From a virus: a stretch of DNA of 54,772 nt. The notes beneath the pieces were generated by a model that worked only from the letters and a program-made list of their open reading frames with translations, did not search any database and had not been told where the DNA came from. Below are positions 1 through 54,772 of the stretch, piece after piece. The stretch lies in IMG/VR virus record IMGVR_UViG_3300028430_000584; one strand, 5' to 3'. The number at the start of each line of letters is the position of its first letter. Positions within the stretch are counted from its first letter, which is position 1. The position numbers and the translations under genes are program-made.

Positions 1-141
1 GCGGCAAGAGAGGAGAAGGCATGACCGACCGCATGACGTGCCCGCAGTGCCGGTCGGTCAAGATCATCGTTGCCTATTGGAGAGATCCGCCTTCTTCGCT
101 TTGCGCCTGCCGTGACTGTTGTTTAGTATGGAATGAGAGTA
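1..141. repeat. Terminal direct repeat, left copy; identical to 54632-54772 (contig closes on itself)
   Basis: Read directly: gcggcaagagaggagaaggcatgaccgacc...ggaatgagagta occurs at both ends. The repeat starts 20 nt upstream of an ATG and ends inside that ORF. Confidence 0.95.
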
Positions 142-200
142 ACCGACCAAAGAACTTAGACCCGTACACCCGCTGGAAAGAGCATAAGGAGAAGGCATGA
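21..200 (+). CDS. Small zinc-ribbon-like protein (59 aa)
   Basis: ATG preceded by GAGGAGAAGG. Hand translation MTDRMTCPQCRSVKIIVAYWRDPPSSLCACRDCCLVWNES... has two Cys pairs. The stop overlaps the next ATG (ATGA). Confidence 0.6.
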   Translation: MTDRMTCPQCRSVKIIVAYWRDPPSSLCACRDCCLVWNESNRPKNLDPYTRWKEHKEKA

Positions 201-370
201 AGAAGAAGCACCCCAAGCCGCTCACGTCGAAGCAGATCAGAGACAAGGCCGCGAAAAAGTGGAACAACATGGTGGGCCTGTTGCCGACCCACGAGGAAGA
301 GTACAAGGACGGCTACCTCGCGGGCTACCTCGCCGGTCGCAGGGCGGGGCGGAAGGAGGGGAAGAAGTGA
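197..370 (+). CDS. Hypothetical small basic protein (57 aa)
   Basis: ATG preceded by AAGGAGAAGG. Hand translation MKKKHPKPLTSKQIRDKAAKKWNN... ATGA overlap with the upstream gene. Confidence 0.5.
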   Translation: MKKKHPKPLTSKQIRDKAAKKWNNMVGLLPTHEEEYKDGYLAGYLAGRRAGRKEGKK

Positions 371-384
371 AGAACCTCCACACC

Positions 385-765
385 ATGACCACGGCCCAAC
401 TCTGCGACTGGCACGCAGAGCGGGCGGGGTGGTTCGCACCAAAGACCAATCCCGACGCTCCTGCAAACGTCGAATGGACAAAACGGGATCGGCTGGGTCG
501 TCTTCTCTATGGCGGATGGAGCCGTGGACAGGCAACACACCCCTTCCCGCCCACCCTCGACGATGCCGCGTCCGCGATGCCGGAGGGGGTCAGGGCGTGT
601 CTCGTTGAAACTGGGTGCGCATCTGGCATCTGGCTTGAATGGCGAGCCGTGAAGAAAGAGAAATGGGGGTACCGCGTACTTGCCAAGTGCCCCGACACCA
701 ACGACGAAACCCGCGACCGCTACCTTCTGGCAGCGTTGGCGGCGAAGCAGGAGGCTGGCGAATGA
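385..765 (+). CDS. Hypothetical protein (126 aa; alternative GTG start at 367)
   Basis: Part of ORF 259..765 in the track. GGAAGGAGGGG lies upstream of GTG 367. The upstream part of the ORF overlaps 197..370. Confidence 0.55.
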   Translation: MTTAQLCDWHAERAGWFAPKTNPDAPANVEWTKRDRLGRLLYGGWSRGQATHPFPPTLDDAASAMPEGVRACLVETGCASGIWLEWRAVKKEKWGYRVLAKCPDTNDETRDRYLLAALAAKQEAGE

Positions 766-971
766 CCGTCTACACCCGCATCGCTGCGATACTAGACGCA
801 TTCGCCCGTCAGGAGCGGGCAACCGCCACGGACCGCGCCAAGTGCAACCAGCCCGGCCCGTGCGAGGCGTGCGAGCGGGAAACGGTCTACGGCGGCGGCT
901 TGTGTCCGACGTGCTTGGAGTTGGCGGCGGGGGCGTGTAGGAGAGTCGCGTCGATTTCGCCACGAAATTGA
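762..971 (+). CDS. Hypothetical Cys-rich protein (69 aa, CEAC...CPTC)
   Basis: ATG 762 overlaps the previous stop (ATGA). Lies within ORF 639..971. Confidence 0.55.
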   Translation: MTVYTRIAAILDAFARQERATATDRAKCNQPGPCEACERETVYGGGLCPTCLELAAGACRRVASISPRN

Positions 972-1105
972 ACGATGCACGATATCGCCGCGAGTTCGAT
1001 ATATCGTGGCATGAGCAACACACCCAAATCCGACATCGGCCCTCGCATCTCCGACCTCGACGCTCGCATCCGCGAGTGGTTCCACACCCGCCGAAAGGAC
1101 CGCCC

Positions 1106-1540
1106 ATGAACTTCAACGCCCACTTCGTCAGCACCTTCACCTCCCCCAACCCCTTGCTGGCCTGCCACTTTTCCAGCTTCACCCCCGAAGGCGAGTCCCA
1201 GCACTCCTCCATTCACCTCACCCGTTCTTCCCTCGCCGAACTCGCCAGCGTCCTGCCCACCTATCTCGCGTTCATGGACGACGTCGCCTTCCTTCAGACC
1301 CACAAGGCTCTCCTGTGTCCCGAAGACCTCGCCGCCATATCAACGATCCTCAACTACTCGGTCCTCAAGACACCCCGCGACCTCCGTGCCTCCCTGCTAC
1401 CTTTCTTGACGTCGGTGCGTGCTCGCCTCTCGGACACCAACGCGGCCTCTTCCACGCCACCTACGTCATCAACGGAGACTACTACCGTTCCGCCGTCGCC
1501 CCCTGCCCCATCCTCGCCGTTGCCCTCTGCCTCGAACTGA
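1106..1540 (+). CDS. Hypothetical protein (144 aa)
   Basis: ATG 1106 is preceded by GAAAGGA. Within ORF 968..1540. First gene of the C-rich, G-poor domain. Confidence 0.5.
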   Translation: MNFNAHFVSTFTSPNPLLACHFSSFTPEGESQHSSIHLTRSSLAELASVLPTYLAFMDDVAFLQTHKALLCPEDLAAISTILNYSVLKTPRDLRASLLPFLTSVRARLSDTNAASSTPPTSSTETTTVPPSPPAPSSPLPSASN

Positions 1541-1580
1541 CCCTCCTCGAACCCAACCTCCTCTCTCTGCTGGACTTCAC

Positions 1581-3692
1581 ATGGTCCTCTCCATCGACTG
1601 CGAAACCAGCTCAGCCTTTGAGCGAGACGCTTTCAACCGCCCCCTCCCCCATTCCGACCACTTCCACCCCGCCCGCATCCACGGCCAATCCGGCATCAGC
1701 ACCCTCGCCCGTGCCGTCCCCCTCATCTCCGTCACCCTCGTTCGCGCTGATCCAGCCCCCGGCTACGAGTGGCTCGCCAGCATCGAGCCCATCGACACCC
1801 GCCTCTTCCTTCTCCACAATCCCACCCACGTTCGCTGGCTCCGCGAGTGGCTCTCCCGTGCCACCCACCTCCTCGGTCACAACATCAACTACGACCGCTC
1901 CTTCCTCCGCTACTTCGGACTCCGCTCCTGCCTGCCCCTCGGCATTCCCATCATCGACACCACCATCCTCAACTACCTCGACAACGACGCTCGCCCCGAA
2001 CGCTCTCTCAAGGACCTCGGCCCTGTCTTCAACATCTATTCCTACTCCGACTCCACTCTTCGTTCCGGCTCCCGCTTCCCTTCTCCTCACTCGCCTGAAG
2101 CTCAACACTACTGCGCCCAAGACTCCCACAACGTTGTCCTCCTCGCTCGCGCCCTCACCCGTTCCATCATCTCCAAGCATGGCCCCTCTTCCCCCAAACT
2201 CTCAGCATCTGCCGCCTCCTTCTACTCCGCCACCCTCGACATCGCCCTCACCTTCATCGAGTCCGGCATACCCCTCTCTGCCTCCGCCCTCTCCTCCACC
2301 CTCTCCGACCACCTCACTCGGGCCGACGCAGCCGCTGCCGCCACCCTCACCCACGGCCTAACCCTCAATGGCGAAGGCTCTACCGCTTCCCGCCAATCCT
2401 TCATCGACCGAGCCATCGACGAGATCGACTCCTCTCCTGACATCCTTTCCTCTCTCAACCTCCCCACCATCCTCTCTCACCGTCTCATCAACCGCACTGG
2501 CACCGGCAAAGTCTCCACCGACGACAACAACCGCACCCTCCTCCTCTCCCTCCTCTCTCCCACTTCGCCACTCCGTCCCGCTTTCACCGAGTGGACCTCC
2601 TGCTCCCGCCTCAACAAAGTCATCTCCACCTACCTCTACCCCCTCCTCCACGGCTCACGCAACCCACGCTCCGACGGCTCGCGCGACACCACTTCCGTCG
2701 CTATCAAACCCCCCACTCAAGGTGTGTTTGCTGGGGGCTATGACCCGGACGTTCTGCTCGCCTATCCCTCCATCTTCGTCACCCCTTCGCAGGAGGGCAA
2801 AGACTCGACAGCAGGTGACAGCGGCGGTCAGTCCCAAGTCCGGCTCTCCTTCAAGAAGCCCGCCGCCCAGACCTTCCCGCCCGTCGTCAAGAAGTGCCTC
2901 CGCTCCCGCTACCGTGGCGGCTCCATCGTCTCGCACGACCTCTCCCAGATTGAGCTTCGCGTGCCCGGCGTGCTCTCTGGTGAGCCCACCCTCATCACCG
3001 AGTACCAGCTTCCCAAGCCGGACCTCCACACCAAACGCGCGGTCTTCGTCTTCGGCCCTTCCATCCTGTCCTCACCCGACTTCAAGTGCGGCGACATGCG
3101 CAAGGACCCTCGCCAGTGGGCCAAGAAGCTGAACTTCTCCGACCTCTACTGGGCGTTCGCCAAGCGGATGCAAGCCTCCATGCTCAAGGACACAGGCCGT
3201 CTCTTCCCCTTCGACTTCTTCCTCTCCATTGTCCGCTCCCGCCCCACCCTCCGCCCCGTTCTCTACGATTGGCAGTGCCGCCTCATCGCCGACACCCGCC
3301 GTCTTGGCCACATCACCCTGCCCTTCACCGGCGCAGGCCGCTCCTTCACCGACTTCGATCCCACTAACGAAGACCAAGCCTACATCACCTCCGAAGTCCT
3401 AAACTGCCCCATCCAAACGACAGCTGCCACCGTCCAGCGAGCCATCGAACATGCAGCACTCTCATCCAAAGAAGCCCGCTCCCTCCTCTCTCACGGACTC
3501 ATCGCTCCCTTCCTCGATGTCCACGACGCTTGCTACACCGACTGCCACCCCTCAGCCCTCTCGGCCTACCTCGCCCTCTATCAAGATGCGGTTGAACGCA
3601 TTGCGACTACGGGCTATTGGTCCCACATCTGCGAGCACTACGGACACTACGTCCCTCTCGTTGCCGAATGCACCATCCACGCCTCCACCTGA
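1581..3692 (+). CDS. Family A DNA polymerase with N-terminal 3'-5' exonuclease
   Basis: The translation shows Exo I-like LSIDCETS, Exo II-like LLGHNINYD, motif A DLSQIELRV, motif B RQWAKKLNFSDLYW and motif C VHDA. Start placed at ATG 1581, the first ATG after the upstream stop at 1540. Confidence 0.9.
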   Translation: MVLSIDCETSSAFERDAFNRPLPHSDHFHPARIHGQSGISTLARAVPLISVTLVRADPAPGYEWLASIEPIDTRLFLLHNPTHVRWLREWLSRATHLLGHNINYDRSFLRYFGLRSCLPLGIPIIDTTILNYLDNDARPERSLKDLGPVFNIYSYSDSTLRSGSRFPSPHSPEAQHYCAQDSHNVVLLARALTRSIISKHGPSSPKLSASAASFYSATLDIALTFIESGIPLSASALSSTLSDHLTRADAAAAATLTHGLTLNGEGSTASRQSFIDRAIDEIDSSPDILSSLNLPTILSHRLINRTGTGKVSTDDNNRTLLLSLLSPTSPLRPAFTEWTSCSRLNKVISTYLYPLLHGSRNPRSDGSRDTTSVAIKPPTQGVFAGGYDPDVLLAYPSIFVTPSQEGKDSTAGDSGGQSQVRLSFKKPAAQTFPPVVKKCLRSRYRGGSIVSHDLSQIELRVPGVLSGEPTLITEYQLPKPDLHTKRAVFVFGPSILSSPDFKCGDMRKDPRQWAKKLNFSDLYWAFAKRMQASMLKDTGRLFPFDFFLSIVRSRPTLRPVLYDWQCRLIADTRRLGHITLPFTGAGRSFTDFDPTNEDQAYITSEVLNCPIQTTAATVQRAIEHAALSSKEARSLLSHGLIAPFLDVHDACYTDCHPSALSAYLALYQDAVERIATTGYWSHICEHYGHYVPLVAECTIHAST
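2709..2724 (+). repeat. Dispersed repeat copy CCCCCCACTCAAGGTG
   Basis: Inside the DNA polymerase ORF, read as PPTQG. Confidence 0.95.
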
Positions 3693-4515
3693 CTTCTCCC
3701 ACAAGCCCCAGACCACCTACATCAACCAGCAATTCGGTCCCTTCGTCGTTCTCTCTTTCCACGCCCGCCATCTCAACAACAACTTCTTCAACGTCCGGGC
3801 CACCTGCTGCGGCACCATCCTCGTCCGCTCCGCCTCCTCCCTCTGCATCGCACGCCGTAACAACCGGCTCCGCTGCTCCTCCTGCTACGACAACAACCGC
3901 ACCCTCCTCGCCGCCTCCTCCTCAGAAGACCCCGACAGCCCACCTCCTCGCGTCTCTCGCATCACCTCCTCTCGCCGACGTCGCTCCAAGATCCCCCTCA
4001 TCGCCGCCACCCTCTCGCTCAAGGTTCAAGCGGTCTACTATCGGATCAGGCAGTACGGTCTCAAGTTCGTGCTCTCTCAATACGAAGCCGCCCTTGCCAA
4101 CCAGCCGATTCCCCCTATTCCCTACAAGCGACAACGCCCATGCCAGCCGAGCACACCATCCTCATCGACTCGCGTGAGCAGCACCCGCTCCCCCTCCCCT
4201 CCACGATCCACACAATCTCCGGCTCACGCTCGTCCGAAGGTCGGGTCATCCGCATCCACAAACTCGTTCGCACGCTTCCGACCGGGGATTACTCGCTCTC
4301 CTGTGCCGCTCCCCGCTGCATCATCGAGCGAAAAGGCTCCCCCTCCGAACTCTGCAAGAACCTCCTCACTGACGACCGAGCCCGAACCCTCGCCGCTTTC
4401 GACCGTCTCTCCGCCTTTCCCGTCCCCATCCTCCTCCTCGAATGCAACTCTTCCATCCTCTTCAAGCCAGCCGCTCCTTGGACCCACAACCCCGGCCCCG
4501 CCTTCGACCACCTAA
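3586..4515 (+). CDS. Hypothetical protein with a Cys cluster; long low-complexity read-through tail
   Basis: Frame of ORF 3451..4515. The plausible domain is YINQQFGPFVVLSF...CCGTILVRS...RLRCSSCY...LKVQAVYYRIRQYGL, ending near 4140. The nearest in-frame ATG is 3586, inside the polymerase gene. The first stop is at 4515. Confidence 0.35.
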   Translation: MRLNALRLRAIGPTSASTTDTTSLSLPNAPSTPPPDFSHKPQTTYINQQFGPFVVLSFHARHLNNNFFNVRATCCGTILVRSASSLCIARRNNRLRCSSCYDNNRTLLAASSSEDPDSPPPRVSRITSSRRRRSKIPLIAATLSLKVQAVYYRIRQYGLKFVLSQYEAALANQPIPPIPYKRQRPCQPSTPSSSTRVSSTRSPSPPRSTQSPAHARPKVGSSASTNSFARFRPGITRSPVPLPAASSSEKAPPPNSARTSSLTTEPEPSPLSTVSPPFPSPSSSSNATLPSSSSQPLLGPTTPAPPSTT

Positions 4516-4805
4516 TCCATGAACTCTCAACTCGCCGCATCTCCCTCTTCTTCATCGACACCAAGTCCGACGCAGGACGCAAGGCCGCAGGCGAACTCGT
4601 TGTCCGCCTCCTTCTCCTGCACCAGTACCCCCCACTCAAGGAGTTTGTATGCCCAAGCGACGTGCTCGTGACCAGCCCGCTGTCAACCTCGCCTACGCCA
4701 CAACCGCCGAACTCATCCGAGAACTCCGATCCCGGTCTCTCGACTTCGCCTGCTTCGTCAGTTCTCCCTACAAGTTCACCGGCTTCACCACCTCAGATGA
4801 GGTGA
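4140..4805 (+). CDS. ERCC4 (XPF/Mus81)-type nuclease domain protein
   Basis: ILIDSREQ ... LPTGDY ... IIERKGSPSEL matches the D-x-R-E / GDY / ERK pattern of ERCC4-family nucleases. The last ~52 aa are S/P-rich and overlap the next gene. Confidence 0.6.
   Translation: MPAEHTILIDSREQHPLPLPSTIHTISGSRSSEGRVIRIHKLVRTLPTGDYSLSCAAPRCIIERKGSPSELCKNLLTDDRARTLAAFDRLSAFPVPILLLECNSSILFKPAAPWTHNPGPAFDHLIHELSTRRISLFFIDTKSDAGRKAAGELVVRLLLLHQYPPLKEFVCPSDVLVTSPLSTSPTPQPPNSSENSDPGLSTSPASSVLPTSSPASPPQMR
4628..4643 (+). repeat. Dispersed repeat copy CCCCCCACTCAAGGAG
   Basis: 5 nt upstream of ATG 4649. Confidence 0.95.
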
Positions 4806-4918
4806 AGTTTCTCATCCACGTCCCCATCAACCGTCCCAACTTCCTCATCACCGTCCGTTCCCTTCTCGACTCCCACTCCCCCAACCCCGAAAGCACCTCC
4901 AATGACCACCCCCTCTGA
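4649..4918 (+). CDS. Hypothetical protein (89 aa)
   Basis: The ATG lies 5 nt after repeat copy CCCCCCACTCAAGGAG, which supplies the AAGGAG Shine-Dalgarno. Non-repetitive translation. Confidence 0.5.
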   Translation: MPKRRARDQPAVNLAYATTAELIRELRSRSLDFACFVSSPYKFTGFTTSDEVKFLIHVPINRPNFLITVRSLLDSHSPNPESTSNDHPL

Positions 4919-5444
4919 CTCCATCTTCTCCCAGCTCCCCTCTTACCTCCTCGACTCCATCCGCAATCATCGCCTCCACCTCGCTCACAACGAGACCACC
5001 CACTTGAAGGACGCGACTCGCATCCTCCAACTCGCCCTCGCCAGCGACAACTCCCCTGCCTACCGCGCCGCCTTCCTCAACACCATCCTCAACATCCTCC
5101 GTTCAACCCACGATGAGGCCCGAGCGCAAACCAGCAACAGCTACGAACTCGCAGCCTCAATCAAGACCCACCTCCCCTCCGCACCCTCGCATGACACCTA
5201 TGTACCCATCGCTCCCAACTCCAGCGTCCACACCCGCCTCTCGGGTGCTCCTTGCGGCGACTACCTCACATCACCTCGTCTGATCGACAGCTGGTTCAAC
5301 AACCTCGGCGGCGAGCTGTACATCGAGTCCACTCCACCGTCCTGCACAGCGTCCTGTGACTGCGGCCCATCCGGCTCTGCCATCCGCGAGATCAAGCCCG
5401 TCCGCCTCTCCATCCCCAACAACGGCGATGACGACGACCTCTGA
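4902..5444 (+). CDS. Hypothetical protein (180 aa)
   Basis: ORF track. Varied composition. Ends in an acidic DDDDL tail. Confidence 0.5.
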   Translation: MTTPSDSIFSQLPSYLLDSIRNHRLHLAHNETTHLKDATRILQLALASDNSPAYRAAFLNTILNILRSTHDEARAQTSNSYELAASIKTHLPSAPSHDTYVPIAPNSSVHTRLSGAPCGDYLTSPRLIDSWFNNLGGELYIESTPPSCTASCDCGPSGSAIREIKPVRLSIPNNGDDDDL

Positions 5445-5462
5445 TCCCTCCGATCCAACTCG

Positions 5463-5849
5463 ATGCACCCGCACGCCGCACACCGCGTCGCGCGGGCTTC
5501 CCCCCTAGGAACCCCACCCGTGAAGATCACTGACATCTACTTCCACGACGGTACCACTCCCGTAGCCGCCCACGAAGGCCCCGTCTTCCTCATCCGCACC
5601 AACTGGGCGAGCCCCGCAGAAGTTCAGGAGTGCGACGACTGGTACGTCTGCCCCGAGCACGGCTTGATCGCCTACCGCTCTTACAAGGGCGAGGGTGACG
5701 TTATCCTCGGGTTGTGGAACAGCGAAACAGAGGACTTCGAGCCTGTCTTTGAGGCTACCCGGCAGAACGGTCGCCTCATCTGCCTCGGCCTGTGGCCTAC
5801 CCGTCAAGCCGCCCAAACCTACCTCGACACCTGCCAGCCTCGACCTTGA
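5463..5849 (+). CDS. Hypothetical protein (128 aa)
   Basis: ORF track. Its stop codon lies inside a reverse copy of the dispersed repeat. Confidence 0.45.
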   Translation: MHPHAAHRVARASPLGTPPVKITDIYFHDGTTPVAAHEGPVFLIRTNWASPAEVQECDDWYVCPEHGLIAYRSYKGEGDVILGLWNSETEDFEPVFEATRQNGRLICLGLWPTRQAAQTYLDTCQPRP

Positions 5850-5857
5850 GTGGGGGG
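5842..5857 (-). repeat. Dispersed repeat copy (reverse; CCCCCCACTCAAGGTC on the minus strand)
   Basis: Contains the TGA stop of 5463..5849. Confidence 0.95.
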
Positions 5858-5899
5858 TCTGGTGGTGTGCTATGATGAGGCACTCATCGGAGGCAGCAC

Positions 5900-6517
5900 A
5901 TGGCACGCGAACTCTCAAACGTCATCCCCCAGCTCAACGACCAGTTTGCCACCATCAAGTCGGGAACTTCGGGTTCTCCCTTGTTTGTGCTGCACGCTGA
6001 TGCAAAGCAGGTGACGACCCTGCCCCGCAACCCCTACGCCACGATCACCTCCACTGCTGCGGCTGACATGGTGTGCTGCCCCTCCGTCGTGAACACGGGA
6101 GCCAACTTCCTCGACCTCTACCACCTCTACCGGGGTGCGGATGGTACGGCCCCCTTCGTCCGAGTTTACGGCTGGGTGCCCTTCGTCACGTCCCGCGACG
6201 CGAACGCCAACCTCCCCGTCACTCTCTCTTCGGCGTTCCCTGCTCTCAGCGGCATGTGGATTCCCTTGCAAGAGCACCTGACCGACGCGCTGCTCGTGAC
6301 GTTTGATTCGTCCGCTGCTGTCGATCAGGCGATCACGAACAACACGCCTCCTATTGACGTACCTACGCTGCCCACTCCCGGTGCTACGAGCATCGCCTTC
6401 AAGCTCACCGCTCGCCGTTCCTTCTTCCTTTCCGGTGCCACCCGCGTCCTCGTCACCGTTCAGACGGCTTCGACGGTCGGCAACGAGTCGATGGTGGTTG
6501 GCCGCTTCGTCTGCTAA
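5900..6517 (+). CDS. Hypothetical protein (205 aa), possibly virion-associated
   Basis: ORF track. Immediately upstream of the tailspike gene. Confidence 0.45.
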   Translation: MARELSNVIPQLNDQFATIKSGTSGSPLFVLHADAKQVTTLPRNPYATITSTAAADMVCCPSVVNTGANFLDLYHLYRGADGTAPFVRVYGWVPFVTSRDANANLPVTLSSAFPALSGMWIPLQEHLTDALLVTFDSSAAVDQAITNNTPPIDVPTLPTPGATSIAFKLTARRSFFLSGATRVLVTVQTASTVGNESMVVGRFVC

Positions 6518-6538
6518 TCTCCCTACTTGGAGTGTGTC

Positions 6539-8692
6539 ATGGGGTTCATCATCAACTCGCTTGGCCCGAAGCCTGCTCCCCGTTCCGCTGGTGAGAACGA
6601 GTGGGTCGAGTCCAGCATCCAACTCATGCGCAGCGCGGTCGGCTCCACCCGCACTAACCGCTGGTTCATTGCCCAGTCCGGCTCCGGCAGCGCAACCGGC
6701 GGCAGCGGTGCAGGTACATTTGCCAGCCCGTTTCTGGTGCGGCACCTTGCCGACCTCCGCTCGTTGATGGTCAACAACTCCTTTGTTCCGCAAGTGGCGA
6801 ACACCGAGATTCTGCTCCGTTCGGGCGACGTGTTCCGTCCTGACACCGGCAACATCGCCAACTCGTGGCTTGTCTTCCCCTCCCTGCCCAACTGGACACT
6901 CAACACCTACTCCCGAACCTACACCGCAGACACCAGCAGCAACGGCAGACTCGCCCGTTCCGCCCTGTTGCTCGGCTCCATTCAAGTCGGCTCTGGCGGC
7001 TGGACCGCCGACGGGACTTACACCAATCTTCAGTTTCGCGCCGTTACCCAGACCGTCTACCACGTCTGGTACTCGCACCTCGACCCCATCGACGGCCTCG
7101 CCTTCGGCCTCTCGCCCAACACCTTCCGCTGGTATGGGCGGCTGCCTGTCGGTGCCAACCTCACCACCGCACTGACGGCGATGAATAATGCTCCTACTCA
7201 GGACTCCGCCGTTTACGACACGACCAACCAGCGGCTCTATGTGAGGTTCCGCACGGGTCGTACGAACGCCGCTACCGACGCGATCCTCGAAGCCTCTATC
7301 TCTCAGAATGCGGGTGTTGAACTGGGACTTGCGGACAATCACTGCATCCGCAACATCGCCGCCGTCGGCTTCGGTATGGACGCAGACAACGGCGTGAAGC
7401 AGCGGTACTGCATTCACGTCTCGTGCAGCGGCACGCAGAAAGCAGTTGTTGAGAACTGCGTCACTGCCTACTCAGGGCACCACGCTATTGGCCACTTGCA
7501 GACGAGCGGTGGTGGTGGCTCGGTCCTGTTCCACAACTGCGTCATCGGCTTCTGTCAGGGGGATACGGGAGGCAACTCCACGCCTCACGTCTCCTACTCA
7601 AACAACGGCGGGCACGAGGGTATCGTCAGCTACTGCCAGTTTCCCTTCGGCAACATCCGCTCGGTCAATGCAGGGCCTTCCGGTTCCGGCACCTCACTCA
7701 CAACAGGAACCGCGACCGGCCACTGCAACATGATCTACGGCCACTCGGGAGCATCTGGTGCCCCCTTCGACTTGCTCATCGGCTACCGTTGCACCGTAGC
7801 CCAAGACGCGGTGAACGACGGAGGCTCCACGGTCTTCCTCGGAAGTGGTGAGGCTCGCGGTGTGAACGCCCGCCCTGACCACGAGGCCGAAGCTACGTGG
7901 CAACGCTGCGTCTTCATCGAGTGCTCCATCCCGGACGGCCCCCTCTCCTTCGCATCTGGGCTGGGTGTCGATTGCTGCTACAGCGGTTGCGACATCAACA
8001 TCTCCACCAACCCCGCAAACGACCTGCTTTTCAACGCACAGGCTGACGCGGACCCGTTACCTGCCAATACCAACAACATCCTGTTTGTTGGCTCACGACT
8101 TCAGATGAGCAGCCGCCGCCTGTTCACTTCTGCCATCCAAAACAACCGCTTCATCGGCGGCTGTTTTTCTGTGGGCGACAACAAGGCTCAGACCAGCGTG
8201 TTCATCGGTTTTGCGAACTGCGACATCATCCTCGACGGGCGAGCCAATCACTTCTTCGAGTTGTTCGGCAGGTTCCGTACCACGCAAACCACCCGCTCTT
8301 TCCTGCTCAACACCGCCTTTTCTGTCGTCAACCAGCGTGACGAAAACCCCGCCCAGAACATGCTCGGCCTCACCAACCGTAACATCGTCGGGGGCGATAC
8401 GGGCGGTGCCCGAGGCTGCGCCTTCTTCGGCATCCGCGAAATCGACACCGTCGACTTCTTGGGCTACAACCTCACCGGCTCGCCCACTACCCTCTCTGCT
8501 CCCTTCGGTCCCAACACCATCATTCCCGCAGCCGAGCCCCATCTTCCGTGGCTTCGCCCCCAAGTCAACCTTTACGGCGACCCGTTCCCTGTGAACGTGG
8601 TCGGCCCCTACGGCAGCAACTTCCCTTCTCGTCCGAGCACCCGCTTCCGCACCTTCAATCGTCCTACCAACACGCCCTTCTCTCGGAGCTGA
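6539..8692 (+). CDS. Tailspike / depolymerase-like protein with a right-handed beta-helix
   Basis: Repetitive N/G/C-rich turns (NCVTAYSGHHAIGH, FHNCVIGFCQGDTGGN, GIVSYCQFPFGN, CVFIECSIPDG, CCYSGCDINIS) are typical of pectate-lyase-fold spikes. ATG 6539 has GGAG 6 nt upstream. Confidence 0.6.
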   Translation: MGFIINSLGPKPAPRSAGENEWVESSIQLMRSAVGSTRTNRWFIAQSGSGSATGGSGAGTFASPFLVRHLADLRSLMVNNSFVPQVANTEILLRSGDVFRPDTGNIANSWLVFPSLPNWTLNTYSRTYTADTSSNGRLARSALLLGSIQVGSGGWTADGTYTNLQFRAVTQTVYHVWYSHLDPIDGLAFGLSPNTFRWYGRLPVGANLTTALTAMNNAPTQDSAVYDTTNQRLYVRFRTGRTNAATDAILEASISQNAGVELGLADNHCIRNIAAVGFGMDADNGVKQRYCIHVSCSGTQKAVVENCVTAYSGHHAIGHLQTSGGGGSVLFHNCVIGFCQGDTGGNSTPHVSYSNNGGHEGIVSYCQFPFGNIRSVNAGPSGSGTSLTTGTATGHCNMIYGHSGASGAPFDLLIGYRCTVAQDAVNDGGSTVFLGSGEARGVNARPDHEAEATWQRCVFIECSIPDGPLSFASGLGVDCCYSGCDINISTNPANDLLFNAQADADPLPANTNNILFVGSRLQMSSRRLFTSAIQNNRFIGGCFSVGDNKAQTSVFIGFANCDIILDGRANHFFELFGRFRTTQTTRSFLLNTAFSVVNQRDENPAQNMLGLTNRNIVGGDTGGARGCAFFGIREIDTVDFLGYNLTGSPTTLSAPFGPNTIIPAAEPHLPWLRPQVNLYGDPFPVNVVGPYGSNFPSRPSTRFRTFNRPTNTPFSRS

Positions 8693-8695
8693 TCT

Positions 8696-9043
8696 ATGTT
8701 GTTCTTGGCGGCTGACCTCCCTTCCGTCTCTTCCCTCGTCAGTGGGTACGGCCCCTACGGCTTTGGGCTGGCCTGCGTTGTGGTGGTGGTGTTTGTCATG
8801 CTGCACTTCTTCAAGGCAACAATGCTGGCCGTCAAAGAGATCAACCGCGAAGCCCGCGAGCAGCGTGAACGCGACATCGAAACCGCCGTCACCGGAGTCA
8901 TGAACTCCGTACACGACCCGATCAAGCAGATCACCAGCGAACTCCGCCTGATCGCCGAGCTGAACCGTGTCACTGCGACCACACTTGAACGTACCGTGTC
9001 TCGATTGGAGCGTTCCAACGAGACTTCCCGTCCCTCAGAGTGA
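8696..9043 (+). CDS. Membrane-anchored coiled-coil protein (115 aa)
   Basis: N-terminal hydrophobic segment GLACVVVVVFVMLHFF, then a charged helical region. Adjacent to the lysis genes. Confidence 0.45.
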   Translation: MLFLAADLPSVSSLVSGYGPYGFGLACVVVVVFVMLHFFKATMLAVKEINREAREQRERDIETAVTGVMNSVHDPIKQITSELRLIAELNRVTATTLERTVSRLERSNETSRPSE

Positions 9044-9054
9044 AAGGCACTCCC

Positions 9055-9285
9055 ATGAATCGCATCGTCCAAATCCTCTCGTCTCGAACCGTTTGGGCCT
9101 CCATTGCCACCGTTGTCGGCGGCGGACTCACCCTCTTCTTCAAGCTCTCGCCTGAAGCCTCCGACGCGATTCGCACGTCCGTCACCGAGATCGGTGCAGG
9201 GTTGGCTGTCGTCGTGGGTGGCATCTCCGCCATCTACTTCCGCGTCAACTCCCGCGCTGACCTGACGCCACCCTCCAACTCGTGA
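9055..9285 (+). CDS. Holin-like protein with two transmembrane segments (76 aa)
   Basis: Two hydrophobic stretches: VWASIATVVGGGLTLFF and GAGLAVVVGGISAIYF. Small size. Next to the spanin pair. Confidence 0.5.
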   Translation: MNRIVQILSSRTVWASIATVVGGGLTLFFKLSPEASDAIRTSVTEIGAGLAVVVGGISAIYFRVNSRADLTPPSNS

Positions 9286-9288
9286 CCC

Positions 9289-9492
9289 ATGCCAGCCTTC
9301 CTCACATTCCTGCTCAACCTCATAGCCCGGCTCATAGAGTCCGGGCTACGTTGGCGTCAAGAGAACCCCGATGAAGCACGCACCGCGACTCCTACTGCTG
9401 ACGACGCTGCTCGCCATCGCCGCATCCTCGACCGGCTGCGTCAAGACCGAAACAATCTTCGTCCCCCCAACGATCCCAGTCCGCCTCGGTGA
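9289..9492 (+). CDS. i-spanin-like protein (67 aa)
   Basis: N-terminal hydrophobic helix MPAFLTFLLNLIARLI, then a charged region. Overlapped out of frame by a lipoprotein ORF, as in Rz/Rz1. Confidence 0.45.
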   Translation: MPAFLTFLLNLIARLIESGLRWRQENPDEARTATPTADDAARHRRILDRLRQDRNNLRPPNDPSPPR

Positions 9493-9661
9493 AGACCTCC
9501 ACGGTGTCACCGTCTTCACCCCCGATCCCTCCACCGGCAAACTCGTCCGCTCTCGCGCCTCCCTCCGCGCCGGAACATGGATCACTTACGACCCCGCCGA
9601 GTGGATCACCGACTCCGGCCCTACCCCTGCCACCCAATCCCTCACCTTCCCCCCTCCCTGA
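9371..9661 (+). CDS. o-spanin-like lipoprotein (96 aa)
   Basis: Signal peptide plus lipobox-like LLAIAASSTGC. Pro-rich mature part. The start is embedded in 9289..9492. Confidence 0.5.
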   Translation: MKHAPRLLLLTTLLAIAASSTGCVKTETIFVPPTIPVRLGEDLHGVTVFTPDPSTGKLVRSRASLRAGTWITYDPAEWITDSGPTPATQSLTFPPP

Positions 9662-9821
9662 TTCCAATGCAGCGCAGCTCCCTCGCTGTGCGTCACCATC
9701 CTACACCTATGGTGACGCGGACCTCCTGACCAAGAACGAGATTCTGGTTCCCAAGGGGCCACCTGAACTCCAACAGGCGGCGCAAGCAAACTCGTGACAG
9801 CCCGGAGAGCACGGGCACTTC

Positions 9822-9964
9822 CCCTCGGCGGCGTGGACAGTGACACGCAGGCAAGCCAAGAAAGCCAGCCGTGCTGGCCTCCTTCTCGATAGTGTGGGCA
9901 CGTTGTGATGCTATACCACCGGGAAGCCTCATCGAGATAGCCGGTTCGACTCCGGCCCGAGGGA
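9822..9964 (+). ncRNA. tRNA-like structured element (non-canonical, 143 nt)
   Basis: Canonical T-arm gccgg-ttcgact-ccggc at 9940-9956. A 7/7 Watson-Crick acceptor-like stem pairs 9822-9828 (ccctcgg) with 9957-9963 (ccgaggg). A D-arm-like gcgt/acgc sits 2 nt after the 5' strand. The body is about 65 nt too long for a tRNA. Confidence 0.35.
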
Positions 9965-9968
9965 TTGA

Positions 9969-9984
9969 CCCCCCACTCAAGGAG
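9969..9984 (+). repeat. Dispersed repeat copy CCCCCCACTCAAGGAG
   Basis: 5 nt upstream of ATG 9990 and 5 nt after the tRNA-like element. Confidence 0.95.
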
Positions 9985-9989
9985 TTCAC

Positions 9990-10271
9990 ATGGAGAAGAC
10001 CAAGTACAGAGATGATCTGCCTGCTGAGCACTTCTTCGGGCAGCTTGCCGACGAGCTGATCTCGCTCATCCGGTTCAGCTTCCGCGAGAACGGCAGGGAC
10101 GAAGACGTAGACCCGCTCCACCGACGCAAGGTGGCCGAGCGGTGCAAAGACTGGTACGACTCTTTTGACGACGCAGAACGAACCATCCGCTACAGGGAGG
10201 GCTTCGATGATGGCTGGCGTGCAGCCATCCAGACCCTCCGTGAAGGTGCCTCAGCACCAGAAAGCCCCTGA
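9990..10271 (+). CDS. Hypothetical protein (93 aa)
   Basis: The ATG lies 5 nt after repeat copy CCCCCCACTCAAGGAG. ORF track. Confidence 0.55.
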   Translation: MEKTKYRDDLPAEHFFGQLADELISLIRFSFRENGRDEDVDPLHRRKVAERCKDWYDSFDDAERTIRYREGFDDGWRAAIQTLREGASAPESP

Positions 10272-10486
10272 TGACTCGCAAAGATTACGACGTGCTCGTT
10301 GACATCCTCGTAGAGTTCGACCGCAGGATCAGCTCAGACCGCGACATGCCCCTGTCTGTCGCAGACCGCACCCGTGCCGCCATCCTCAACATCACCTGTC
10401 AGAAGGTCCGTGAGGCGAACGCCAACTTCGACAGTGGGAAGTTCCTCGCTGCCTTCGACAAGCGAACCGGAAAGAAGCCCAACTGA
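10271..10486 (+). CDS. Hypothetical protein (71 aa)
   Basis: ATGA-type overlaps at both ends. ORF track. Confidence 0.5.
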   Translation: MTRKDYDVLVDILVEFDRRISSDRDMPLSVADRTRAAILNITCQKVREANANFDSGKFLAAFDKRTGKKPN

Positions 10487-11742
10487 TGCCACCCCCCACC
10501 CCCACTCCCCAGTTCACTTCCCTCTATGACGCGTCCGACTGGCTCGCTCACAACGGCCTCGTCGCTCGCACCCCCCTCATCCGCTCCTCTGACTCCTCCC
10601 TTGTCCGCAACTGTCCCTTCCTCTACTACCTCGTCCGGCGGCTCTCCATCGTGCCTGCCATCAAGAACTCCGAAGCCCTCTCACACGGCTCGTGGTTCCA
10701 CAAGTACATGGAAGGGTGGCAGCCCAACGCCGAGCCCGGCTCCCCCGACGAACTCGACTCGCCCTTCGTCAAGGCGTGTCTCGACCACCGCCTGACCGAA
10801 CTCACCGACTACGGTAAACTGTTCGGCCAATCTCCCGGCTCCATCCAACTCATGCTCGACGACGAGAAGAAGCGATGCCTCGAAGCCTGCGTCTGGGCTC
10901 AGTGCGCACTCGACACCCCCATCTCAACGACCGGCTTCTCCATCCGTCGTTACCTCACGCAGCCCGGCCTTTCCGTCGTGGCCTGCGAACCCGCCATCAC
11001 CGTGAAGCTCAGCGGCGTGACCACCGCCGTACGCATCGTGCCCGACGCCCTTCTCTACGACAGCATCAAGAAGCGGCTCTTCATCATCGACTACAAGACC
11101 ACCACCAAGAAGCCCTCCGAGCGGGCTCAGGTGTGCCCCTTGGAGTTTCAGACCCGCCTCTACAGCATCGCCATCATGGAGGCCCTCCGCACTCAAACCC
11201 TACAGGAAGAGTACGGCCTGCCCTCCGACACCACCTATGGTGGCATGACGCACATCTGCGTCCAGAAGCCGTCCATCCGCTTCAGTGGCAAAGACCGCAA
11301 CACTGTCACCATCGAGAAGACTCTGACTCGTGGACCCGACAAAGGTGTAGTCCGCCTAACCAGCAAGATGTATGGCGACCCCGTGCTCGGCAACTACCTC
11401 AAACGAGTGCGTGACTGGTACACCGCAGAAGGTGAATACGTCACCGAAAAACTTGAACGAGAGACTTGCCCTGTCGTCAACATCTCCTACACTTCTGCCT
11501 CCTACTTCGAGCAGGATCACGTCATCGCCCAGACCTACAAGTCCATTGACCAGATCAACCACTATGCGACGATGCCTGCCGAACCCGCCTTCTTCCCCCA
11601 GTTCCACGACGGCTGCTGGTCTCACCAGTCTGGCCTCTCTCCCTATGCCGCCTTCTACCTCTCATCCCCCATCGCTTGGCCCAAGGTGATGAGCGACAAC
11701 AACCTCATCATCAGCCCACGCGACGCTACCGACGAAAAGTAA
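10486..11742 (+). CDS. PD-(D/E)XK (RecB/Cas4-like) exonuclease
   Basis: IVPDALLYD ... LFIIDYKTT ... FQTRLYSIA matches the D / (D/E)xK / QxxxY motifs of RecB-family nucleases. Confidence 0.7.
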   Translation: MPPPTPTPQFTSLYDASDWLAHNGLVARTPLIRSSDSSLVRNCPFLYYLVRRLSIVPAIKNSEALSHGSWFHKYMEGWQPNAEPGSPDELDSPFVKACLDHRLTELTDYGKLFGQSPGSIQLMLDDEKKRCLEACVWAQCALDTPISTTGFSIRRYLTQPGLSVVACEPAITVKLSGVTTAVRIVPDALLYDSIKKRLFIIDYKTTTKKPSERAQVCPLEFQTRLYSIAIMEALRTQTLQEEYGLPSDTTYGGMTHICVQKPSIRFSGKDRNTVTIEKTLTRGPDKGVVRLTSKMYGDPVLGNYLKRVRDWYTAEGEYVTEKLERETCPVVNISYTSASYFEQDHVIAQTYKSIDQINHYATMPAEPAFFPQFHDGCWSHQSGLSPYAAFYLSSPIAWPKVMSDNNLIISPRDATDEK

Positions 11743-11782
11743 CCCCAGACCCCACGTCTTGAGCCGCTCGGCTCTGTGGATT

Positions 11783-11798
11783 CCCCCCACTCAAGGTG
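11783..11798 (+). repeat. Dispersed repeat copy CCCCCCACTCAAGGTG
   Basis: 21 nt upstream of ATG 11820. Confidence 0.95.
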
Positions 11799-11819
11799 TC
11801 GCAAGACACGGAGAACACC

Positions 11820-12371
11820 ATGCCTCGCAAGAAGATTCGTGCTCGCAAGTCAAACCGCTCTCGCCCCAGCAAGCTGACCGGGCTGCTCCCCGCCAGCCAT
11901 CCTCTGCTCCCCTACATCGAGCACCCCCGCTTCGGCATCATCGACCACCTTCGCGCCGATGTGCTGGCTGCTATCAACAGCGGAGACAACACCTTGAGTG
12001 GGGGGTTGACCCGGTTCAACAAGGCCCTCGCCAATCGGGGCTTCTCCATCCGGGTGAAGCCCACGATGTGGAAGCGGTGGATCGCTGCCCTCGGTATCAC
12101 CACCCGCCGCGCCTTCGTCGCCGAGACCGCCTTCGTCCCCCAGCCTCAGCCTGTTCCCACTCCCCGCTCACCGATCATGCAGCAGGAAGACCCGGTTCAG
12201 CAGCAGTGGCCCGAGCCGCAGACTGCCCTGCCTCTCGACGTGCGGGCTCCGAGCGAGGGAGTTCAGCCTACGTTGCCCGACAACCTCTTCGCCGGTCTCG
12301 ACGGTCAGCCCGATCAGGTGCCGGTCTACGCGACCGCAGGGATCGCGGGCATCAACAACATCACTCACTGA
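11820..12371 (+). CDS. Hypothetical protein (183 aa)
   Basis: ATG 11820 is preceded by GGAG. The basic N-terminus is MPRKKIRARKSNR. Contains a reverse repeat copy read as TLSGG. Confidence 0.5.
   Translation: MPRKKIRARKSNRSRPSKLTGLLPASHPLLPYIEHPRFGIIDHLRADVLAAINSGDNTLSGGLTRFNKALANRGFSIRVKPTMWKRWIAALGITTRRAFVAETAFVPQPQPVPTPRSPIMQQEDPVQQQWPEPQTALPLDVRAPSEGVQPTLPDNLFAGLDGQPDQVPVYATAGIAGINNITH
11990..12005 (-). repeat. Dispersed repeat copy (reverse)
   Basis: Inside 11820..12371, read as TLSGG. Confidence 0.95.
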
Positions 12372-12382
12372 AAGGATGACTC

Positions 12383-13330
12383 GTGAGTCAAGCCACGCAC
12401 ACACTTGCAGCAGGCCAGTCGATCCAGCAGATCTACGGATCGTTCGGGGCGACTGGCACTGCACACTTCAACACGCCGCTCAACTCGATCGTGCTCTATT
12501 GCGGATTGCCTAAGCAGGGCAAGTCCCGCTTCCTTCAGGGTTACGAAGGTGCGCTCATCATCAACTCGGACTTGGGGCCGCAGTACCACCCCCGCTGTCA
12601 GGTGTGGCCGCACATGTCTACCGACCCTGAGCGGCCCGGCCCCATCACATCTACGGGTTCTCCCTTCAACTTTTCGTGGGATTCTATCAGGGAACTCGAA
12701 ACTCAACTGTTGGACGCTGCCAAGAATAAGCGTCCTCGGCCCCGCGTCGTCCACTTCGACTCACTCACCACCTGCTACGAGATGGTCAAGCAGTGGGTCG
12801 CTACCAAGCTCAACTTCCCCACCTTCCAAGACATCACCGAATCTCGTCGCGCCTATGAGGCGGCGTACTCAGAGCTGATTCGCATCTTCAACAGCCTCAA
12901 GAACGCGGGCTACGGTGTGGGGGTGGTGGTCCACCTCACCTACATCAACATCCCCATCGACGACGGCGGCAAGACCGCCCAGCGGCTCGACGTGGCAATC
13001 ACCGACGGCCTCTACAAGCGGCTCTTCCCGCTCGCCGACCTCATGATGGGCATCTCCTGTTTCGACCATTCCACCCCCATCACCCGCGAGATCACGCTGG
13101 CCAACGGCACGAAGATGAAGAAGTCGGACGTGAGGATCGAGTCACGTTTGCGAGTTCAGGCTAGCCAGCCCGGACTCGAAAAGGTGTTCGGTCGTCGCGT
13201 CCAGCTGCCTGATCAGTTCGACGTGCCGAACGACCACACTGCGTTCACCGAGTTCCTCAAGATTTATGACAAGTGCGTTGCAGATACCGTGTCGGCATCT
13301 GCTTCACCCTCACCCGCGTCAGCGACCTGA
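12383..13330 (+). CDS. RecA-fold AAA ATPase (Sak4-like recombination protein)
   Basis: Walker A is GLPKQGKS. Walker-B-like VVHFDS. GTG start preceded by AAAGGA. Sits beside the exonuclease, as in phage recombination modules. Confidence 0.6.
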   Translation: MSQATHTLAAGQSIQQIYGSFGATGTAHFNTPLNSIVLYCGLPKQGKSRFLQGYEGALIINSDLGPQYHPRCQVWPHMSTDPERPGPITSTGSPFNFSWDSIRELETQLLDAAKNKRPRPRVVHFDSLTTCYEMVKQWVATKLNFPTFQDITESRRAYEAAYSELIRIFNSLKNAGYGVGVVVHLTYINIPIDDGGKTAQRLDVAITDGLYKRLFPLADLMMGISCFDHSTPITREITLANGTKMKKSDVRIESRLRVQASQPGLEKVFGRRVQLPDQFDVPNDHTAFTEFLKIYDKCVADTVSASASPSPASAT

Positions 13331-13359
13331 CGCACTTTGCCGCAAGGCACGGAGTTTTT

Positions 13360-13950
13360 ATGTCTTCAGATTCTGCGTTTGCTCAGTTCCAGTCCCAGTT
13401 CAACGCCATCTCTCAGGCGTACGCCGAGGCTAAGGCCGACGCTGGCCGTCGCTTCCCGCCGGACGGCGTGTACACGGTCGTCCTCACCAAGATCGAGACG
13501 GGCATCGACAAGTTCCAGTTGTCCGATCAGAAGGATGGCCCCACCGTCCCCTGCTTCGACATCACCCCCCACTACATCATCCCCGAGCACGCCGACCCCG
13601 CCATCAGCGGCATGGAGTTCACGGGCTCGACGATGCGGCTTCCCGCTCTGGCTCCCGATCAGGTCAAGAAGCTGCCTGACGGTAAGCAGACCAACATCCG
13701 CATCAACCTCAGCCAGTTCAAGGGCTTCTACCAGCACCTCACTGGGCAGGAAGCGTCGGCCTCCCTCCAGAACGACGTGCAGACTGTGCTCGATCTGATG
13801 GACACCGCCAACTCTTCTGGCACCGCCATCCAGCTCGACGTGAGCTGCGCCAGCAAGAAGACCACGGCCAAGAACGGCAAGGAGTACACCAACCGGAACG
13901 TCTACATCAACCGGCTGGTGCAGGGCGTGGCCGTCGCTCCCAAGGCTTGA
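13360..13950 (+). CDS. Hypothetical protein (196 aa); position suggests an ssDNA-binding or accessory recombination protein
   Basis: ATG 13360 is preceded by GGAG. Directly follows the Sak4-like ATPase. The function is inferred from synteny only. Confidence 0.35.
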   Translation: MSSDSAFAQFQSQFNAISQAYAEAKADAGRRFPPDGVYTVVLTKIETGIDKFQLSDQKDGPTVPCFDITPHYIIPEHADPAISGMEFTGSTMRLPALAPDQVKKLPDGKQTNIRINLSQFKGFYQHLTGQEASASLQNDVQTVLDLMDTANSSGTAIQLDVSCASKKTTAKNGKEYTNRNVYINRLVQGVAVAPKA

Positions 13951-13970
13951 TCGTCGGGCCTAGAATCTGA

Positions 13971-13986
13971 CCCCCCACTCAAGGTG
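13971..13986 (+). repeat. Dispersed repeat copy CCCCCCACTCAAGGTG
   Basis: Intergenic. Followed by hairpin gggaggcttgg...ccagcctccc at 13988-14015. Confidence 0.95.
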
Positions 13987-14069
13987 CGGGAGGCTTGGAA
14001 CACCACCAGCCTCCCCACTATTCAGGAAGCTTTGTGGCTCGCACCTCAACTCAGAAAGGAGGTGATCCA

Positions 14070-14111
14070 ATGGCTAAGGGCAAAGGTAAGGGCAAGGGCG
14101 GCAAGTGCTGA
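14070..14111 (+). CDS. 13-codon mini-ORF MAKGKGKGKGGKC behind a 16-nt perfect anti-16S Shine-Dalgarno
   Basis: AGAAAGGAGGTGATCC at 14053-14068 is the exact reverse complement of the common 16S 3' end GGAUCACCUCCUUUCU. The ATG is at 14070. Confidence 0.3.
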   Translation: MAKGKGKGKGGKC

Positions 14112-14169
14112 CCACTCCCCATGATCGCAACAGCACAGGCAAGATGCAGGTTGCTAAGGGGTGTCACCT

Positions 14170-14418
14170 ATGGCTAAGCCGAAGTTCGCGTTCAAGGCCA
14201 AGCACAAGAATCCGAATGGTGGGCTGAACGCCGCTGGGCGTTCAGCCTACAACAAAGCAACTGGTGGCAATCTCAAGGCTCCTCAACCGGGAGGCGGGCC
14301 TCGCAAGGCATCCTTCTGTGCGAGGATGCTTGGCATGAAGAGGAAGCTCACGTCAGCCAAGACAGCCCGAGACCCGAACAGCCGCATCAACAAAGCCCTC
14401 CGCGCTTGGAAGTGCTGA
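14170..14418 (+). CDS. Hypothetical small basic protein (82 aa)
   Basis: MAKPKFAFKAKHKNPNGGLNAAGRSAYNKATGGNLKAP... Followed by an intrinsic terminator. Confidence 0.55.
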   Translation: MAKPKFAFKAKHKNPNGGLNAAGRSAYNKATGGNLKAPQPGGGPRKASFCARMLGMKRKLTSAKTARDPNSRINKALRAWKC

Positions 14419-14461
14419 GGCGATCACACGATCAACGGCAGAACATCTCTCTCTTCCGTGG

Positions 14462-14496
14462 AGCCCGCATCAGGAATGGTGCGGGCTTCTTTGTGT
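14462..14496 (+). terminator. Rho-independent terminator
   Basis: agcccgca / tgcgggct forms an 8-bp stem, followed by tctttgtgt. Confidence 0.7.
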
Positions 14497-14508
14497 CCGG
14501 TGTTCATT

Positions 14509-14524
14509 CCCCCCACTCAAGGTG
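14509..14524 (+). repeat. Dispersed repeat copy CCCCCCACTCAAGGTG
   Basis: Between the terminator at 14462-14496 and ATG 14529. Confidence 0.95.
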
Positions 14525-14528
14525 CTTT

Positions 14529-15092
14529 ATGGACGACAACAATATAAGGTTGAAGATGGCAAGGTTTGAGTCGCTTTCCGATCAAGCTCACTCCCACTTC
14601 ACGGGGAGCGGCGACTTCAAGAAACTGCCCACTGCCTACGTGCAGCCCATCGCTGAGATGTGCGGCATGGGCCTCGGCCTCATGGCTGCTCTCATCCAGA
14701 AGATGCAGGCGACCGTGCTCGACGATCCGCACGACGACAAGACCACCGCATCCGCCATCCGCTGCATGGAGAAGGCTGGAGCCATCATCGAATCAGCGGA
14801 GGGCCTTGTGCTGGAGACAGCTCGAAGCTGGGCCAAGCTGCCCTACAAGGACAGCCCGCTTCGGCACAGCACCACCGAGATGACCTTCGAGAACATGAGC
14901 GATGATGAGAAGCTGCTCAGGGCACTCAGGAGCATCATGCTGGCGATGGTGCAAGTGCATCGCTCGTGGGTCGTACCTGCCCAGCAGCAAACTATGTTGG
15001 AAGCCACAGGTCAACTCATCAAGAGTGAGATGGTCGATCCTGCGTCGTTCCCGCCCGACCCCGATGACGAGGCTGAGGGAGGGTTGTCGTGA
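14529..15092 (+). CDS. Hypothetical protein (187 aa)
   Basis: The ATG lies 4 nt after repeat copy CCCCCCACTCAAGGTG. Within ORF 14406..15092. Confidence 0.55.
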   Translation: MDDNNIRLKMARFESLSDQAHSHFTGSGDFKKLPTAYVQPIAEMCGMGLGLMAALIQKMQATVLDDPHDDKTTASAIRCMEKAGAIIESAEGLVLETARSWAKLPYKDSPLRHSTTEMTFENMSDDEKLLRALRSIMLAMVQVHRSWVVPAQQQTMLEATGQLIKSEMVDPASFPPDPDDEAEGGLS

Positions 15093-15733
15093 GCAAGCGA
15101 CAAGCGATCGGTCAAATGACGGTGACGCTCAGACGCAAGAGCCGCTCACCCGATCTCGTCCCTGTCACCCTCACCTGGCGCAATGGGCCACCACCCGAGG
15201 AGGTGGTGCCGTGGCAGCGTCTGGATGCCGTGAAGACCAAGGGCCTGCTGGGGTGGGCACCATCGCTCGCCCACAACGGCTATCTGGTGTGGTGCGGCCC
15301 GCCCCTCCTCAAGCCGAGTCAACCGATCACTGCCCCTCGTTGTGCCGAGTTGTTTGTGTCGGTGGAAGGGCAAGCGAGGGTGATGTGGTTCAACGAGATG
15401 GTCACGCTCAACATGAGCCAGCGAGACAAAGGCAACGACAAGTGGGTTCGCACCTTGCGGCTTTCCACCACGCCCGAACTCTGCACCAGCTGGACCCGCA
15501 CCTTCGGCACGCAGCAGGCTGACCGCCTCTCCTTTCTGCTCAGGGAGGGGCGGTACCCGGGTGCGTGGCTTCTCACTGACGATGTGCTGGTGCTCTACAT
15601 CAAGATCATGGCTGGCCCGCTCCGCCGTTGGGCTGAGCCCCGTAGGCAGTCATCGCTTCGTACGCCTGATGGGGAGCCATCCCTTGAATCGCAGCCTGAC
15701 GCAGATCTGGGTCAGGATCAGCCTGAAGATTGA
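15089..15733 (+). CDS. Hypothetical protein (214 aa)
   Basis: GTG start preceded by GGAGGG. The 3' end overlaps the convergent minus-strand gene by 128 nt. Confidence 0.4.
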   Translation: MSKRQAIGQMTVTLRRKSRSPDLVPVTLTWRNGPPPEEVVPWQRLDAVKTKGLLGWAPSLAHNGYLVWCGPPLLKPSQPITAPRCAELFVSVEGQARVMWFNEMVTLNMSQRDKGNDKWVRTLRLSTTPELCTSWTRTFGTQQADRLSFLLREGRYPGAWLLTDDVLVLYIKIMAGPLRRWAEPRRQSSLRTPDGEPSLESQPDADLGQDQPED

Positions 15734-18700
15734 GCGGGTTGAGTTGGCTGGCGGCTTGCTGGAACTGTGCTCGGATCTGCGGGTTGACACGTTCGAGTAC
15801 ACGACCAGTACGGGGGGTGGTTCGTGCGTCGATGAAGGATCGCCACTGATCCCTCGTCACAGTGAGCGGCAACCTATAACGCCGCTCGAATTCACGAGCC
15901 ACCCCCTCAGCCCCGCCCGGGTCATTACCCAGCATCTTGCGCATGTACTCGTGCTGATAGCCCACGATCTGATCGCGGTTCTTCACGAGCCAGTTGTCGA
16001 GCTGGCTGGGTTGGTTCCACGCACCCAGATCGACACCCAACGATCGGTACACCATCCGCTTGGGCTCCTCAAACCGGAGCAGCGTTCCATCTTCTCGGTA
16101 GATGGGCACCGACCCATCTGCCGCACGGTTGTTCCAGTCGGCAAATTGCTTCTGGCCCAGCACCGCCTGAAGCGGCCCCGGCAATTCCGGTGCAACGTTG
16201 AACATGCGTTGGAAGCCGATACCACCCGGCACCAGCCTTGGCAACGTCTCCGCGATCGCCGCTCCCGTCCCATCCTCATACAGCTTTTTGATGCCCGCCA
16301 CCGGAATGTCGATGATCGGAGGCAAAGGCAGCACCGAATCTCGCGTGTCCACTCTGCCCTGTGACATGAAGGGCATCGCGTCGGTGGTGGCGGCGAACAT
16401 GCCAGCCCTCGCCAGATCAATGCCCAGCGTCTCCTTACCCACCTCCCACATCAACGCACTCATGGCCATTGCTCGGCCCATGTCGTTGAGGAAGCCCGTG
16501 AACCCCGTCAGTCCCTCACGCCCTCCCAGCCGAGGCACCGTCTCAAACGCCGTCACCAGCGTCCGAGTGGGGAACGACAGCAACTGACGCAGCAGTGGAT
16601 TCTGTGCCAACGACGTGATGCGTGCCACACCCTCAACCTTCTGGCTACCACCCAAGAACGCCAGCGGCTGGTCCATCCAGTGCCCACCAAACTGGGTGGT
16701 CTTCACCACCCTGTCCGCAAACAGCGCAGTGTCCGCCGCACCAAGTCCCTGCCTCTTAGCCAGACGCAAGGCTGCTTCTGCCGTGGTCACGCGGTTGACC
16801 CACTCCGCCTTCTGGAACAGGCTCATGGTCCCGTGAAAGAACTTGTCCCACGTCGTCTCAGCAGCCGCAGACGCACGGCGGCCCATGCCCACGCCCTCGT
16901 ACAACTGAAGCCCTGACTCTCCGATCTCCAGCAGATCGCGGGTCTCGTTGCCCACCCTGAACTTCGTCAGATCGCCAAAGTGCTTCTCGATCAGCTGGTT
17001 ACGCTCAGTCTCGCTGATGACCTTTGCCCCCATCTTCATGCGGTCAGAGAAGTAGCCACCCAGCCGCTTGAACGCCGCGCCGTACCCAGCCAGCACGTCA
17101 CCGTAGCCGACCCACGAGCCCGCAAACAGCATCGGCTGCGTCAGGTTGATGAGGGCTGAACCCACATTAGGGATACCGAGGTGCGACGAGTAGAGCGTCT
17201 GACTCACGCGGTACTGAAGTTCGGAGGCCGTGCGAGCCACGCCCGCCGCATCTGTCGAGTTGCCGTACTGCCCCATCTTCTCCACAAAGCGACGACCCCA
17301 CTCGCCCGTCTTCCTGATCCCATCACCAATCACGCCCTCGCTAAAGTTCCGAGCCAGCTGCTTCGTGAAGAGCACCGCTCCGCGAGCCGCCGTGCTGTGC
17401 GATTCCTGCACACCCATCAGGTGTGGCACCACCACATGCGAGATGAGATCTCTGTTGTACTGACCCTTGGCCAGCACGTACTCCTGACCCAGCAAGTCAG
17501 CGATACTCACTCCGCCCTTGAGCTGCTTCTCCACCTCATCAAGCGGCAACGCATACGACACACCGTCGCCGAACGTCTCCTTCGTCTCAACAACCGCACC
17601 GCTCTTCTTGAGGTTGCCCCACAACTGCTGGTCAGCAGCCCGCACCAGATCACCCACATCTGTCATGTACATCGCCTCATTGTGCGCGTAGTCCTTGACG
17701 TAGCGATCAATGGAGCGAGCCGAGTCGATCCTGTAGACGGCACCCGGCTCACCCTGCAACCCCTTGAGCTGCCGGTTGCCCTCCTTATACATCCGCACCA
17801 ACCGCGCAGGTTTGTCGCCAGCCTGCGATGCGAGCTGTGGCAGATCAACCCCATCAATCAATCGTGCTGCGTACGCCAAGTCTTCGGGGTGGTAGGGAAC
17901 CTTGCTCCTCGACCGCTCAAACACCAGTCCCGACGGCCTGACATTCTTCTCCTGACTGAGTGCTCTACCATCCAGTACCTCCCCGTTCCTGTACAACTCA
18001 CGGGTGTTGCGTGGCATGTAGTGCTTATCTTCGATGAACCGACGCACGAACGTCTCGCTCAACTCCCGCACGTCGTCGGGGTTGTTAGGGTCCATCTGCT
18101 TGATACGAGCAAACAGAGCCTTCGTCAGTTTGTCCTTCGGCTTCACAAGCTGATGGATGTCCTTGAACGCATCGTTCGCACTGCCCGTGCCGCGTGCCAT
18201 GCGGAACAACCACTTCGGATCATCGGTCATTCGTTTGGCCGTCATGTCGAACAGCCCATCGACCGCCTTGATGTACTCGTCAACCCCATACTGCTGAACC
18301 AACCGTCCAAAGTTCTCCTTGTTGGTCAGCAGCGCAGGTACTTCCTTCCTCGTCTCAAGGGCCAGCTTGCCGGTCTGCTTGTCGATCATGAGTCGAGTGG
18401 GCGAGACATTCGTGAGCATCCCGTCCCTGTGTACGTGGAGCAGGGTGCTGATGTCGCGGGCCACAGTCTTCCGCAGATCGCCATCCGTGTACTCCCGCCA
18501 GTTGAGCCCAATCTTGGGGTCGAGGCCGTGCTGCTTGATGAGGGCAGTCTCAGCGTCGAACACCCGCTTGACCTCTGGCCGGTTGAGTACCTCGTCGTGA
18601 ACCGCCCCCACCCGATGGGCCATCTGGTTGACACGCTCACCGAGCTGCGATCGGATGTTGGTGAGACCCAGCATCTTGAACACGGAGAACCGATCGGACA

Positions 18701-19058
18701 CCCAACTCACATACTTGGGAGCCGACCTAAACATCTCACTGGCCGCTCGGCCTCCAATAGGCGACGTAACCGCAAACAGCCACACCCACGGGTTCGTGAC
18801 CACACCCCACAACGCCTTGCTCACCGATGAATCGCCCGTCGTCGCCTCAAGCCGCTGCCTGATCGTGCTGCTACGCTCAGCCGGAGTGAGCCGATCCTGT
18901 GCGAACATCGCAGCCATCCCCCCACTCAAGGTGGCTTCACCTTCGAGCAGCGAGGAGACGATGTTACGGGGTGCCGAGTAGATCGACTCGTAACCGAAGG
19001 GCGACACGTCAAACCCAGCTTGGCCGGGCAACGCACCTTGAGTGGGGGCTTGGCTCAT
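15606..19058 (-). CDS. Large virion-associated protein (1150 aa; putative internal or ejection protein)
   Basis: Longest ORF and last gene of the morphogenesis block. AGGA lies upstream of the ATG. Function assigned by size and position only. Confidence 0.5.
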   Translation of the reverse strand: MSQAPTQGALPGQAGFDVSPFGYESIYSAPRNIVSSLLEGEATLSGGMAAMFAQDRLTPAERSSTIRQRLEATTGDSSVSKALWGVVTNPWVWLFAVTSPIGGRAASEMFRSAPKYVSWVSDRFSVFKMLGLTNIRSQLGERVNQMAHRVGAVHDEVLNRPEVKRVFDAETALIKQHGLDPKIGLNWREYTDGDLRKTVARDISTLLHVHRDGMLTNVSPTRLMIDKQTGKLALETRKEVPALLTNKENFGRLVQQYGVDEYIKAVDGLFDMTAKRMTDDPKWLFRMARGTGSANDAFKDIHQLVKPKDKLTKALFARIKQMDPNNPDDVRELSETFVRRFIEDKHYMPRNTRELYRNGEVLDGRALSQEKNVRPSGLVFERSRSKVPYHPEDLAYAARLIDGVDLPQLASQAGDKPARLVRMYKEGNRQLKGLQGEPGAVYRIDSARSIDRYVKDYAHNEAMYMTDVGDLVRAADQQLWGNLKKSGAVVETKETFGDGVSYALPLDEVEKQLKGGVSIADLLGQEYVLAKGQYNRDLISHVVVPHLMGVQESHSTAARGAVLFTKQLARNFSEGVIGDGIRKTGEWGRRFVEKMGQYGNSTDAAGVARTASELQYRVSQTLYSSHLGIPNVGSALINLTQPMLFAGSWVGYGDVLAGYGAAFKRLGGYFSDRMKMGAKVISETERNQLIEKHFGDLTKFRVGNETRDLLEIGESGLQLYEGVGMGRRASAAAETTWDKFFHGTMSLFQKAEWVNRVTTAEAALRLAKRQGLGAADTALFADRVVKTTQFGGHWMDQPLAFLGGSQKVEGVARITSLAQNPLLRQLLSFPTRTLVTAFETVPRLGGREGLTGFTGFLNDMGRAMAMSALMWEVGKETLGIDLARAGMFAATTDAMPFMSQGRVDTRDSVLPLPPIIDIPVAGIKKLYEDGTGAAIAETLPRLVPGGIGFQRMFNVAPELPGPLQAVLGQKQFADWNNRAADGSVPIYREDGTLLRFEEPKRMVYRSLGVDLGAWNQPSQLDNWLVKNRDQIVGYQHEYMRKMLGNDPGGAEGVAREFERRYRLPLTVTRDQWRSFIDARTTPRTGRVLERVNPQIRAQFQQAASQLNPLNLQADPDPDLRQAAIQGMAPHQAYEAMTAYGAQPNGGAGQP
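18918..18933 (+). repeat. Dispersed repeat copy CCCCCCACTCAAGGTG
   Basis: Antisense within the 1150-aa gene, read there as TLSGG. Confidence 0.95.
19034..19048 (-). repeat. Dispersed repeat copy (reverse; CCCCCACTCAAGGTG on the minus strand)
   Basis: Codons 4-8 of the 1150-aa gene (APTQG). Confidence 0.95.
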
Positions 19059-19066
19059 GGCTCATC

Positions 19067-19098
19067 CTAGTCAAGTAAAAAGCGGGCAGCCGACTTGC
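19067..19098 (-). terminator. Rho-independent terminator (minus strand)
   Basis: On the minus strand gcgggcagtcgcaagtcggctgcccgc is followed by ttttt. Lies between 19173..19652 and the 1150-aa gene. Confidence 0.65.
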
Positions 19099-19172
19099 GA
19101 CTGCCCGCCCCGTGCCCAGCACTCCCCAGTGCTGACCCTCAAGCCATCATGTAGATCGCGTTGTGGTGGGGA

Positions 19173-19652
19173 TCACTTACGCCGCGTCGAGTAGCGAATC
19201 GTCACAACAAGACCGGCCAGATTGGTCAGCGTGCCGCTGGTGTCCAGCAGCAGAATGTCGCCCGGCTCGATCTCGTTCTGGTCAGTCAGCACGGTCACGT
19301 CATAAACGCGGCCCGTCTCCAGCGTACCCGTAGCCGCGCCAAGAGCACCCGTCGCCGGAGTTGCACCCGCCGTAGTCACGGGAAGCCCTGCCGACACCAT
19401 CGCAGCCACGTTCGCGTAGCCGCCAGCCGCGAACGGCACACGCAGGATGCGGAAGTTCGCAGCCGCGTCAGAAGCCCGCGTGTTGATGCTGTAGCTGATC
19501 TGGTCAATAAACGCGCTGATGCCGTTGCTGCGAGGCACCTGCGGGAACGACAAGGGACCGTCGCCAGCCGTCGCAGCAGCCAGGGGGCCGATGGTGGAGA
19601 ACTGGTCGATGCGAGGAAGAACGTCGATGACAGTGATGGGTTGACCGGCCAT
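19173..19652 (-). CDS. Hypothetical virion protein (159 aa)
   Basis: ORF track. Inside the structural block. Confidence 0.5.
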   Translation of the reverse strand: MAGQPITVIDVLPRIDQFSTIGPLAAATAGDGPLSFPQVPRSNGISAFIDQISYSINTRASDAAANFRILRVPFAAGGYANVAAMVSAGLPVTTAGATPATGALGAATGTLETGRVYDVTVLTDQNEIEPGDILLLDTSGTLTNLAGLVVTIRYSTRRK

Positions 19653-19673
19653 GTGAATGCTCCAATGCAGAAG

Positions 19674-20102
19674 TTACTGTGCAACCCCGCTCTGCGCCAA
19701 TGCGAGCAGGGGATCTTTCGGTTGTTCAGTATAGGCACCCTGACTCATCGCGCGTGCCAGCTCCATCAGTGCGTCAGTCCGGGGCTTACCCCCAATGACG
19801 ACAGCCCCTCGGGGCAATCGTCGCCCCGCCAAAATCTGCTTGACCAGTCCGGGGTTGATTCGAGCGAGACGCTCGGCGTTATCCATGTCGGCTCGCATGA
19901 GCCGCTGCTCACGGAGTACAACCGCTCTCGCCATGTCTTCCTGCCTGAACGACTCGCTCAGGCTGGCCAACTCGCTCTCGTCCCGCTTCCAACCCAAGCT
20001 GCGAGCCGCCGCACTCGCAACCGGATCAACGATGTTCTCCCCTAGAAACTGACCCGTAGGCAGTGCAAAAGCGGCAGCAGCCGCAGCAGCAGGTAGCATC
20101 AC
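19674..20102 (-). CDS. Hypothetical protein (142 aa) with a hydrophobic N-terminus
   Basis: ORF track. MMLPAAAAAAAFALP. ATGA-type overlap with the upstream gene. Confidence 0.5.
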   Translation of the reverse strand: MMLPAAAAAAAFALPTGQFLGENIVDPVASAAARSLGWKRDESELASLSESFRQEDMARAVVLREQRLMRADMDNAERLARINPGLVKQILAGRRLPRGAVVIGGKPRTDALMELARAMSQGAYTEQPKDPLLALAQSGVAQ

Positions 20103-21559
20103 ATGCCTCCCTTCATCTGAGCGTAGATCTCAGCGAACCCGGGCCTGCTCGGCACGGCAGCCGCCCTGATTGAACCCTCATTGCGTATGACCACACCAGC
20201 CAGCTCGGTGATCCGTTCCTCACGCTCGCTCATCATGCGGCTCATCATCAAGTCCCGATCGGACTCAATCCGACGAAGCTGGCTGTTGAGCCGCTCAGAG
20301 TTCTGCATCTCCATCTCTTGCCGCGTGTTCTCTTGGTAGTCGCCCAGCGACTGCAACCCTCGCTGCTCGCCCTCTCGCCGGTTGCCCGTCGCCAGCCCAT
20401 ACCCATACCTACCAAGTTCCCACGCCGTCAGCGCGATACCGATCGGCAATGCGACGCGGCCCGCCACCTTTGCAAGTCCCGCCAGTTTGCCACCCTTTCC
20501 CGCAACTTGTGCAGCAGTGCCCGCAGCATCAGCAACCCCAGCCGCCGTTCTCGCACCAGCCGCCGCTCGTGTACTCGCAACCGACCTCGCACCCGAGTAG
20601 CCAGCCGCAGCCTCCTCAGCAGCGTCCGCTGCCTTCGCCCACTGACCCACTGCCTCTTGCGCCTTAGCCGCTGGACGAGAACGGAATGCCGGAGTCTTGG
20701 AGAACCGTTCAGCGTTCGCCGCCTTCGCCGCAGCCCGCCGCGCAGCCCTCTCGTTCAACGCAGCCTCCGGCGACACCGCCACTTCCGGCACACCCGGATT
20801 CGGGCGAGGCGTACGGCTACTCCGAGCCGCTGCTCCAGACGAGCTACGCTGCTGAAACGGCATCTGACCCGGATTGGTAGGCGCACCCCTCGGCCCTTCA
20901 GCCGGAGTAGGAAGCCCCGATCCGGACCTCATCTGCACAATCTCCTCCAGAGCGTAAGGGCGACTTGCACTCACTGCACGGGGACCGAGCGGAGTTTGAG
21001 TGCCCGTCAGCGTGGCGGGCGGGTTGTCGGACACTACCGCAGGCGTAGTCGGGGCCGTCTTGGGCTTACGAGTTCGCTGCACCGCTGCCTTCGGAGCCGT
21101 CTCGGGCTTCGCAGCAGGAGTCGCCGAAGCGGGAACCGTCGGCTTCGTTCGGGCTTTCACTGCCGCAGACTTCGGCTTCGCTGGAGCTTTCGGGGCGGGC
21201 GTGTCAGTCGGAACAACGGCAGGCTTGGCCACCTCTGCAATTGAAGCAGGAGCCGCCACCTTCTTAGGCTTGGCTACCTTCGCAGCAGCCGGAGCAGTCG
21301 CCGGAGCGACTTTGGTCGCGGCAGGGGTCGAAGTTCCAGCGAACTTCTTGATAACGGGATCGGGGTCGTTAGCCACCATCTCAAGTAACTTCTGCTCGTC
21401 ATCACCAGTCTGACCGAATTGCTTGGTGAGCTTATCTAGAAGGGCACGTCCCTCGTTGCTCGCCTGAGCCTCGCTGATCTTCTTGACCTTGGCAAGTCGC
21501 TCAGCCAGCTTTACACGAGCACGCATCTTCAACGCATGGAGATTGTTGAGATCGGCCAT
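20099..21559 (-). CDS. Ala/Pro/Lys-rich virion protein (486 aa) with a C-terminal membrane segment
   Basis: Long low-complexity APAKPK region, then GRVALPIGIALTAWELG. In the structural block. Confidence 0.5.
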   Translation of the reverse strand: MADLNNLHALKMRARVKLAERLAKVKKISEAQASNEGRALLDKLTKQFGQTGDDEQKLLEMVANDPDPVIKKFAGTSTPAATKVAPATAPAAAKVAKPKKVAAPASIAEVAKPAVVPTDTPAPKAPAKPKSAAVKARTKPTVPASATPAAKPETAPKAAVQRTRKPKTAPTTPAVVSDNPPATLTGTQTPLGPRAVSASRPYALEEIVQMRSGSGLPTPAEGPRGAPTNPGQMPFQQRSSSGAAARSSRTPRPNPGVPEVAVSPEAALNERAARRAAAKAANAERFSKTPAFRSRPAAKAQEAVGQWAKAADAAEEAAAGYSGARSVASTRAAAGARTAAGVADAAGTAAQVAGKGGKLAGLAKVAGRVALPIGIALTAWELGRYGYGLATGNRREGEQRGLQSLGDYQENTRQEMEMQNSERLNSQLRRIESDRDLMMSRMMSEREERITELAGVVIRNEGSIRAAAVPSRPGFAEIYAQMKGGM

Positions 21560-21562
21560 TGG

Positions 21563-23116
21563 TTACTTCTCCTTCCGATTGCCGCGATCGCCCATCGCAC
21601 GTCCGAGATTCTTCTCGTTCTGGTCGAGCACTTCGCTCAGGCTCTTGCGGCTCCGCTCATCGAGGTTGGCCAGCCGATCGATCTCGCTCTTCTTCACGCG
21701 GTCGATGTCCTCGCCCGTCGTCTTGATTTCGAGTTCAGCTTGGAGCAGCTTGCCCGCTGCTTTGTTGATCTTCGTGGTGTTAGCGATAACTGCCTGCAAG
21801 AAGGAAGCACCACCCGGCATACCCCTAAACTGCTGAAGCTGGGCGATGATGGGGCCATCGTTGTCTGGGTTGCCGTCAGTGAGCCCCGCCGCAAACGTCG
21901 CCGTCAACATACCGGGCTCAATGACACTCTTGCCATTGAACAACGAGCCGCTGGCCGACCGAAGCCGACCTGCACGCTCGTTCAAGTTCTTGACGTTGTT
22001 GTTCAGAAACTCGTCCGCGAACTGATCGGGTGTACCCGTAATTTGCAGTGCGTCAGTCATCGTATCCCAGAGACCCTTGTTCAGTTCCCTGACCTGTTGC
22101 TGGATTTGCATGTCGGTCTTGGACCCGTCGCTAAAGGACATCGCGCCGGCGGTCGCACGCAGCAACTCACGAGCCTGATACGCATCAACCCGGCCCGTCT
22201 TCAGCAGCTTGCTAAGGGCTTCGCTAGCATTCTTCTGGGCCGTCTTGTCGTCCGGCATGTCAGCCGCCTGAAGAGCCGTGAAGATGTAGTCGCGGACCTG
22301 CTCCTGCACGCCCTCCAATCCCTGCGTGTTACCAATCGAGCTGGCCACCGCATCCGCCACCCTCGACGTAACCAGCCGGTTGCCCATCTCTTGATCCATA
22401 CGAGAACGAGATGCCTCCTGCTCAGGAGTCTCTCGCATACCCGGAAGCATCTTCTTCTTGCGGGCTTCGTAGGCGGCGAGCAAGACAGCGTTTTGAACAG
22501 GCTTGATGAGGCTGTCAGCCATCGCGGCAGTAGCAGTCGAACGACCGGCTTCCATATTGGCTGCCGCACCCATCAACTCGGCAGATCCCTCCCCCTTCAT
22601 GCGATCGTTGGACTCAAAGCGAAGTTTGGCGGCTGCCATCCGTGCTTCGGCCAGCTCGATCTCACGCTGCGTGGCGGCTTGGATAGCCTCACGCTCAGCC
22701 TGCGTAGTAGCGAGGGCCATTGCCTCACGCGACTTGGCGTTGATCTGCTCGATCTCAAACTGACGCATGGTGTAGAACTGCTCGTCGGCCTGCTTGAGCT
22801 GCTGCTCCTGCATCCGTCGATCCAGCTCATTCTGTCCCGCTTGGAACTGCTGTCCCTGCTGCACCTGCTGCATCTGGAACTGGCGGTTCTTCTCAGCCTC
22901 GGCCACGCCAGTCGCCTGCTCCGACTGCCGCTGCGTCATCTCCTGCTGAAACTGATCCTTCATCGCATCCATCTTGGTCCGCTCCAGCGCAAGCTGGGCC
23001 TTCGCCAGATCGTTCTGGGCTCGCATCTGGGCGTAGTCGCTCAAGTTGCGCAGAGAGAAGCTGCCCGTCTCAGAGAACAGGCCGGGGCTGCTGACTTGGC
23101 TGGGCATCTGGCTCAT
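21563..23116 (-). CDS. Gln/Ala-rich coiled-coil virion protein (517 aa)
   Basis: ORF track. Heptad-like Q/E/A/K-rich sequence. Confidence 0.5.
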   Translation of the reverse strand: MSQMPSQVSSPGLFSETGSFSLRNLSDYAQMRAQNDLAKAQLALERTKMDAMKDQFQQEMTQRQSEQATGVAEAEKNRQFQMQQVQQGQQFQAGQNELDRRMQEQQLKQADEQFYTMRQFEIEQINAKSREAMALATTQAEREAIQAATQREIELAEARMAAAKLRFESNDRMKGEGSAELMGAAANMEAGRSTATAAMADSLIKPVQNAVLLAAYEARKKKMLPGMRETPEQEASRSRMDQEMGNRLVTSRVADAVASSIGNTQGLEGVQEQVRDYIFTALQAADMPDDKTAQKNASEALSKLLKTGRVDAYQARELLRATAGAMSFSDGSKTDMQIQQQVRELNKGLWDTMTDALQITGTPDQFADEFLNNNVKNLNERAGRLRSASGSLFNGKSVIEPGMLTATFAAGLTDGNPDNDGPIIAQLQQFRGMPGGASFLQAVIANTTKINKAAGKLLQAELEIKTTGEDIDRVKKSEIDRLANLDERSRKSLSEVLDQNEKNLGRAMGDRGNRKEK

Positions 23117-24141
23117 CGACTGCTCCTCACGCTAAACGCCGAACGATCTCCCCAACCCGCGTCTCGCACGTTCATCGAGGCGAGCAGCCCCTCAGCATAC
23201 GAGAAGATGGACTCGGGATTCTGCTGGATGATATCCGCCATCCGGTCCCGCCCTGACAACCGCATCTGAATAGCATTGGCCTGCGCCGCGTTGAGCACGT
23301 TGCCCCATGCCTGCCTTGACTGAAGCGCGAGCTGGCCCCAGTTCTGCTGCACCTGCGCTCCTGACTGGGCCATGTTGCCCGCCTGAAGCATCGTCTGCGA
23401 CAACTGGTTGGTCAGCCCGGCGACATTCTGCCTGAACGTCGATCGGATCTGATTGAGCCCCTGATTCAACTCAGCACCAAACCCTCGAAGCCGCTCTCGC
23501 TTGACGCTCTCAAACTGCTCGTCGTTGACGGCGAGCGGCCCAAACTCACTCTGGAGTTTGGTCATCTCATCCTGAAACCGGCGGCTCATGGACGTAGCGA
23601 AGTTGCTCTCGTCTTCCAACGTGTTAGCCTGAAACTCATCACGGGCTCGGCGACTCTCGGCCACCGCTTCATCAGCGAACCGATTGGAACGGCCCAACAT
23701 GCTGTTGGGATTCGAGGGGTCCATGTTCGCCGTGAACTGATCGGCCAACATCCCAAGCGGCTGAGCCGTCCGCTCCGCCGTCCCCATTACCGCCGCCGCA
23801 CCGGCATCCGACTCTTGCACGATGCCCTGCCCAGCCTGCATCATGCGATCTCGCTGCCTGTCTGCCGCGGCCTGCTTCTGCCCGATCTCCCCAAACAGCG
23901 TGTTCGTAAACTGACCCAAAGCGTTGGGCTGCCCGTCAGCCAGCGTCTGCGTCGAGTCCCAGTTGAGCACCCGACCGAACCCGTCCGTGTTGGTCGTGCC
24001 CGCCAAAAAGCCCGGGTTGCTGCGGATGTAGGTCCGCTCGTTACCACCCGTCACCCTCGGCTGGCTGGGCGGCTGAAAGGCGGGCGTGTTGCGATTGGGA
24101 CTCGCCAAGTTCGCAAACCAGTTATTGTTGAATGCAGTCAT
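23113..24141 (-). CDS. Hypothetical virion protein (342 aa)
   Basis: ORF track. Overlaps the downstream gene start. Confidence 0.5.
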   Translation of the reverse strand: MTAFNNNWFANLASPNRNTPAFQPPSQPRVTGGNERTYIRSNPGFLAGTTNTDGFGRVLNWDSTQTLADGQPNALGQFTNTLFGEIGQKQAAADRQRDRMMQAGQGIVQESDAGAAAVMGTAERTAQPLGMLADQFTANMDPSNPNSMLGRSNRFADEAVAESRRARDEFQANTLEDESNFATSMSRRFQDEMTKLQSEFGPLAVNDEQFESVKRERLRGFGAELNQGLNQIRSTFRQNVAGLTNQLSQTMLQAGNMAQSGAQVQQNWGQLALQSRQAWGNVLNAAQANAIQMRLSGRDRMADIIQQNPESIFSYAEGLLASMNVRDAGWGDRSAFSVRSSR

Positions 24142-24160
24142 GGCGGCTCCCTACATGCGG

Positions 24161-26785
24161 TCACACCGCGCTGCGATCGTCGGCAACCATCTCGCCTTCG
24201 ACTCGAACGCCCAGCAGAGTATAGTCCGTCTTCGGACAGTACACCTCAAAGCCCGGCACCAGATTGCTGCCCTGCACGCCCTGCCTCGCCCTCACCGACG
24301 TAGCCTGCGTCTGAATGGGAACCGCAGTGTACCCCGCGTCAGCCTCCGCAATTCCCGGTGCATAGCTGCCCGACCGCAAGATGGGCTGGCCCGTCGCATC
24401 AGGAACCTCCTGATCCCCGCGATAAACCACGCCCATGTAGGTAGCGTACGGCTCTCCGATCGACGGGCCAAACAGCGTGTCGAACCCGACTTTGATGCCG
24501 CTCACCCGCTTCTGCGACACGAAGTTGGCTTGCCCCTCCATTCCGTTGTCCATCTGCTCGCTGAGCGGCGGGCCATTCCACACCACCTTCACCGGACTGA
24601 TGCCGACCCACGCCCCCTCACTCAGGGTAAGCCCTGCCGCCGTATCCACTTCAAGCGCACCAAGCCCACTCGTAGCTCCAGTGATGCGAGCACGCTTGCC
24701 TACGTTGGCAGGATTGGTCGGATCGCTCAACACATAGAGATAGCAGTCGGCGTAACGTGGGTTGGAGAAATCCCAACCAGTCGGTGGGTTGCCCGACTGC
24801 CCCATCACCGTAACCACAGTGTCGCCAGCGGACAAGTCTTCGTCGGCCTGCCACACGAGCCGTGAGTAGTCAGGCGGGTGCATGAGAACCGACGCCGTGT
24901 ATTTCGTCGTGCCTTCCGTGTAGCGGGACCGCTGCGAGTCCACCAGATAGATGTTGCCTGAAGCAGTCACAAAAAACAAGCGACGGGTCAGCGAGCCCGT
25001 AGGAGATGCCTCAGTCCAGTCAACCGGAAACGCCCCCTGCTCGATGAACTTGAAGACCGAGGTGTCCTCAAGTTCGGTGATTTTGCCAACTGTCCACAAC
25101 AGCAGCGTGTGCCCCGTCTTGTAGTCAGGGTTGTGGACAACGACCACGCCCAGCGTCGGATCGAAGCCGCAGACCACGTTGGCTCGGGTGTTTCGCCACT
25201 TCACATAGATGGGATCGTCCACACCACGCACGTCATCGAGCTGCCCGGTCGAGTCGATAAACTTCAGCCCCTTGTCGCTGACGAAGTACGCGGAGTTAGC
25301 AAAGACTGCAACCGCATTGGGGTTGATGATGCCGATGCCCTCGTGCATCTCCTGCACCTTGATGAACGTCGATTCCTTCCGCACCATGAACAGCCGGTCA
25401 CGTCCGAACCCCACCGCATTCGGCCCCACCTGCACAATCCGCAGTACCTCAGCACTCGGAATCGACGGCGTGTAGCTCGCCCGCGAGCTGAACAACTCGG
25501 GGCCTTGTCGCACGAGCGACGACCACCGCAACTCGCCCAAATTGCTGTCAAACGACGTGGTGCCCTGCCTCAACGCACCGACCAACATCGACCCCTCATA
25601 AAAGCACGCACATCCGCCTCGCGGCATCTCCGCCTGAAAATCGGGCGAATCGGCGTACACGTCCCCCTTGACGACAAGCTGCTTGTCATCCAGCTCGTAC
25701 CAGTAGATTGCACGATCAAGCCCGCCCTCATTCACACGGCCCGAGCCTGACCCGTACGTCGTACCTGAGCCCGAGCCGAAGCCCGAGATGCCCGACGACG
25801 TGGGCCAGTCATACGCCCGGTACGCTGACAGCGTGATGATCCGATCGAGCAGCAGCAGAGCAGCAGCAGTCGTACCACCCGCGCTCTCCGTGCGAACCGA
25901 CCGATAGACGTAGGCCGTGTCCCACTTGGCCGTGTCATACGCGATCTCGATGGCAGCGAACCGCGACTCTTGAGCAGCCCCTGTCACGCTCGTAATCGCA
26001 TTCACGCCGCCCGACCCCGGAGCACCCGAGCCGACCACCGTGCCCGTCGTCTGATAGCGACCGAACGCCGTCGAATCCGCGACCGCCACCTTCGACAACT
26101 GACCCCACCGCCCACTCCTCGAATCGTAGAGCTGGTACGCAAAGGTGTAGTTGCCCGGCGACAGCGACCGCACCGTTACCACGCTCGCCGCCTGATTCTG
26201 TCCCAGCCCCAGCGGGCTCACAAACGAATCGGGCCGTTGATTCGTCAGGACGATCTGCCCACCCTCACCCGTCAACGTACCCAGCGTCACCGTCTGATCC
26301 GGGCTGTTCAGTGTGGGGTTAGCCCCCGGACCCGTGTCGTACACCACGACCGGCGTAGTTCCATTGAAGTAGAAAAGGAACGGCTCCTCACCCTGCACGA
26401 ACACGTAGACGAGCCGCCCGTAGACCGCCACGTCCATCTGAGCAGTCGCACTCACTCCCGCCTTCAGCTCGACGGCACCAACCGCGACCGTAGGCACAAG
26501 CCGCTTGAAGTAGATCGACGTGCCCTTGCGATAGACAAAGCCACCCGTCAGATCCTGAGCGCCCGTGCGAATTGTGACCGATCGCACAAACGTCAGCGTC
26601 CCGCTGCCCGAATCCAATGCCGCAAAATACTTGAAGCCGTGGAAAGGTCGCATCTCGATCGGATCGACACCCACCAACCTCGACGCGAAGCCGGGCTTGC
26701 ACCCCGTCCTGCTCGACGACAGATCAGCGTTCGCATCCGTCAGCGAGTAGTCCCAAGCCCTGTTGCCCAGCGTGCGAGTCCTCAC
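24161..26785 (-). CDS. Large tail protein (874 aa; nozzle or tubular-B-like by size and position)
   Basis: Beta-rich repetitive sequence. In the structural block. No diagnostic motif was seen. Confidence 0.4.
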   Translation of the reverse strand: MRTRTLGNRAWDYSLTDANADLSSSRTGCKPGFASRLVGVDPIEMRPFHGFKYFAALDSGSGTLTFVRSVTIRTGAQDLTGGFVYRKGTSIYFKRLVPTVAVGAVELKAGVSATAQMDVAVYGRLVYVFVQGEEPFLFYFNGTTPVVVYDTGPGANPTLNSPDQTVTLGTLTGEGGQIVLTNQRPDSFVSPLGLGQNQAASVVTVRSLSPGNYTFAYQLYDSRSGRWGQLSKVAVADSTAFGRYQTTGTVVGSGAPGSGGVNAITSVTGAAQESRFAAIEIAYDTAKWDTAYVYRSVRTESAGGTTAAALLLLDRIITLSAYRAYDWPTSSGISGFGSGSGTTYGSGSGRVNEGGLDRAIYWYELDDKQLVVKGDVYADSPDFQAEMPRGGCACFYEGSMLVGALRQGTTSFDSNLGELRWSSLVRQGPELFSSRASYTPSIPSAEVLRIVQVGPNAVGFGRDRLFMVRKESTFIKVQEMHEGIGIINPNAVAVFANSAYFVSDKGLKFIDSTGQLDDVRGVDDPIYVKWRNTRANVVCGFDPTLGVVVVHNPDYKTGHTLLLWTVGKITELEDTSVFKFIEQGAFPVDWTEASPTGSLTRRLFFVTASGNIYLVDSQRSRYTEGTTKYTASVLMHPPDYSRLVWQADEDLSAGDTVVTVMGQSGNPPTGWDFSNPRYADCYLYVLSDPTNPANVGKRARITGATSGLGALEVDTAAGLTLSEGAWVGISPVKVVWNGPPLSEQMDNGMEGQANFVSQKRVSGIKVGFDTLFGPSIGEPYATYMGVVYRGDQEVPDATGQPILRSGSYAPGIAEADAGYTAVPIQTQATSVRARQGVQGSNLVPGFEVYCPKTDYTLLGVRVEGEMVADDRSAV

Positions 26786-27501
26786 GGCAGATACTCCATG
26801 CGTGGAAACTCAGCGGGATCAGTCTTCTGCCGCTCGTACCACTTCCCATCATAGCGATGGTTGCCGTACGAGCACTCAGGCCACTTGACCACCTTGTCCG
26901 GGTTCTGCATGTAGCAAAGCGGGTTGAACACCCGATGAGGCCAGATCACCGGCTGATACTTCAGCAGTTGCCTGCTCAAGTAGATCGGCCCCGCCAGCCC
27001 CAGCACATCCTTCTGAACTCGACCCCCCTGCTTCATCTGATTGAAGTGCCCCTCCAATTCACGCAGGCACGTCCACATGGCCGGATGGTTAGCCTTCGCT
27101 GCAAAGCAGTAGTTGCCGGGACTCTCACCCCACTCGTTGGCGTACGCCAGCTCCACGCCATCCAGCAGCGGTCCCAACGGCTTGAACAGCTCAACATCCG
27201 TGTCTATGTACACACCCCCGTACCGACAAATCATCTCCATCCTCACGATGTCCGACTGCACCACATAGACGGTGTTGCCCTTGAACAAGGTGGGGATCTC
27301 GTTGAACATCTGCTGGTTGAACAGCTCGGGCACCAGCGACGCCCCCAGATCAGAATAGCGACTGGCGTTGGTCTTCGAGTTGACCCACAAGACGCACTGC
27401 CAATCCTCGCTGTTGCGACGGACAGCCCGCTGGGCCGCTCCAATCCACACCAGATCCCTCTCAGGAATCTCGTTGGGACCAAGCCACACATGATGCAGCA
27501 T
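26782..27501 (-). CDS. DXD-motif glycosyltransferase (GT32 / Gly_transf_sug-like)
   Basis: MLHHVWLGPNEIPE... and QSDIVRMEMICRYGGVYIDTDVE match the family pattern (HxxW start, SD-R-GGxYxDxD). Start placed at ATG 27501 because the longer ORF overlaps 27510..28040 out of frame. Confidence 0.7.
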   Translation of the reverse strand: MLHHVWLGPNEIPERDLVWIGAAQRAVRRNSEDWQCVLWVNSKTNASRYSDLGASLVPELFNQQMFNEIPTLFKGNTVYVVQSDIVRMEMICRYGGVYIDTDVELFKPLGPLLDGVELAYANEWGESPGNYCFAAKANHPAMWTCLRELEGHFNQMKQGGRVQKDVLGLAGPIYLSRQLLKYQPVIWPHRVFNPLCYMQNPDKVVKWPECSYGNHRYDGKWYERQKTDPAEFPRMEYLP

Positions 27502-27509
27502 CTTCTGGA

Positions 27510-28040
27510 TCACTTGCTGTTCCCCCCACTCAAGGTGTTGGTGACGGCAGCGAGTGCTCGCTTGGGGGCGGACAGGCAGCCGCAGCCGGTCGCACGCTTG
27601 GACCACGGCCAGCCCACTCGCCTGACCTCCGCCCACAGCGTCCGCACGCCCTTGACGACTGCCACGCCCAGCAGCCACGGATAGGGCACACCCTCCCACG
27701 TCAGGCCCAGCCACTTCATCTTCTTTGGACCCGCCCGTGTCGGCGTGGGCTTGCTCGCGGCAGCCGCCCGCTCTCCGTCGCTCATGGCCTTGCCCACCAG
27801 ATCGCGTAGGCCGGGGTGCCCGATGTTCGGCCACCTCGGCTTCATCTGGTCCACTGTCAACTGGACCAGCCCGGTCCTCACCTCAAGAGCCTGCTGGGTG
27901 CCCGGTCCCAACTCGTGGCACCGCTCACAGAACACATCGTCCACACCCAGCACAAACCCCAACTGTACATCGAGCAGGCCGCACGACTGGGGCCTGCGCA
28001 TGGGGCACTTGCCCATCATCTCGACCGCTTTCTGATTCAT
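27510..28040 (-). CDS. Cys-rich hypothetical protein (176 aa)
   Basis: ATG 28040 lies 5 nt after a sense-oriented repeat copy. The C-terminus TLSGGNSK is encoded by an antisense repeat copy. Confidence 0.5.
   Translation of the reverse strand: MNQKAVEMMGKCPMRRPQSCGLLDVQLGFVLGVDDVFCERCHELGPGTQQALEVRTGLVQLTVDQMKPRWPNIGHPGLRDLVGKAMSDGERAAAASKPTPTRAGPKKMKWLGLTWEGVPYPWLLGVAVVKGVRTLWAEVRRVGWPWSKRATGCGCLSAPKRALAAVTNTLSGGNSK
27522..27537 (+). repeat. Dispersed repeat copy CCCCCCACTCAAGGTG
   Basis: Encodes TLSGG at the C-terminus of 27510..28040 on the minus strand. Confidence 0.95.
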
Positions 28041-28045
28041 CACAG

Positions 28046-28060
28046 CACCTTGAGTGGGGG
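28046..28060 (-). repeat. Dispersed repeat copy (reverse)
   Basis: 5 nt upstream of the minus-strand ATG at 28040. Confidence 0.95.
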
Positions 28061-28063
28061 AGT

Positions 28064-29059
28064 TCACGGGAACGCGTCGTACACAGGCAAGTCTATACGA
28101 GGAGACGGACAATCTCTCCAACCATCAGCGTAAGAAACTTCCCAAGGAGAGTTGCAGGAGATCCAGCCAGGAACAAAGTCTGTGCAGTCTCCGTTGGGGC
28201 AGTAATACTCTGCTACGTCTCTGAAGAAAGTGGCGATGGCGAGAGGGTCTGGCTCTCCGACGACTGACCACTGAAGATAAACAGGCGGATCTCCGGGCAA
28301 GAAAGTCGGAACCAAAGTAGCGTGCCCAATGACACCCAGTCCTTCATAGCAGCAAAACCCGTATGTGGTTTGTAAAAGACCACCTTCTGCGAATGGCCCC
28401 ACTCTTATCATGCCGTTGAAGCAGTCAATCACATTGCCAGAGTAGTAGTATGCTCTAACTGTCCAGCTCGAACAACCGCACAAAGGGACCGCAGTCGGCG
28501 GAGTAGTTGACGTGTCAAACCGAACCGACGGGCAAACCGGCGTGTTGAATGGATCGGTTGTGCCCATCGGCGGAGGAAAAGTGCTGCACGAGCTATCGCC
28601 GTTGATGTCAAGACACGCCGCGCCGCAGATGGAGGAGAAGGGGCCGCTGCCTGAACAGAAGCTGGTGGGTGCACTGCCGGAGCCAGAGCCGCCGCTGCCC
28701 GAGCCGCCAGAGCCGCCAGAGCCGCCAGAGGGAGGGGGGCTGGTAGGTGCGTCTGGGGGGATGGGCAGGAGCGGGGGGATGGGCGGCTCGGGATTGTTCT
28801 GCTGGATGGGGTTGAAGATGCGACCCGGCACGAGAGCGTTCTGACCGGGGGTGGCAAACACCTGCGAGAGGACTTCGGAGAGGGAGGAGTTGCGGTTGGC
28901 GAACTCGCGGTCGAAGTTGATGCGAACGCCCGGACGCACAGTCTCCTGCTGGAAGCCTTGGCGGAGGTTGGACATGGTGGACGGACCCATGCCCGCCACA
29001 AAGTCTTGCAGCCAGCTCGGGAGCGTTCGATAGCCGAAATTGGAAGAGTCGAAGGGCAT
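28064..29059 (-). CDS. Tail-fibre-like modular protein (331 aa): N-domain, Gly/Ser linker, Cys-rich C-domain
   Basis: SGGSGGSGGSGSGGSGSGS linker is encoded by 9-nt repeats near 28702-28728. The C-terminal part at 28064-28560 is visibly lower in GC and has 16 Cys. Confidence 0.4.
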   Translation of the reverse strand: MPFDSSNFGYRTLPSWLQDFVAGMGPSTMSNLRQGFQQETVRPGVRINFDREFANRNSSLSEVLSQVFATPGQNALVPGRIFNPIQQNNPEPPIPPLLPIPPDAPTSPPPSGGSGGSGGSGSGGSGSGSAPTSFCSGSGPFSSICGAACLDINGDSSCSTFPPPMGTTDPFNTPVCPSVRFDTSTTPPTAVPLCGCSSWTVRAYYYSGNVIDCFNGMIRVGPFAEGGLLQTTYGFCCYEGLGVIGHATLVPTFLPGDPPVYLQWSVVGEPDPLAIATFFRDVAEYYCPNGDCTDFVPGWISCNSPWEVSYADGWRDCPSPRIDLPVYDAFP

Positions 29060-29062
29060 GAT

Positions 29063-29986
29063 TCAGAGCCGCCAAGCAACGCCAGTTGCCATCCGCACAT
29101 CCGGGTTGTCCACGGTATTCCGATCGAAGCGAGGCGGGGTTCGCCCCTGTGCCCCCTGCGCCCGGTCACGCAGCGTCTTGACCGCATCCGCATAGCTGCG
29201 ACGGATCAGTTCGAGCTGGCCTTCGGGCATCCGCGCCCGCGTCCCCATCCCGATCGCAGCCCGATAGGCGACCGCCTGCAAGAAGGCTTGCGAGATGGGC
29301 GGAGCCACCTCGTAAGCGTACTTCGTCACACCATTGAAGGTGCCCGAAAGGGCATCACCCAGAGTGATAGTGGAGGCGGCTGCATCGTGAACAACGATCA
29401 GCCGCTCTTGAATGAGGCCGGATGTTGGGATCATCCTGAACATCTGGCCGACCAGCGAGTTGGGCCGTCGATCGACGTAGCCCAGTTGGGGCGTGCCCAT
29501 CGTCACCGTCTTGCCGTCAGCCGCCACCGTACAACCATGAGAGTGGTGGGCGTAGTGCGGCACAAAATCGCCGCTCGGCACAAACCTCAACACAAACGTC
29601 TTCGCATCTGTAAGCGGTGGATCAAAGACGAGCGTGTTCGCCGACAGCCGCCAACCCGGCCCGCTCGGTGCCGTGAGCGAGCGGGGCATCCAGTCGATGT
29701 ACTCGTTGCCGCTGGTATCCAGCTCGACCAGCCGCAAGACGGTGGCAATGATGGGCGGCAGCACAAAGCTCGCTTGACCTGCGGTGGTCGTGAACTGGAG
29801 ACTGCCCACGTAGTTGAGGGTGCTGATGCCCGTGCAACGTGACACCACCTCCTCCTGAGCAGGCAAGATGAAGTGTCGGATCACGTAGTCATCGGTCAGC
29901 TCGCCCTCGCTGGTGGAGCGATTGATGATGGACCACGCCCGCTCAAGCACCGTCTCAAGATACGACAGACTGGGACTCATGTTCAA
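29063..29986 (-). CDS. Hypothetical virion protein (307 aa)
   Basis: ORF track. In the structural block. Confidence 0.5.
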   Translation of the reverse strand: MNMSPSLSYLETVLERAWSIINRSTSEGELTDDYVIRHFILPAQEEVVSRCTGISTLNYVGSLQFTTTAGQASFVLPPIIATVLRLVELDTSGNEYIDWMPRSLTAPSGPGWRLSANTLVFDPPLTDAKTFVLRFVPSGDFVPHYAHHSHGCTVAADGKTVTMGTPQLGYVDRRPNSLVGQMFRMIPTSGLIQERLIVVHDAAASTITLGDALSGTFNGVTKYAYEVAPPISQAFLQAVAYRAAIGMGTRARMPEGQLELIRRSYADAVKTLRDRAQGAQGRTPPRFDRNTVDNPDVRMATGVAWRL

Positions 29987-30583
29987 TCACTCCACGTCTT
30001 TGGTCACAGAGACCTTGCCCTTGCTGTGCCAATTCTCGTTGATCTGCCGCACTTGATCGCTACCCAGCATGTTGGGGTCCATGTAGACACCCGGCTGCTG
30101 CTCGACCGCTCTCGCGGCCTCGTACATGTTGCGTTGCTTGAGCGATCGCACTTGCTGCTTCCTGAACTCCTCCGACCGCACCAGCGAGTCCAGCTCTTCC
30201 TTCTCCTGCGACTGCAACTTCCGCTCAAGCTGCTCATGAGCACTCGGTCCCCGCATCCGCTCGATCCAGGCCCTGAAGTTGAAGTCTGACCCCTCCTGAA
30301 ACGGATGGCAATCGAAACTGGTCAACTCGCGGAAGAGGCCCGGCCCAAACTCCCCACCCGAATGGTCTATGCCCTGACCCCTCAGATGAGGCGGCAGGAA
30401 CACCCACACCCCGATCGAGAACCGCTTAGCCTTGCGGTGGTACATCAGGAACAACCGGCCCTTTGTGTTGACCGCCCTGTCGAGCGACTCCATCGAAGGG
30501 CTCGTGGGCAGCACCTGATGCCAGTCTGCCCTATACCGAGTGCATGACGACGACTCATAAAGCTGATCGACAATCGCAGACAT
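29987..30583 (-). CDS. Hypothetical virion protein (198 aa)
   Basis: ATG 30583 is preceded by GGAGG. The upstream part of ORF 29987..30805 overlaps the terminator and capsid gene. Confidence 0.5.
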   Translation of the reverse strand: MSAIVDQLYESSSCTRYRADWHQVLPTSPSMESLDRAVNTKGRLFLMYHRKAKRFSIGVWVFLPPHLRGQGIDHSGGEFGPGLFRELTSFDCHPFQEGSDFNFRAWIERMRGPSAHEQLERKLQSQEKEELDSLVRSEEFRKQQVRSLKQRNMYEAARAVEQQPGVYMDPNMLGSDQVRQINENWHSKGKVSVTKDVE

Positions 30584-30601
30584 GACGGCCTCCGGGGAGT
30601 G

Positions 30602-30635
30602 AAAAACAAGGGGCCAGCCATCATAGGCCAGCCCC
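30602..30635 (-). terminator. Strand-specific intrinsic terminator after the capsid gene
   Basis: Minus-strand RNA ggggcuggcc-uaugau-ggcuggcccc forms a 10-bp stem with two G-U pairs, followed by uuguuuuu. The plus-strand version would have C-A mismatches. Confidence 0.55.
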
Positions 30636-30671
30636 TCGTCGTGTGCTTCACTTGTCCAACTCTCACCCGAC

Positions 30672-32318
30672 TTAGCCGCCGACCGGCTCAAGGCGGTACT
30701 CGTCCACACCCTCAAGCCGCATACCGACCGGCTGCGCATCCGGCACAAACTGCGTGCGGAGGATGGCGGGGTGCTCCCACGCATCAGTGATGAGGTTGTC
30801 ACCACCGTTCACACCCTGCGTCACGTTGATCCGATCGCTGCCCGTGCCAGTCAGGAGCGGAGCAACCAGCTCAAACCCAGCCGACGGCTCCGCACCCGGT
30901 GCGATCTGGCTGTTCATCAGGGCAGGCGGCACGTACCGCACAAAGTTACCCTGAATGCGATGGCCGTACACAGTGTTGTTCTCGACCCAGTAGCTGGTCA
31001 CGCCACGGTAGGTCTTGCCCTCGTGCTCGAACGTGAAGCCCGGACGAACGCCCTCGCTGTTGAGGTTCTGCGTCTGACCCGTACGCTCACGAGTGAACGA
31101 GTTGATCTGCTGGTTCGCATAGCTGCGCCACACGCCACGGCTCGCAATAAACGTGTCGAGCATCCAGCCGTGCTGATCGTGCGCCTCATTGAACTTGTCG
31201 AGATATCCCGTCAGCTTCGCCTCAGTCAGCACGCCCACGTTCGTATACCGGAGCGACTTGAACTGCGGGTAGTTGTTGACGTTGATGATGCCGCCGAATG
31301 GCCCACCATCATTCACCGCCTCAGCACCCAGCAACTGATCCCGGTTCGGAACCACGCTAGCCGGATTGACAGCACCGAACTTCATGAAGCTGTTGATACC
31401 CGCGATGCCCATGAACGGCAACCCGGAGTTCGTGCCAGTCGCATTCGCGTTCATCGTGTTGGCCAGCACAACCGCATCACCGTTGGCGATGTTGGCCAGT
31501 GCAGCCTGCGAACCCATGAGCCGGAACGTGCCCGTCACATAGTCCACCGAACTGACGATGATGTTGAGGCGGGTCAGCGGCGTCTGATTCCCCAGCGCAG
31601 CCTGCGAGTCGTTTCGACGAGCGAGAGGCCCCGGCGTTGCAGGGGCGTACACGTCAACCTGCATACCCGGAGCAAGGCGGCGAACCGTCTTGTTGTCCGT
31701 CTCCATCGTGCGGACCCACGTAGTCGTCGCACCAATCTGGGTGTTGGTGCCGACGCTGGCCACGTTGCACAGCCGGTAGTTGTCGTTCTGGCTGGCAATC
31801 AGGTAGAAGGCTAGCGTGCGGCTGATGTTGCGAGCCCAGCCCGTCAACTTGGGAGCGATGATCTGACCGACGAACGCGGGGTTCTGCTCAGCCAGCACCT
31901 CAGCCATGTTGAAGCGGATGTTGCCCGTCATACCACGCATCGGAATCGCCAGCCCGTACGTGGTGTTCTCAGCCTGACCAACCGCCGAGGGGAACGTGTA
32001 CTGGCCCCGGCCACGAGCCCGGATATTGCTGCCCGTATCCACCAGACCCGTCTGATCGGTGTCACCAATCAGACCAAACTGGTTGCGTGCCTGCGCACCC
32101 TCGATCACGCCGCTCAGGCCACCCTGATACAGCTTGCGGATCACAAGGTCACGGCCAAAGCCGCTGATGTCACCCGTCGGCATCCCGTTCAGGATGTCGC
32201 CGAAGATCGGCTCCTGAGCAGGCAGAAAGGTGTCGATGGCCGTGTTGATGATCTCTTGGAACTGAACCCGACGATCAATCAGCGGGTTGCCAGCACCAGT
32301 GTTCGGAAAAGAGGACAT
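30672..32318 (-). CDS. Major capsid protein candidate (548 aa)
   Basis: Follows the portal and a scaffold-like gene. GGAG RBS. Followed by a terminator. No family motif was verified by eye. Confidence 0.5.
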   Translation of the reverse strand: MSSFPNTGAGNPLIDRRVQFQEIINTAIDTFLPAQEPIFGDILNGMPTGDISGFGRDLVIRKLYQGGLSGVIEGAQARNQFGLIGDTDQTGLVDTGSNIRARGRGQYTFPSAVGQAENTTYGLAIPMRGMTGNIRFNMAEVLAEQNPAFVGQIIAPKLTGWARNISRTLAFYLIASQNDNYRLCNVASVGTNTQIGATTTWVRTMETDNKTVRRLAPGMQVDVYAPATPGPLARRNDSQAALGNQTPLTRLNIIVSSVDYVTGTFRLMGSQAALANIANGDAVVLANTMNANATGTNSGLPFMGIAGINSFMKFGAVNPASVVPNRDQLLGAEAVNDGGPFGGIINVNNYPQFKSLRYTNVGVLTEAKLTGYLDKFNEAHDQHGWMLDTFIASRGVWRSYANQQINSFTRERTGQTQNLNSEGVRPGFTFEHEGKTYRGVTSYWVENNTVYGHRIQGNFVRYVPPALMNSQIAPGAEPSAGFELVAPLLTGTGSDRINVTQGVNGGDNLITDAWEHPAILRTQFVPDAQPVGMRLEGVDEYRLEPVGG

Positions 32319-32382
32319 GGTTGTTCTCCATCAAGGTGTCGAAGTTCGAGAAGGGAGTTACTACTCCCCTAGTGTAGGCAAG

Positions 32383-33339
32383 TCAAAGAACCCGTGCGTT
32401 CTCACGCTCAATCATATTCCGAGCCGTCTGCTTCGACAGCACGTCAGCCGCCCACTGATTGAGCTGAGTGGAAACCGTGCCCATGTTGTCGCGGCCCGGG
32501 ACAAACTTCTCCGGCGGCTTGACCGTCGGCTTGTTGAGCACGCTTTCCCAAACCCCGCTGGCCGGGCTCGCACCCAACGACTTCAACGCGGACAACAGCG
32601 GCTTGATCGTGTCCAATTGCTTGGCCGAAGCGTCCTTCACAGCCTTGGCCACCGCAGCCTCAGTCACCACGCCATCCCGGTTCTTGACCTCAAGGAGCGT
32701 CTGAATCGCTTCCTTGCGGATCGACTCCTTCACCCCATCAAGGACCTTGCCTGCGTCCTGTCCGGCTTTGGCCTTCTTGAGCAGCCCCTCGATCTGACCC
32801 AAACCATCCTGCGCCTTGATCGACTGCTCCAGCACACTGTTGAACGTGCTTTCAATCCGCTCAGTTGAGCGAACCATCGCCAGCCGCTTCAACTCAGCCT
32901 GCTCAGCCTTCAACGCCGCAATCTGCTGCATCAGATCAGTAACCGTCACATTCGCATCACCGCTCGATGCCGACGTACCCCCGGCGTTCGACTCAACGCC
33001 CACTCTGCTCTGGTCATCGGCCTCAGCCTGAAAGATGGACGACAGCCTCGCCTCGATCTCAGCCGTGCTCAACCCGGCCATCTTCAACGCACGAGTCGCC
33101 GCGTCCCGCTGCTGGTTCTCCGGCAGCGACCCATCGAGCAACTGCTGAGCCGTCTGCACCGCCTCATCTCGTGCCGCAAGCGCAGCCTGAATGTCCTGAA
33201 TGGACATCGCCTTTCCACCAATCTCGATGGTAGTAGGCTGGCTCGGAGCCGCAGGCTGAGCGGGCGGAGTCGAAGGAGTACCACCAGCACCAGCACCAGC
33301 ACCATCCGCGTCAGGAAACAGCTTGATCTTCAGATTCAT
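32383..33339 (-). CDS. Scaffolding protein candidate (318 aa)
   Basis: Ala/Gln/Lys/Glu-rich helical sequence between the portal-size and capsid-size genes. Confidence 0.5.
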   Translation of the reverse strand: MNLKIKLFPDADGAGAGAGGTPSTPPAQPAAPSQPTTIEIGGKAMSIQDIQAALAARDEAVQTAQQLLDGSLPENQQRDAATRALKMAGLSTAEIEARLSSIFQAEADDQSRVGVESNAGGTSASSGDANVTVTDLMQQIAALKAEQAELKRLAMVRSTERIESTFNSVLEQSIKAQDGLGQIEGLLKKAKAGQDAGKVLDGVKESIRKEAIQTLLEVKNRDGVVTEAAVAKAVKDASAKQLDTIKPLLSALKSLGASPASGVWESVLNKPTVKPPEKFVPGRDNMGTVSTQLNQWAADVLSKQTARNMIERENARVL

Positions 33340-33387
33340 GGTTCACTTTCAGGCTACTTGCGTAGCTCACATGGGGGGAAGGGACGG

Positions 33388-35391
33388 TCACATCTGCATC
33401 GGCGGAGCACCCACGGCCCCGCCAGCCGATTGTAGCGGATTCATCGGACCCTGATTGAGCGTCGCCATGTCCACCGGGCTAGGCACCGCTTCAGGCAGCG
33501 TTCGACCCGAGAACTGAATCAGCGCATCTCGATAATCACCCAGCGCGTTCTGCACATCGGGTGACGCAAACTGCACGACGGGACTCGGCAAGAAGTCACT
33601 GAGCAACGCCAATTCCACATCGGGCCGCGTGTTGTACTGCGTCAGCACCACCTCGCCCGGCGACTTGCCATCGTTGAAAATGGTCAGGATGCGGATCACC
33701 GCTGTCTCCTGTGCCGCCTTTTCACCGTCGATGTCCGCAGCCAAGTCGATGCCCTGCTTGATGCAGTACCGCTTGAACGACTCAGGCGTGTTCACCCCGA
33801 GCTTCAATAGCTCAACCGCCTCCATCTTGGCCACCAGCGGATTCTGGGGAGAACCCTCAGTCAGGTCCACCGTCAACAGATTGACGTTGGGCAGCGGGTT
33901 GTCATTGAACTGCACCTGCATGGTGTCCGTGTCAATGCTCACACCCGCCAGATCAAGCGTCAACCTCGACACCGGGATCGGTCGCGGACTAGTCAACAAC
34001 ATGCTCGCAGCATCAATAAGCATCGAGCGATACACGACCGCACAAGCCGCCGTCAGATTGGTCGTGCCCGTCACAGTGCCCGACTTCAACTTGTCGTCCA
34101 GCATCCGCAACCCAGCTGCACTCTCCACTCGACCCTTCTCTCTGGCCAAGTCAGGATACGGATCGACCGTCTGCATGAGCCCCTGAATAAACGCCGCACC
34201 TCGACCTGCCGCGTCTCCCGTGTTGAACGGCGTGATGGGGAACGGTCTGAAGTTCGACTCGTAAAGGGAGGGATCGGGCGAATGGAACAACGCCTTGAGC
34301 CCCGGACCCACCTGCTTGAGCGTGGCATTCGCGTCCATCGTCTGCGGCAACACCACGCACCCAAACGAGTCCATGTCGCTGATGTTCTGCAACATCAGCT
34401 TGACCATCTTCTCCAGCGACCTCGCGTAGTGAAACACGATGTCAAACGCACCGATACCGTAGAACGACCCGTTCTCGATGAACCGTGCGATGCCGATGCT
34501 GGGATAGAGCGGCACGCCCTCTGCCTTCTGATGCAGCAGAATGGATCGCCCACTGCTGACTACAAAGTCATGGACCAACCCGCCGTGCCCGATGTTCCAC
34601 AACTGCCGCGTAAGAATCACATCCTCAAACATCTCATCTCGCGCCTTGCCCGACCCCCCACTCAAGGTGCTTCCGCTTGAGCGGCTGGGCGAGTGCGGAT
34701 AGGAGTTGGCTTCGTGGTGATCGGGTGCGAGCGTGTCGCCGATTCGCCTTCTGTACTTCTTGCAGCCCTGAAGCTCCTTCTCCGTCAGCTTTCGGTCGAG
34801 CTTCTCTTCGAGCATCTTCAGGGGAAACGCTTGGATGCGGATGAACGACTGCTGCTTGGTGTAGTCGGTCGTGGCGGCAGGGAACGGCAGCAACTCGCGG
34901 GGGTGAATCACCTCAAGATGACCCGTGAGCCCCACGACCGGCAAGTCCTTGACGTGACCCTGAATGCCCACACATCCCAGCGAGGCGAGCACGTGCGCGG
35001 CCATCACCTTGAACGGCCTGATGGTGTTGTCGTTGATGATGTTGTCCACGATCACCTGTGCGCCGGCTCGTTCACGCATCGACCGCAGCGACGAACCTGT
35101 GCGACCCACCCTCGGCCTGAAGTCAAGAGAGGCAAGCAGTCCGGTCACTTGGTCGATCTTGCGGACGACTTCCGGTCCCTGCAACTCCAACCGGCCCTGC
35201 TCGTCCAGCTCGTAGGGCCTGATCGTGTTCGACTTGGGATCGAACACGTCGAAGCGGCGGCACCCGTTCAGGTAGTGGTAAACCAGATTCCAGATGAGAC
35301 GACGGTACGAGAACGCCGTGAGCTGCTGCTGCACATGCTCCTCGATGAGGGCTGCGAGGGCTTCCGGGTTGTCAGGCAACGCAACGTGCAT
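33388..35391 (-). CDS. Portal protein candidate (667 aa)
   Basis: Size and position directly downstream of the large terminase. No motif was verified. Confidence 0.55.
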   Translation of the reverse strand: MHVALPDNPEALAALIEEHVQQQLTAFSYRRLIWNLVYHYLNGCRRFDVFDPKSNTIRPYELDEQGRLELQGPEVVRKIDQVTGLLASLDFRPRVGRTGSSLRSMRERAGAQVIVDNIINDNTIRPFKVMAAHVLASLGCVGIQGHVKDLPVVGLTGHLEVIHPRELLPFPAATTDYTKQQSFIRIQAFPLKMLEEKLDRKLTEKELQGCKKYRRRIGDTLAPDHHEANSYPHSPSRSSGSTLSGGSGKARDEMFEDVILTRQLWNIGHGGLVHDFVVSSGRSILLHQKAEGVPLYPSIGIARFIENGSFYGIGAFDIVFHYARSLEKMVKLMLQNISDMDSFGCVVLPQTMDANATLKQVGPGLKALFHSPDPSLYESNFRPFPITPFNTGDAAGRGAAFIQGLMQTVDPYPDLAREKGRVESAAGLRMLDDKLKSGTVTGTTNLTAACAVVYRSMLIDAASMLLTSPRPIPVSRLTLDLAGVSIDTDTMQVQFNDNPLPNVNLLTVDLTEGSPQNPLVAKMEAVELLKLGVNTPESFKRYCIKQGIDLAADIDGEKAAQETAVIRILTIFNDGKSPGEVVLTQYNTRPDVELALLSDFLPSPVVQFASPDVQNALGDYRDALIQFSGRTLPEAVPSPVDMATLNQGPMNPLQSAGGAVGAPPMQM
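34654..34669 (+). repeat. Dispersed repeat copy CCCCCCACTCAAGGTG
   Basis: Antisense within the portal gene, read as TLSGG. Confidence 0.95.
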
Positions 35392-35531
35392 ACTCGCTCC
35401 CAGCTAATCCGATCACTCTTGATCCGCTCCGCCTTCATCCGCATCCTGCCACAGCATCGGGTTCTGGCTCCGTTGCTCACTATATGCTCGCAGCCAGTCC
35501 GCATCTTCCGGCTTCCTCGCTCCTGTCCCTG

Positions 35532-35547
35532 CACCTTGAGTGGGGGG
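35532..35547 (-). repeat. Dispersed repeat copy (reverse)
   Basis: In the terminase-portal intergenic region, 140 nt upstream of the portal ATG. Confidence 0.95.
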
Positions 35548-35629
35548 CTGCCCTCGGTAGTAGGCTTCGGCAAGCAGTCGGAAGAGAGAGAGGGGGATGA
35601 CGACGTGCGAGGGGTGGATAGTCGGTTGG

Positions 35630-37651
35630 TTAGACGAGAGCGTCTCCAACGCGGGAGGAGTTGGGCTTGTAGCGTTTGGCGGCGTTTGTGAGAACAGCAT
35701 CGAATATCTCCGGGGTCACTTGATCGAGTGACGAGATGAGGGGGAGTCCGGTCTTGGGGTGAAGCATACGCCCCTGCTGAACCATCTTGGTGAGGTCGAT
35801 CGCTTCGGGTGCATCAGCGGGACGAAGAGCACGAACACCCGACTTGATGACGAATGAGGACATCGACACTGCATCGAGTGCGTCGTCGTGTTCCAGCCCG
35901 CCGTCGTCTCGCTCAGGGTTGAAGCCGTCGAGCTGCTCAAAGAGCATGGACCAGTTGGGCTGGCTGCGATAGAAGACGGGAAGCTTGATGAGGTTGTGGT
36001 TGAAGCGGTGTTGGAGCGTCGAGATCTTGGCGTTTTTGGAGGCGGTGCCCATACCGCTGAGTTTGTGGATGGCAGGCAGCGAGCCGAGGTCGGAAGTGGA
36101 GGTGCGGCTGTAGACGTTGACGAGGGAGCGGAGCTGGTTGTAGAGAACCAGCGACTCCTTGATCGCTTCAACGTGGATGGAGCGACAGCCCCACTTCTTG
36201 GCCATAGCAAGGATCTCGACGCAGAACTTGTCGAGTGAGGGCTTGCCGCAGTAGAGGTCGAGGACGTACAACTCGTTGAGCGGGGTATGCGCCATCAAGC
36301 AGCACACCTTGAAGTCCGAGTTGGCGTTCTCGGTGTAGGCGTGATCGACCGTCATGAAGAGGCGGCTGGTCGCCAACAGGTTGGTCAGCGTCATCGAATG
36401 CTCGGTGCCGTCGCGGATGGTGTGGACGCGAGTGAGCGAGCCGCGAGGGTCGGTCTGAAGTTTACCGTCAATGGCCGAGAACCAGTAAGAGAGTGGCGAT
36501 TGGGTTTCAGTGAGGGAGGGGAAGAAGGCACGGGAGCCGGTACCGGGCCGTGCCATGTACTCGGCCTCGAATGAGGGAGTGCCGATCGTGGCTCGGATGC
36601 GCTCAAGTGAGAAGCGGCCACGCAGCTCGGGGTTGGCGAGGATGTCGGCCTCAGAGACGGGCCACATGTCAGGCCATGCCGACACGAGGTTGCCCGCATC
36701 ATCGTTGTAGGCGGCACGGATGACAAGCCGGTTCCAGTAGTTGAAACGGGAGTCGAGAGCGAGTGGGCCGTTGGGCGATTCGATCGTCTGCATCGCGCGC
36801 CAGGCGTAGTGGCGGCGGGAGATGAAGGTGGCAATCCAGCGGATGAATGCGCCGGGGATCTGGATCATGGGCAGGACACGCGAGAAGAGCATGTCCTCGA
36901 AGTTGGCACGACGATCGTACATGGAAGTGGAGGAAGTGCCCTCGTACTCAGCGTCGTCGATGTCGATGGAAATGGGACGACGACCACGCATCCGCGACTC
37001 GACAGAGCCGGAGCGGACGTTGGAACCGTTGGTCAGGAAGAAGAACGCGTCACCCCAAGGACGCTCGCCGCGTTTGGGTTGGATGCGACCGCCAAACTCA
37101 GGCAGCGGAGTGAAGTCGTCGAAAATGCGACGATTCTCGGTACACTGAGCCTTGATGCGAATGCCGTTGTCGATGGCGTTGTCGTTGCTGCTGGTGTAGT
37201 AGGTGTTGGACCAGCCGGGGTATGTGAGGCAGTGCATCAAGTTGGTGATGCGAACCTGCGTGGACTTCGAGAAGCCACGCGGGCACACAATGATGGATGC
37301 TGCCTCCTGCGAGTAGTGGCGGCGATCGAACGCAGAGGGGCGAAAGGTGGAGCGGCCCCACACACGCAGCAGACTGAAGTGGGCCGGAGCGGACTTTACG
37401 AGGCCGTTTTGGTAGAACGACGGATCGAAGTCGTCGGCGGGGTCGGGGTAGAGGTAGTAGCGGTTGAAGAAGTTGACTGAGGCTGCGTAGAGGTCAGACT
37501 GGACGGTAGGGTCGGCTGCGTGGACGAGCCACTGACGGCAGGCGTTGACTCGGGCGAGCCGCTGTCCGTCGTCGTCAAGCTCGGGGTAGTCAGCGGGGAG
37601 TGGGTAGTAGGGATTGTTGAGCCGTGAGACTTGGACGACTGCGGGCGGCAT
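35630..37651 (-). CDS. Terminase large subunit
   Basis: Walker-A-like CPRGFSKST. Size about 670 aa. Upstream of the portal. ATG 37651 has GGAG 8 nt upstream. The ORF track also allows a start at 37729. Confidence 0.75.
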   Translation of the reverse strand: MPPAVVQVSRLNNPYYPLPADYPELDDDGQRLARVNACRQWLVHAADPTVQSDLYAASVNFFNRYYLYPDPADDFDPSFYQNGLVKSAPAHFSLLRVWGRSTFRPSAFDRRHYSQEAASIIVCPRGFSKSTQVRITNLMHCLTYPGWSNTYYTSSNDNAIDNGIRIKAQCTENRRIFDDFTPLPEFGGRIQPKRGERPWGDAFFFLTNGSNVRSGSVESRMRGRRPISIDIDDAEYEGTSSTSMYDRRANFEDMLFSRVLPMIQIPGAFIRWIATFISRRHYAWRAMQTIESPNGPLALDSRFNYWNRLVIRAAYNDDAGNLVSAWPDMWPVSEADILANPELRGRFSLERIRATIGTPSFEAEYMARPGTGSRAFFPSLTETQSPLSYWFSAIDGKLQTDPRGSLTRVHTIRDGTEHSMTLTNLLATSRLFMTVDHAYTENANSDFKVCCLMAHTPLNELYVLDLYCGKPSLDKFCVEILAMAKKWGCRSIHVEAIKESLVLYNQLRSLVNVYSRTSTSDLGSLPAIHKLSGMGTASKNAKISTLQHRFNHNLIKLPVFYRSQPNWSMLFEQLDGFNPERDDGGLEHDDALDAVSMSSFVIKSGVRALRPADAPEAIDLTKMVQQGRMLHPKTGLPLISSLDQVTPEIFDAVLTNAAKRYKPNSSRVGDALV

Positions 37652-38076
37652 GACACGGACTCCGACGTGGCAAGAAGGTTGGGATTGACGTGGATGGCGT
37701 ACGCGGCCATCGCCACCATAACGTGGCACTTGCCAAGGAACGTGCAGGCTTCGTCGATCTGCGACTCACAGACGGCTTCGTTGATGGGGATCTGCCACTC
37801 AAGCGGCAATGCCTGAGCGGTCCACAGATCGACGACCTTCATGAAGAGACCGCCCCAGTACACGTCGTTGTGAGAGGAGCGGTTGCACGGATTCATGAGA
37901 CCAAGGCTCTTGAAACCACGCAACAACCACGTAAAGCAGTCACGCGGTTCGTTCTGAAGAATCACTTTGCGGATGTCGCTGAAGAGCCTCTGCTGATGGG
38001 GCAGCCAAGTCGGCGGACCCGAATGAGGCTGGAAGGAGGTTGCGTTCGCATTGAGGGTCGCGTTGCTGATCGACAT
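37396..38076 (-). CDS. Hypothetical protein (226 aa); the tail overlaps the terminase gene
   Basis: ATG 38076 is preceded by GGAG. The plausible domain ends near 37650, and the S/T/P-rich remainder overlaps TerL by about 256 nt. Confidence 0.4.
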   Translation of the reverse strand: MSISNATLNANATSFQPHSGPPTWLPHQQRLFSDIRKVILQNEPRDCFTWLLRGFKSLGLMNPCNRSSHNDVYWGGLFMKVVDLWTAQALPLEWQIPINEAVCESQIDEACTFLGKCHVMVAMAAYAIHVNPNLLATSESVSCRPQSSKSHGSTIPTTHSPLTTPSLTTTDSGSPESTPAVSGSSTQPTLPSSLTSTQPQSTSSTATTSTPTPPTTSIRRSTKTAS

Positions 38077-38425
38077 CAGGAGACTCCAAAATGATGCGGG
38101 TAGCGGTGAGAGTGGTGACACGACCGTCTGGGGTGCGTGTGGTTTGGGTGGCCTGCTTGACGGCACCAGCGGCCTCAAGCGACTTAGCGGCGGTGCTCAG
38201 GAAGAGGGGGATGGCTCGGAGAGAGACGGCGGGGTCGGGGGAGCGGACGTGGGTGATGAGCGTATTGACGAGTTCCGCTTGGTCGAAGCCGTTTTCGACG
38301 CACGACGTTCCGAACCCGTCGGGGTTGAAGAAGGAGGCTGCGACTTCTGCTCCGCTGGAATGGACCACAGCGTTTCGGCGAGGCCGGGGGAGCTGGGGCA
38401 ATTGTCCTGAAAGTTCGGGTGGCAC
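37940..38425 (-). CDS. Hypothetical protein (161 aa, GTG start)
   Basis: ORF track. Overlaps neighbours at both ends. The start is uncertain. Confidence 0.3.
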   Translation of the reverse strand: MPPELSGQLPQLPRPRRNAVVHSSGAEVAASFFNPDGFGTSCVENGFDQAELVNTLITHVRSPDPAVSLRAIPLFLSTAAKSLEAAGAVKQATQTTRTPDGRVTTLTATRIILESPDVDQQRDPQCERNLLPASFGSADLAAPSAEALQRHPQSDSSERTA

Positions 38426-39096
38426 TGCTGGGCCTCCTCATCCACATCGAAGTAGGTCGTTATCGACTCGGGCTCGTCCTCGAAGAGTATAGCCGCCTGC
38501 TTGCGAGCCTGCATCGCTCGCTCGAAGGTTGCCACATCTCGAATCTGCATGGCGTGAAGAGCGAGTGTGGAGGCTGCGGTGTCAAGCGAGGCTTTCAGGT
38601 CAGCGGGCGCGGGGAGCTGGTTGAGCTTGCGAAGAGCGTACAGCTCACTGACGAGAAGTCGGGCAGTGTCGCGTAGACGGTCGAAGTGAGATGAAGGGGC
38701 AACGTCGGGGAGGGATGCTGGGATGCCGTGACCCCCCGGAGCAACGAGTGATCGAAGTACGAGCTTGAAGGTGTCGAACTCAACGAAGGCGTGTCTTGGG
38801 TGAAAGTAGACAAGGGGAACTCCGTAGAGGGTGCAGAGGTGGGCGAGGGCTTCCACAGTGAAGCCCGTCGGTGCGAGCGTGCGGTGCAGATAGCGGAGCG
38901 AGTAGAAGCGGAGGCCCGGCCCAAACGACACGTAGTCCGCGACAGGCGAGTCGGTCTGGGTCGTGAAGGCGGAGGGGTCTTTGGCGTTGCGATGGTAGAC
39001 ACCGGGCGGTGCATAATGCACCGAGTCATCCCCCCCACTCAAGGCGTTGGGAGGGGGAGGGTCAGAGGACGGGGGGCGTGAAGACGAGGGGGGCAT
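38197..39096 (-). CDS. Hypothetical protein (299 aa)
   Basis: ATG 39096 lies within ORF 38197..39288. The varied central sequence is DDSVHYAPPGVYHRNAKDP...AMQARKQAAILFEDEPES. The tail is low-complexity. Confidence 0.4.
   Translation of the reverse strand: MPPSSSRPPSSDPPPPNALSGGDDSVHYAPPGVYHRNAKDPSAFTTQTDSPVADYVSFGPGLRFYSLRYLHRTLAPTGFTVEALAHLCTLYGVPLVYFHPRHAFVEFDTFKLVLRSLVAPGGHGIPASLPDVAPSSHFDRLRDTARLLVSELYALRKLNQLPAPADLKASLDTAASTLALHAMQIRDVATFERAMQARKQAAILFEDEPESITTYFDVDEEAQQCHPNFQDNCPSSPGLAETLWSIPAEQKSQPPSSTPTGSERRASKTASTKRNSSIRSSPTSAPPTPPSLSEPSPSS
39030..39046 (+). repeat. Dispersed repeat copy CCCCCCCACTCAAGGCG
   Basis: Antisense within 38197..39096, read as ALSGG. Confidence 0.95.
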
Positions 39097-39517
39097 TGGC
39101 TGAGCCGAGCGTGAGGGGGAAATCGGACAGGGGGTTGATGGCGGCGGTACGAGATGATAGGATGGTGGGATCAAGTTGGCGACCACCGCGCACAGGCTTT
39201 TGAACTGGCATAACGGATTGAGTTGAAGCTCTCCTTGCGGCGGTCGCAACAGGCACAACTGAAGATGAAGAGCGGCCTCGGCCCACACCTTGAGTGGGGG
39301 TCATGAGGATGTCGCGGCTGCTCCGGTTGCTCCCGGTGGCTTTGGCCTTCTGGGCGATGTCTTGGGTGATGGCTGCGAAGTCTTGGGCACGGAAGTTGTG
39401 CCGCATGGAGTGCAGGATGGAGAGCTGGGTGGCGGGGGAGAGTTTGGACGAGCCTTCGAGGATTGAGAGGTAGTTGTTGAAGGAGCGGTCGGACAGTGTG
39501 CCGATCGTGGGTTTCAT
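39062..39517 (-). CDS. Hypothetical protein (151 aa), first gene of the minus-strand block
   Basis: ATG 39517 (MKPTIGTLSDRSFNNYLSILEG...). Contains a sense-oriented repeat copy read as TPTQG. Confidence 0.4.
   Translation of the reverse strand: MKPTIGTLSDRSFNNYLSILEGSSKLSPATQLSILHSMRHNFRAQDFAAITQDIAQKAKATGSNRSSRDILMTPTQGVGRGRSSSSVVPVATAARRASTQSVMPVQKPVRGGRQLDPTILSSRTAAINPLSDFPLTLGSANAPLVFTPPVL
39286..39300 (-). repeat. Dispersed repeat copy (reverse)
   Basis: Sense within 39062..39517, read as TPTQG. Confidence 0.95.
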
Positions 39518-39561
39518 GCGGGAACTCCAAAGGGCCAGAGGGTCCAGAGAAGGATAGCACG

Positions 39562-40965
39562 ATGTCCGGGTCAGCACCAGTCAGGGTTGTGGTTGAGAGC
39601 GATGCACCAGCGGATCTGGCGAGGCGGGCGATGGCTGTGGTGTGGGGTTGCACGGCGAGCAAGCGGGGGCTGTTGTGGTGGAAGGGTACGTGGCTGATGT
39701 GGCGCGAGACGAGTCCGGGTGTGGGAAGGTGGGAGGTGGGGGTGAACGAGACGGAGATGAGGGCTGCGTTGTGGGAGTTTCTGAGTGTGTGCGTGACTGA
39801 GGAGCAAGAGGATGAGATGACCACGGTGACGACGCGGGTGAGGGTTGATAAGCGGATGGTGGACGATGTGATGGATGCCGTCAAGGGCTTCAGCTTGTTC
39901 AAGGCGGAGACGCTGCCGGTGTGGCTGAGGAAGCCGCAGGGTGTGGAAGAGTGGGAGTGTGTAGGGTTTGAGGATGTGGTGGTCAATGCGAGGACGGGGG
40001 AGACGTGGGAGCGGACTCAGGATTGGGTGGATGTCGGTGTGCTGCCGGTGGCGTGGGCCAGTGGACGAGCGGAATGCCCCCTGATGGATCGGACGGTGAG
40101 TGAGTGGGGTGAGGGGCAGGAGAGGTGGGTGGAGATGTGGTGGAGGCTGATGGGACTGGCAGTGGGGAATGAGCGGAGGTTAGGGGTTATTGGGGTGCTG
40201 GAGGGTCTGACGAGAGGAGGGAAGGGGGTGACGAGCAGGTTGGTGAAGAAGCTGAAGGGAGCGGGGGCGTTTATGACGGACGTGAAGAGTCTGACGAGCG
40301 AGTATGGGTTGTGGGGTGCGCAGGTGGCGGGAGTGATCGTGGTTGAGGAGGTGAGCAAGCTCGGGAAGAGTCAAGCAGAGACGGCAGGTAGCGTGGTGAA
40401 GAAGGTGGTGGGACGGGACGTGCTGACGCTCAATGGGAAGTGGCAGTTGCCGGTGCGGACGCAGATCAATGCGACTGTGCTGATGGTCGGCAACACGATC
40501 CCTAACTTGCCGGACCATGCGAGGGCCATCAGCAGCAAGCTGAGGGTGCTGCCGTTCAACAGGAGTTGGGCGGGCAAAGAAGATCCGGGGCTGGAAGAGA
40601 AGCTGGAGGCGGAGCTGGCGGGGGTGGCGAGGAAGGCGGTGGAGGCGTTGGGGCGGGTGCTGAGGGAGCCGGACAGTGCGAAGAAGTTTGACGTGGAGCT
40701 GGGACGCGAGGAGGTAGAGGATTTCCAGAGGGAGGTGAATGAGGCGGATGACTTCCTGTGCCAGTGGTTTGTGAAGGTGGGGAGCGGGATGGTGGCCGCT
40801 GCGACGATGTGGGAGGTGTTCAGGAGGGAGAGGGGGCCTGTCATGAGCGAGAACAGGTTCCACAAGGGGTTCATGAAGACAACCAGTTGGGCACTGGGTA
40901 GGAGGAAGGTGAACGGGCGGATGTTCTATGTGGGGCTGGCGATGAAGGCGGATGGGCAGGAGTGA
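39562..40965 (+). CDS. SF3 (D5 / P4-primase C-terminal-like) replicative helicase
   Basis: Walker A is GLTRGGKGVTS. Walker B is GVIVVEEV. ATG 39562 is preceded by GAAGGA. The coding strand is extremely G-rich and C-poor. Confidence 0.65.
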   Translation: MSGSAPVRVVVESDAPADLARRAMAVVWGCTASKRGLLWWKGTWLMWRETSPGVGRWEVGVNETEMRAALWEFLSVCVTEEQEDEMTTVTTRVRVDKRMVDDVMDAVKGFSLFKAETLPVWLRKPQGVEEWECVGFEDVVVNARTGETWERTQDWVDVGVLPVAWASGRAECPLMDRTVSEWGEGQERWVEMWWRLMGLAVGNERRLGVIGVLEGLTRGGKGVTSRLVKKLKGAGAFMTDVKSLTSEYGLWGAQVAGVIVVEEVSKLGKSQAETAGSVVKKVVGRDVLTLNGKWQLPVRTQINATVLMVGNTIPNLPDHARAISSKLRVLPFNRSWAGKEDPGLEEKLEAELAGVARKAVEALGRVLREPDSAKKFDVELGREEVEDFQREVNEADDFLCQWFVKVGSGMVAAATMWEVFRRERGPVMSENRFHKGFMKTTSWALGRRKVNGRMFYVGLAMKADGQE

Positions 40966-40987
40966 GGTGGATTGGTGGATAGGGAGA

Positions 40988-41003
40988 CCCCCCACTCAAG
41001 GTT
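40988..41003 (+). repeat. Dispersed repeat copy CCCCCCACTCAAGGTT
   Basis: Left arm of the terminator hairpin. Confidence 0.95.
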
Positions 41004-41035
41004 TGTTGGTGGCTTGTCTTGTGACAGGCAACCAG

Positions 41036-41050
41036 CACCTTGAGTGGGGG
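41036..41050 (-). repeat. Dispersed repeat copy (reverse)
   Basis: Right arm of the terminator hairpin, followed by TTTTT. Confidence 0.95.
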
Positions 41051-41124
41051 TTTTTCGTTGAGGGCGTTAGGGTGCGGGAGAGGGTGGGGAGGGACGGGGA
41101 GGTGGAAGGCGGGCCACAACTTCC

Positions 41125-41153
41125 TTATATATATTTTTCAGGTGTCAAAAAAA
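41125..41153. promoter_or_regulatory. AT-rich island in a GC-rich non-coding region (candidate promoter or DNA-unwinding element)
   Basis: ttatatatatttttcaggtgtcaaaaaaa is the most AT-rich stretch seen in the window. Confidence 0.3.
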
Positions 41154-41165
41154 CGAGTTGTAGTT

Positions 41166-41184
41166 GGGGAGGGAGTCCCTCCCC
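41166..41184. repeat. Perfect 19-bp palindrome GGGGAGGGA-G-TCCCTCCCC
   Basis: Read directly. It lies 13 nt downstream of the AT-rich island. Confidence 0.85.
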
Positions 41185-41280
41185 AAAGAGAACGTGTGGC
41201 GATTTGTGACGATTGTGGGGGTGTGAGGGGGGTAACTGAGGCGAACGTGGCGGGGAGGGAGTGCGGAAGGAGCGAAAATC

Positions 41281-41321
41281 TGCCTCCCTAAATGGGCTTC
41301 CCTCCCCAAGCCAGGGAGGCA
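41281..41321. repeat. Inverted repeat tgcctccct / agggaggca with a 23-nt spacer
   Basis: Read directly. Shares the GGGAGG / CCTCCC theme with the 41166 palindrome. Confidence 0.7.
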
Positions 41322-41659
41322 CGAAAAGGGAGGAATGGGGAGGCAGGGGTACTAACGGAAGGAGAACGAGTCGTTAGGGTAGGAATTTTGAGAGGGGTGG
41401 GGTGTTTCCGCTCGCCGCAAGGCCGCGAGCCGGGGGGTGTGCCACCCGCCCGGGCCGCCTGCTTGCCCCCACTGTAACCTAGATGGGCTAGGGGTAAGAC
41501 GCATGCAAGTTATACCCTCGCAAACTTGACCCGATCGGACAGAATGCCTATTGTTCTTGGCTTGCCGATCCCCAGCCTACGTTGGCGCGGGGTCCGCTGG
41601 CCGCGACCGCCCCCGCGTGAACGGGGCGCACCGGGTCCGACGGACCCAAGGAAGTTCCC

Positions 41660-42142
41660 ATGAATGCAATCGTCGCCCCCGCCCCCGCCCCCGTGTCTAG
41701 CGCGGCCGCGCCCCCTAAGGCTAAGAGGGAGAGCGCGAAGGAACTTTGCAATCGCTACCTTGCGCAATACTTTGCGCTGGTGGATGCCACATCGTCTCGC
41801 GCGATCAAGCGCGCGGCCGGCATCCCAGAAACGACAAAACTCGCCGATCTTACCGACGAACAAGCCGCGCTCTACGCTGAAACTCGCGCGGCCGTTCAAT
41901 CGGAAGAATGGTGCGCCGCGTTGAACGGTTGGGCGGCAAAACTCCGCGCGGAGCGAGTAGCGGGTGGCGTGCGTCTGACCGATTGCCATGCACCGCTGGT
42001 GAAGAGACTCATCGACGCGGGCGAGTACACCCCGACCGGACGGCCCGTCACTGTGTTGGAATGGATCACCGCGCGTGTGATCGTAAAAACCACCAGCGCG
42101 GCGCGCGTCCGTGCGTCGATGACCCCCCGCAAGCGTAAGTAA
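41660..42142 (+). CDS. Hypothetical protein (160 aa) with atypical CpG- and GCG-rich codon usage
   Basis: ATG preceded by AAGGAAG. GCG and CGC codons dominate, unlike the GCC, CTC and TCC usage of neighbouring genes. Confidence 0.55.
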   Translation: MNAIVAPAPAPVSSAAAPPKAKRESAKELCNRYLAQYFALVDATSSRAIKRAAGIPETTKLADLTDEQAALYAETRAAVQSEEWCAALNGWAAKLRAERVAGGVRLTDCHAPLVKRLIDAGEYTPTGRPVTVLEWITARVIVKTTSAARVRASMTPRKRK

Positions 42143-42840
42143 ACTAATCGGTTCCCCTACCCGATCCGATCCCTAGCGGGATTGTATCGGATTCCGCCCC
42201 TAGGCGCGAAAGCCCCTAGACGTGGACCCGCACCGGGCATACGGTACGTGCGGGTGACTCGGCTATAGGTGCGCGCTGTGAGCCCTGCGCGTACTGAAGT
42301 GGGTACTGGCCCAGTAGGTTCCCCCGTCGGGAATAATGCCTACACCAGACTAGATGCGAACGCCGCATAGGGCACCCCCCTACTGACCACGTTCGCAGCG
42401 TCCCCCGCCCCGCATTGTCCGACTCCATCGGGCCACGCGGTGTAGGGTGCCGGTATCATGCCTCTCCAAGGGCACGGGCCTAATCCCCCGTAGACACCGG
42501 ATCACACGCCGCATTCGCATCTATCCCCGTTGTCGATAACGGGACGTCGCTCTACTGTGGCCCGCCTAGCAAGCGCACCATCCACCGCACCGACCAATCG
42601 ACCGCCGCCCACCCGTTACATGGGCACCCCCCACAAGTTCCGATACGCTCAGGTTCGGTACATGCACCTACTGGCATCACCCGTAGGTCGGTGTTTGCTC
42701 ACCTGCCAACGCATGTAGCACGTTCAGCCCGCATTCGTTAGTGGGGTAACGCCAACTCAATCCGCACCCTCTCTTCACCGGGAGGGTGCGGCTTCCCTGT
42801 GTCCCCTCCCCCATCCCACTCCCCTCATCAGGAGCCACCC

Positions 42841-43209
42841 ATGTCCACTCTGCTGTCCAACCTGCTTGGCTTCCGTTCCGCGTCTGAACTGCTCGCCCGC
42901 ATCGACGCCCGTGCGGCCGACACCACCATCTCCCCCTACCACGCCATGTGCTATCGCCTTGTCCCCACCCTCGTCGATCAGATGATGGGCTCCGCCATCT
43001 GCGGCGACCTCCGCTCCCGCACCTACACCGGCCTCGCTGCCGACTTCCAATCCTCCGGCGTCATGCCCAGCATCGACTACACTCTTCGCACCATCCGAGC
43101 CATTGCCCTCACCCAGCCATCGCTACCCTCCACTCACTGCCCCCTCATCGAGCGTGAACGCATCGCCCTGCTCGCCCTCGTCCTCGTCGCCCTCAACCTC
43201 ACCGTCTAA
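42841..43209 (+). CDS. Hypothetical early protein (122 aa)
   Basis: ATG preceded by CCCCTCATCAGGAGCCACCC. Within ORF 42799..43209. Confidence 0.5.
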   Translation: MSTLLSNLLGFRSASELLARIDARAADTTISPYHAMCYRLVPTLVDQMMGSAICGDLRSRTYTGLAADFQSSGVMPSIDYTLRTIRAIALTQPSLPSTHCPLIERERIALLALVLVALNLTV

Positions 43210-43329
43210 CCCGCCGCCCCTTGTTGCGGCACCATAGAGCCCCTGTGGCTAGCCCCCACTCACATAACGTGCGTGGCGGGCTTTCCGCTGCACCCGTCGT
43301 GTAGCCCCTCCCCATCAGGAGCCGCCCCC

Positions 43330-43617
43330 ATGTACGATCCCTTCGACCGTCGCACCCTCGCCTCCGCCGCGACCCGCTTCGATGCCCGCCTCCGCCACTG
43401 CATCGCCGAGAACATCCGGCCCCGCTCGCTCGTCACCTTCCCCTGCCCCTACAGCGGCAAACGCATCTCCGTCCAGCGTGGCGGTCCCTCTCCCACCCAC
43501 GCCCCCTCCCCGCTCTGCTACACCCTAACTCTCGGCCCTCGCCCCGCCTCCCCGCACCGCGCCGCTCGCAACGCCGCCCGCCGCGTCCGCCGCAACGCCC
43601 GCACCCCTACCCGCTAA
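43330..43617 (+). CDS. Hypothetical early protein (95 aa)
   Basis: ATG preceded by CCCCATCAGGAGCC. Within ORF 43273..43617. Confidence 0.5.
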   Translation: MYDPFDRRTLASAATRFDARLRHCIAENIRPRSLVTFPCPYSGKRISVQRGGPSPTHAPSPLCYTLTLGPRPASPHRAARNAARRVRRNARTPTR

Positions 43618-43861
43618 CCCCATCAACCCGCACCTGCCGATCGGGGGATCACCTTCACCACACTTGCTGCAAAGGAGTATGCATGTGAAGAACACGCTCA
43701 AGCATGTCATCTAATGTGCACTTGTCTCGCCGGCGTTGAGCGATGGGCTTGACATCCCTGTGTACGCTCACTCCTTGAGAGCACCCCTTTTACCGGGCGT
43801 GCTCTCTTTCCCATCGCACTCCGTAACGTGCGCTGTCCCTCCCTCATCAGGAGCCCTGTCC

Positions 43862-44191
43862 ATGCGTCTCTCACCCACCCGCGTCCCCGTCTCTCCCGTC
43901 TCCCCCACCTCCTCTCTTAGCAGTGCCGACTCGCGTGCCATCAACGGCTACCAGTCCCGGCACGCCCGCCTTCTCGATCTCATCAACTGCGGCGACTTCG
44001 CCACGCTCTACTCCGACCTCATCCGCCTGCGTGAGTACGCCCTCACGCACCCCATCCTCGCCGTCCAGTCCAACCTCATCGACTCGCTCGAACGCTTCGC
44101 TGACACCGCGTTCGACACGCTCGACTCCTCCCCCGCCTCCGACGACGCCCGCCCCTTCCTCCGCTCCCTCCACACCCGCACCTCCATCTAA
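43862..44191 (+). CDS. Hypothetical early protein (109 aa)
   Basis: ATG preceded by CCCTCATCAGGAGCC. Within ORF 43736..44191. Confidence 0.5.
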   Translation: MRLSPTRVPVSPVSPTSSLSSADSRAINGYQSRHARLLDLINCGDFATLYSDLIRLREYALTHPILAVQSNLIDSLERFADTAFDTLDSSPASDDARPFLRSLHTRTSI

Positions 44192-44200
44192 GGAGCCCCC

Positions 44201-44572
44201 ATGTCCACCATCCGGTTCGACTTGCGCCGTCAGTCCGGTTCCACCTGCGACCTTGTCGCCACCATCCACATCCCCGAGAACGAGATGGGCGGCGACCCGT
44301 GGCAGTTCGGTGATGCCCTCGTTGCCCGCCTCTCCTGCATCTTCTGCGAGGACGAGTCCGACCTCCTCTACTGGACCTCCCCCAGCATCAACTCTCCCTC
44401 CCAGTTCGACCACGACAACCACTCGCCAGACCCCATCGACCCCGAGATCCTCGACGCCGCCAACAACCACGGCCAGCGTCCCCTCTCCCCCGACGAGCGG
44501 GCTGCATTCGACGAGCATCTCGACTTCACCAAGCCCGACCGCTTCAACTACGACTGGTCCGGCGCAGACTAA
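44201..44572 (+). CDS. Acidic hypothetical protein (123 aa)
   Basis: ATG preceded by TAAGGAGCCCCC. Asp/Glu-rich. Confidence 0.5.
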   Translation: MSTIRFDLRRQSGSTCDLVATIHIPENEMGGDPWQFGDALVARLSCIFCEDESDLLYWTSPSINSPSQFDHDNHSPDPIDPEILDAANNHGQRPLSPDERAAFDEHLDFTKPDRFNYDWSGAD

Positions 44573-44581
44573 GGACACCCC

Positions 44582-44818
44582 ATGATCGTCACCGTCACAC
44601 CCGAAGACATCACCCGTGGTCGCCGTCTCTCCGCTTGTTCATGCCCGATCGCTCTCGCTATCAGACGTCTCGCTCCGCGCTGTGTCGGTGTCACAAATCA
44701 CACCATCCGCATTGATGATCGGCGGTTCGCCACACCCGAACCTGCCTGCAAGTTCATCAACGACTTCGATGCCGCCCGCCCCGTCATGCCCTTCACCTTC
44801 ACCCTCCCCACGGAATAA
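44582..44818 (+). CDS. Small CPIA-motif protein, paralogue 1 (78 aa)
   Basis: Shares about one third identity with the next ORF by hand alignment: SCPIAxAIRR, FIN, PFxFxLP. Confidence 0.55.
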   Translation: MIVTVTPEDITRGRRLSACSCPIALAIRRLAPRCVGVTNHTIRIDDRRFATPEPACKFINDFDAARPVMPFTFTLPTE

Positions 44819-44821
44819 CCC

Positions 44822-45061
44822 ATGCTCATAAACGTCACCGCCCGCGACATCAAACTCGGCATCCCTTGCTCTAAACAGTCGTGCCCCATCGCCCGTGCCA
44901 TCCGCCGTCGCTTCCCCCGCAGCAGAATTAAAGTGCACGCATGGTGCCTTACGATTAATCGTCGTATCATCAGCACCACTCCTCAAGTAACGAGGTTCAT
45001 CAACGCACTCGACGATGGCAAGCGTGTTCGTCCCTTCAAGTTCGACCTCCCCATCAAGTGA
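44822..45061 (+). CDS. Small CPIA-motif protein, paralogue 2 (79 aa)
   Basis: Tandem duplicate of 44582..44818. Confidence 0.55.
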   Translation: MLINVTARDIKLGIPCSKQSCPIARAIRRRFPRSRIKVHAWCLTINRRIISTTPQVTRFINALDDGKRVRPFKFDLPIK

Positions 45062-45069
45062 GCCCACCC

Positions 45070-45294
45070 ATGTTCCTTGACTACTGGCTCCCGCTCCTCC
45101 TCAACTGGCTCGTCGCCACCACCATCCTCTTCTTCAGCACCGCACGCTTCCGTCTCCGTAACTACGGCACCCGTATGCCCACTTCCCCTCTCGACATCAC
45201 CCTCACCGTCGTCGTGCTCCTGCTCTACCTCACCCTTTGCTTTGTCCCGCTCGCCCAGTACCCGCCCGACTTCTGGGTGTGGCTCCTCCACTGA
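45070..45294 (+). CDS. Small membrane protein (74 aa)
   Basis: Two hydrophobic segments: LPLLLNWLVATTILFF and ITLTVVVLLLYLTLCFV. Confidence 0.45.
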   Translation: MFLDYWLPLLLNWLVATTILFFSTARFRLRNYGTRMPTSPLDITLTVVVLLLYLTLCFVPLAQYPPDFWVWLLH

Positions 45295-45315
45295 CCCCCA
45301 CCCAAGGCACCCTGC

Positions 45316-45579
45316 ATGAAGTCGTCGCCTCTCGAAAGACTCATCGTCCTTATCCTCACGTTCGCGTTCATCCCCGTGCTGATAGGCACACCACCGCTCA
45401 TCGTCGCCGTCATCTGGTACTTCGCTCGTGACTCTGTGGCCGCTGTCTTCTCGTGGCCGTCCGCTTCCACAATCACCTTCTCGCAAGCCTTCTGGCTGTC
45501 CCTCCTCGCATACGTAGTGGGCGTCATCATCTTCCGCCTCGTCCGCGCCATCTTCCCGCCCGCACCCCGCACCACCTGA
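45316..45579 (+). CDS. Small membrane protein (87 aa)
   Basis: Hydrophobic segments LIVLILTFAFIPVLIG and FWLSLLAYVVGVIIF. Preceded by a degenerate repeat copy. Confidence 0.5.
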   Translation: MKSSPLERLIVLILTFAFIPVLIGTPPLIVAVIWYFARDSVAAVFSWPSASTITFSQAFWLSLLAYVVGVIIFRLVRAIFPPAPRTT

Positions 45580-45594
45580 CCCCCACTCAAGGAA
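45580..45594 (+). repeat. Dispersed repeat copy CCCCCACTCAAGGAA
   Basis: 5 nt upstream of ATG 45600. Confidence 0.95.
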
Positions 45595-45599
45595 TCCTT

Positions 45600-45926
45600 A
45601 TGTCAACCACCCCGTTCCCCACTCTCATTGTCATGGGTCGTCTCCCCTCCGACACCCGCGACACCCGCGACACCCGCGACACCGCCTCCGCTGTCCTCTC
45701 CTACCAGCTCGGCTCCTACTACGAGAACAGCACCAAGAACACCATCTACGCCGCAGCCAAGCGCATGGCCCGAGAGATCAACGCTCACGGTGCCCCTCGT
45801 ATCCAAGCCCTCATTACTGCCAAGCGCCTCGTCCCCAATGGCACCAACAACCCCGACGCTCGCCCTGCCGCTGGCTTCAGCATCAGCGTCGTCTGGCCGG
45901 GTGGCCGTGTCAGTGTCATTCGCTAA
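45600..45926 (+). CDS. Hypothetical protein (108 aa) containing a (DTR)x3 repeat
   Basis: The ATG lies 5 nt after repeat copy CCCCCACTCAAGGAA. There is a 9-nt tandem repeat at 45651-45677. Confidence 0.5.
   Translation: MSTTPFPTLIVMGRLPSDTRDTRDTRDTASAVLSYQLGSYYENSTKNTIYAAAKRMAREINAHGAPRIQALITAKRLVPNGTNNPDARPAAGFSISVVWPGGRVSVIR
45651..45677 (+). repeat. Tandem repeat (gacacccgc)x3 plus a partial fourth unit
   Basis: Read directly. Encodes DTRDTRDTRDT in 45600..45926. Confidence 0.9.
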
Positions 45927-46081
45927 CTCTCACCGCCCTCCTGATGGCCGGGTGCGTCTCTCACGGGGCGTGCTCGGTTTCGTGTGCCGTGCCATGCACA
46001 CACCCCCACTCCCACTCAGTACGTGCAGCGTGTGCTGCCGCTGTGTGTGATGGGGTCAACCCCTCCAACAAGGAGCAAAAC

Positions 46082-46336
46082 ATGGCTGTTACCAACGTTC
46101 GCGTCACCGACTCTCGCAACAACACCCGCCGCGTCTTTGAGGTTCCCGAGGGCAGCACCGTCGCTGCCGTCCTCACCGCTGCTGGTGTCCCCTTCAGCGA
46201 GTCGGGGTACGCCATCACCTACCGTGCGGCGGGCACCTCCACCATCACCGCCCTCACGCCGGATGGGATCAACAACACGGTCGTCACCGACATGTCCGAC
46301 GTGTTCGCCACCTTCACCCAGCAGAAGGGCAACTGA
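46082..46336 (+). CDS. Ubiquitin-like / ThiS-MoaD-like beta-grasp protein (84 aa), C-terminus ...TQQKGN
   Basis: ATG preceded by AAGGAG. The pattern VRVTD..RRVFEVPEGSTVAAVLTAAGVP...ITYRAAG...VVTDMSDVFATFTQQKG-N parallels ThiS/MoaD topology, with a near-terminal Gly. In an operon with JAB and E1 genes. Confidence 0.55.
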   Translation: MAVTNVRVTDSRNNTRRVFEVPEGSTVAAVLTAAGVPFSESGYAITYRAAGTSTITALTPDGINNTVVTDMSDVFATFTQQKGN

Positions 46337-46337
46337 T

Positions 46338-46353
46338 CCCCCCACTCAAGGTC
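46338..46353 (+). repeat. Dispersed repeat copy CCCCCCACTCAAGGTC
   Basis: Starts 1 nt after the stop codon of the Ubl gene. Confidence 0.95.
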
Positions 46354-46434
46354 AGTGACTCACCGTGCTGACTCGGGCAGGATGGCCTATCGGCTGTCCT
46401 GCTCTTTCCATTCCCCCACTCAGGAGTTCCCATC

Positions 46435-48498
46435 ATGCCCGTCTCCCCGCACGCCACCCTCACCGACCTCTTCCCCCCTCTCCCCTACGAAAGTCCCGAC
46501 CCAATCAACTTCGACGGCTCGACCTTTTCCTACCCCAACTTCACGGCTCCCGGTCCCGTCTTCACCCGCCATTCCAACCTCGTCGCCTACTCCCTCTCCT
46601 CCGACTCTGACATTGCCGCCGCCCGCCGAGTCTTCTCCCGCTACGCCCACCGCGCCCTAGATCCCGCCCCCTCCTTCTCCTCTCGCCGCGAAGCAATCCG
46701 CCTCCTCCTCACTGCCCGCGAACTCTCCTCCCGCGCCTCCACTTTCCTCGCCAGCCCTACCTCCGCTCGCCTCCACCGCTTCCGCGCTTCGCTCACCCGC
46801 CTCTCCCAGGCCGCCACCGCCTCCACCACCATTAGTTACCTCGATTCCCTCGTCCCACCCGTTCCCTTCAACCCTCTCAAGCCCAACCGCAGCCACCCCC
46901 TGCACTGGCTCTCCGTTTTCGACAACCTCGTCTCCGCCGCCCGTCACTTCTTCCCCCTCTCCTACCTCGTACTCAACCACTCCAGTTCTCAGTGGACCCT
47001 CTACTTCCAGACCCACCCTATCAAGATGCGGTTCCTCGAAGGCTTCCTCCCCAACTTCACCTGCGATTCCGACAATCTCGGCCAGTACCTTCTCCTCCCC
47101 GCTGTCCGTGGCATCCTCCCCCTCCATCTCTCCCTCAACGACTTCACCCGCACCACTCCCTACGCCAACTCTCCCGACGCATCTAACTCCTTCTATATGT
47201 CCAACCGCCAGATTGAATTCTTCCAACCCTACTCCATCCGCACCCATTCCACCCGCCCCCGCCCCGGCTCGACCTTCCCTCACTCCTTCCGCCACCCCCA
47301 CATCTCCAGCTCCCGCGTTTCTTCTCCTTACGCCACCATCTGCCACTCCAACCACTACAAAGAAACCTGCGCCTCTCGCTATTACAACGGCGACTACTAC
47401 TCGCTCATCGCCGACACACTCTCCGTCCTCTCCACCTACAACCCCGGCTCCCCCTACTTCCAACTCTCCGACATCTCCGCTTCCGGTCCCATCACCGTCT
47501 GCCCCCATTGCAACGAGTCCTACGACCCCGCCACCTCCGGCATACGCCCCATCTCCCGCGTCACTCCAACCGCCATCCGCAGAGACCCTGACCCTCACCA
47601 CGCCCCCTGCCTTGTCCCTGTCCCCTGCTTCCACACCCACTTCTTACACAACCCCACCACCCTCACCGACTCCTACGAACTACCCTCTCTCCGCATTACA
47701 ACAGCCGATCCCAACTACGGCTACGACGACACCGACAACTGCCCACTCCACATCACCCCTTCTTTCCTTGACGACTACTGTTTCTCGCATCATACCTACA
47801 CCATCAACTCCCACTCCATCTCAGCCTTCGTCCGTTCCGCTATCCGCGACACCATCACCACTCCCGGCCAACACAAGCCGCTCTCCCACCACTTCCAAGC
47901 TCGCTTCGTCCGCACCCTCACCCCTCACCTCTCCGTTCCCACTCCCTCCTTCGGCGATCCTTCCCCGCCCCTTCCCCTCCCCGCCACCCTCATCTCCAAC
48001 CACCTCCCCCTCTACCACCTCTTCACTTGCGACCCCATTACGGAGCAGATTCCAGCTACCCTCTCCGGCTCAACCCACACTCGCTACGCTTTCTCGATTC
48101 CCCTCCACGAACAGATCTACTTTGCCAACGCTGCTGCCATCGACAAGTTTCTCTGGCGATACGACACATTCCTCACTGCCATCACCGCCGCCCGGGCAGG
48201 TCGCACCTTCATGCGGCTCAACGAGCTGCCCCCGCATCTACGCCCCATCCTGTTGCTCGATCCCTCCCCCATAGACAACCCGTCATCTCCCACCGACCTG
48301 CCCACCACCATCTCTCGCCTCTCCGACTTCTTCCGTGTCATCGTCTGCCCTCCCTTCTCTCAGATCGCTGACACCCTCATCGCTCAAGCCAGCACTCAAG
48401 ACGAAGTGGACCGCATCGTTGCAGACCACTTCGCTGCCATCAACTCGCACCCCATCCCGGAGCCGTCCAATGTCGAATCGCAAGCCGCCGTCGTCTGA
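46435..48498 (+). CDS. Large orphan protein (687 aa) in the E2 position of the Ubl operon
   Basis: ATG preceded by CCCCCACTCAGGAG. No family motif was recognised by eye. Several Cys/His clusters: CPHCNESYD, HHAPCLVPVPCFHTHFLH. Confidence 0.55.
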   Translation: MPVSPHATLTDLFPPLPYESPDPINFDGSTFSYPNFTAPGPVFTRHSNLVAYSLSSDSDIAAARRVFSRYAHRALDPAPSFSSRREAIRLLLTARELSSRASTFLASPTSARLHRFRASLTRLSQAATASTTISYLDSLVPPVPFNPLKPNRSHPLHWLSVFDNLVSAARHFFPLSYLVLNHSSSQWTLYFQTHPIKMRFLEGFLPNFTCDSDNLGQYLLLPAVRGILPLHLSLNDFTRTTPYANSPDASNSFYMSNRQIEFFQPYSIRTHSTRPRPGSTFPHSFRHPHISSSRVSSPYATICHSNHYKETCASRYYNGDYYSLIADTLSVLSTYNPGSPYFQLSDISASGPITVCPHCNESYDPATSGIRPISRVTPTAIRRDPDPHHAPCLVPVPCFHTHFLHNPTTLTDSYELPSLRITTADPNYGYDDTDNCPLHITPSFLDDYCFSHHTYTINSHSISAFVRSAIRDTITTPGQHKPLSHHFQARFVRTLTPHLSVPTPSFGDPSPPLPLPATLISNHLPLYHLFTCDPITEQIPATLSGSTHTRYAFSIPLHEQIYFANAAAIDKFLWRYDTFLTAITAARAGRTFMRLNELPPHLRPILLLDPSPIDNPSSPTDLPTTISRLSDFFRVIVCPPFSQIADTLIAQASTQDEVDRIVADHFAAINSHPIPEPSNVESQAAVV

Positions 48499-50044
48499 CC
48501 ATCCCACCGTCCAGCCCACCGTCACCCTCTCCGCTCTCGCCTACCTCAAACTCCACCTGCTCGCCCTTGCTCCCTCCATCTCCAACGACGAGCCCAACCC
48601 GCTCCGCACCCGCGAGACCGCCGCTCTCCTCATACCCGACCCCGCCGATCCCTTCAAGATCATCGACATTTTCGTCCCCCGCCAACAATCCACCGCAGCC
48701 TCCTTCGAGATCGACCCCACCGACTCGCTCTCCGTCTTCGACACCTCCCCCAACGCACTCCCCTGCTGCACCAACCTCATCTTCCACACCCACCCCGGCG
48801 AGTCCGCCACCCCCTCCGGCGGCGACGACTCCAACTGGCGCACCGTCCAATCGACTGGCCCCTTCGCCATGATGCTCATCTTCGGTCGCCCCACCTCACC
48901 CACCGCCTTCCCCGAGTTCTCTCTCCGCGTCCGCTATCCCCTTGGCCCCGCCGTCATCCCCGGCTTCCCCGCTCTCGCCTCCTCCCCTCCCGTCTACGAC
49001 GGCCCGGCCAAGCTCCTCTACTACTGCCCCTTCCGTGCCTTCCTCGAAGATGGCACACCCTTCCCCCTCTCCCCCGCCGATCGTCTCGCTTTCCTCCAGT
49101 CCGCCCTCGCCGCCAATCCCGGCGCACCCACCATCACTCCCGCCACCATCTACTCCCACAACCTCACCACCAACTGGCACACCCAGTCCGAATCCAAGAA
49201 CGAAGCCCTCAAGCGTTCCCTCTACGCCCAGCTCTCCTCCTTCGTTCACCCTCCCTTCCAATCCGTCACCTCTCAGCACGCCCGCTCCCTCGGCTACATC
49301 CCCCTCTCCGAAGCTGTCAACCAGTCGTGGCTCATTCCCGACTCCGAATCCTTCCCCTACCTCGTTCACCCCGACGCTGCCCCCGTCATCCGCAAAGCGT
49401 GGCACGACTTCATCGGCAACATGCAGTCCTTCATGGGCACCCTCCTCACCCCTGTTGCCACATGGCTCGCCTCCTCCCTCACCCCCTACTTCGCTCAATC
49501 CAAGTCTCAATCTGACTCTGGCCCCCTCGTCCAGTACAAGCGTGCCACCTCCTTCTCTAAGTGGCGTGCCATGCTCACCCCCTCCACCTTCCCCACCCTG
49601 CTCCCCATCTTCAACCCCAGCCTCAACCCCACCAACCCCGAGGACACTTGGTACGAAGCCTTCTACGCCATCGAGTGGCGACCCCACTCCTCTCCCATCT
49701 CCGTCTCCGACATCAAGGATTTCATCGCCGACTCCCGCGTCTTCCAGTACGACGAATCCACCGGCGCATTCCGCATCTCGTGGTCTGCTGCCCGTGACGA
49801 GTGGGAGTGGACCCCCTCCGACGTGTCCCGCATCAACACCCTCCTCCTCACTCTCAACCCCGACCAATCCATCCTCGCCGTCGGCTGCCTCCTTCGCTAC
49901 GAACTCGCTTGGTCCCACATCTGCGAGCACAGTACCTTCTCAGAGTCCGACGCTCTCGACACTGCATTCACAGAAGTCTTCGACGAACTCGTCACTTCCC
50001 TCACCGCCCTCAAGACCACCACCCAGCAGGAGTTGTACTCATGA
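48470..50044 (+). CDS. JAMM/JAB (MPN+) metalloprotease domain protein (524 aa)
   Basis: FHTHPGESATPSGGD is an exact H-x-H-x7-S-x2-D JAMM motif, with an upstream Glu (RETAALL). About 380 aa of C-terminal extension have unknown function. The stop overlaps the E1 start (ATGA). Confidence 0.75.
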   Translation: MSNRKPPSSDHPTVQPTVTLSALAYLKLHLLALAPSISNDEPNPLRTRETAALLIPDPADPFKIIDIFVPRQQSTAASFEIDPTDSLSVFDTSPNALPCCTNLIFHTHPGESATPSGGDDSNWRTVQSTGPFAMMLIFGRPTSPTAFPEFSLRVRYPLGPAVIPGFPALASSPPVYDGPAKLLYYCPFRAFLEDGTPFPLSPADRLAFLQSALAANPGAPTITPATIYSHNLTTNWHTQSESKNEALKRSLYAQLSSFVHPPFQSVTSQHARSLGYIPLSEAVNQSWLIPDSESFPYLVHPDAAPVIRKAWHDFIGNMQSFMGTLLTPVATWLASSLTPYFAQSKSQSDSGPLVQYKRATSFSKWRAMLTPSTFPTLLPIFNPSLNPTNPEDTWYEAFYAIEWRPHSSPISVSDIKDFIADSRVFQYDESTGAFRISWSAARDEWEWTPSDVSRINTLLLTLNPDQSILAVGCLLRYELAWSHICEHSTFSESDALDTAFTEVFDELVTSLTALKTTTQQELYS

Positions 50045-51018
50045 CCATCGACGACACCCGCTTCGCCGCCCTCCTCCCTCCCTCCATCCGTTCCCTCCCC
50101 GTCACCATCATCGGTTGCGGCGGCACCGGCGCAGCCTTCGCCCGCCAACTCGCCTACACCGGCTTCACACACCTCACCCTCATCGACTTCGACACCATCG
50201 AGCCGCACAACCTCGGCCCCCAAGGCTGGTCCGCTGCCCAGCTCGGCCTCCTCAAGGTCGAAGCTCTCGCTTCCGAACTCCGCATCGCCCGTCCCTCCAT
50301 CTCCATCACCTACCACGCCCGTCGCTGGTCCGCCGCCCACGACCTCCGCTCCTGTACCCCCATCGTCTGCTCCTGCGTAGACTCACGCGACACCGACGCC
50401 TTCATCGCCTCCAAGCTCATCCCCCACTTGGAAAATCGTCCAGATCCCTACCTCTACCTCTCCCCCCGTGTCCGCGCCATCGACTACGTCCTCCGCTCCA
50501 TCTTCGACGCCCCCTCCTACGCCTCCTACCTCTCCGCTCACTTCCCCGATTCCGCCGTCCCTCCCGAGCCCGGCTCATGCGGCGTGCCCACCACCCTCTA
50601 CGGCAACACCGCTCTCGCCTGCTTGATGCTCGACAATATCCGTCGCCGCTTCACCGGCTTCCCTGTCATCACTTACGCTCAACGCTCCTTCCACACCCCG
50701 CCTGCCTGCTGGCTCCACGAAGAAGCCGACCAAGACACACTACGCTCTCCAGTCACTGTCACCCCGCCCACCCCACCCGCTCGCCGTGACACCATCCCCC
50801 ACGACCCCAACACCGAGCACTACCTTAGTGAAGTGCGGGCCGTCCGCATCACCCCCTCCATCGAAGCCGCAATGTCCCGTGCCAACCCGGCACACAACCT
50901 CCAGTCTCGTCCCAGCATCCTCTCCCGCACGGAGGAGGACGCCTCCAACCCCCACGGCTTCCTCGAACGCACCCGTGGCGGTCCCCTCCCCCAAATCCCC
51001 ACCGACCTCCCCTCCTAA
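50041..51018 (+). CDS. ThiF/MoeB/E1-like adenylating enzyme (325 aa)
   Basis: VTIIGCGGTGAAFARQLAYTGFTHLTLIDFDTIEPHNLGPQ, then PIVCSCVDSRDTDAFI and GSCGVPTTLYGNTALACLMLDNI, follow the E1/ThiF Rossmann and downstream motifs. Confidence 0.8.
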   Translation: MTIDDTRFAALLPPSIRSLPVTIIGCGGTGAAFARQLAYTGFTHLTLIDFDTIEPHNLGPQGWSAAQLGLLKVEALASELRIARPSISITYHARRWSAAHDLRSCTPIVCSCVDSRDTDAFIASKLIPHLENRPDPYLYLSPRVRAIDYVLRSIFDAPSYASYLSAHFPDSAVPPEPGSCGVPTTLYGNTALACLMLDNIRRRFTGFPVITYAQRSFHTPPACWLHEEADQDTLRSPVTVTPPTPPARRDTIPHDPNTEHYLSEVRAVRITPSIEAAMSRANPAHNLQSRPSILSRTEEDASNPHGFLERTRGGPLPQIPTDLPS

Positions 51019-51028
51019 GGAGCACACC

Positions 51029-51268
51029 ATGCGTGAAATCGTACACATCAACAAGTCCGTCACCGGCATCACCCACGCTTCTCGTGAGATCCTCATCGAA
51101 CCCTGTCCTCCCAACACCGCCTGTTCCTACCGTGTCTGGGTACAGATTGAGATCGGCGGCTTCGACACCCCTCTCATAAAGCAGGAAAGTTACATCTCTC
51201 TCAGCCGTGACGAATACCTCTCCCTCCGCTTTGAACTCGACCGTCGCTTCGAGATCACCCATGCGTGA
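51029..51268 (+). CDS. Hypothetical protein (79 aa)
   Basis: ATG preceded by TAAGGAGCACACC. Directly downstream of the E1 gene. Confidence 0.5.
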   Translation: MREIVHINKSVTGITHASREILIEPCPPNTACSYRVWVQIEIGGFDTPLIKQESYISLSRDEYLSLRFELDRRFEITHA

Positions 51269-51929
51269 GCCCACTCCCCTGCCTATCGCACCCTGCACCT
51301 CCTGTCCCCAGCACGAGACCGCCCTCTTCAATCCCGTCCCTCCCATCCTCCCCTCCTCCCTCACTCACCCCCCTCTCATCATCCTGCTCCCCGCCCCCTC
51401 GACCGATTCTCGCTCCGGCTCCATCCTCGCCTCTCGCACCTACCGTCTCGTCTCCTCCGCCTTCATTCCCCTCCTTCCCCCCATCTCACCCATCTTCATC
51501 CCCATCCTCCGCTGCGTCGTCACCGCCCCCTCCCGCGTGAAGCCCGCCTTCTACACCACCTGCTCTCGAACCCACCTCCTCCCCACCCTCCTCTCCCTTC
51601 TCCCTCACCTTCCCCCCACCCCCACCCCCATCCTCTGCATCGGCGCGCCAGCCGTCCGCTCCCTCCACTCTCTCCTCCACTCTCCTTGCTCCCAAGCCGA
51701 AGCCTTCTCCACTCAAGGCTCCGTCTTCCCGCTCCCCTCCACCCCCTTCTCCATCCAACGTTTCGCTACGCTCGACCCCGCCGAGATCCTCCTCCGCCCC
51801 GAGCGCAAGTCCACCGCCTTCTCCCACCTCTCCCTCCTCTCCACCCACCTCTCCGGCTCACCACCCGCCATCTCCACACCCACCATCGTCCCACCCGGCC
51901 CACCCCCCACTCAAGGTGCTTCACAATGA
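51261..51929 (+). CDS. Possible family-4 uracil-DNA-glycosylase-fold protein with a degenerate active site (222 aa)
   Basis: CTSCP...PPLIILLPAPSTDSRSGSILAS...ILRCVV...ILCIGAPAVRSL parallels the order of UDG4 motifs (CxxC, GEAPG..ED..G.PF.G, N.VKCRP, LG..A). The catalytic residues differ. Confidence 0.3.
   Translation: MREPTPLPIAPCTSCPQHETALFNPVPPILPSSLTHPPLIILLPAPSTDSRSGSILASRTYRLVSSAFIPLLPPISPIFIPILRCVVTAPSRVKPAFYTTCSRTHLLPTLLSLLPHLPPTPTPILCIGAPAVRSLHSLLHSPCSQAEAFSTQGSVFPLPSTPFSIQRFATLDPAEILLRPERKSTAFSHLSLLSTHLSGSPPAISTPTIVPPGPPPTQGASQ
51903..51918 (+). repeat. Dispersed repeat copy CCCCCCACTCAAGGTG
   Basis: 7 nt upstream of ATG 51926. Confidence 0.95.
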
Positions 51930-52159
51930 GCGACAAGCCTGCTCCCGATACGCCCTTCTCCCTCTTTCGTGAACTCGCCGAGATGGATGACTGGATGGTA
52001 CCAGTTACTCGCTACGGGAACGTAGAAGGTCACGAGTGCTTCTTCTGCCGGGCCAAGGTGCATTTTGGCTATATCACAGGTATAACCGTAGAGCACGAGC
52101 CCACTTGCCTCTATGTTCGTGCTCGTGCCCTCCTCGCATCCACCCCTCACTCAAGGTAA
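51926..52159 (+). CDS. Hypothetical protein (77 aa)
   Basis: The ATG lies 7 nt after repeat copy CCCCCCACTCAAGGTG. Confidence 0.5.
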   Translation: MSDKPAPDTPFSLFRELAEMDDWMVPVTRYGNVEGHECFFCRAKVHFGYITGITVEHEPTCLYVRARALLASTPHSR

Positions 52160-52166
52160 CTAACCC

Positions 52167-52406
52167 ATGCACATCGTCTGTACCGACCATCGGCCCACCT
52201 CTCCCCACAAGCGCAAGGTCAGCGAACTCCCGCCCAACACCGTCGTCACCGTCGAAGGCAGCCCCTACGTCGTCATGGTGTCCGGCGTTGCACTCATTGA
52301 CCTCGCTGGAGATCTGCGATGCGTCTCCCCCGACCTCAGCGAATACATCATGCGGCAAACCCCCTACGTCATACACGGTTCCTTCCGCATCAACTCCGTC
52401 GGCTAA
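52167..52406 (+). CDS. Hypothetical protein (79 aa)
   Basis: ORF track. Preceded by a degenerate repeat copy, CCCCTCACTCAAGGTA. Confidence 0.5.
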   Translation: MHIVCTDHRPTSPHKRKVSELPPNTVVTVEGSPYVVMVSGVALIDLAGDLRCVSPDLSEYIMRQTPYVIHGSFRINSVG

Positions 52407-52421
52407 CCCCCACTCAAGGCG
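52407..52421 (+). repeat. Dispersed repeat copy CCCCCACTCAAGGCG
   Basis: 6 nt upstream of ATG 52428. Confidence 0.95.
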
Positions 52422-52427
52422 ATTCAC

Positions 52428-52595
52428 ATGGGTAAGACAAGACGCTCACCCCGCCAGAACAAACTTGTCTCAGTCAGGGTCAAAGCTAACGCTGGCGACT
52501 ATCGCACCACCCGCAAGTTCCACGTCCTCAAAGCCATCCCCTTCCGCCAGTTCAAGGCGGAACTCACCGCCCGCGAATCCCTCACCCCGGAGTAA
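52428..52595 (+). CDS. Hypothetical small basic protein (55 aa; below the ORF-track cutoff)
   Basis: Hand translation MGKTRRSPRQNKLVSVRVKANAGDYRTTRKFHVLKAIPFRQFKAELTARESLTPE. The ATG lies 6 nt after repeat copy CCCCCACTCAAGGCG. Confidence 0.45.
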   Translation: MGKTRRSPRQNKLVSVRVKANAGDYRTTRKFHVLKAIPFRQFKAELTARESLTPE

Positions 52596-52598
52596 CCC

Positions 52599-52922
52599 GT
52601 GCCACGCACCCCCACCCCCACCCGTAAGCCCGTCAAGCCCCGCTACTCGCTCTCCGACCTACGCACCCTGTCCGACCAACTCCGCGATGATGTCTCCCGT
52701 GCCACCTCCTTCCTCAGCAGGTCCCGTGTCAAGGGCTACACCCGCTCCATCCGCACCTTGCCTCCCGATCGCCTCCGCTTCTCGTCCTCCCTCCTGAAGT
52801 CCTATCGTTCGCTCCGCTCCGCCCACTCCCTCTCCTTCCGCCCCACCACCTGCCCCACCACCTACGACCGCCGCATCCTCATCGACATGCGTCGCCTCGC
52901 TGCCGACATCCTCTCACGCTGA
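52599..52922 (+). CDS. Hypothetical protein (107 aa, GTG start)
   Basis: ORF track. Confidence 0.4.
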   Translation: MPRTPTPTRKPVKPRYSLSDLRTLSDQLRDDVSRATSFLSRSRVKGYTRSIRTLPPDRLRFSSSLLKSYRSLRSAHSLSFRPTTCPTTYDRRILIDMRRLAADILSR

Positions 52923-52948
52923 GCACTACATCTGACCCCCACCCACCT

Positions 52949-53311
52949 ATGCTCATCCCACCTACTCCACACAACTACCGGCCCCGTCTCACCCAGAAGC
53001 TCCGGCGCAAGATCGGTTGGCTCGTATCCATCTTGCCCGACCCTGATTCGATGCCCACGTCCGCTCAATCTCGTGACCTGAGCGACGTTCTTCGCTATCT
53101 CACCTTCCTCTCCAGCGAGGACACATGCCCAGCCCAGCCCGACGAAAGCCCCGAGTCCACTACTTCTCCCACCCTCGCTGCCCCGTCCTCACTTCCTCAG
53201 TCATCGCTGGACTCCAGCTCCTCCACTCCTCCTACTCCCTCGAATACCGCTCCCGCTCCATCAAACCCCAACCACCCACCCGAGCCGAACTCCGCCACCT
53301 CCACGCCCTGA
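52949..53311 (+). CDS. Hypothetical protein (120 aa); the C-terminal half is probably read-through
   Basis: ORF track. The first ~60 aa are varied. The rest is S/P/T-rich and overlaps 53125..53409. Confidence 0.35.
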   Translation: MLIPPTPHNYRPRLTQKLRRKIGWLVSILPDPDSMPTSAQSRDLSDVLRYLTFLSSEDTCPAQPDESPESTTSPTLAAPSSLPQSSLDSSSSTPPTPSNTAPAPSNPNHPPEPNSATSTP

Positions 53312-53409
53312 CCAACTGGCTCGCTCGCATGTCCGCCTTCTCCGTCTCGCTCGGTCCCCAAACGCCCACCCGCCGCTTCTCCCTCCCTCCCCCCAAGGCC
53401 CACCCATGA
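53125..53409 (+). CDS. Hypothetical protein (94 aa)
   Basis: ORF track. The alternative frame overlaps 52949..53311. Confidence 0.35.
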   Translation: MPSPARRKPRVHYFSHPRCPVLTSSVIAGLQLLHSSYSLEYRSRSIKPQPPTRAELRHLHALTNWLARMSAFSVSLGPQTPTRRFSLPPPKAHP

Positions 53410-53858
53410 AACTCTCCGAAGTCACCCTCGCCTGCGGCACCAAACTCTCCTCCCTCTCCCCCAGCGACCCCCTCTTCTACATCGACAAAGACGAGGTCCG
53501 CAAGATCACGTTCTGGGACATCATCACCCAACCCAGCGGTGACTGGATGATCTCCCACGCCACCACCACCCGCTACGCCATGTCCCGCCTCTACTCCACC
53601 GCAGCCTCGGCATGGGCCGTGCTCGCCGCTGAAAAGCAACGCGAACTCCGTGCCCTCTGCATCAAAGCCCAACCAGTCGGCACCCCCCAGAAATACTACA
53701 TCGGATTAGCACACGCAGAATGCGCAAACTGGATCTGTGACATCTTCACCGCTGGCGACAAGTGCGTCGCTTCTGCGCGCGCAAGCAACAAGGACGCCGC
53801 GACCTTCCGCGCCGCCTGTATCGCCTCTGCCCTCAACACCACCAACGCCGACCTCTAG
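53406..53858 (+). CDS. Hypothetical protein (150 aa)
   Basis: ORF track. ATGA overlap with the previous ORF. Confidence 0.5.
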   Translation: MKLSEVTLACGTKLSSLSPSDPLFYIDKDEVRKITFWDIITQPSGDWMISHATTTRYAMSRLYSTAASAWAVLAAEKQRELRALCIKAQPVGTPQKYYIGLAHAECANWICDIFTAGDKCVASARASNKDAATFRAACIASALNTTNADL

Positions 53859-53879
53859 CCCCCCGCAAGGAGCCCCGCA

Positions 53880-54311
53880 ATGACCGACCCCACCCCCGAG
53901 TACGAACAGATGGACGCGATCATGGTTGATTTCCGGCGGCTGGATTGGACGAACGGCGCAGAAAGCGGCGGCCTACTCGTCGATACTGGCGTCATCTCAG
54001 CCCTCGCCGCCCCGCTCGAAGCCGCGAACGCGAGGATCAGGAAGTTGGAGGCGGAGATTGCACCGCTTCGGCAGTTTGTCGGCCACAGCCTTGTGCTGTC
54101 TGCCTATCGCACCGCCGACGAGATGCGAACCCAGATCACCGAACTCCGCGAGGCCGTGAGGGTGTTGGCGAAGGAATGCCACACTTGGCGAAAGCGGCAC
54201 GATGTCGAGGACGTGAACCGCATGGGCTATTCGGATATTGACGCCGTGAACGCCAACCCCACCGCCCGCGCCGCGATCGAAGCGGCAAGGGCACAGGAGA
54301 ACAGCAAGTGA
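53880..54311 (+). CDS. Hypothetical coiled-coil protein (143 aa)
   Basis: ATG preceded by CAAGGAGCCCCGCA. Balanced base composition. Confidence 0.55.
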   Translation: MTDPTPEYEQMDAIMVDFRRLDWTNGAESGGLLVDTGVISALAAPLEAANARIRKLEAEIAPLRQFVGHSLVLSAYRTADEMRTQITELREAVRVLAKECHTWRKRHDVEDVNRMGYSDIDAVNANPTARAAIEAARAQENSK

Positions 54312-54655
54312 ACAAACTACCCGATCTGATCGAGGAACTGCGGATGCTGCTCGGGCGAAACGTTACGAGCGCGGGGTTCATCCGCGACCGTGCCATCGCG
54401 GAACTCACCCGCCTACGCCAGATCGAGGCCGACGCGAAGGCGGCGGGCCAGATCACGAGGGACGGGAAGTTCGCACGGCTCGGCATGAAGGTCTGGCACC
54501 CGAAGCACGCCAAGCCGAGTGAGTGTTTCATCGAACACCCCGAAGATGGGTTCTCAATCGAGATTGAAGAGGGGGAGAAGTTCTTCTACTGCCCCGTGTC
54601 CGACTGCTACTCCACCCGCGAAGCCGCCGAGGCGGCAAGAGAGGAGAAGGCATGA
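54308..54655 (+). CDS. Hypothetical protein (115 aa)
   Basis: GTGA/ATGA-type overlaps with both neighbours. ORF track. Confidence 0.55.
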   Translation: MNKLPDLIEELRMLLGRNVTSAGFIRDRAIAELTRLRQIEADAKAAGQITRDGKFARLGMKVWHPKHAKPSECFIEHPEDGFSIEIEEGEKFFYCPVSDCYSTREAAEAAREEKA

Positions 54656-54772
54656 CCGACCGCATGACGTGCCCGCAGTGCCGGTCGGTCAAGATCATCG
54701 TTGCCTATTGGAGAGATCCGCCTTCTTCGCTTTGCGCCTGCCGTGACTGTTGTTTAGTATGGAATGAGAGTA
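54632..54772. repeat. Terminal direct repeat, right copy; identical to 1-141
   Basis: Same 141-nt string as the window start. Confidence 0.95.
54652..54772 (+). CDS. 5' part of the zinc-ribbon gene, duplicate of 21..141 (truncated by the window end)
   Basis: Lies inside the 141-nt terminal repeat. Confidence 0.6.
   Translation, partial: MTDRMTCPQCRSVKIIVAYWRDPPSSLCACRDCCLVWNES

Follow-up and report, generated by a model that had tools for sequence, protein, structure and literature searches.

Four adjacent genes on the genome of an uncultivated 55-kb freshwater phage (the window, a stretch of 54,772 nucleotides) raise the question as to whether a virus may encode its own machinery for ubiquitin-like protein conjugation. 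A preliminary description of this DNA had proposed that the cassette combines a ubiquitin-like protein (Ubl), a JAMM (JAB) peptidase, and an E1-like enzyme in the gene order of Bil systems, with a fourth protein of 687 residues in the position of the E2. Every testable point of this proposal held, and we lean, if only slightly, toward reading the four genes as a self-contained ubiquitin-like protein-conjugation cascade expressed by the phage. Translation reproduced all four open reading frames, their motifs and their overlaps: the 687-aa frame extends 29 nt past the start of the JAMM gene, and the JAMM stop overlaps the E1 start (ATGA; Table 1). Independent gene calls on metagenome contigs gave the same starts, and AGGAG ribosome-binding sites precede the genes for Ubl (AAGGAG), the 687-aa protein, and E1. 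This arm of the genome runs from a divergent region at about 42.5 kb toward replication genes. The labels "early" for the region and "lytic" for the phage are inferences from gene order alone, and the timing of expression is likewise inferred. No integrase was seen in the Pfam-marked parts of the genome.

Table 1. Features of the phage cassette, with positions in the window
Feature	Position	Strand	Description or basis
Ubl gene	46082..46336	+	84 aa; internal ATG of ORF 45944-46336; protein end ...FATFTQQKGN
Hairpin, terminator- or attenuator-like	46375..46404	+	GC-rich 13-bp stem and short U tract, between Ubl and enzyme genes
E2-slot gene	46435..48498	+	687 aa; helical N-terminal part, Cys/His core, one zinc finger, C-terminal extension
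Candidate active site H287-P288-H289 ... C303	47293..47343	+	Alignment invariance; hhalign onto E2 motifs
Putative single zinc finger C356-x2-C359 ... H389-x2-C392	47500..47610	+	Conservation; weak profile matches
JAMM/MPN+ peptidase gene	48470..50044	+	524 aa; carries HTHPGESATPSGGD
JAMM zinc motif H106-T-H108-PGESATP-S116-GG-D119	48785..48826	+	Read from translation; invariant in alignment A2
E1-like gene	50041..51018	+	325 aa; carries IIGCGGTGAAFARQLAYTGFTHLTLIDFD, SCVDSRDTD, and GSCGV
E1 Cys180, candidate thioester-forming (crossover-region) cysteine	50578..50580	+	Conservation; position

The 84-residue protein has the beta-grasp fold that had been suspected from its translation. AF2 produced a confident model from a 19-sequence alignment (pLDDT 86.7, pTM 0.75) with bb-a-bb-(a)-b topology and a floppy tail at residues 82–84. 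The best Foldseek matches of this model in the PDB are the Ubl domains of MIDN and TBCE, SUMO1/2/3, ISG15, and ubiquitin variants (E = 4e-4 to 4e-3), and in BFVD it matches ubiquitins and Ubl proteins of viruses, as well as "Tip attachment protein J" fusions. Pfam Ufm1 matches the sequence weakly (E = 0.046), and the link between the phage and the cellular Ubls is weak as well (hhalign probability only 51 %, E = 1.5e-4).

The sole invariant column among 34 phage and cellular Ubl homologues is Gly83. In the aligned Ubls, this residue is followed by 1–16 variable residues, by another Ubl domain (tandem poly-Ubl genes: L105-107, L106, L110), or, in the fusions P0042 and P0164, by the E2-slot protein; therefore, a peptidase must act after the glycine. 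The preliminary description had guessed that the residue after the glycine is trimmed, which fits this family and the pattern of Type II Bil systems. Cleavage after the glycine is documented for BilA of Type II Bil systems, which ends in Gly97-Ala98 (PMC10557695), and also for BubAB (PMC11601596). The peptidase gene of the cassette is intact. Its product matches Pfam Prok-JAB above threshold (E = 1.2e-7, 32 bits, cut-off 25), in agreement with the exact JAMM motif reported earlier, and E49, H106, H108, S116, and D119 are invariant across three phage lineages. Matches to PADLOC JAB models and to NCBIfam Cap3 are weak; the phage and cellular JAB profiles align with 98 % probability (hhalign, E = 1.6e-13). 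The MPN domain spans about residues 15–180 and is followed by a phage-specific part of roughly 345–375 aa; the C-terminal 375 aa gave no match.

The assignment of 50041–51018 to the ThiF/E1 proteins was equally sound. The protein matches Pfam ThiF with E = 1.1e-20 (74.3 bits, cut-off 28.1), and the solved structures closest to the profile of its family are UBA5 (3e-22), MoeB (1.8e-19), MccB (2e-19), Uba1, ThiF, BubCD (5e-15), and Cap2 (7e-11). The ThiF fold covers about residues 5–214; the C-terminal tail is variable and missing from the 245-aa homologue in L009. R7, G25, G27, G30, D49, D51, N57, Q61, K72, D114, and R143 are conserved in at least 110 of the 118 family members, and phage and cellular profiles align with 99.6 % probability (hhalign, E = 2.7e-24). 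Judged by sequence, the gene product is an E1 of the minimal ThiF/UBA5 type in which no adenylation residue is missing. Among 118 E1s of phage, cellular, and viral origin, 116 keep Cys180. This residue lies between the strand carrying R143 and the last helix, in the segment where MoeB has C187, but no confident alignment could be made with the cysteine of MoeB, ThiF, or UBA5.

Since MccB ranks high among the solved relatives of this E1 family, the enzyme could conceivably convert the terminal Asn84 itself to a peptidyl- or protein-nucleotide adduct, with another role left for the JAB protein. The common ending ...QQKGN of all three phage Ubls would suit such chemistry. We give this idea very little credence: the MccB match is limited to the shared nucleotide-binding half, the N-terminal peptide-clamp domain is absent because the ThiF fold begins at about residue 5, and in the wider family the glycine is usually followed by Ala and a variable tail, not by Asn.

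The same triad of Ubl, JAB, and E1, with a C-terminus trimmed to glycine, is also known from sulfur-carrier pathways such as CysO/Mec+/MoeZ and QbsE/QbsD (PMC1779556). In a pathway of this kind, a sulfur donor would turn the Ubl adenylated by E1 into a C-terminal thiocarboxylate, the sulfur would end up in a small molecule or a nucleic-acid modification, and the JAB protein would only expose the glycine. Several cellular Ubls are annotated at source as "sulfur carrier protein ThiS" or "molybdopterin converting factor", the Ubl profile matches MoaD, ThiS, and SAMP2 (all sub-threshold), and ThiF is the best NCBIfam match of E1. However, E1 reaches the cut-off of no NCBIfam equivalog, with ThiF (79.5 vs 159) and MoeB scores far below it, and it lacks a rhodanese domain. 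By Foldseek, the Ubl model is closer to SUMO, ISG15, and ubiquitin than to ThiS or MoaD, and tandem poly-Ubl genes are a hallmark of conjugation systems. Mobile elements and the replication modules of phages, not biosynthetic clusters, house the operon, which has a conserved Cys/His protein in place of a sulfur-transfer or acceptor enzyme, and neither the phage nor any neighborhood in cells or viruses showed a rhodanese, sulfurtransferase, desulfurase, or sulfur-acceptor synthase. Since no partner gene occurs in any context examined, we consider sulfur transfer unlikely.

The 687-aa protein had been described as an orphan without recognizable motif, a view that no longer stands: it has relatives and conserved motifs, although no Pfam, PHROG, PADLOC, or NCBIfam family could be assigned. 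An exhaustive HMMER search returned only one other 50 %-identity cluster akin to it, also from phage. The phage profile aligns with that of the cellular E2-slot proteins over residues 258–367 (hhalign probability 94 %, E = 1.2e-7), and BLASTP links the protein to a 358-aa protein of L013 (E = 0.007). Members of the family share an invariant core, H-P-(H/N)...C-x-G, with zinc fingers C-terminal to it. In alignment A7, which combines 43 cellular sequences with 2 from phages, H287-P288-H289 and C303 do not vary. All 79 cores from cells and viruses keep His, Pro, Cys, and the Gly after it, with HPN[IV] as the reading in some viral members, and in every one of these sequences, from hosts of 27–67 % GC, His-Pro stands four to sixteen residues upstream of the Cys.

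Comparison of this core profile with four canonical E2s by hhalign gave a score of 31.0 over 78 columns (P = 2.4e-4), pairing HPH with the HPN of E2s, the invariant Cys with the catalytic Cys, and TYNPxSPY with PNPxDPL. This score was attained by none of 120 column shuffles and by two of 120 block shuffles. The cellular sequences alone gave no significant match (P = 0.03; equaled by 4–10 % of shuffles), HMMER searches of PDB and Pfam with the core returned no E2, and a canonical-E2 HMM does not pick out the E2-slot family specifically. The AF2 model of residues 145–400 was of low confidence (pLDDT 42.5), and its fold search returned noise. Of the Cys-containing UBC-like core that the preliminary description proposed to look for, the alignment of the Cys/His motif with E2s stands, but the fold has not been shown because structure prediction gave no usable model. 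We infer, with only moderate support, that the 687-aa protein is an E2.

Conjugation without an E2 is possible, as archaeal SAMP and eukaryotic Urm1 illustrate. A SAMP/UbaA- or Urm1/Uba4-like system, in which E1 alone activates the Ubl, conjugation follows directly, and the 687-aa protein acts as principal substrate, as scaffold or adaptor, or as a zinc-finger factor that lends E3-like specificity, remains a lesser but real possibility while the E2 fold is undemonstrated. E1 is of the minimal homodimer type (cf. UBA5, MoeB, UbaA), and fusion of Ubl to the E2-slot protein would fit a substrate or partner equally well. The large Cys-rich region of the cellular homologues, with weak B-box, RING, and Siva matches, is typical of adaptors and E3s. 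Against this, the presence of the Cys and its upstream His-Pro in every sequence speaks for a catalyst and not a scaffold, the motifs of the E2 active site and helix 2 are matched in collinear order, and the protein occupies the slot of BilB; in Type I Bub, Ubl is as a rule fused to E2. The putative single zinc finger of the phage protein is the remnant of about nine CxxC motifs in the cellular homologues. Its residues C356, C359, H389, and C392 are shared by the window protein and P0005, the three cysteines are invariant in A7, and the region weakly matches the treble-clef family zf-Tbcl_FmdE (E = 0.005–0.015). The phage-specific C-terminal extension of about 290 aa gave no match for its last 288 aa.

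The cassette is not limited to this phage. The order Ubl-X-JAB-E1 (X: E2-slot gene) is kept in three related phage lineages (L007, L012, L009), although their proteins are only 39–79 % identical to those of the window. Of the 80 loci that a scan of genomes retained (79 from Planctomycetota), 58–66 have this order, as do 17 of 30 viral contigs from IMG/VR (GC 27–67 %), where the cassette lies beside replication genes. The Planctomycetota cassettes adjoin integrases, transposases, and restriction-modification genes. Synteny, whose absence from related genomes would have refuted the proposal according to the preliminary description, is conserved. That description knew of no comparable early-gene module in phages, and literature searches, within the literature covered, agree. 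The cassette looks like an undescribed, largely virus- and mobile-element-borne form of bacterial ubiquitin-like conjugation, without assigned target or role.

In the cascade that we favor, the Ubl would be made with one extra residue, Asn84, which the JAMM peptidase would trim to expose Gly83; the same peptidase might later undo conjugation. The E1, probably a homodimer, would bind the Ubl, adenylate Gly83 with ATP, and probably take the Ubl onto Cys180. From there it would be handed to Cys303 of the 687-aa protein, the H-P-H...C core serving as E2 active site, and joined to a target; the choice of target would fall to the zinc finger and to the C-terminal extensions found only in the phage forms of the 687-aa and JAB proteins. 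These chemical steps and the target are inferred. Since SAMP and Urm1 work without E2 and Bub works without cysteine intermediates, the thioester relay may be wrong in detail. No target, E3, or expression data underlie this reading. The Ubl might be joined to a protein of the host, for takeover or counter-defence, to one of a competing phage, or to one of the phage's own; counter-defence, exclusion, and assembly are candidate roles, without functional data.

Among known systems, the anti-phage Bil operons (BilABCD, Types I and II) come close: they have the same gene order, Ubl-E2-JAB-E1, a Ubl of the same beta-grasp type in which a universally conserved Gly precedes a short non-conserved tail (Gly-Ala in E. 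aridi BilA, as in most cellular Ubls of the cassette family), and likewise no separate E3 gene (PMC10557695). In both, the JAMM peptidase is expected to pre-process the Ubl, and both have tandem multi-Ubl variants. In contrast to Bil, the cassette E1 is a single adenylation domain (215–260 aa) without inactive adenylation domain or inserted CYS domain, the E2-slot protein has upstream-His motifs and zinc fingers instead of the CEHH signature, and the cassette is carried by phages, viral contigs, and integrative elements, not by defence islands alone; Bil-specific models did not match the cassette. Bub (6E/DUF6527) has a similar minimal homodimer-type E1 akin to UBA5/ThiF, and the occasional cassette fusions would need JAB cleavage as BubAB does. 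However, JAB and E1 of the cassette are separate genes, no DUF6527/BubE protease was found with it, and Bub uses oxyesters with an E1 lacking the crossover-loop Cys, whereas both cassette enzymes keep an invariant Cys. Type II CBASS (Cap2/Cap3) shares the logic of E1-like adenylation and JAB isopeptidase, and PADLOC E1-E2 models match weakly, but the cassette has a dedicated Ubl, an E1 unfused to E2, and neither CD-NTase nor effector. E1 architecture, E2 motifs, and the absence of DUF6527 exclude membership in Bil, Bub, or CBASS.

UBA5, the best solved relative of the cassette E1, acts with UFM1 and UFC1. UFM1, too, is synthesized with its conserved Gly followed by a short C-terminal extension. 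The cassette differs in being prokaryotic and viral and in using a JAMM peptidase rather than a Cys protease, and no relation of the E2-slot protein to UFC1 was detectable. The tail-assembly Ubl TAPI of phages lambda and T1, next to the JAB-NlpC protein TAPK, is likewise a phage-encoded Ubl beside a JAB peptidase (PMC1779556), but it lies in a tail gene cluster without E1 or E2, whereas the cassette includes an E1 and lies upstream of replication genes.

Finally, a terminator scan picked up the hairpin between the Ubl and enzyme genes, although the regional terminator count is not above that of shuffles. L007 and L012 have a hairpin at the equivalent position with different stem sequences, and folding z-scores of the Ubl-to-enzyme spacer are -2.9, -4.4, and -3.1. 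By inference, this element may tune the ratio of Ubl to enzyme transcripts.

The four co-oriented reading frames that the preliminary description had assigned to a ubiquitin-like module are present where it had placed them and carry the motifs it had quoted, and their boundaries are identical in gene calls on independent metagenome contigs. Both reported overlaps are real: the 29 nucleotides shared by the second and third genes, and the ATGA in which the stop codon of the third overlaps the start codon of the fourth. AGGAG ribosome-binding sites lie upstream of the genes for the ubiquitin-like protein (Ubl), the 687-aa protein, which occupies the E2 slot, and the E1.

Coordinates of the cassette, of related genes and of neighboring features
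Feature	Sequence	Coordinates	Product or remark
Ubl gene	window	46082-46336	84 aa
E2-slot gene	window	46435-48498	687 aa
JAB gene	window	48470-50044	524 aa
E1 gene	window	50041-51018	325 aa
Hairpin between Ubl and next gene	window	46375-46404	
Hairpin between Ubl and next gene	L007 (related phage)	~808-839	
Hairpin between Ubl and next gene	L012 (related phage)	~4285-4318	
First gene 3' of E1	window	51029-51268	79 aa
Second gene 3' of E1	window	51261-51929	222 aa
Tandem poly-Ubl gene	L105/L107 (viral contigs)	3378-4115	
Tandem poly-Ubl gene	L106 (viral contig)	2417-3082	
Tandem poly-Ubl gene	L110 (viral contig)	2303-2968	
Ubl-E2-slot fusion P0164	L030 (Planctomycetota)	3998-5038	346 aa
Cellular operon	L096 (Planctomycetota)	5082-9502	
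Cellular operon	L098 (Planctomycetota)	6631-9497	
E1 block of Bacteroides phage crAss001	L130 (MH675552.1)	81394-85804	gp76-gp79
Sugar glycosyltransferase gene (- strand)	L099	1546-2277	PF04488

The assignments of the Ubl, JAB and E1 genes are solid. The 524-aa protein matches the Pfam family Prok-JAB (PF14464) with 32 bits (cut-off: 25), and its JAMM residues E49, H106, H108, S116 and D119 are invariant over three phage lineages. Its E...HxH...S...D motif and the Pfam threshold it passes predict a JAMM/MPN+ metallopeptidase, as had been suggested. The 325-aa protein belongs to the ThiF/E1 superfamily of adenylating enzymes, again in line with the initial proposal. It scores 74.3 bits against Pfam ThiF (PF00899; cut-off: 28.1), and at least 110 of 118 family members conserve R7, G25, G27, G30, D49, Q61, K72, D114 and R143, retaining the Arg finger, the GxGxxG motif and the Asp/Gln/Lys/Asp of the ATP/Mg site. 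C180 is kept in 116 of the 118, and its alignment with C187 of MoeB is ambiguous. Family members are 215-260 aa in size with a single ThiF domain that begins at residue 5-20. Their best relatives of solved structure are UBA5 (3e-22), then MoeB, MccB, Uba1, ThiF, BubCD and Cap2. None of the curated NCBIfam equivalogs examined (ThiF, MoeB, PRTRC, 6A-MBL and UbaA) comes near its cut-off with the window E1 (ThiF: 79.5 vs 159; MoeB: 40.4 vs 266; PRTRC_ThiF TIGR03736: 29.5 vs 144.75 bits).

By sequence alone, the 84-aa protein is only weakly recognizable, with E values of 0.03-0.08 for Ufm1, Fer2_4 and SLBB and of 0.16-0.76 for MoaD, ThiS and SAMP2. However, an AlphaFold2 model built with 18 homologues (pLDDT 86.7, pTM 0.75) arranges its strands and helices in the order of a β-grasp fold with a floppy tail. 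Ubl or ubiquitin-superfold domains make up nearly all of the top 50 Foldseek matches of this model (probability 0.96-1.0), among them MIDN, TBCE, SUMO1-3, ISG15, ubiquitin variants and Hub1, and a viral structure library returned viral ubiquitins together with some uncharacterised phage proteins. The confident model and these matches bear out the β-grasp topology that had been read from the translation.

Gly83 is the sole invariant column among the phage and cellular Ubls, which end in ...KGN and ...IEGA, respectively. This Gly is variously followed by one residue, by a variable tail of up to 16 residues (among the aligned Ubls), by the next Ubl domain or by the E2-slot protein. Since the continuation is so variable, a peptidase must cut after the Gly. 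BilC cuts in this way in Type II BilA, where up to nine residues follow the Gly (Gly97-Ala98 in E. aridi; PMC10557695), and BubCD likewise cuts BubAB after Gly (PMC11601596). Natural Ubl-E2-slot fusions occur in Planctomycetota (P0042, 421 aa, and P0164) and are analogous to BubAB of Type I Bub operons. An MccB-like modification of the terminal Asn of the phage Ubl is an alternative to which we give hardly any credence, since the E1 lacks a peptide-clamp domain and conservation of the Asn does not extend beyond the clade of the window phage.

On several IMG/VR contigs, the Ubl gene encodes two to three head-to-tail domains joined as ...(Q/E)GA-V..., and these products resemble polyubiquitin. 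The same contigs code for enlarged E2-slot (710-798 aa) and JAB (466-654 aa) proteins, as does the window, and these expansions are not homologous to those of the window. The cassette might also belong to a sulfur-carrier pathway. We find this improbable because the contexts examined contain neither a rhodanese nor a desulfurase or acceptor enzyme, because the setting is that of a mobile element or phage, and because poly-Ubl genes exist and the Ubl model resembles SUMO or ubiquitin. Membership of the E1 in the sulfur-carrier ThiF and MoeB families was rejected on the equivalog scores and the lack of a partner gene for a sulfur donor or acceptor. Phage and Planctomycetota records that name these genes "thiamine biosynthesis protein ThiF" or "sulfur carrier protein ThiS" probably carry a wrong annotation.

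The preliminary description had found no recognizable motif in the 687-aa protein and called it an orphan. This view cannot be maintained, as the protein belongs to a family with a conserved core. An exhaustive HMMER search with the protein itself returned two clusters only, that is, just one besides its own. The N-terminal part of family members is helical and is followed by a strand-rich segment (LG-F-I-L) and the core V-T-H-P-H-V-x4-L-C-x-G-D ... G-R-L-x-D-F-F ... T-Y-N-P-x-S-P-Y-V ... W-x-G. All 79 core sequences share the H, P, C and G, and some viral members read HPN[IV]. Downstream of the core, cellular members carry about nine CxxC motifs with weak resemblance to B-box, RING and Siva. 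The window protein retains H287-P-H289, C303, D320, Y335 and S339 of the core, and a single C356-x2-C359 ... H389-x2-C392 site.

We compared a profile of the 79 cores with four canonical E2s, whose sequences had first been verified against the PDB. In E2s of the UBC type, an HPN-type motif precedes the catalytic Cys by about 8-10 residues within an α/β fold. Hhalign gave a score of 31.0 (P 2.4e-4, probability 43.5 %, 78 columns) and aligned HPH with the E2 HPN, the conserved Cys with the catalytic Cys and TYNPxSPY with PNPxDPL, so that the motifs are collinear. This score was reached by no column shuffle and by two block shuffles, out of 120 each. The profile of cellular members only gave no significant alignment (P 0.03), which is why we stop short of naming the protein an E2. 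HMMER searches of PDB and Pfam with the family and with the core alone produced zinc-finger and coiled-coil noise or nothing, and no E2. Nor did the family stand out when an HMM of canonical E2s was searched against all ORFs of the loci, which served as decoys (best member sixth, 3.3 bits). The AlphaFold2 model of residues 145-400 with 44 homologues was unusable (pLDDT 42.5), and its Foldseek output was noise. We rate the protein as a probable but unproven E2-like transfer enzyme without a confirmed E2 fold. Conjugation could also proceed independently of an E2, in the manner of SAMP or Urm1, with the 687-aa protein as adaptor or substrate; we regard this as unlikely, and the collinear motifs speak against it.

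All things considered, we favor a Ubl conjugation cascade, with confidence only slightly above even and with all chemical steps inferred. The JAB protein would expose Gly83 and could also reverse conjugation. The minimal E1 would adenylate the Ubl and probably form a thioester at C180, and C303 of the 687-aa protein would receive the Ubl. The putative zinc finger and the phage-specific extensions would choose the target, although no target is known. For the C-terminal extensions of the E2-slot and JAB proteins, neither a family nor a paralogue within the window was found. The cascade might serve host takeover or counter-defence, keep out competing phages in the manner of Bil, or modify the phage's own proteins.

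Among the described systems, Bil has the operon order Ubl-E2-JAB-E1 in common with the cassette (PMC10557695), as well as the Ubl C-terminus and poly-Ubl variants. However, the Bil E1 combines an inactive and an active adenylation domain with an inserted CYS domain, whereas the single ThiF domain of the cassette E1 resembles the homodimeric E1s UBA5, MoeB and ThiF. The Bil E2 also differs, since it contains a Cys with an adjacent downstream His (CEHH in Type II), whereas the conserved His of the E2-slot family lies upstream of the Cys (HPH...C-x-G) and no conserved Glu or His follows. Bub shares with the cassette the minimal E1 and the occasional Ubl-E2 fusion. In contrast to the cassette, in which JAB and E1 are separate genes, Bub contains a JAB-E1 or E2-E1 fusion, and its E1 has no crossover-loop Cys and relies on cysteine-less chemistry, whereas the cassette E1 keeps C180 (PMC11601596). 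The serine protease DUF6527 (BubE) was not found in the window or its neighbors. The cassette also fails to match CBASS Type II, which consists of a CD-NTase and effector, the E1-E2 fusion Cap2 and Cap3; a CD-NTase was absent from every context examined. PADLOC returned only partial matches of the E1 to E1-E2 models and weak matches of the JAB protein. As a PRTRC system the cassette was rejected with TIGR03736 far below cut-off, the mobile-element setting being all that is shared. Since membership in Bil, Bub, CBASS Type II and PRTRC fails, the cassette is a novel form of the bacterial ubiquitination-like operon, and its carriers are mostly phages and mobile elements. A literature search in an incomplete searchable library found no paper describing it. 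Its architecture is intermediate between Bil and Bub and bears on the evolution of E1-E2 cascades.

The four-gene synteny recurs in related phages, in cellular loci and on viral contigs. Through relatives of JAB and E1, we identified three further phage lineages (L007, L012 and L009) whose genes and gene order are the same, at 39-79 % protein identity. The nearest cellular E1s are about 30 % identical to the phage E1, and the corresponding operon encodes a 75-aa ThiS-like protein, an unknown protein of about 350 aa, a JAB protein of about 220 aa and a ThiF of about 225 aa. A genome scan yielded at least 429 cellular E1 loci, 80 of which were kept. All but one of these belong to Planctomycetota, the nearest cellular relatives of the cassette, and the remaining locus is labelled Anaerolineales. 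Ubl, E2-slot and JAB genes are present in 58, 66 and 72 of the 80; many kept loci without upstream genes are truncated by contig ends. Some genomes contain several copies (three in JAXMBC010000001; four contigs of one MAG, JAEUIF01). Profile-profile comparison connects the phage and cellular families for E1 (2.7e-24), JAB (1.6e-13), the E2-slot protein (1.2e-7, 94 % probability) and Ubl (1.5e-4). No other window protein matched the cellular loci. In the examined cellular loci, the neighbors include integrase, excisionase-like HTH, DUF2958, transposase, type I restriction-modification and NACHT ATPase genes, which suggests an integrative mobile element. In two loci (L096/L097 and L098), the operon is preceded by an unknown protein of about 545 aa and a DUF2958 protein.

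Searches of 50,697 GenBank phages with the DNA and protein sequences of the window module found nothing, nor did scans of IMG/VR with the single window E1 or 687-aa protein or with a JAB alignment. Only an alignment of cellular-type E1s reached viral contigs, namely 30 from IMG/VR (15-289 kb, 27-67 % GC), and 17 of these contain the complete cassette in order. Neighboring genes include those for family-A DNA polymerase, DnaB, RecA, UDG, ThyX and RNA ligase. Records of 85 cultured or assembled phages match the E1 of one viral contig (L108) with 28-31 % identity. They comprise crAss-like Bacteroides, Flavobacterium psychrophilum, Xanthomonas, Acinetobacter, Moraxella and Erwinia phages, in which the E1-family genes are annotated as "thiamine biosynthesis protein". 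In Bacteroides phage crAss001, gp76 (E 5e-30 against the family HMM) follows the "metalloprotease" gp77 and two hypothetical proteins, in a block between primase and UDG genes. By eye, gp79 begins with a Ubl-like segment ending in ...KIKSGA, and gp78 contains HSHVSS...PCTG. Since the likenesses of gp77, gp78 and gp79 to the JAB, E2-slot and Ubl proteins are not significant, these three were not accepted as evidence and serve only as a lead; gp76 alone is demonstrably homologous.

Bacterial Ubl conjugation has so far been described as a host defence against phages (CBASS Type II, Bil and probably Bub), and eukaryotic viruses exploit ubiquitin, E3 ligases and deubiquitinases. The occurrence of the cassette beside replication genes in phages and on integrative elements would mean that viruses and mobile elements use the same chemistry. 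We tentatively propose, with somewhat less than even confidence, that phages of many lineages encode a complete Ubl cascade and use it together with their replication genes, attaching the Ubl to proteins of the host or of the virus. Among these lineages are the freshwater clade of the window and those of at least 17 IMG/VR contigs, whose hosts span 27-67 % GC; crAss-like and Flavobacterium phages with ThiF-like genes annotated under "thiamine biosynthesis" may belong here as well. If this holds, the cassette would correspond on the viral side to the host Bil, Bub and CBASS defences, or would be their source, and would add a new type of E2-like enzyme fused to zinc-finger specificity modules. 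The set is compact: the Ubl has 84 aa, the minimal E1 keeps a conserved Cys, and the putative Cys/His transfer proteins, a new family, have B-box/RING-like zinc modules.

The window is essentially an entire phage genome. It encodes a large terminase, a family-A DNA polymerase and a PD-(D/E)XK exonuclease, and identical genes occur on contigs of 54.7-55.4 kb, listed in 95 blocks of the index of a public assembly collection. Tblastn with the terminase against 50,697 phage records gave no match, and the DNA polymerase shares only about 26 % identity with its best matches. Judged by sequence, the phage is distant from all cultured phages and its lineage very isolated. Most of its ORFs have no family; a sugar glycosyltransferase was noticed among the - strand genes. 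A MAG bearing the label "Alphaproteobacteria bacterium" contains a partial E1 (P0007) that is 100 % identical to the phage E1. This finding, which is at odds with the relatedness of the cassette to Planctomycetota, reflects either an error of binning or a clue to the host. Placement of the module in an early region, as first described, is inferred solely from its position between a divergent region near 42.5 kb and the replication genes, without expression data.

The coding strand is very C-rich and G-poor at 42800-54772 and 1-6000 (+ strand genes) and at 36000-42000 (- strand genes), with a GC skew down to -0.5. Third codon positions contain 72 % C and 7 % G in the 687-aa gene and 30 % C and 45 % G in a late 1150-aa gene, and protein composition changes in parallel in Gly (3.0 vs 9.7 %), Pro (10.7 vs 5.4 %), Ser (11.3 vs 6.5 %), His (4.0 vs 1.4 %) and Lys (1.2 vs 3.8 %). 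This G-poor composition may have hurt homology searches, alignment and structure prediction for the window clade. The E1 tail and eight neighboring early ORFs matched no family and have no paralogue within the window. A protein of 222-223 aa without Pfam match is encoded directly after E1 in L012 and L009 and after the 79-aa gene in the window clade, and might be either an additional, fifth component of the system or its target. A GC-rich hairpin of 13-14 bp followed by UUU lies in the spacer 3' of the Ubl gene in the window, L007 and L012, the three phage lineages inspected. The stem sequences differ and the folding z-scores range from -2.9 to -4.4; the hairpin may act as a partial terminator or stabilise the 3' end, so that Ubl mRNA exceeds enzyme mRNA.
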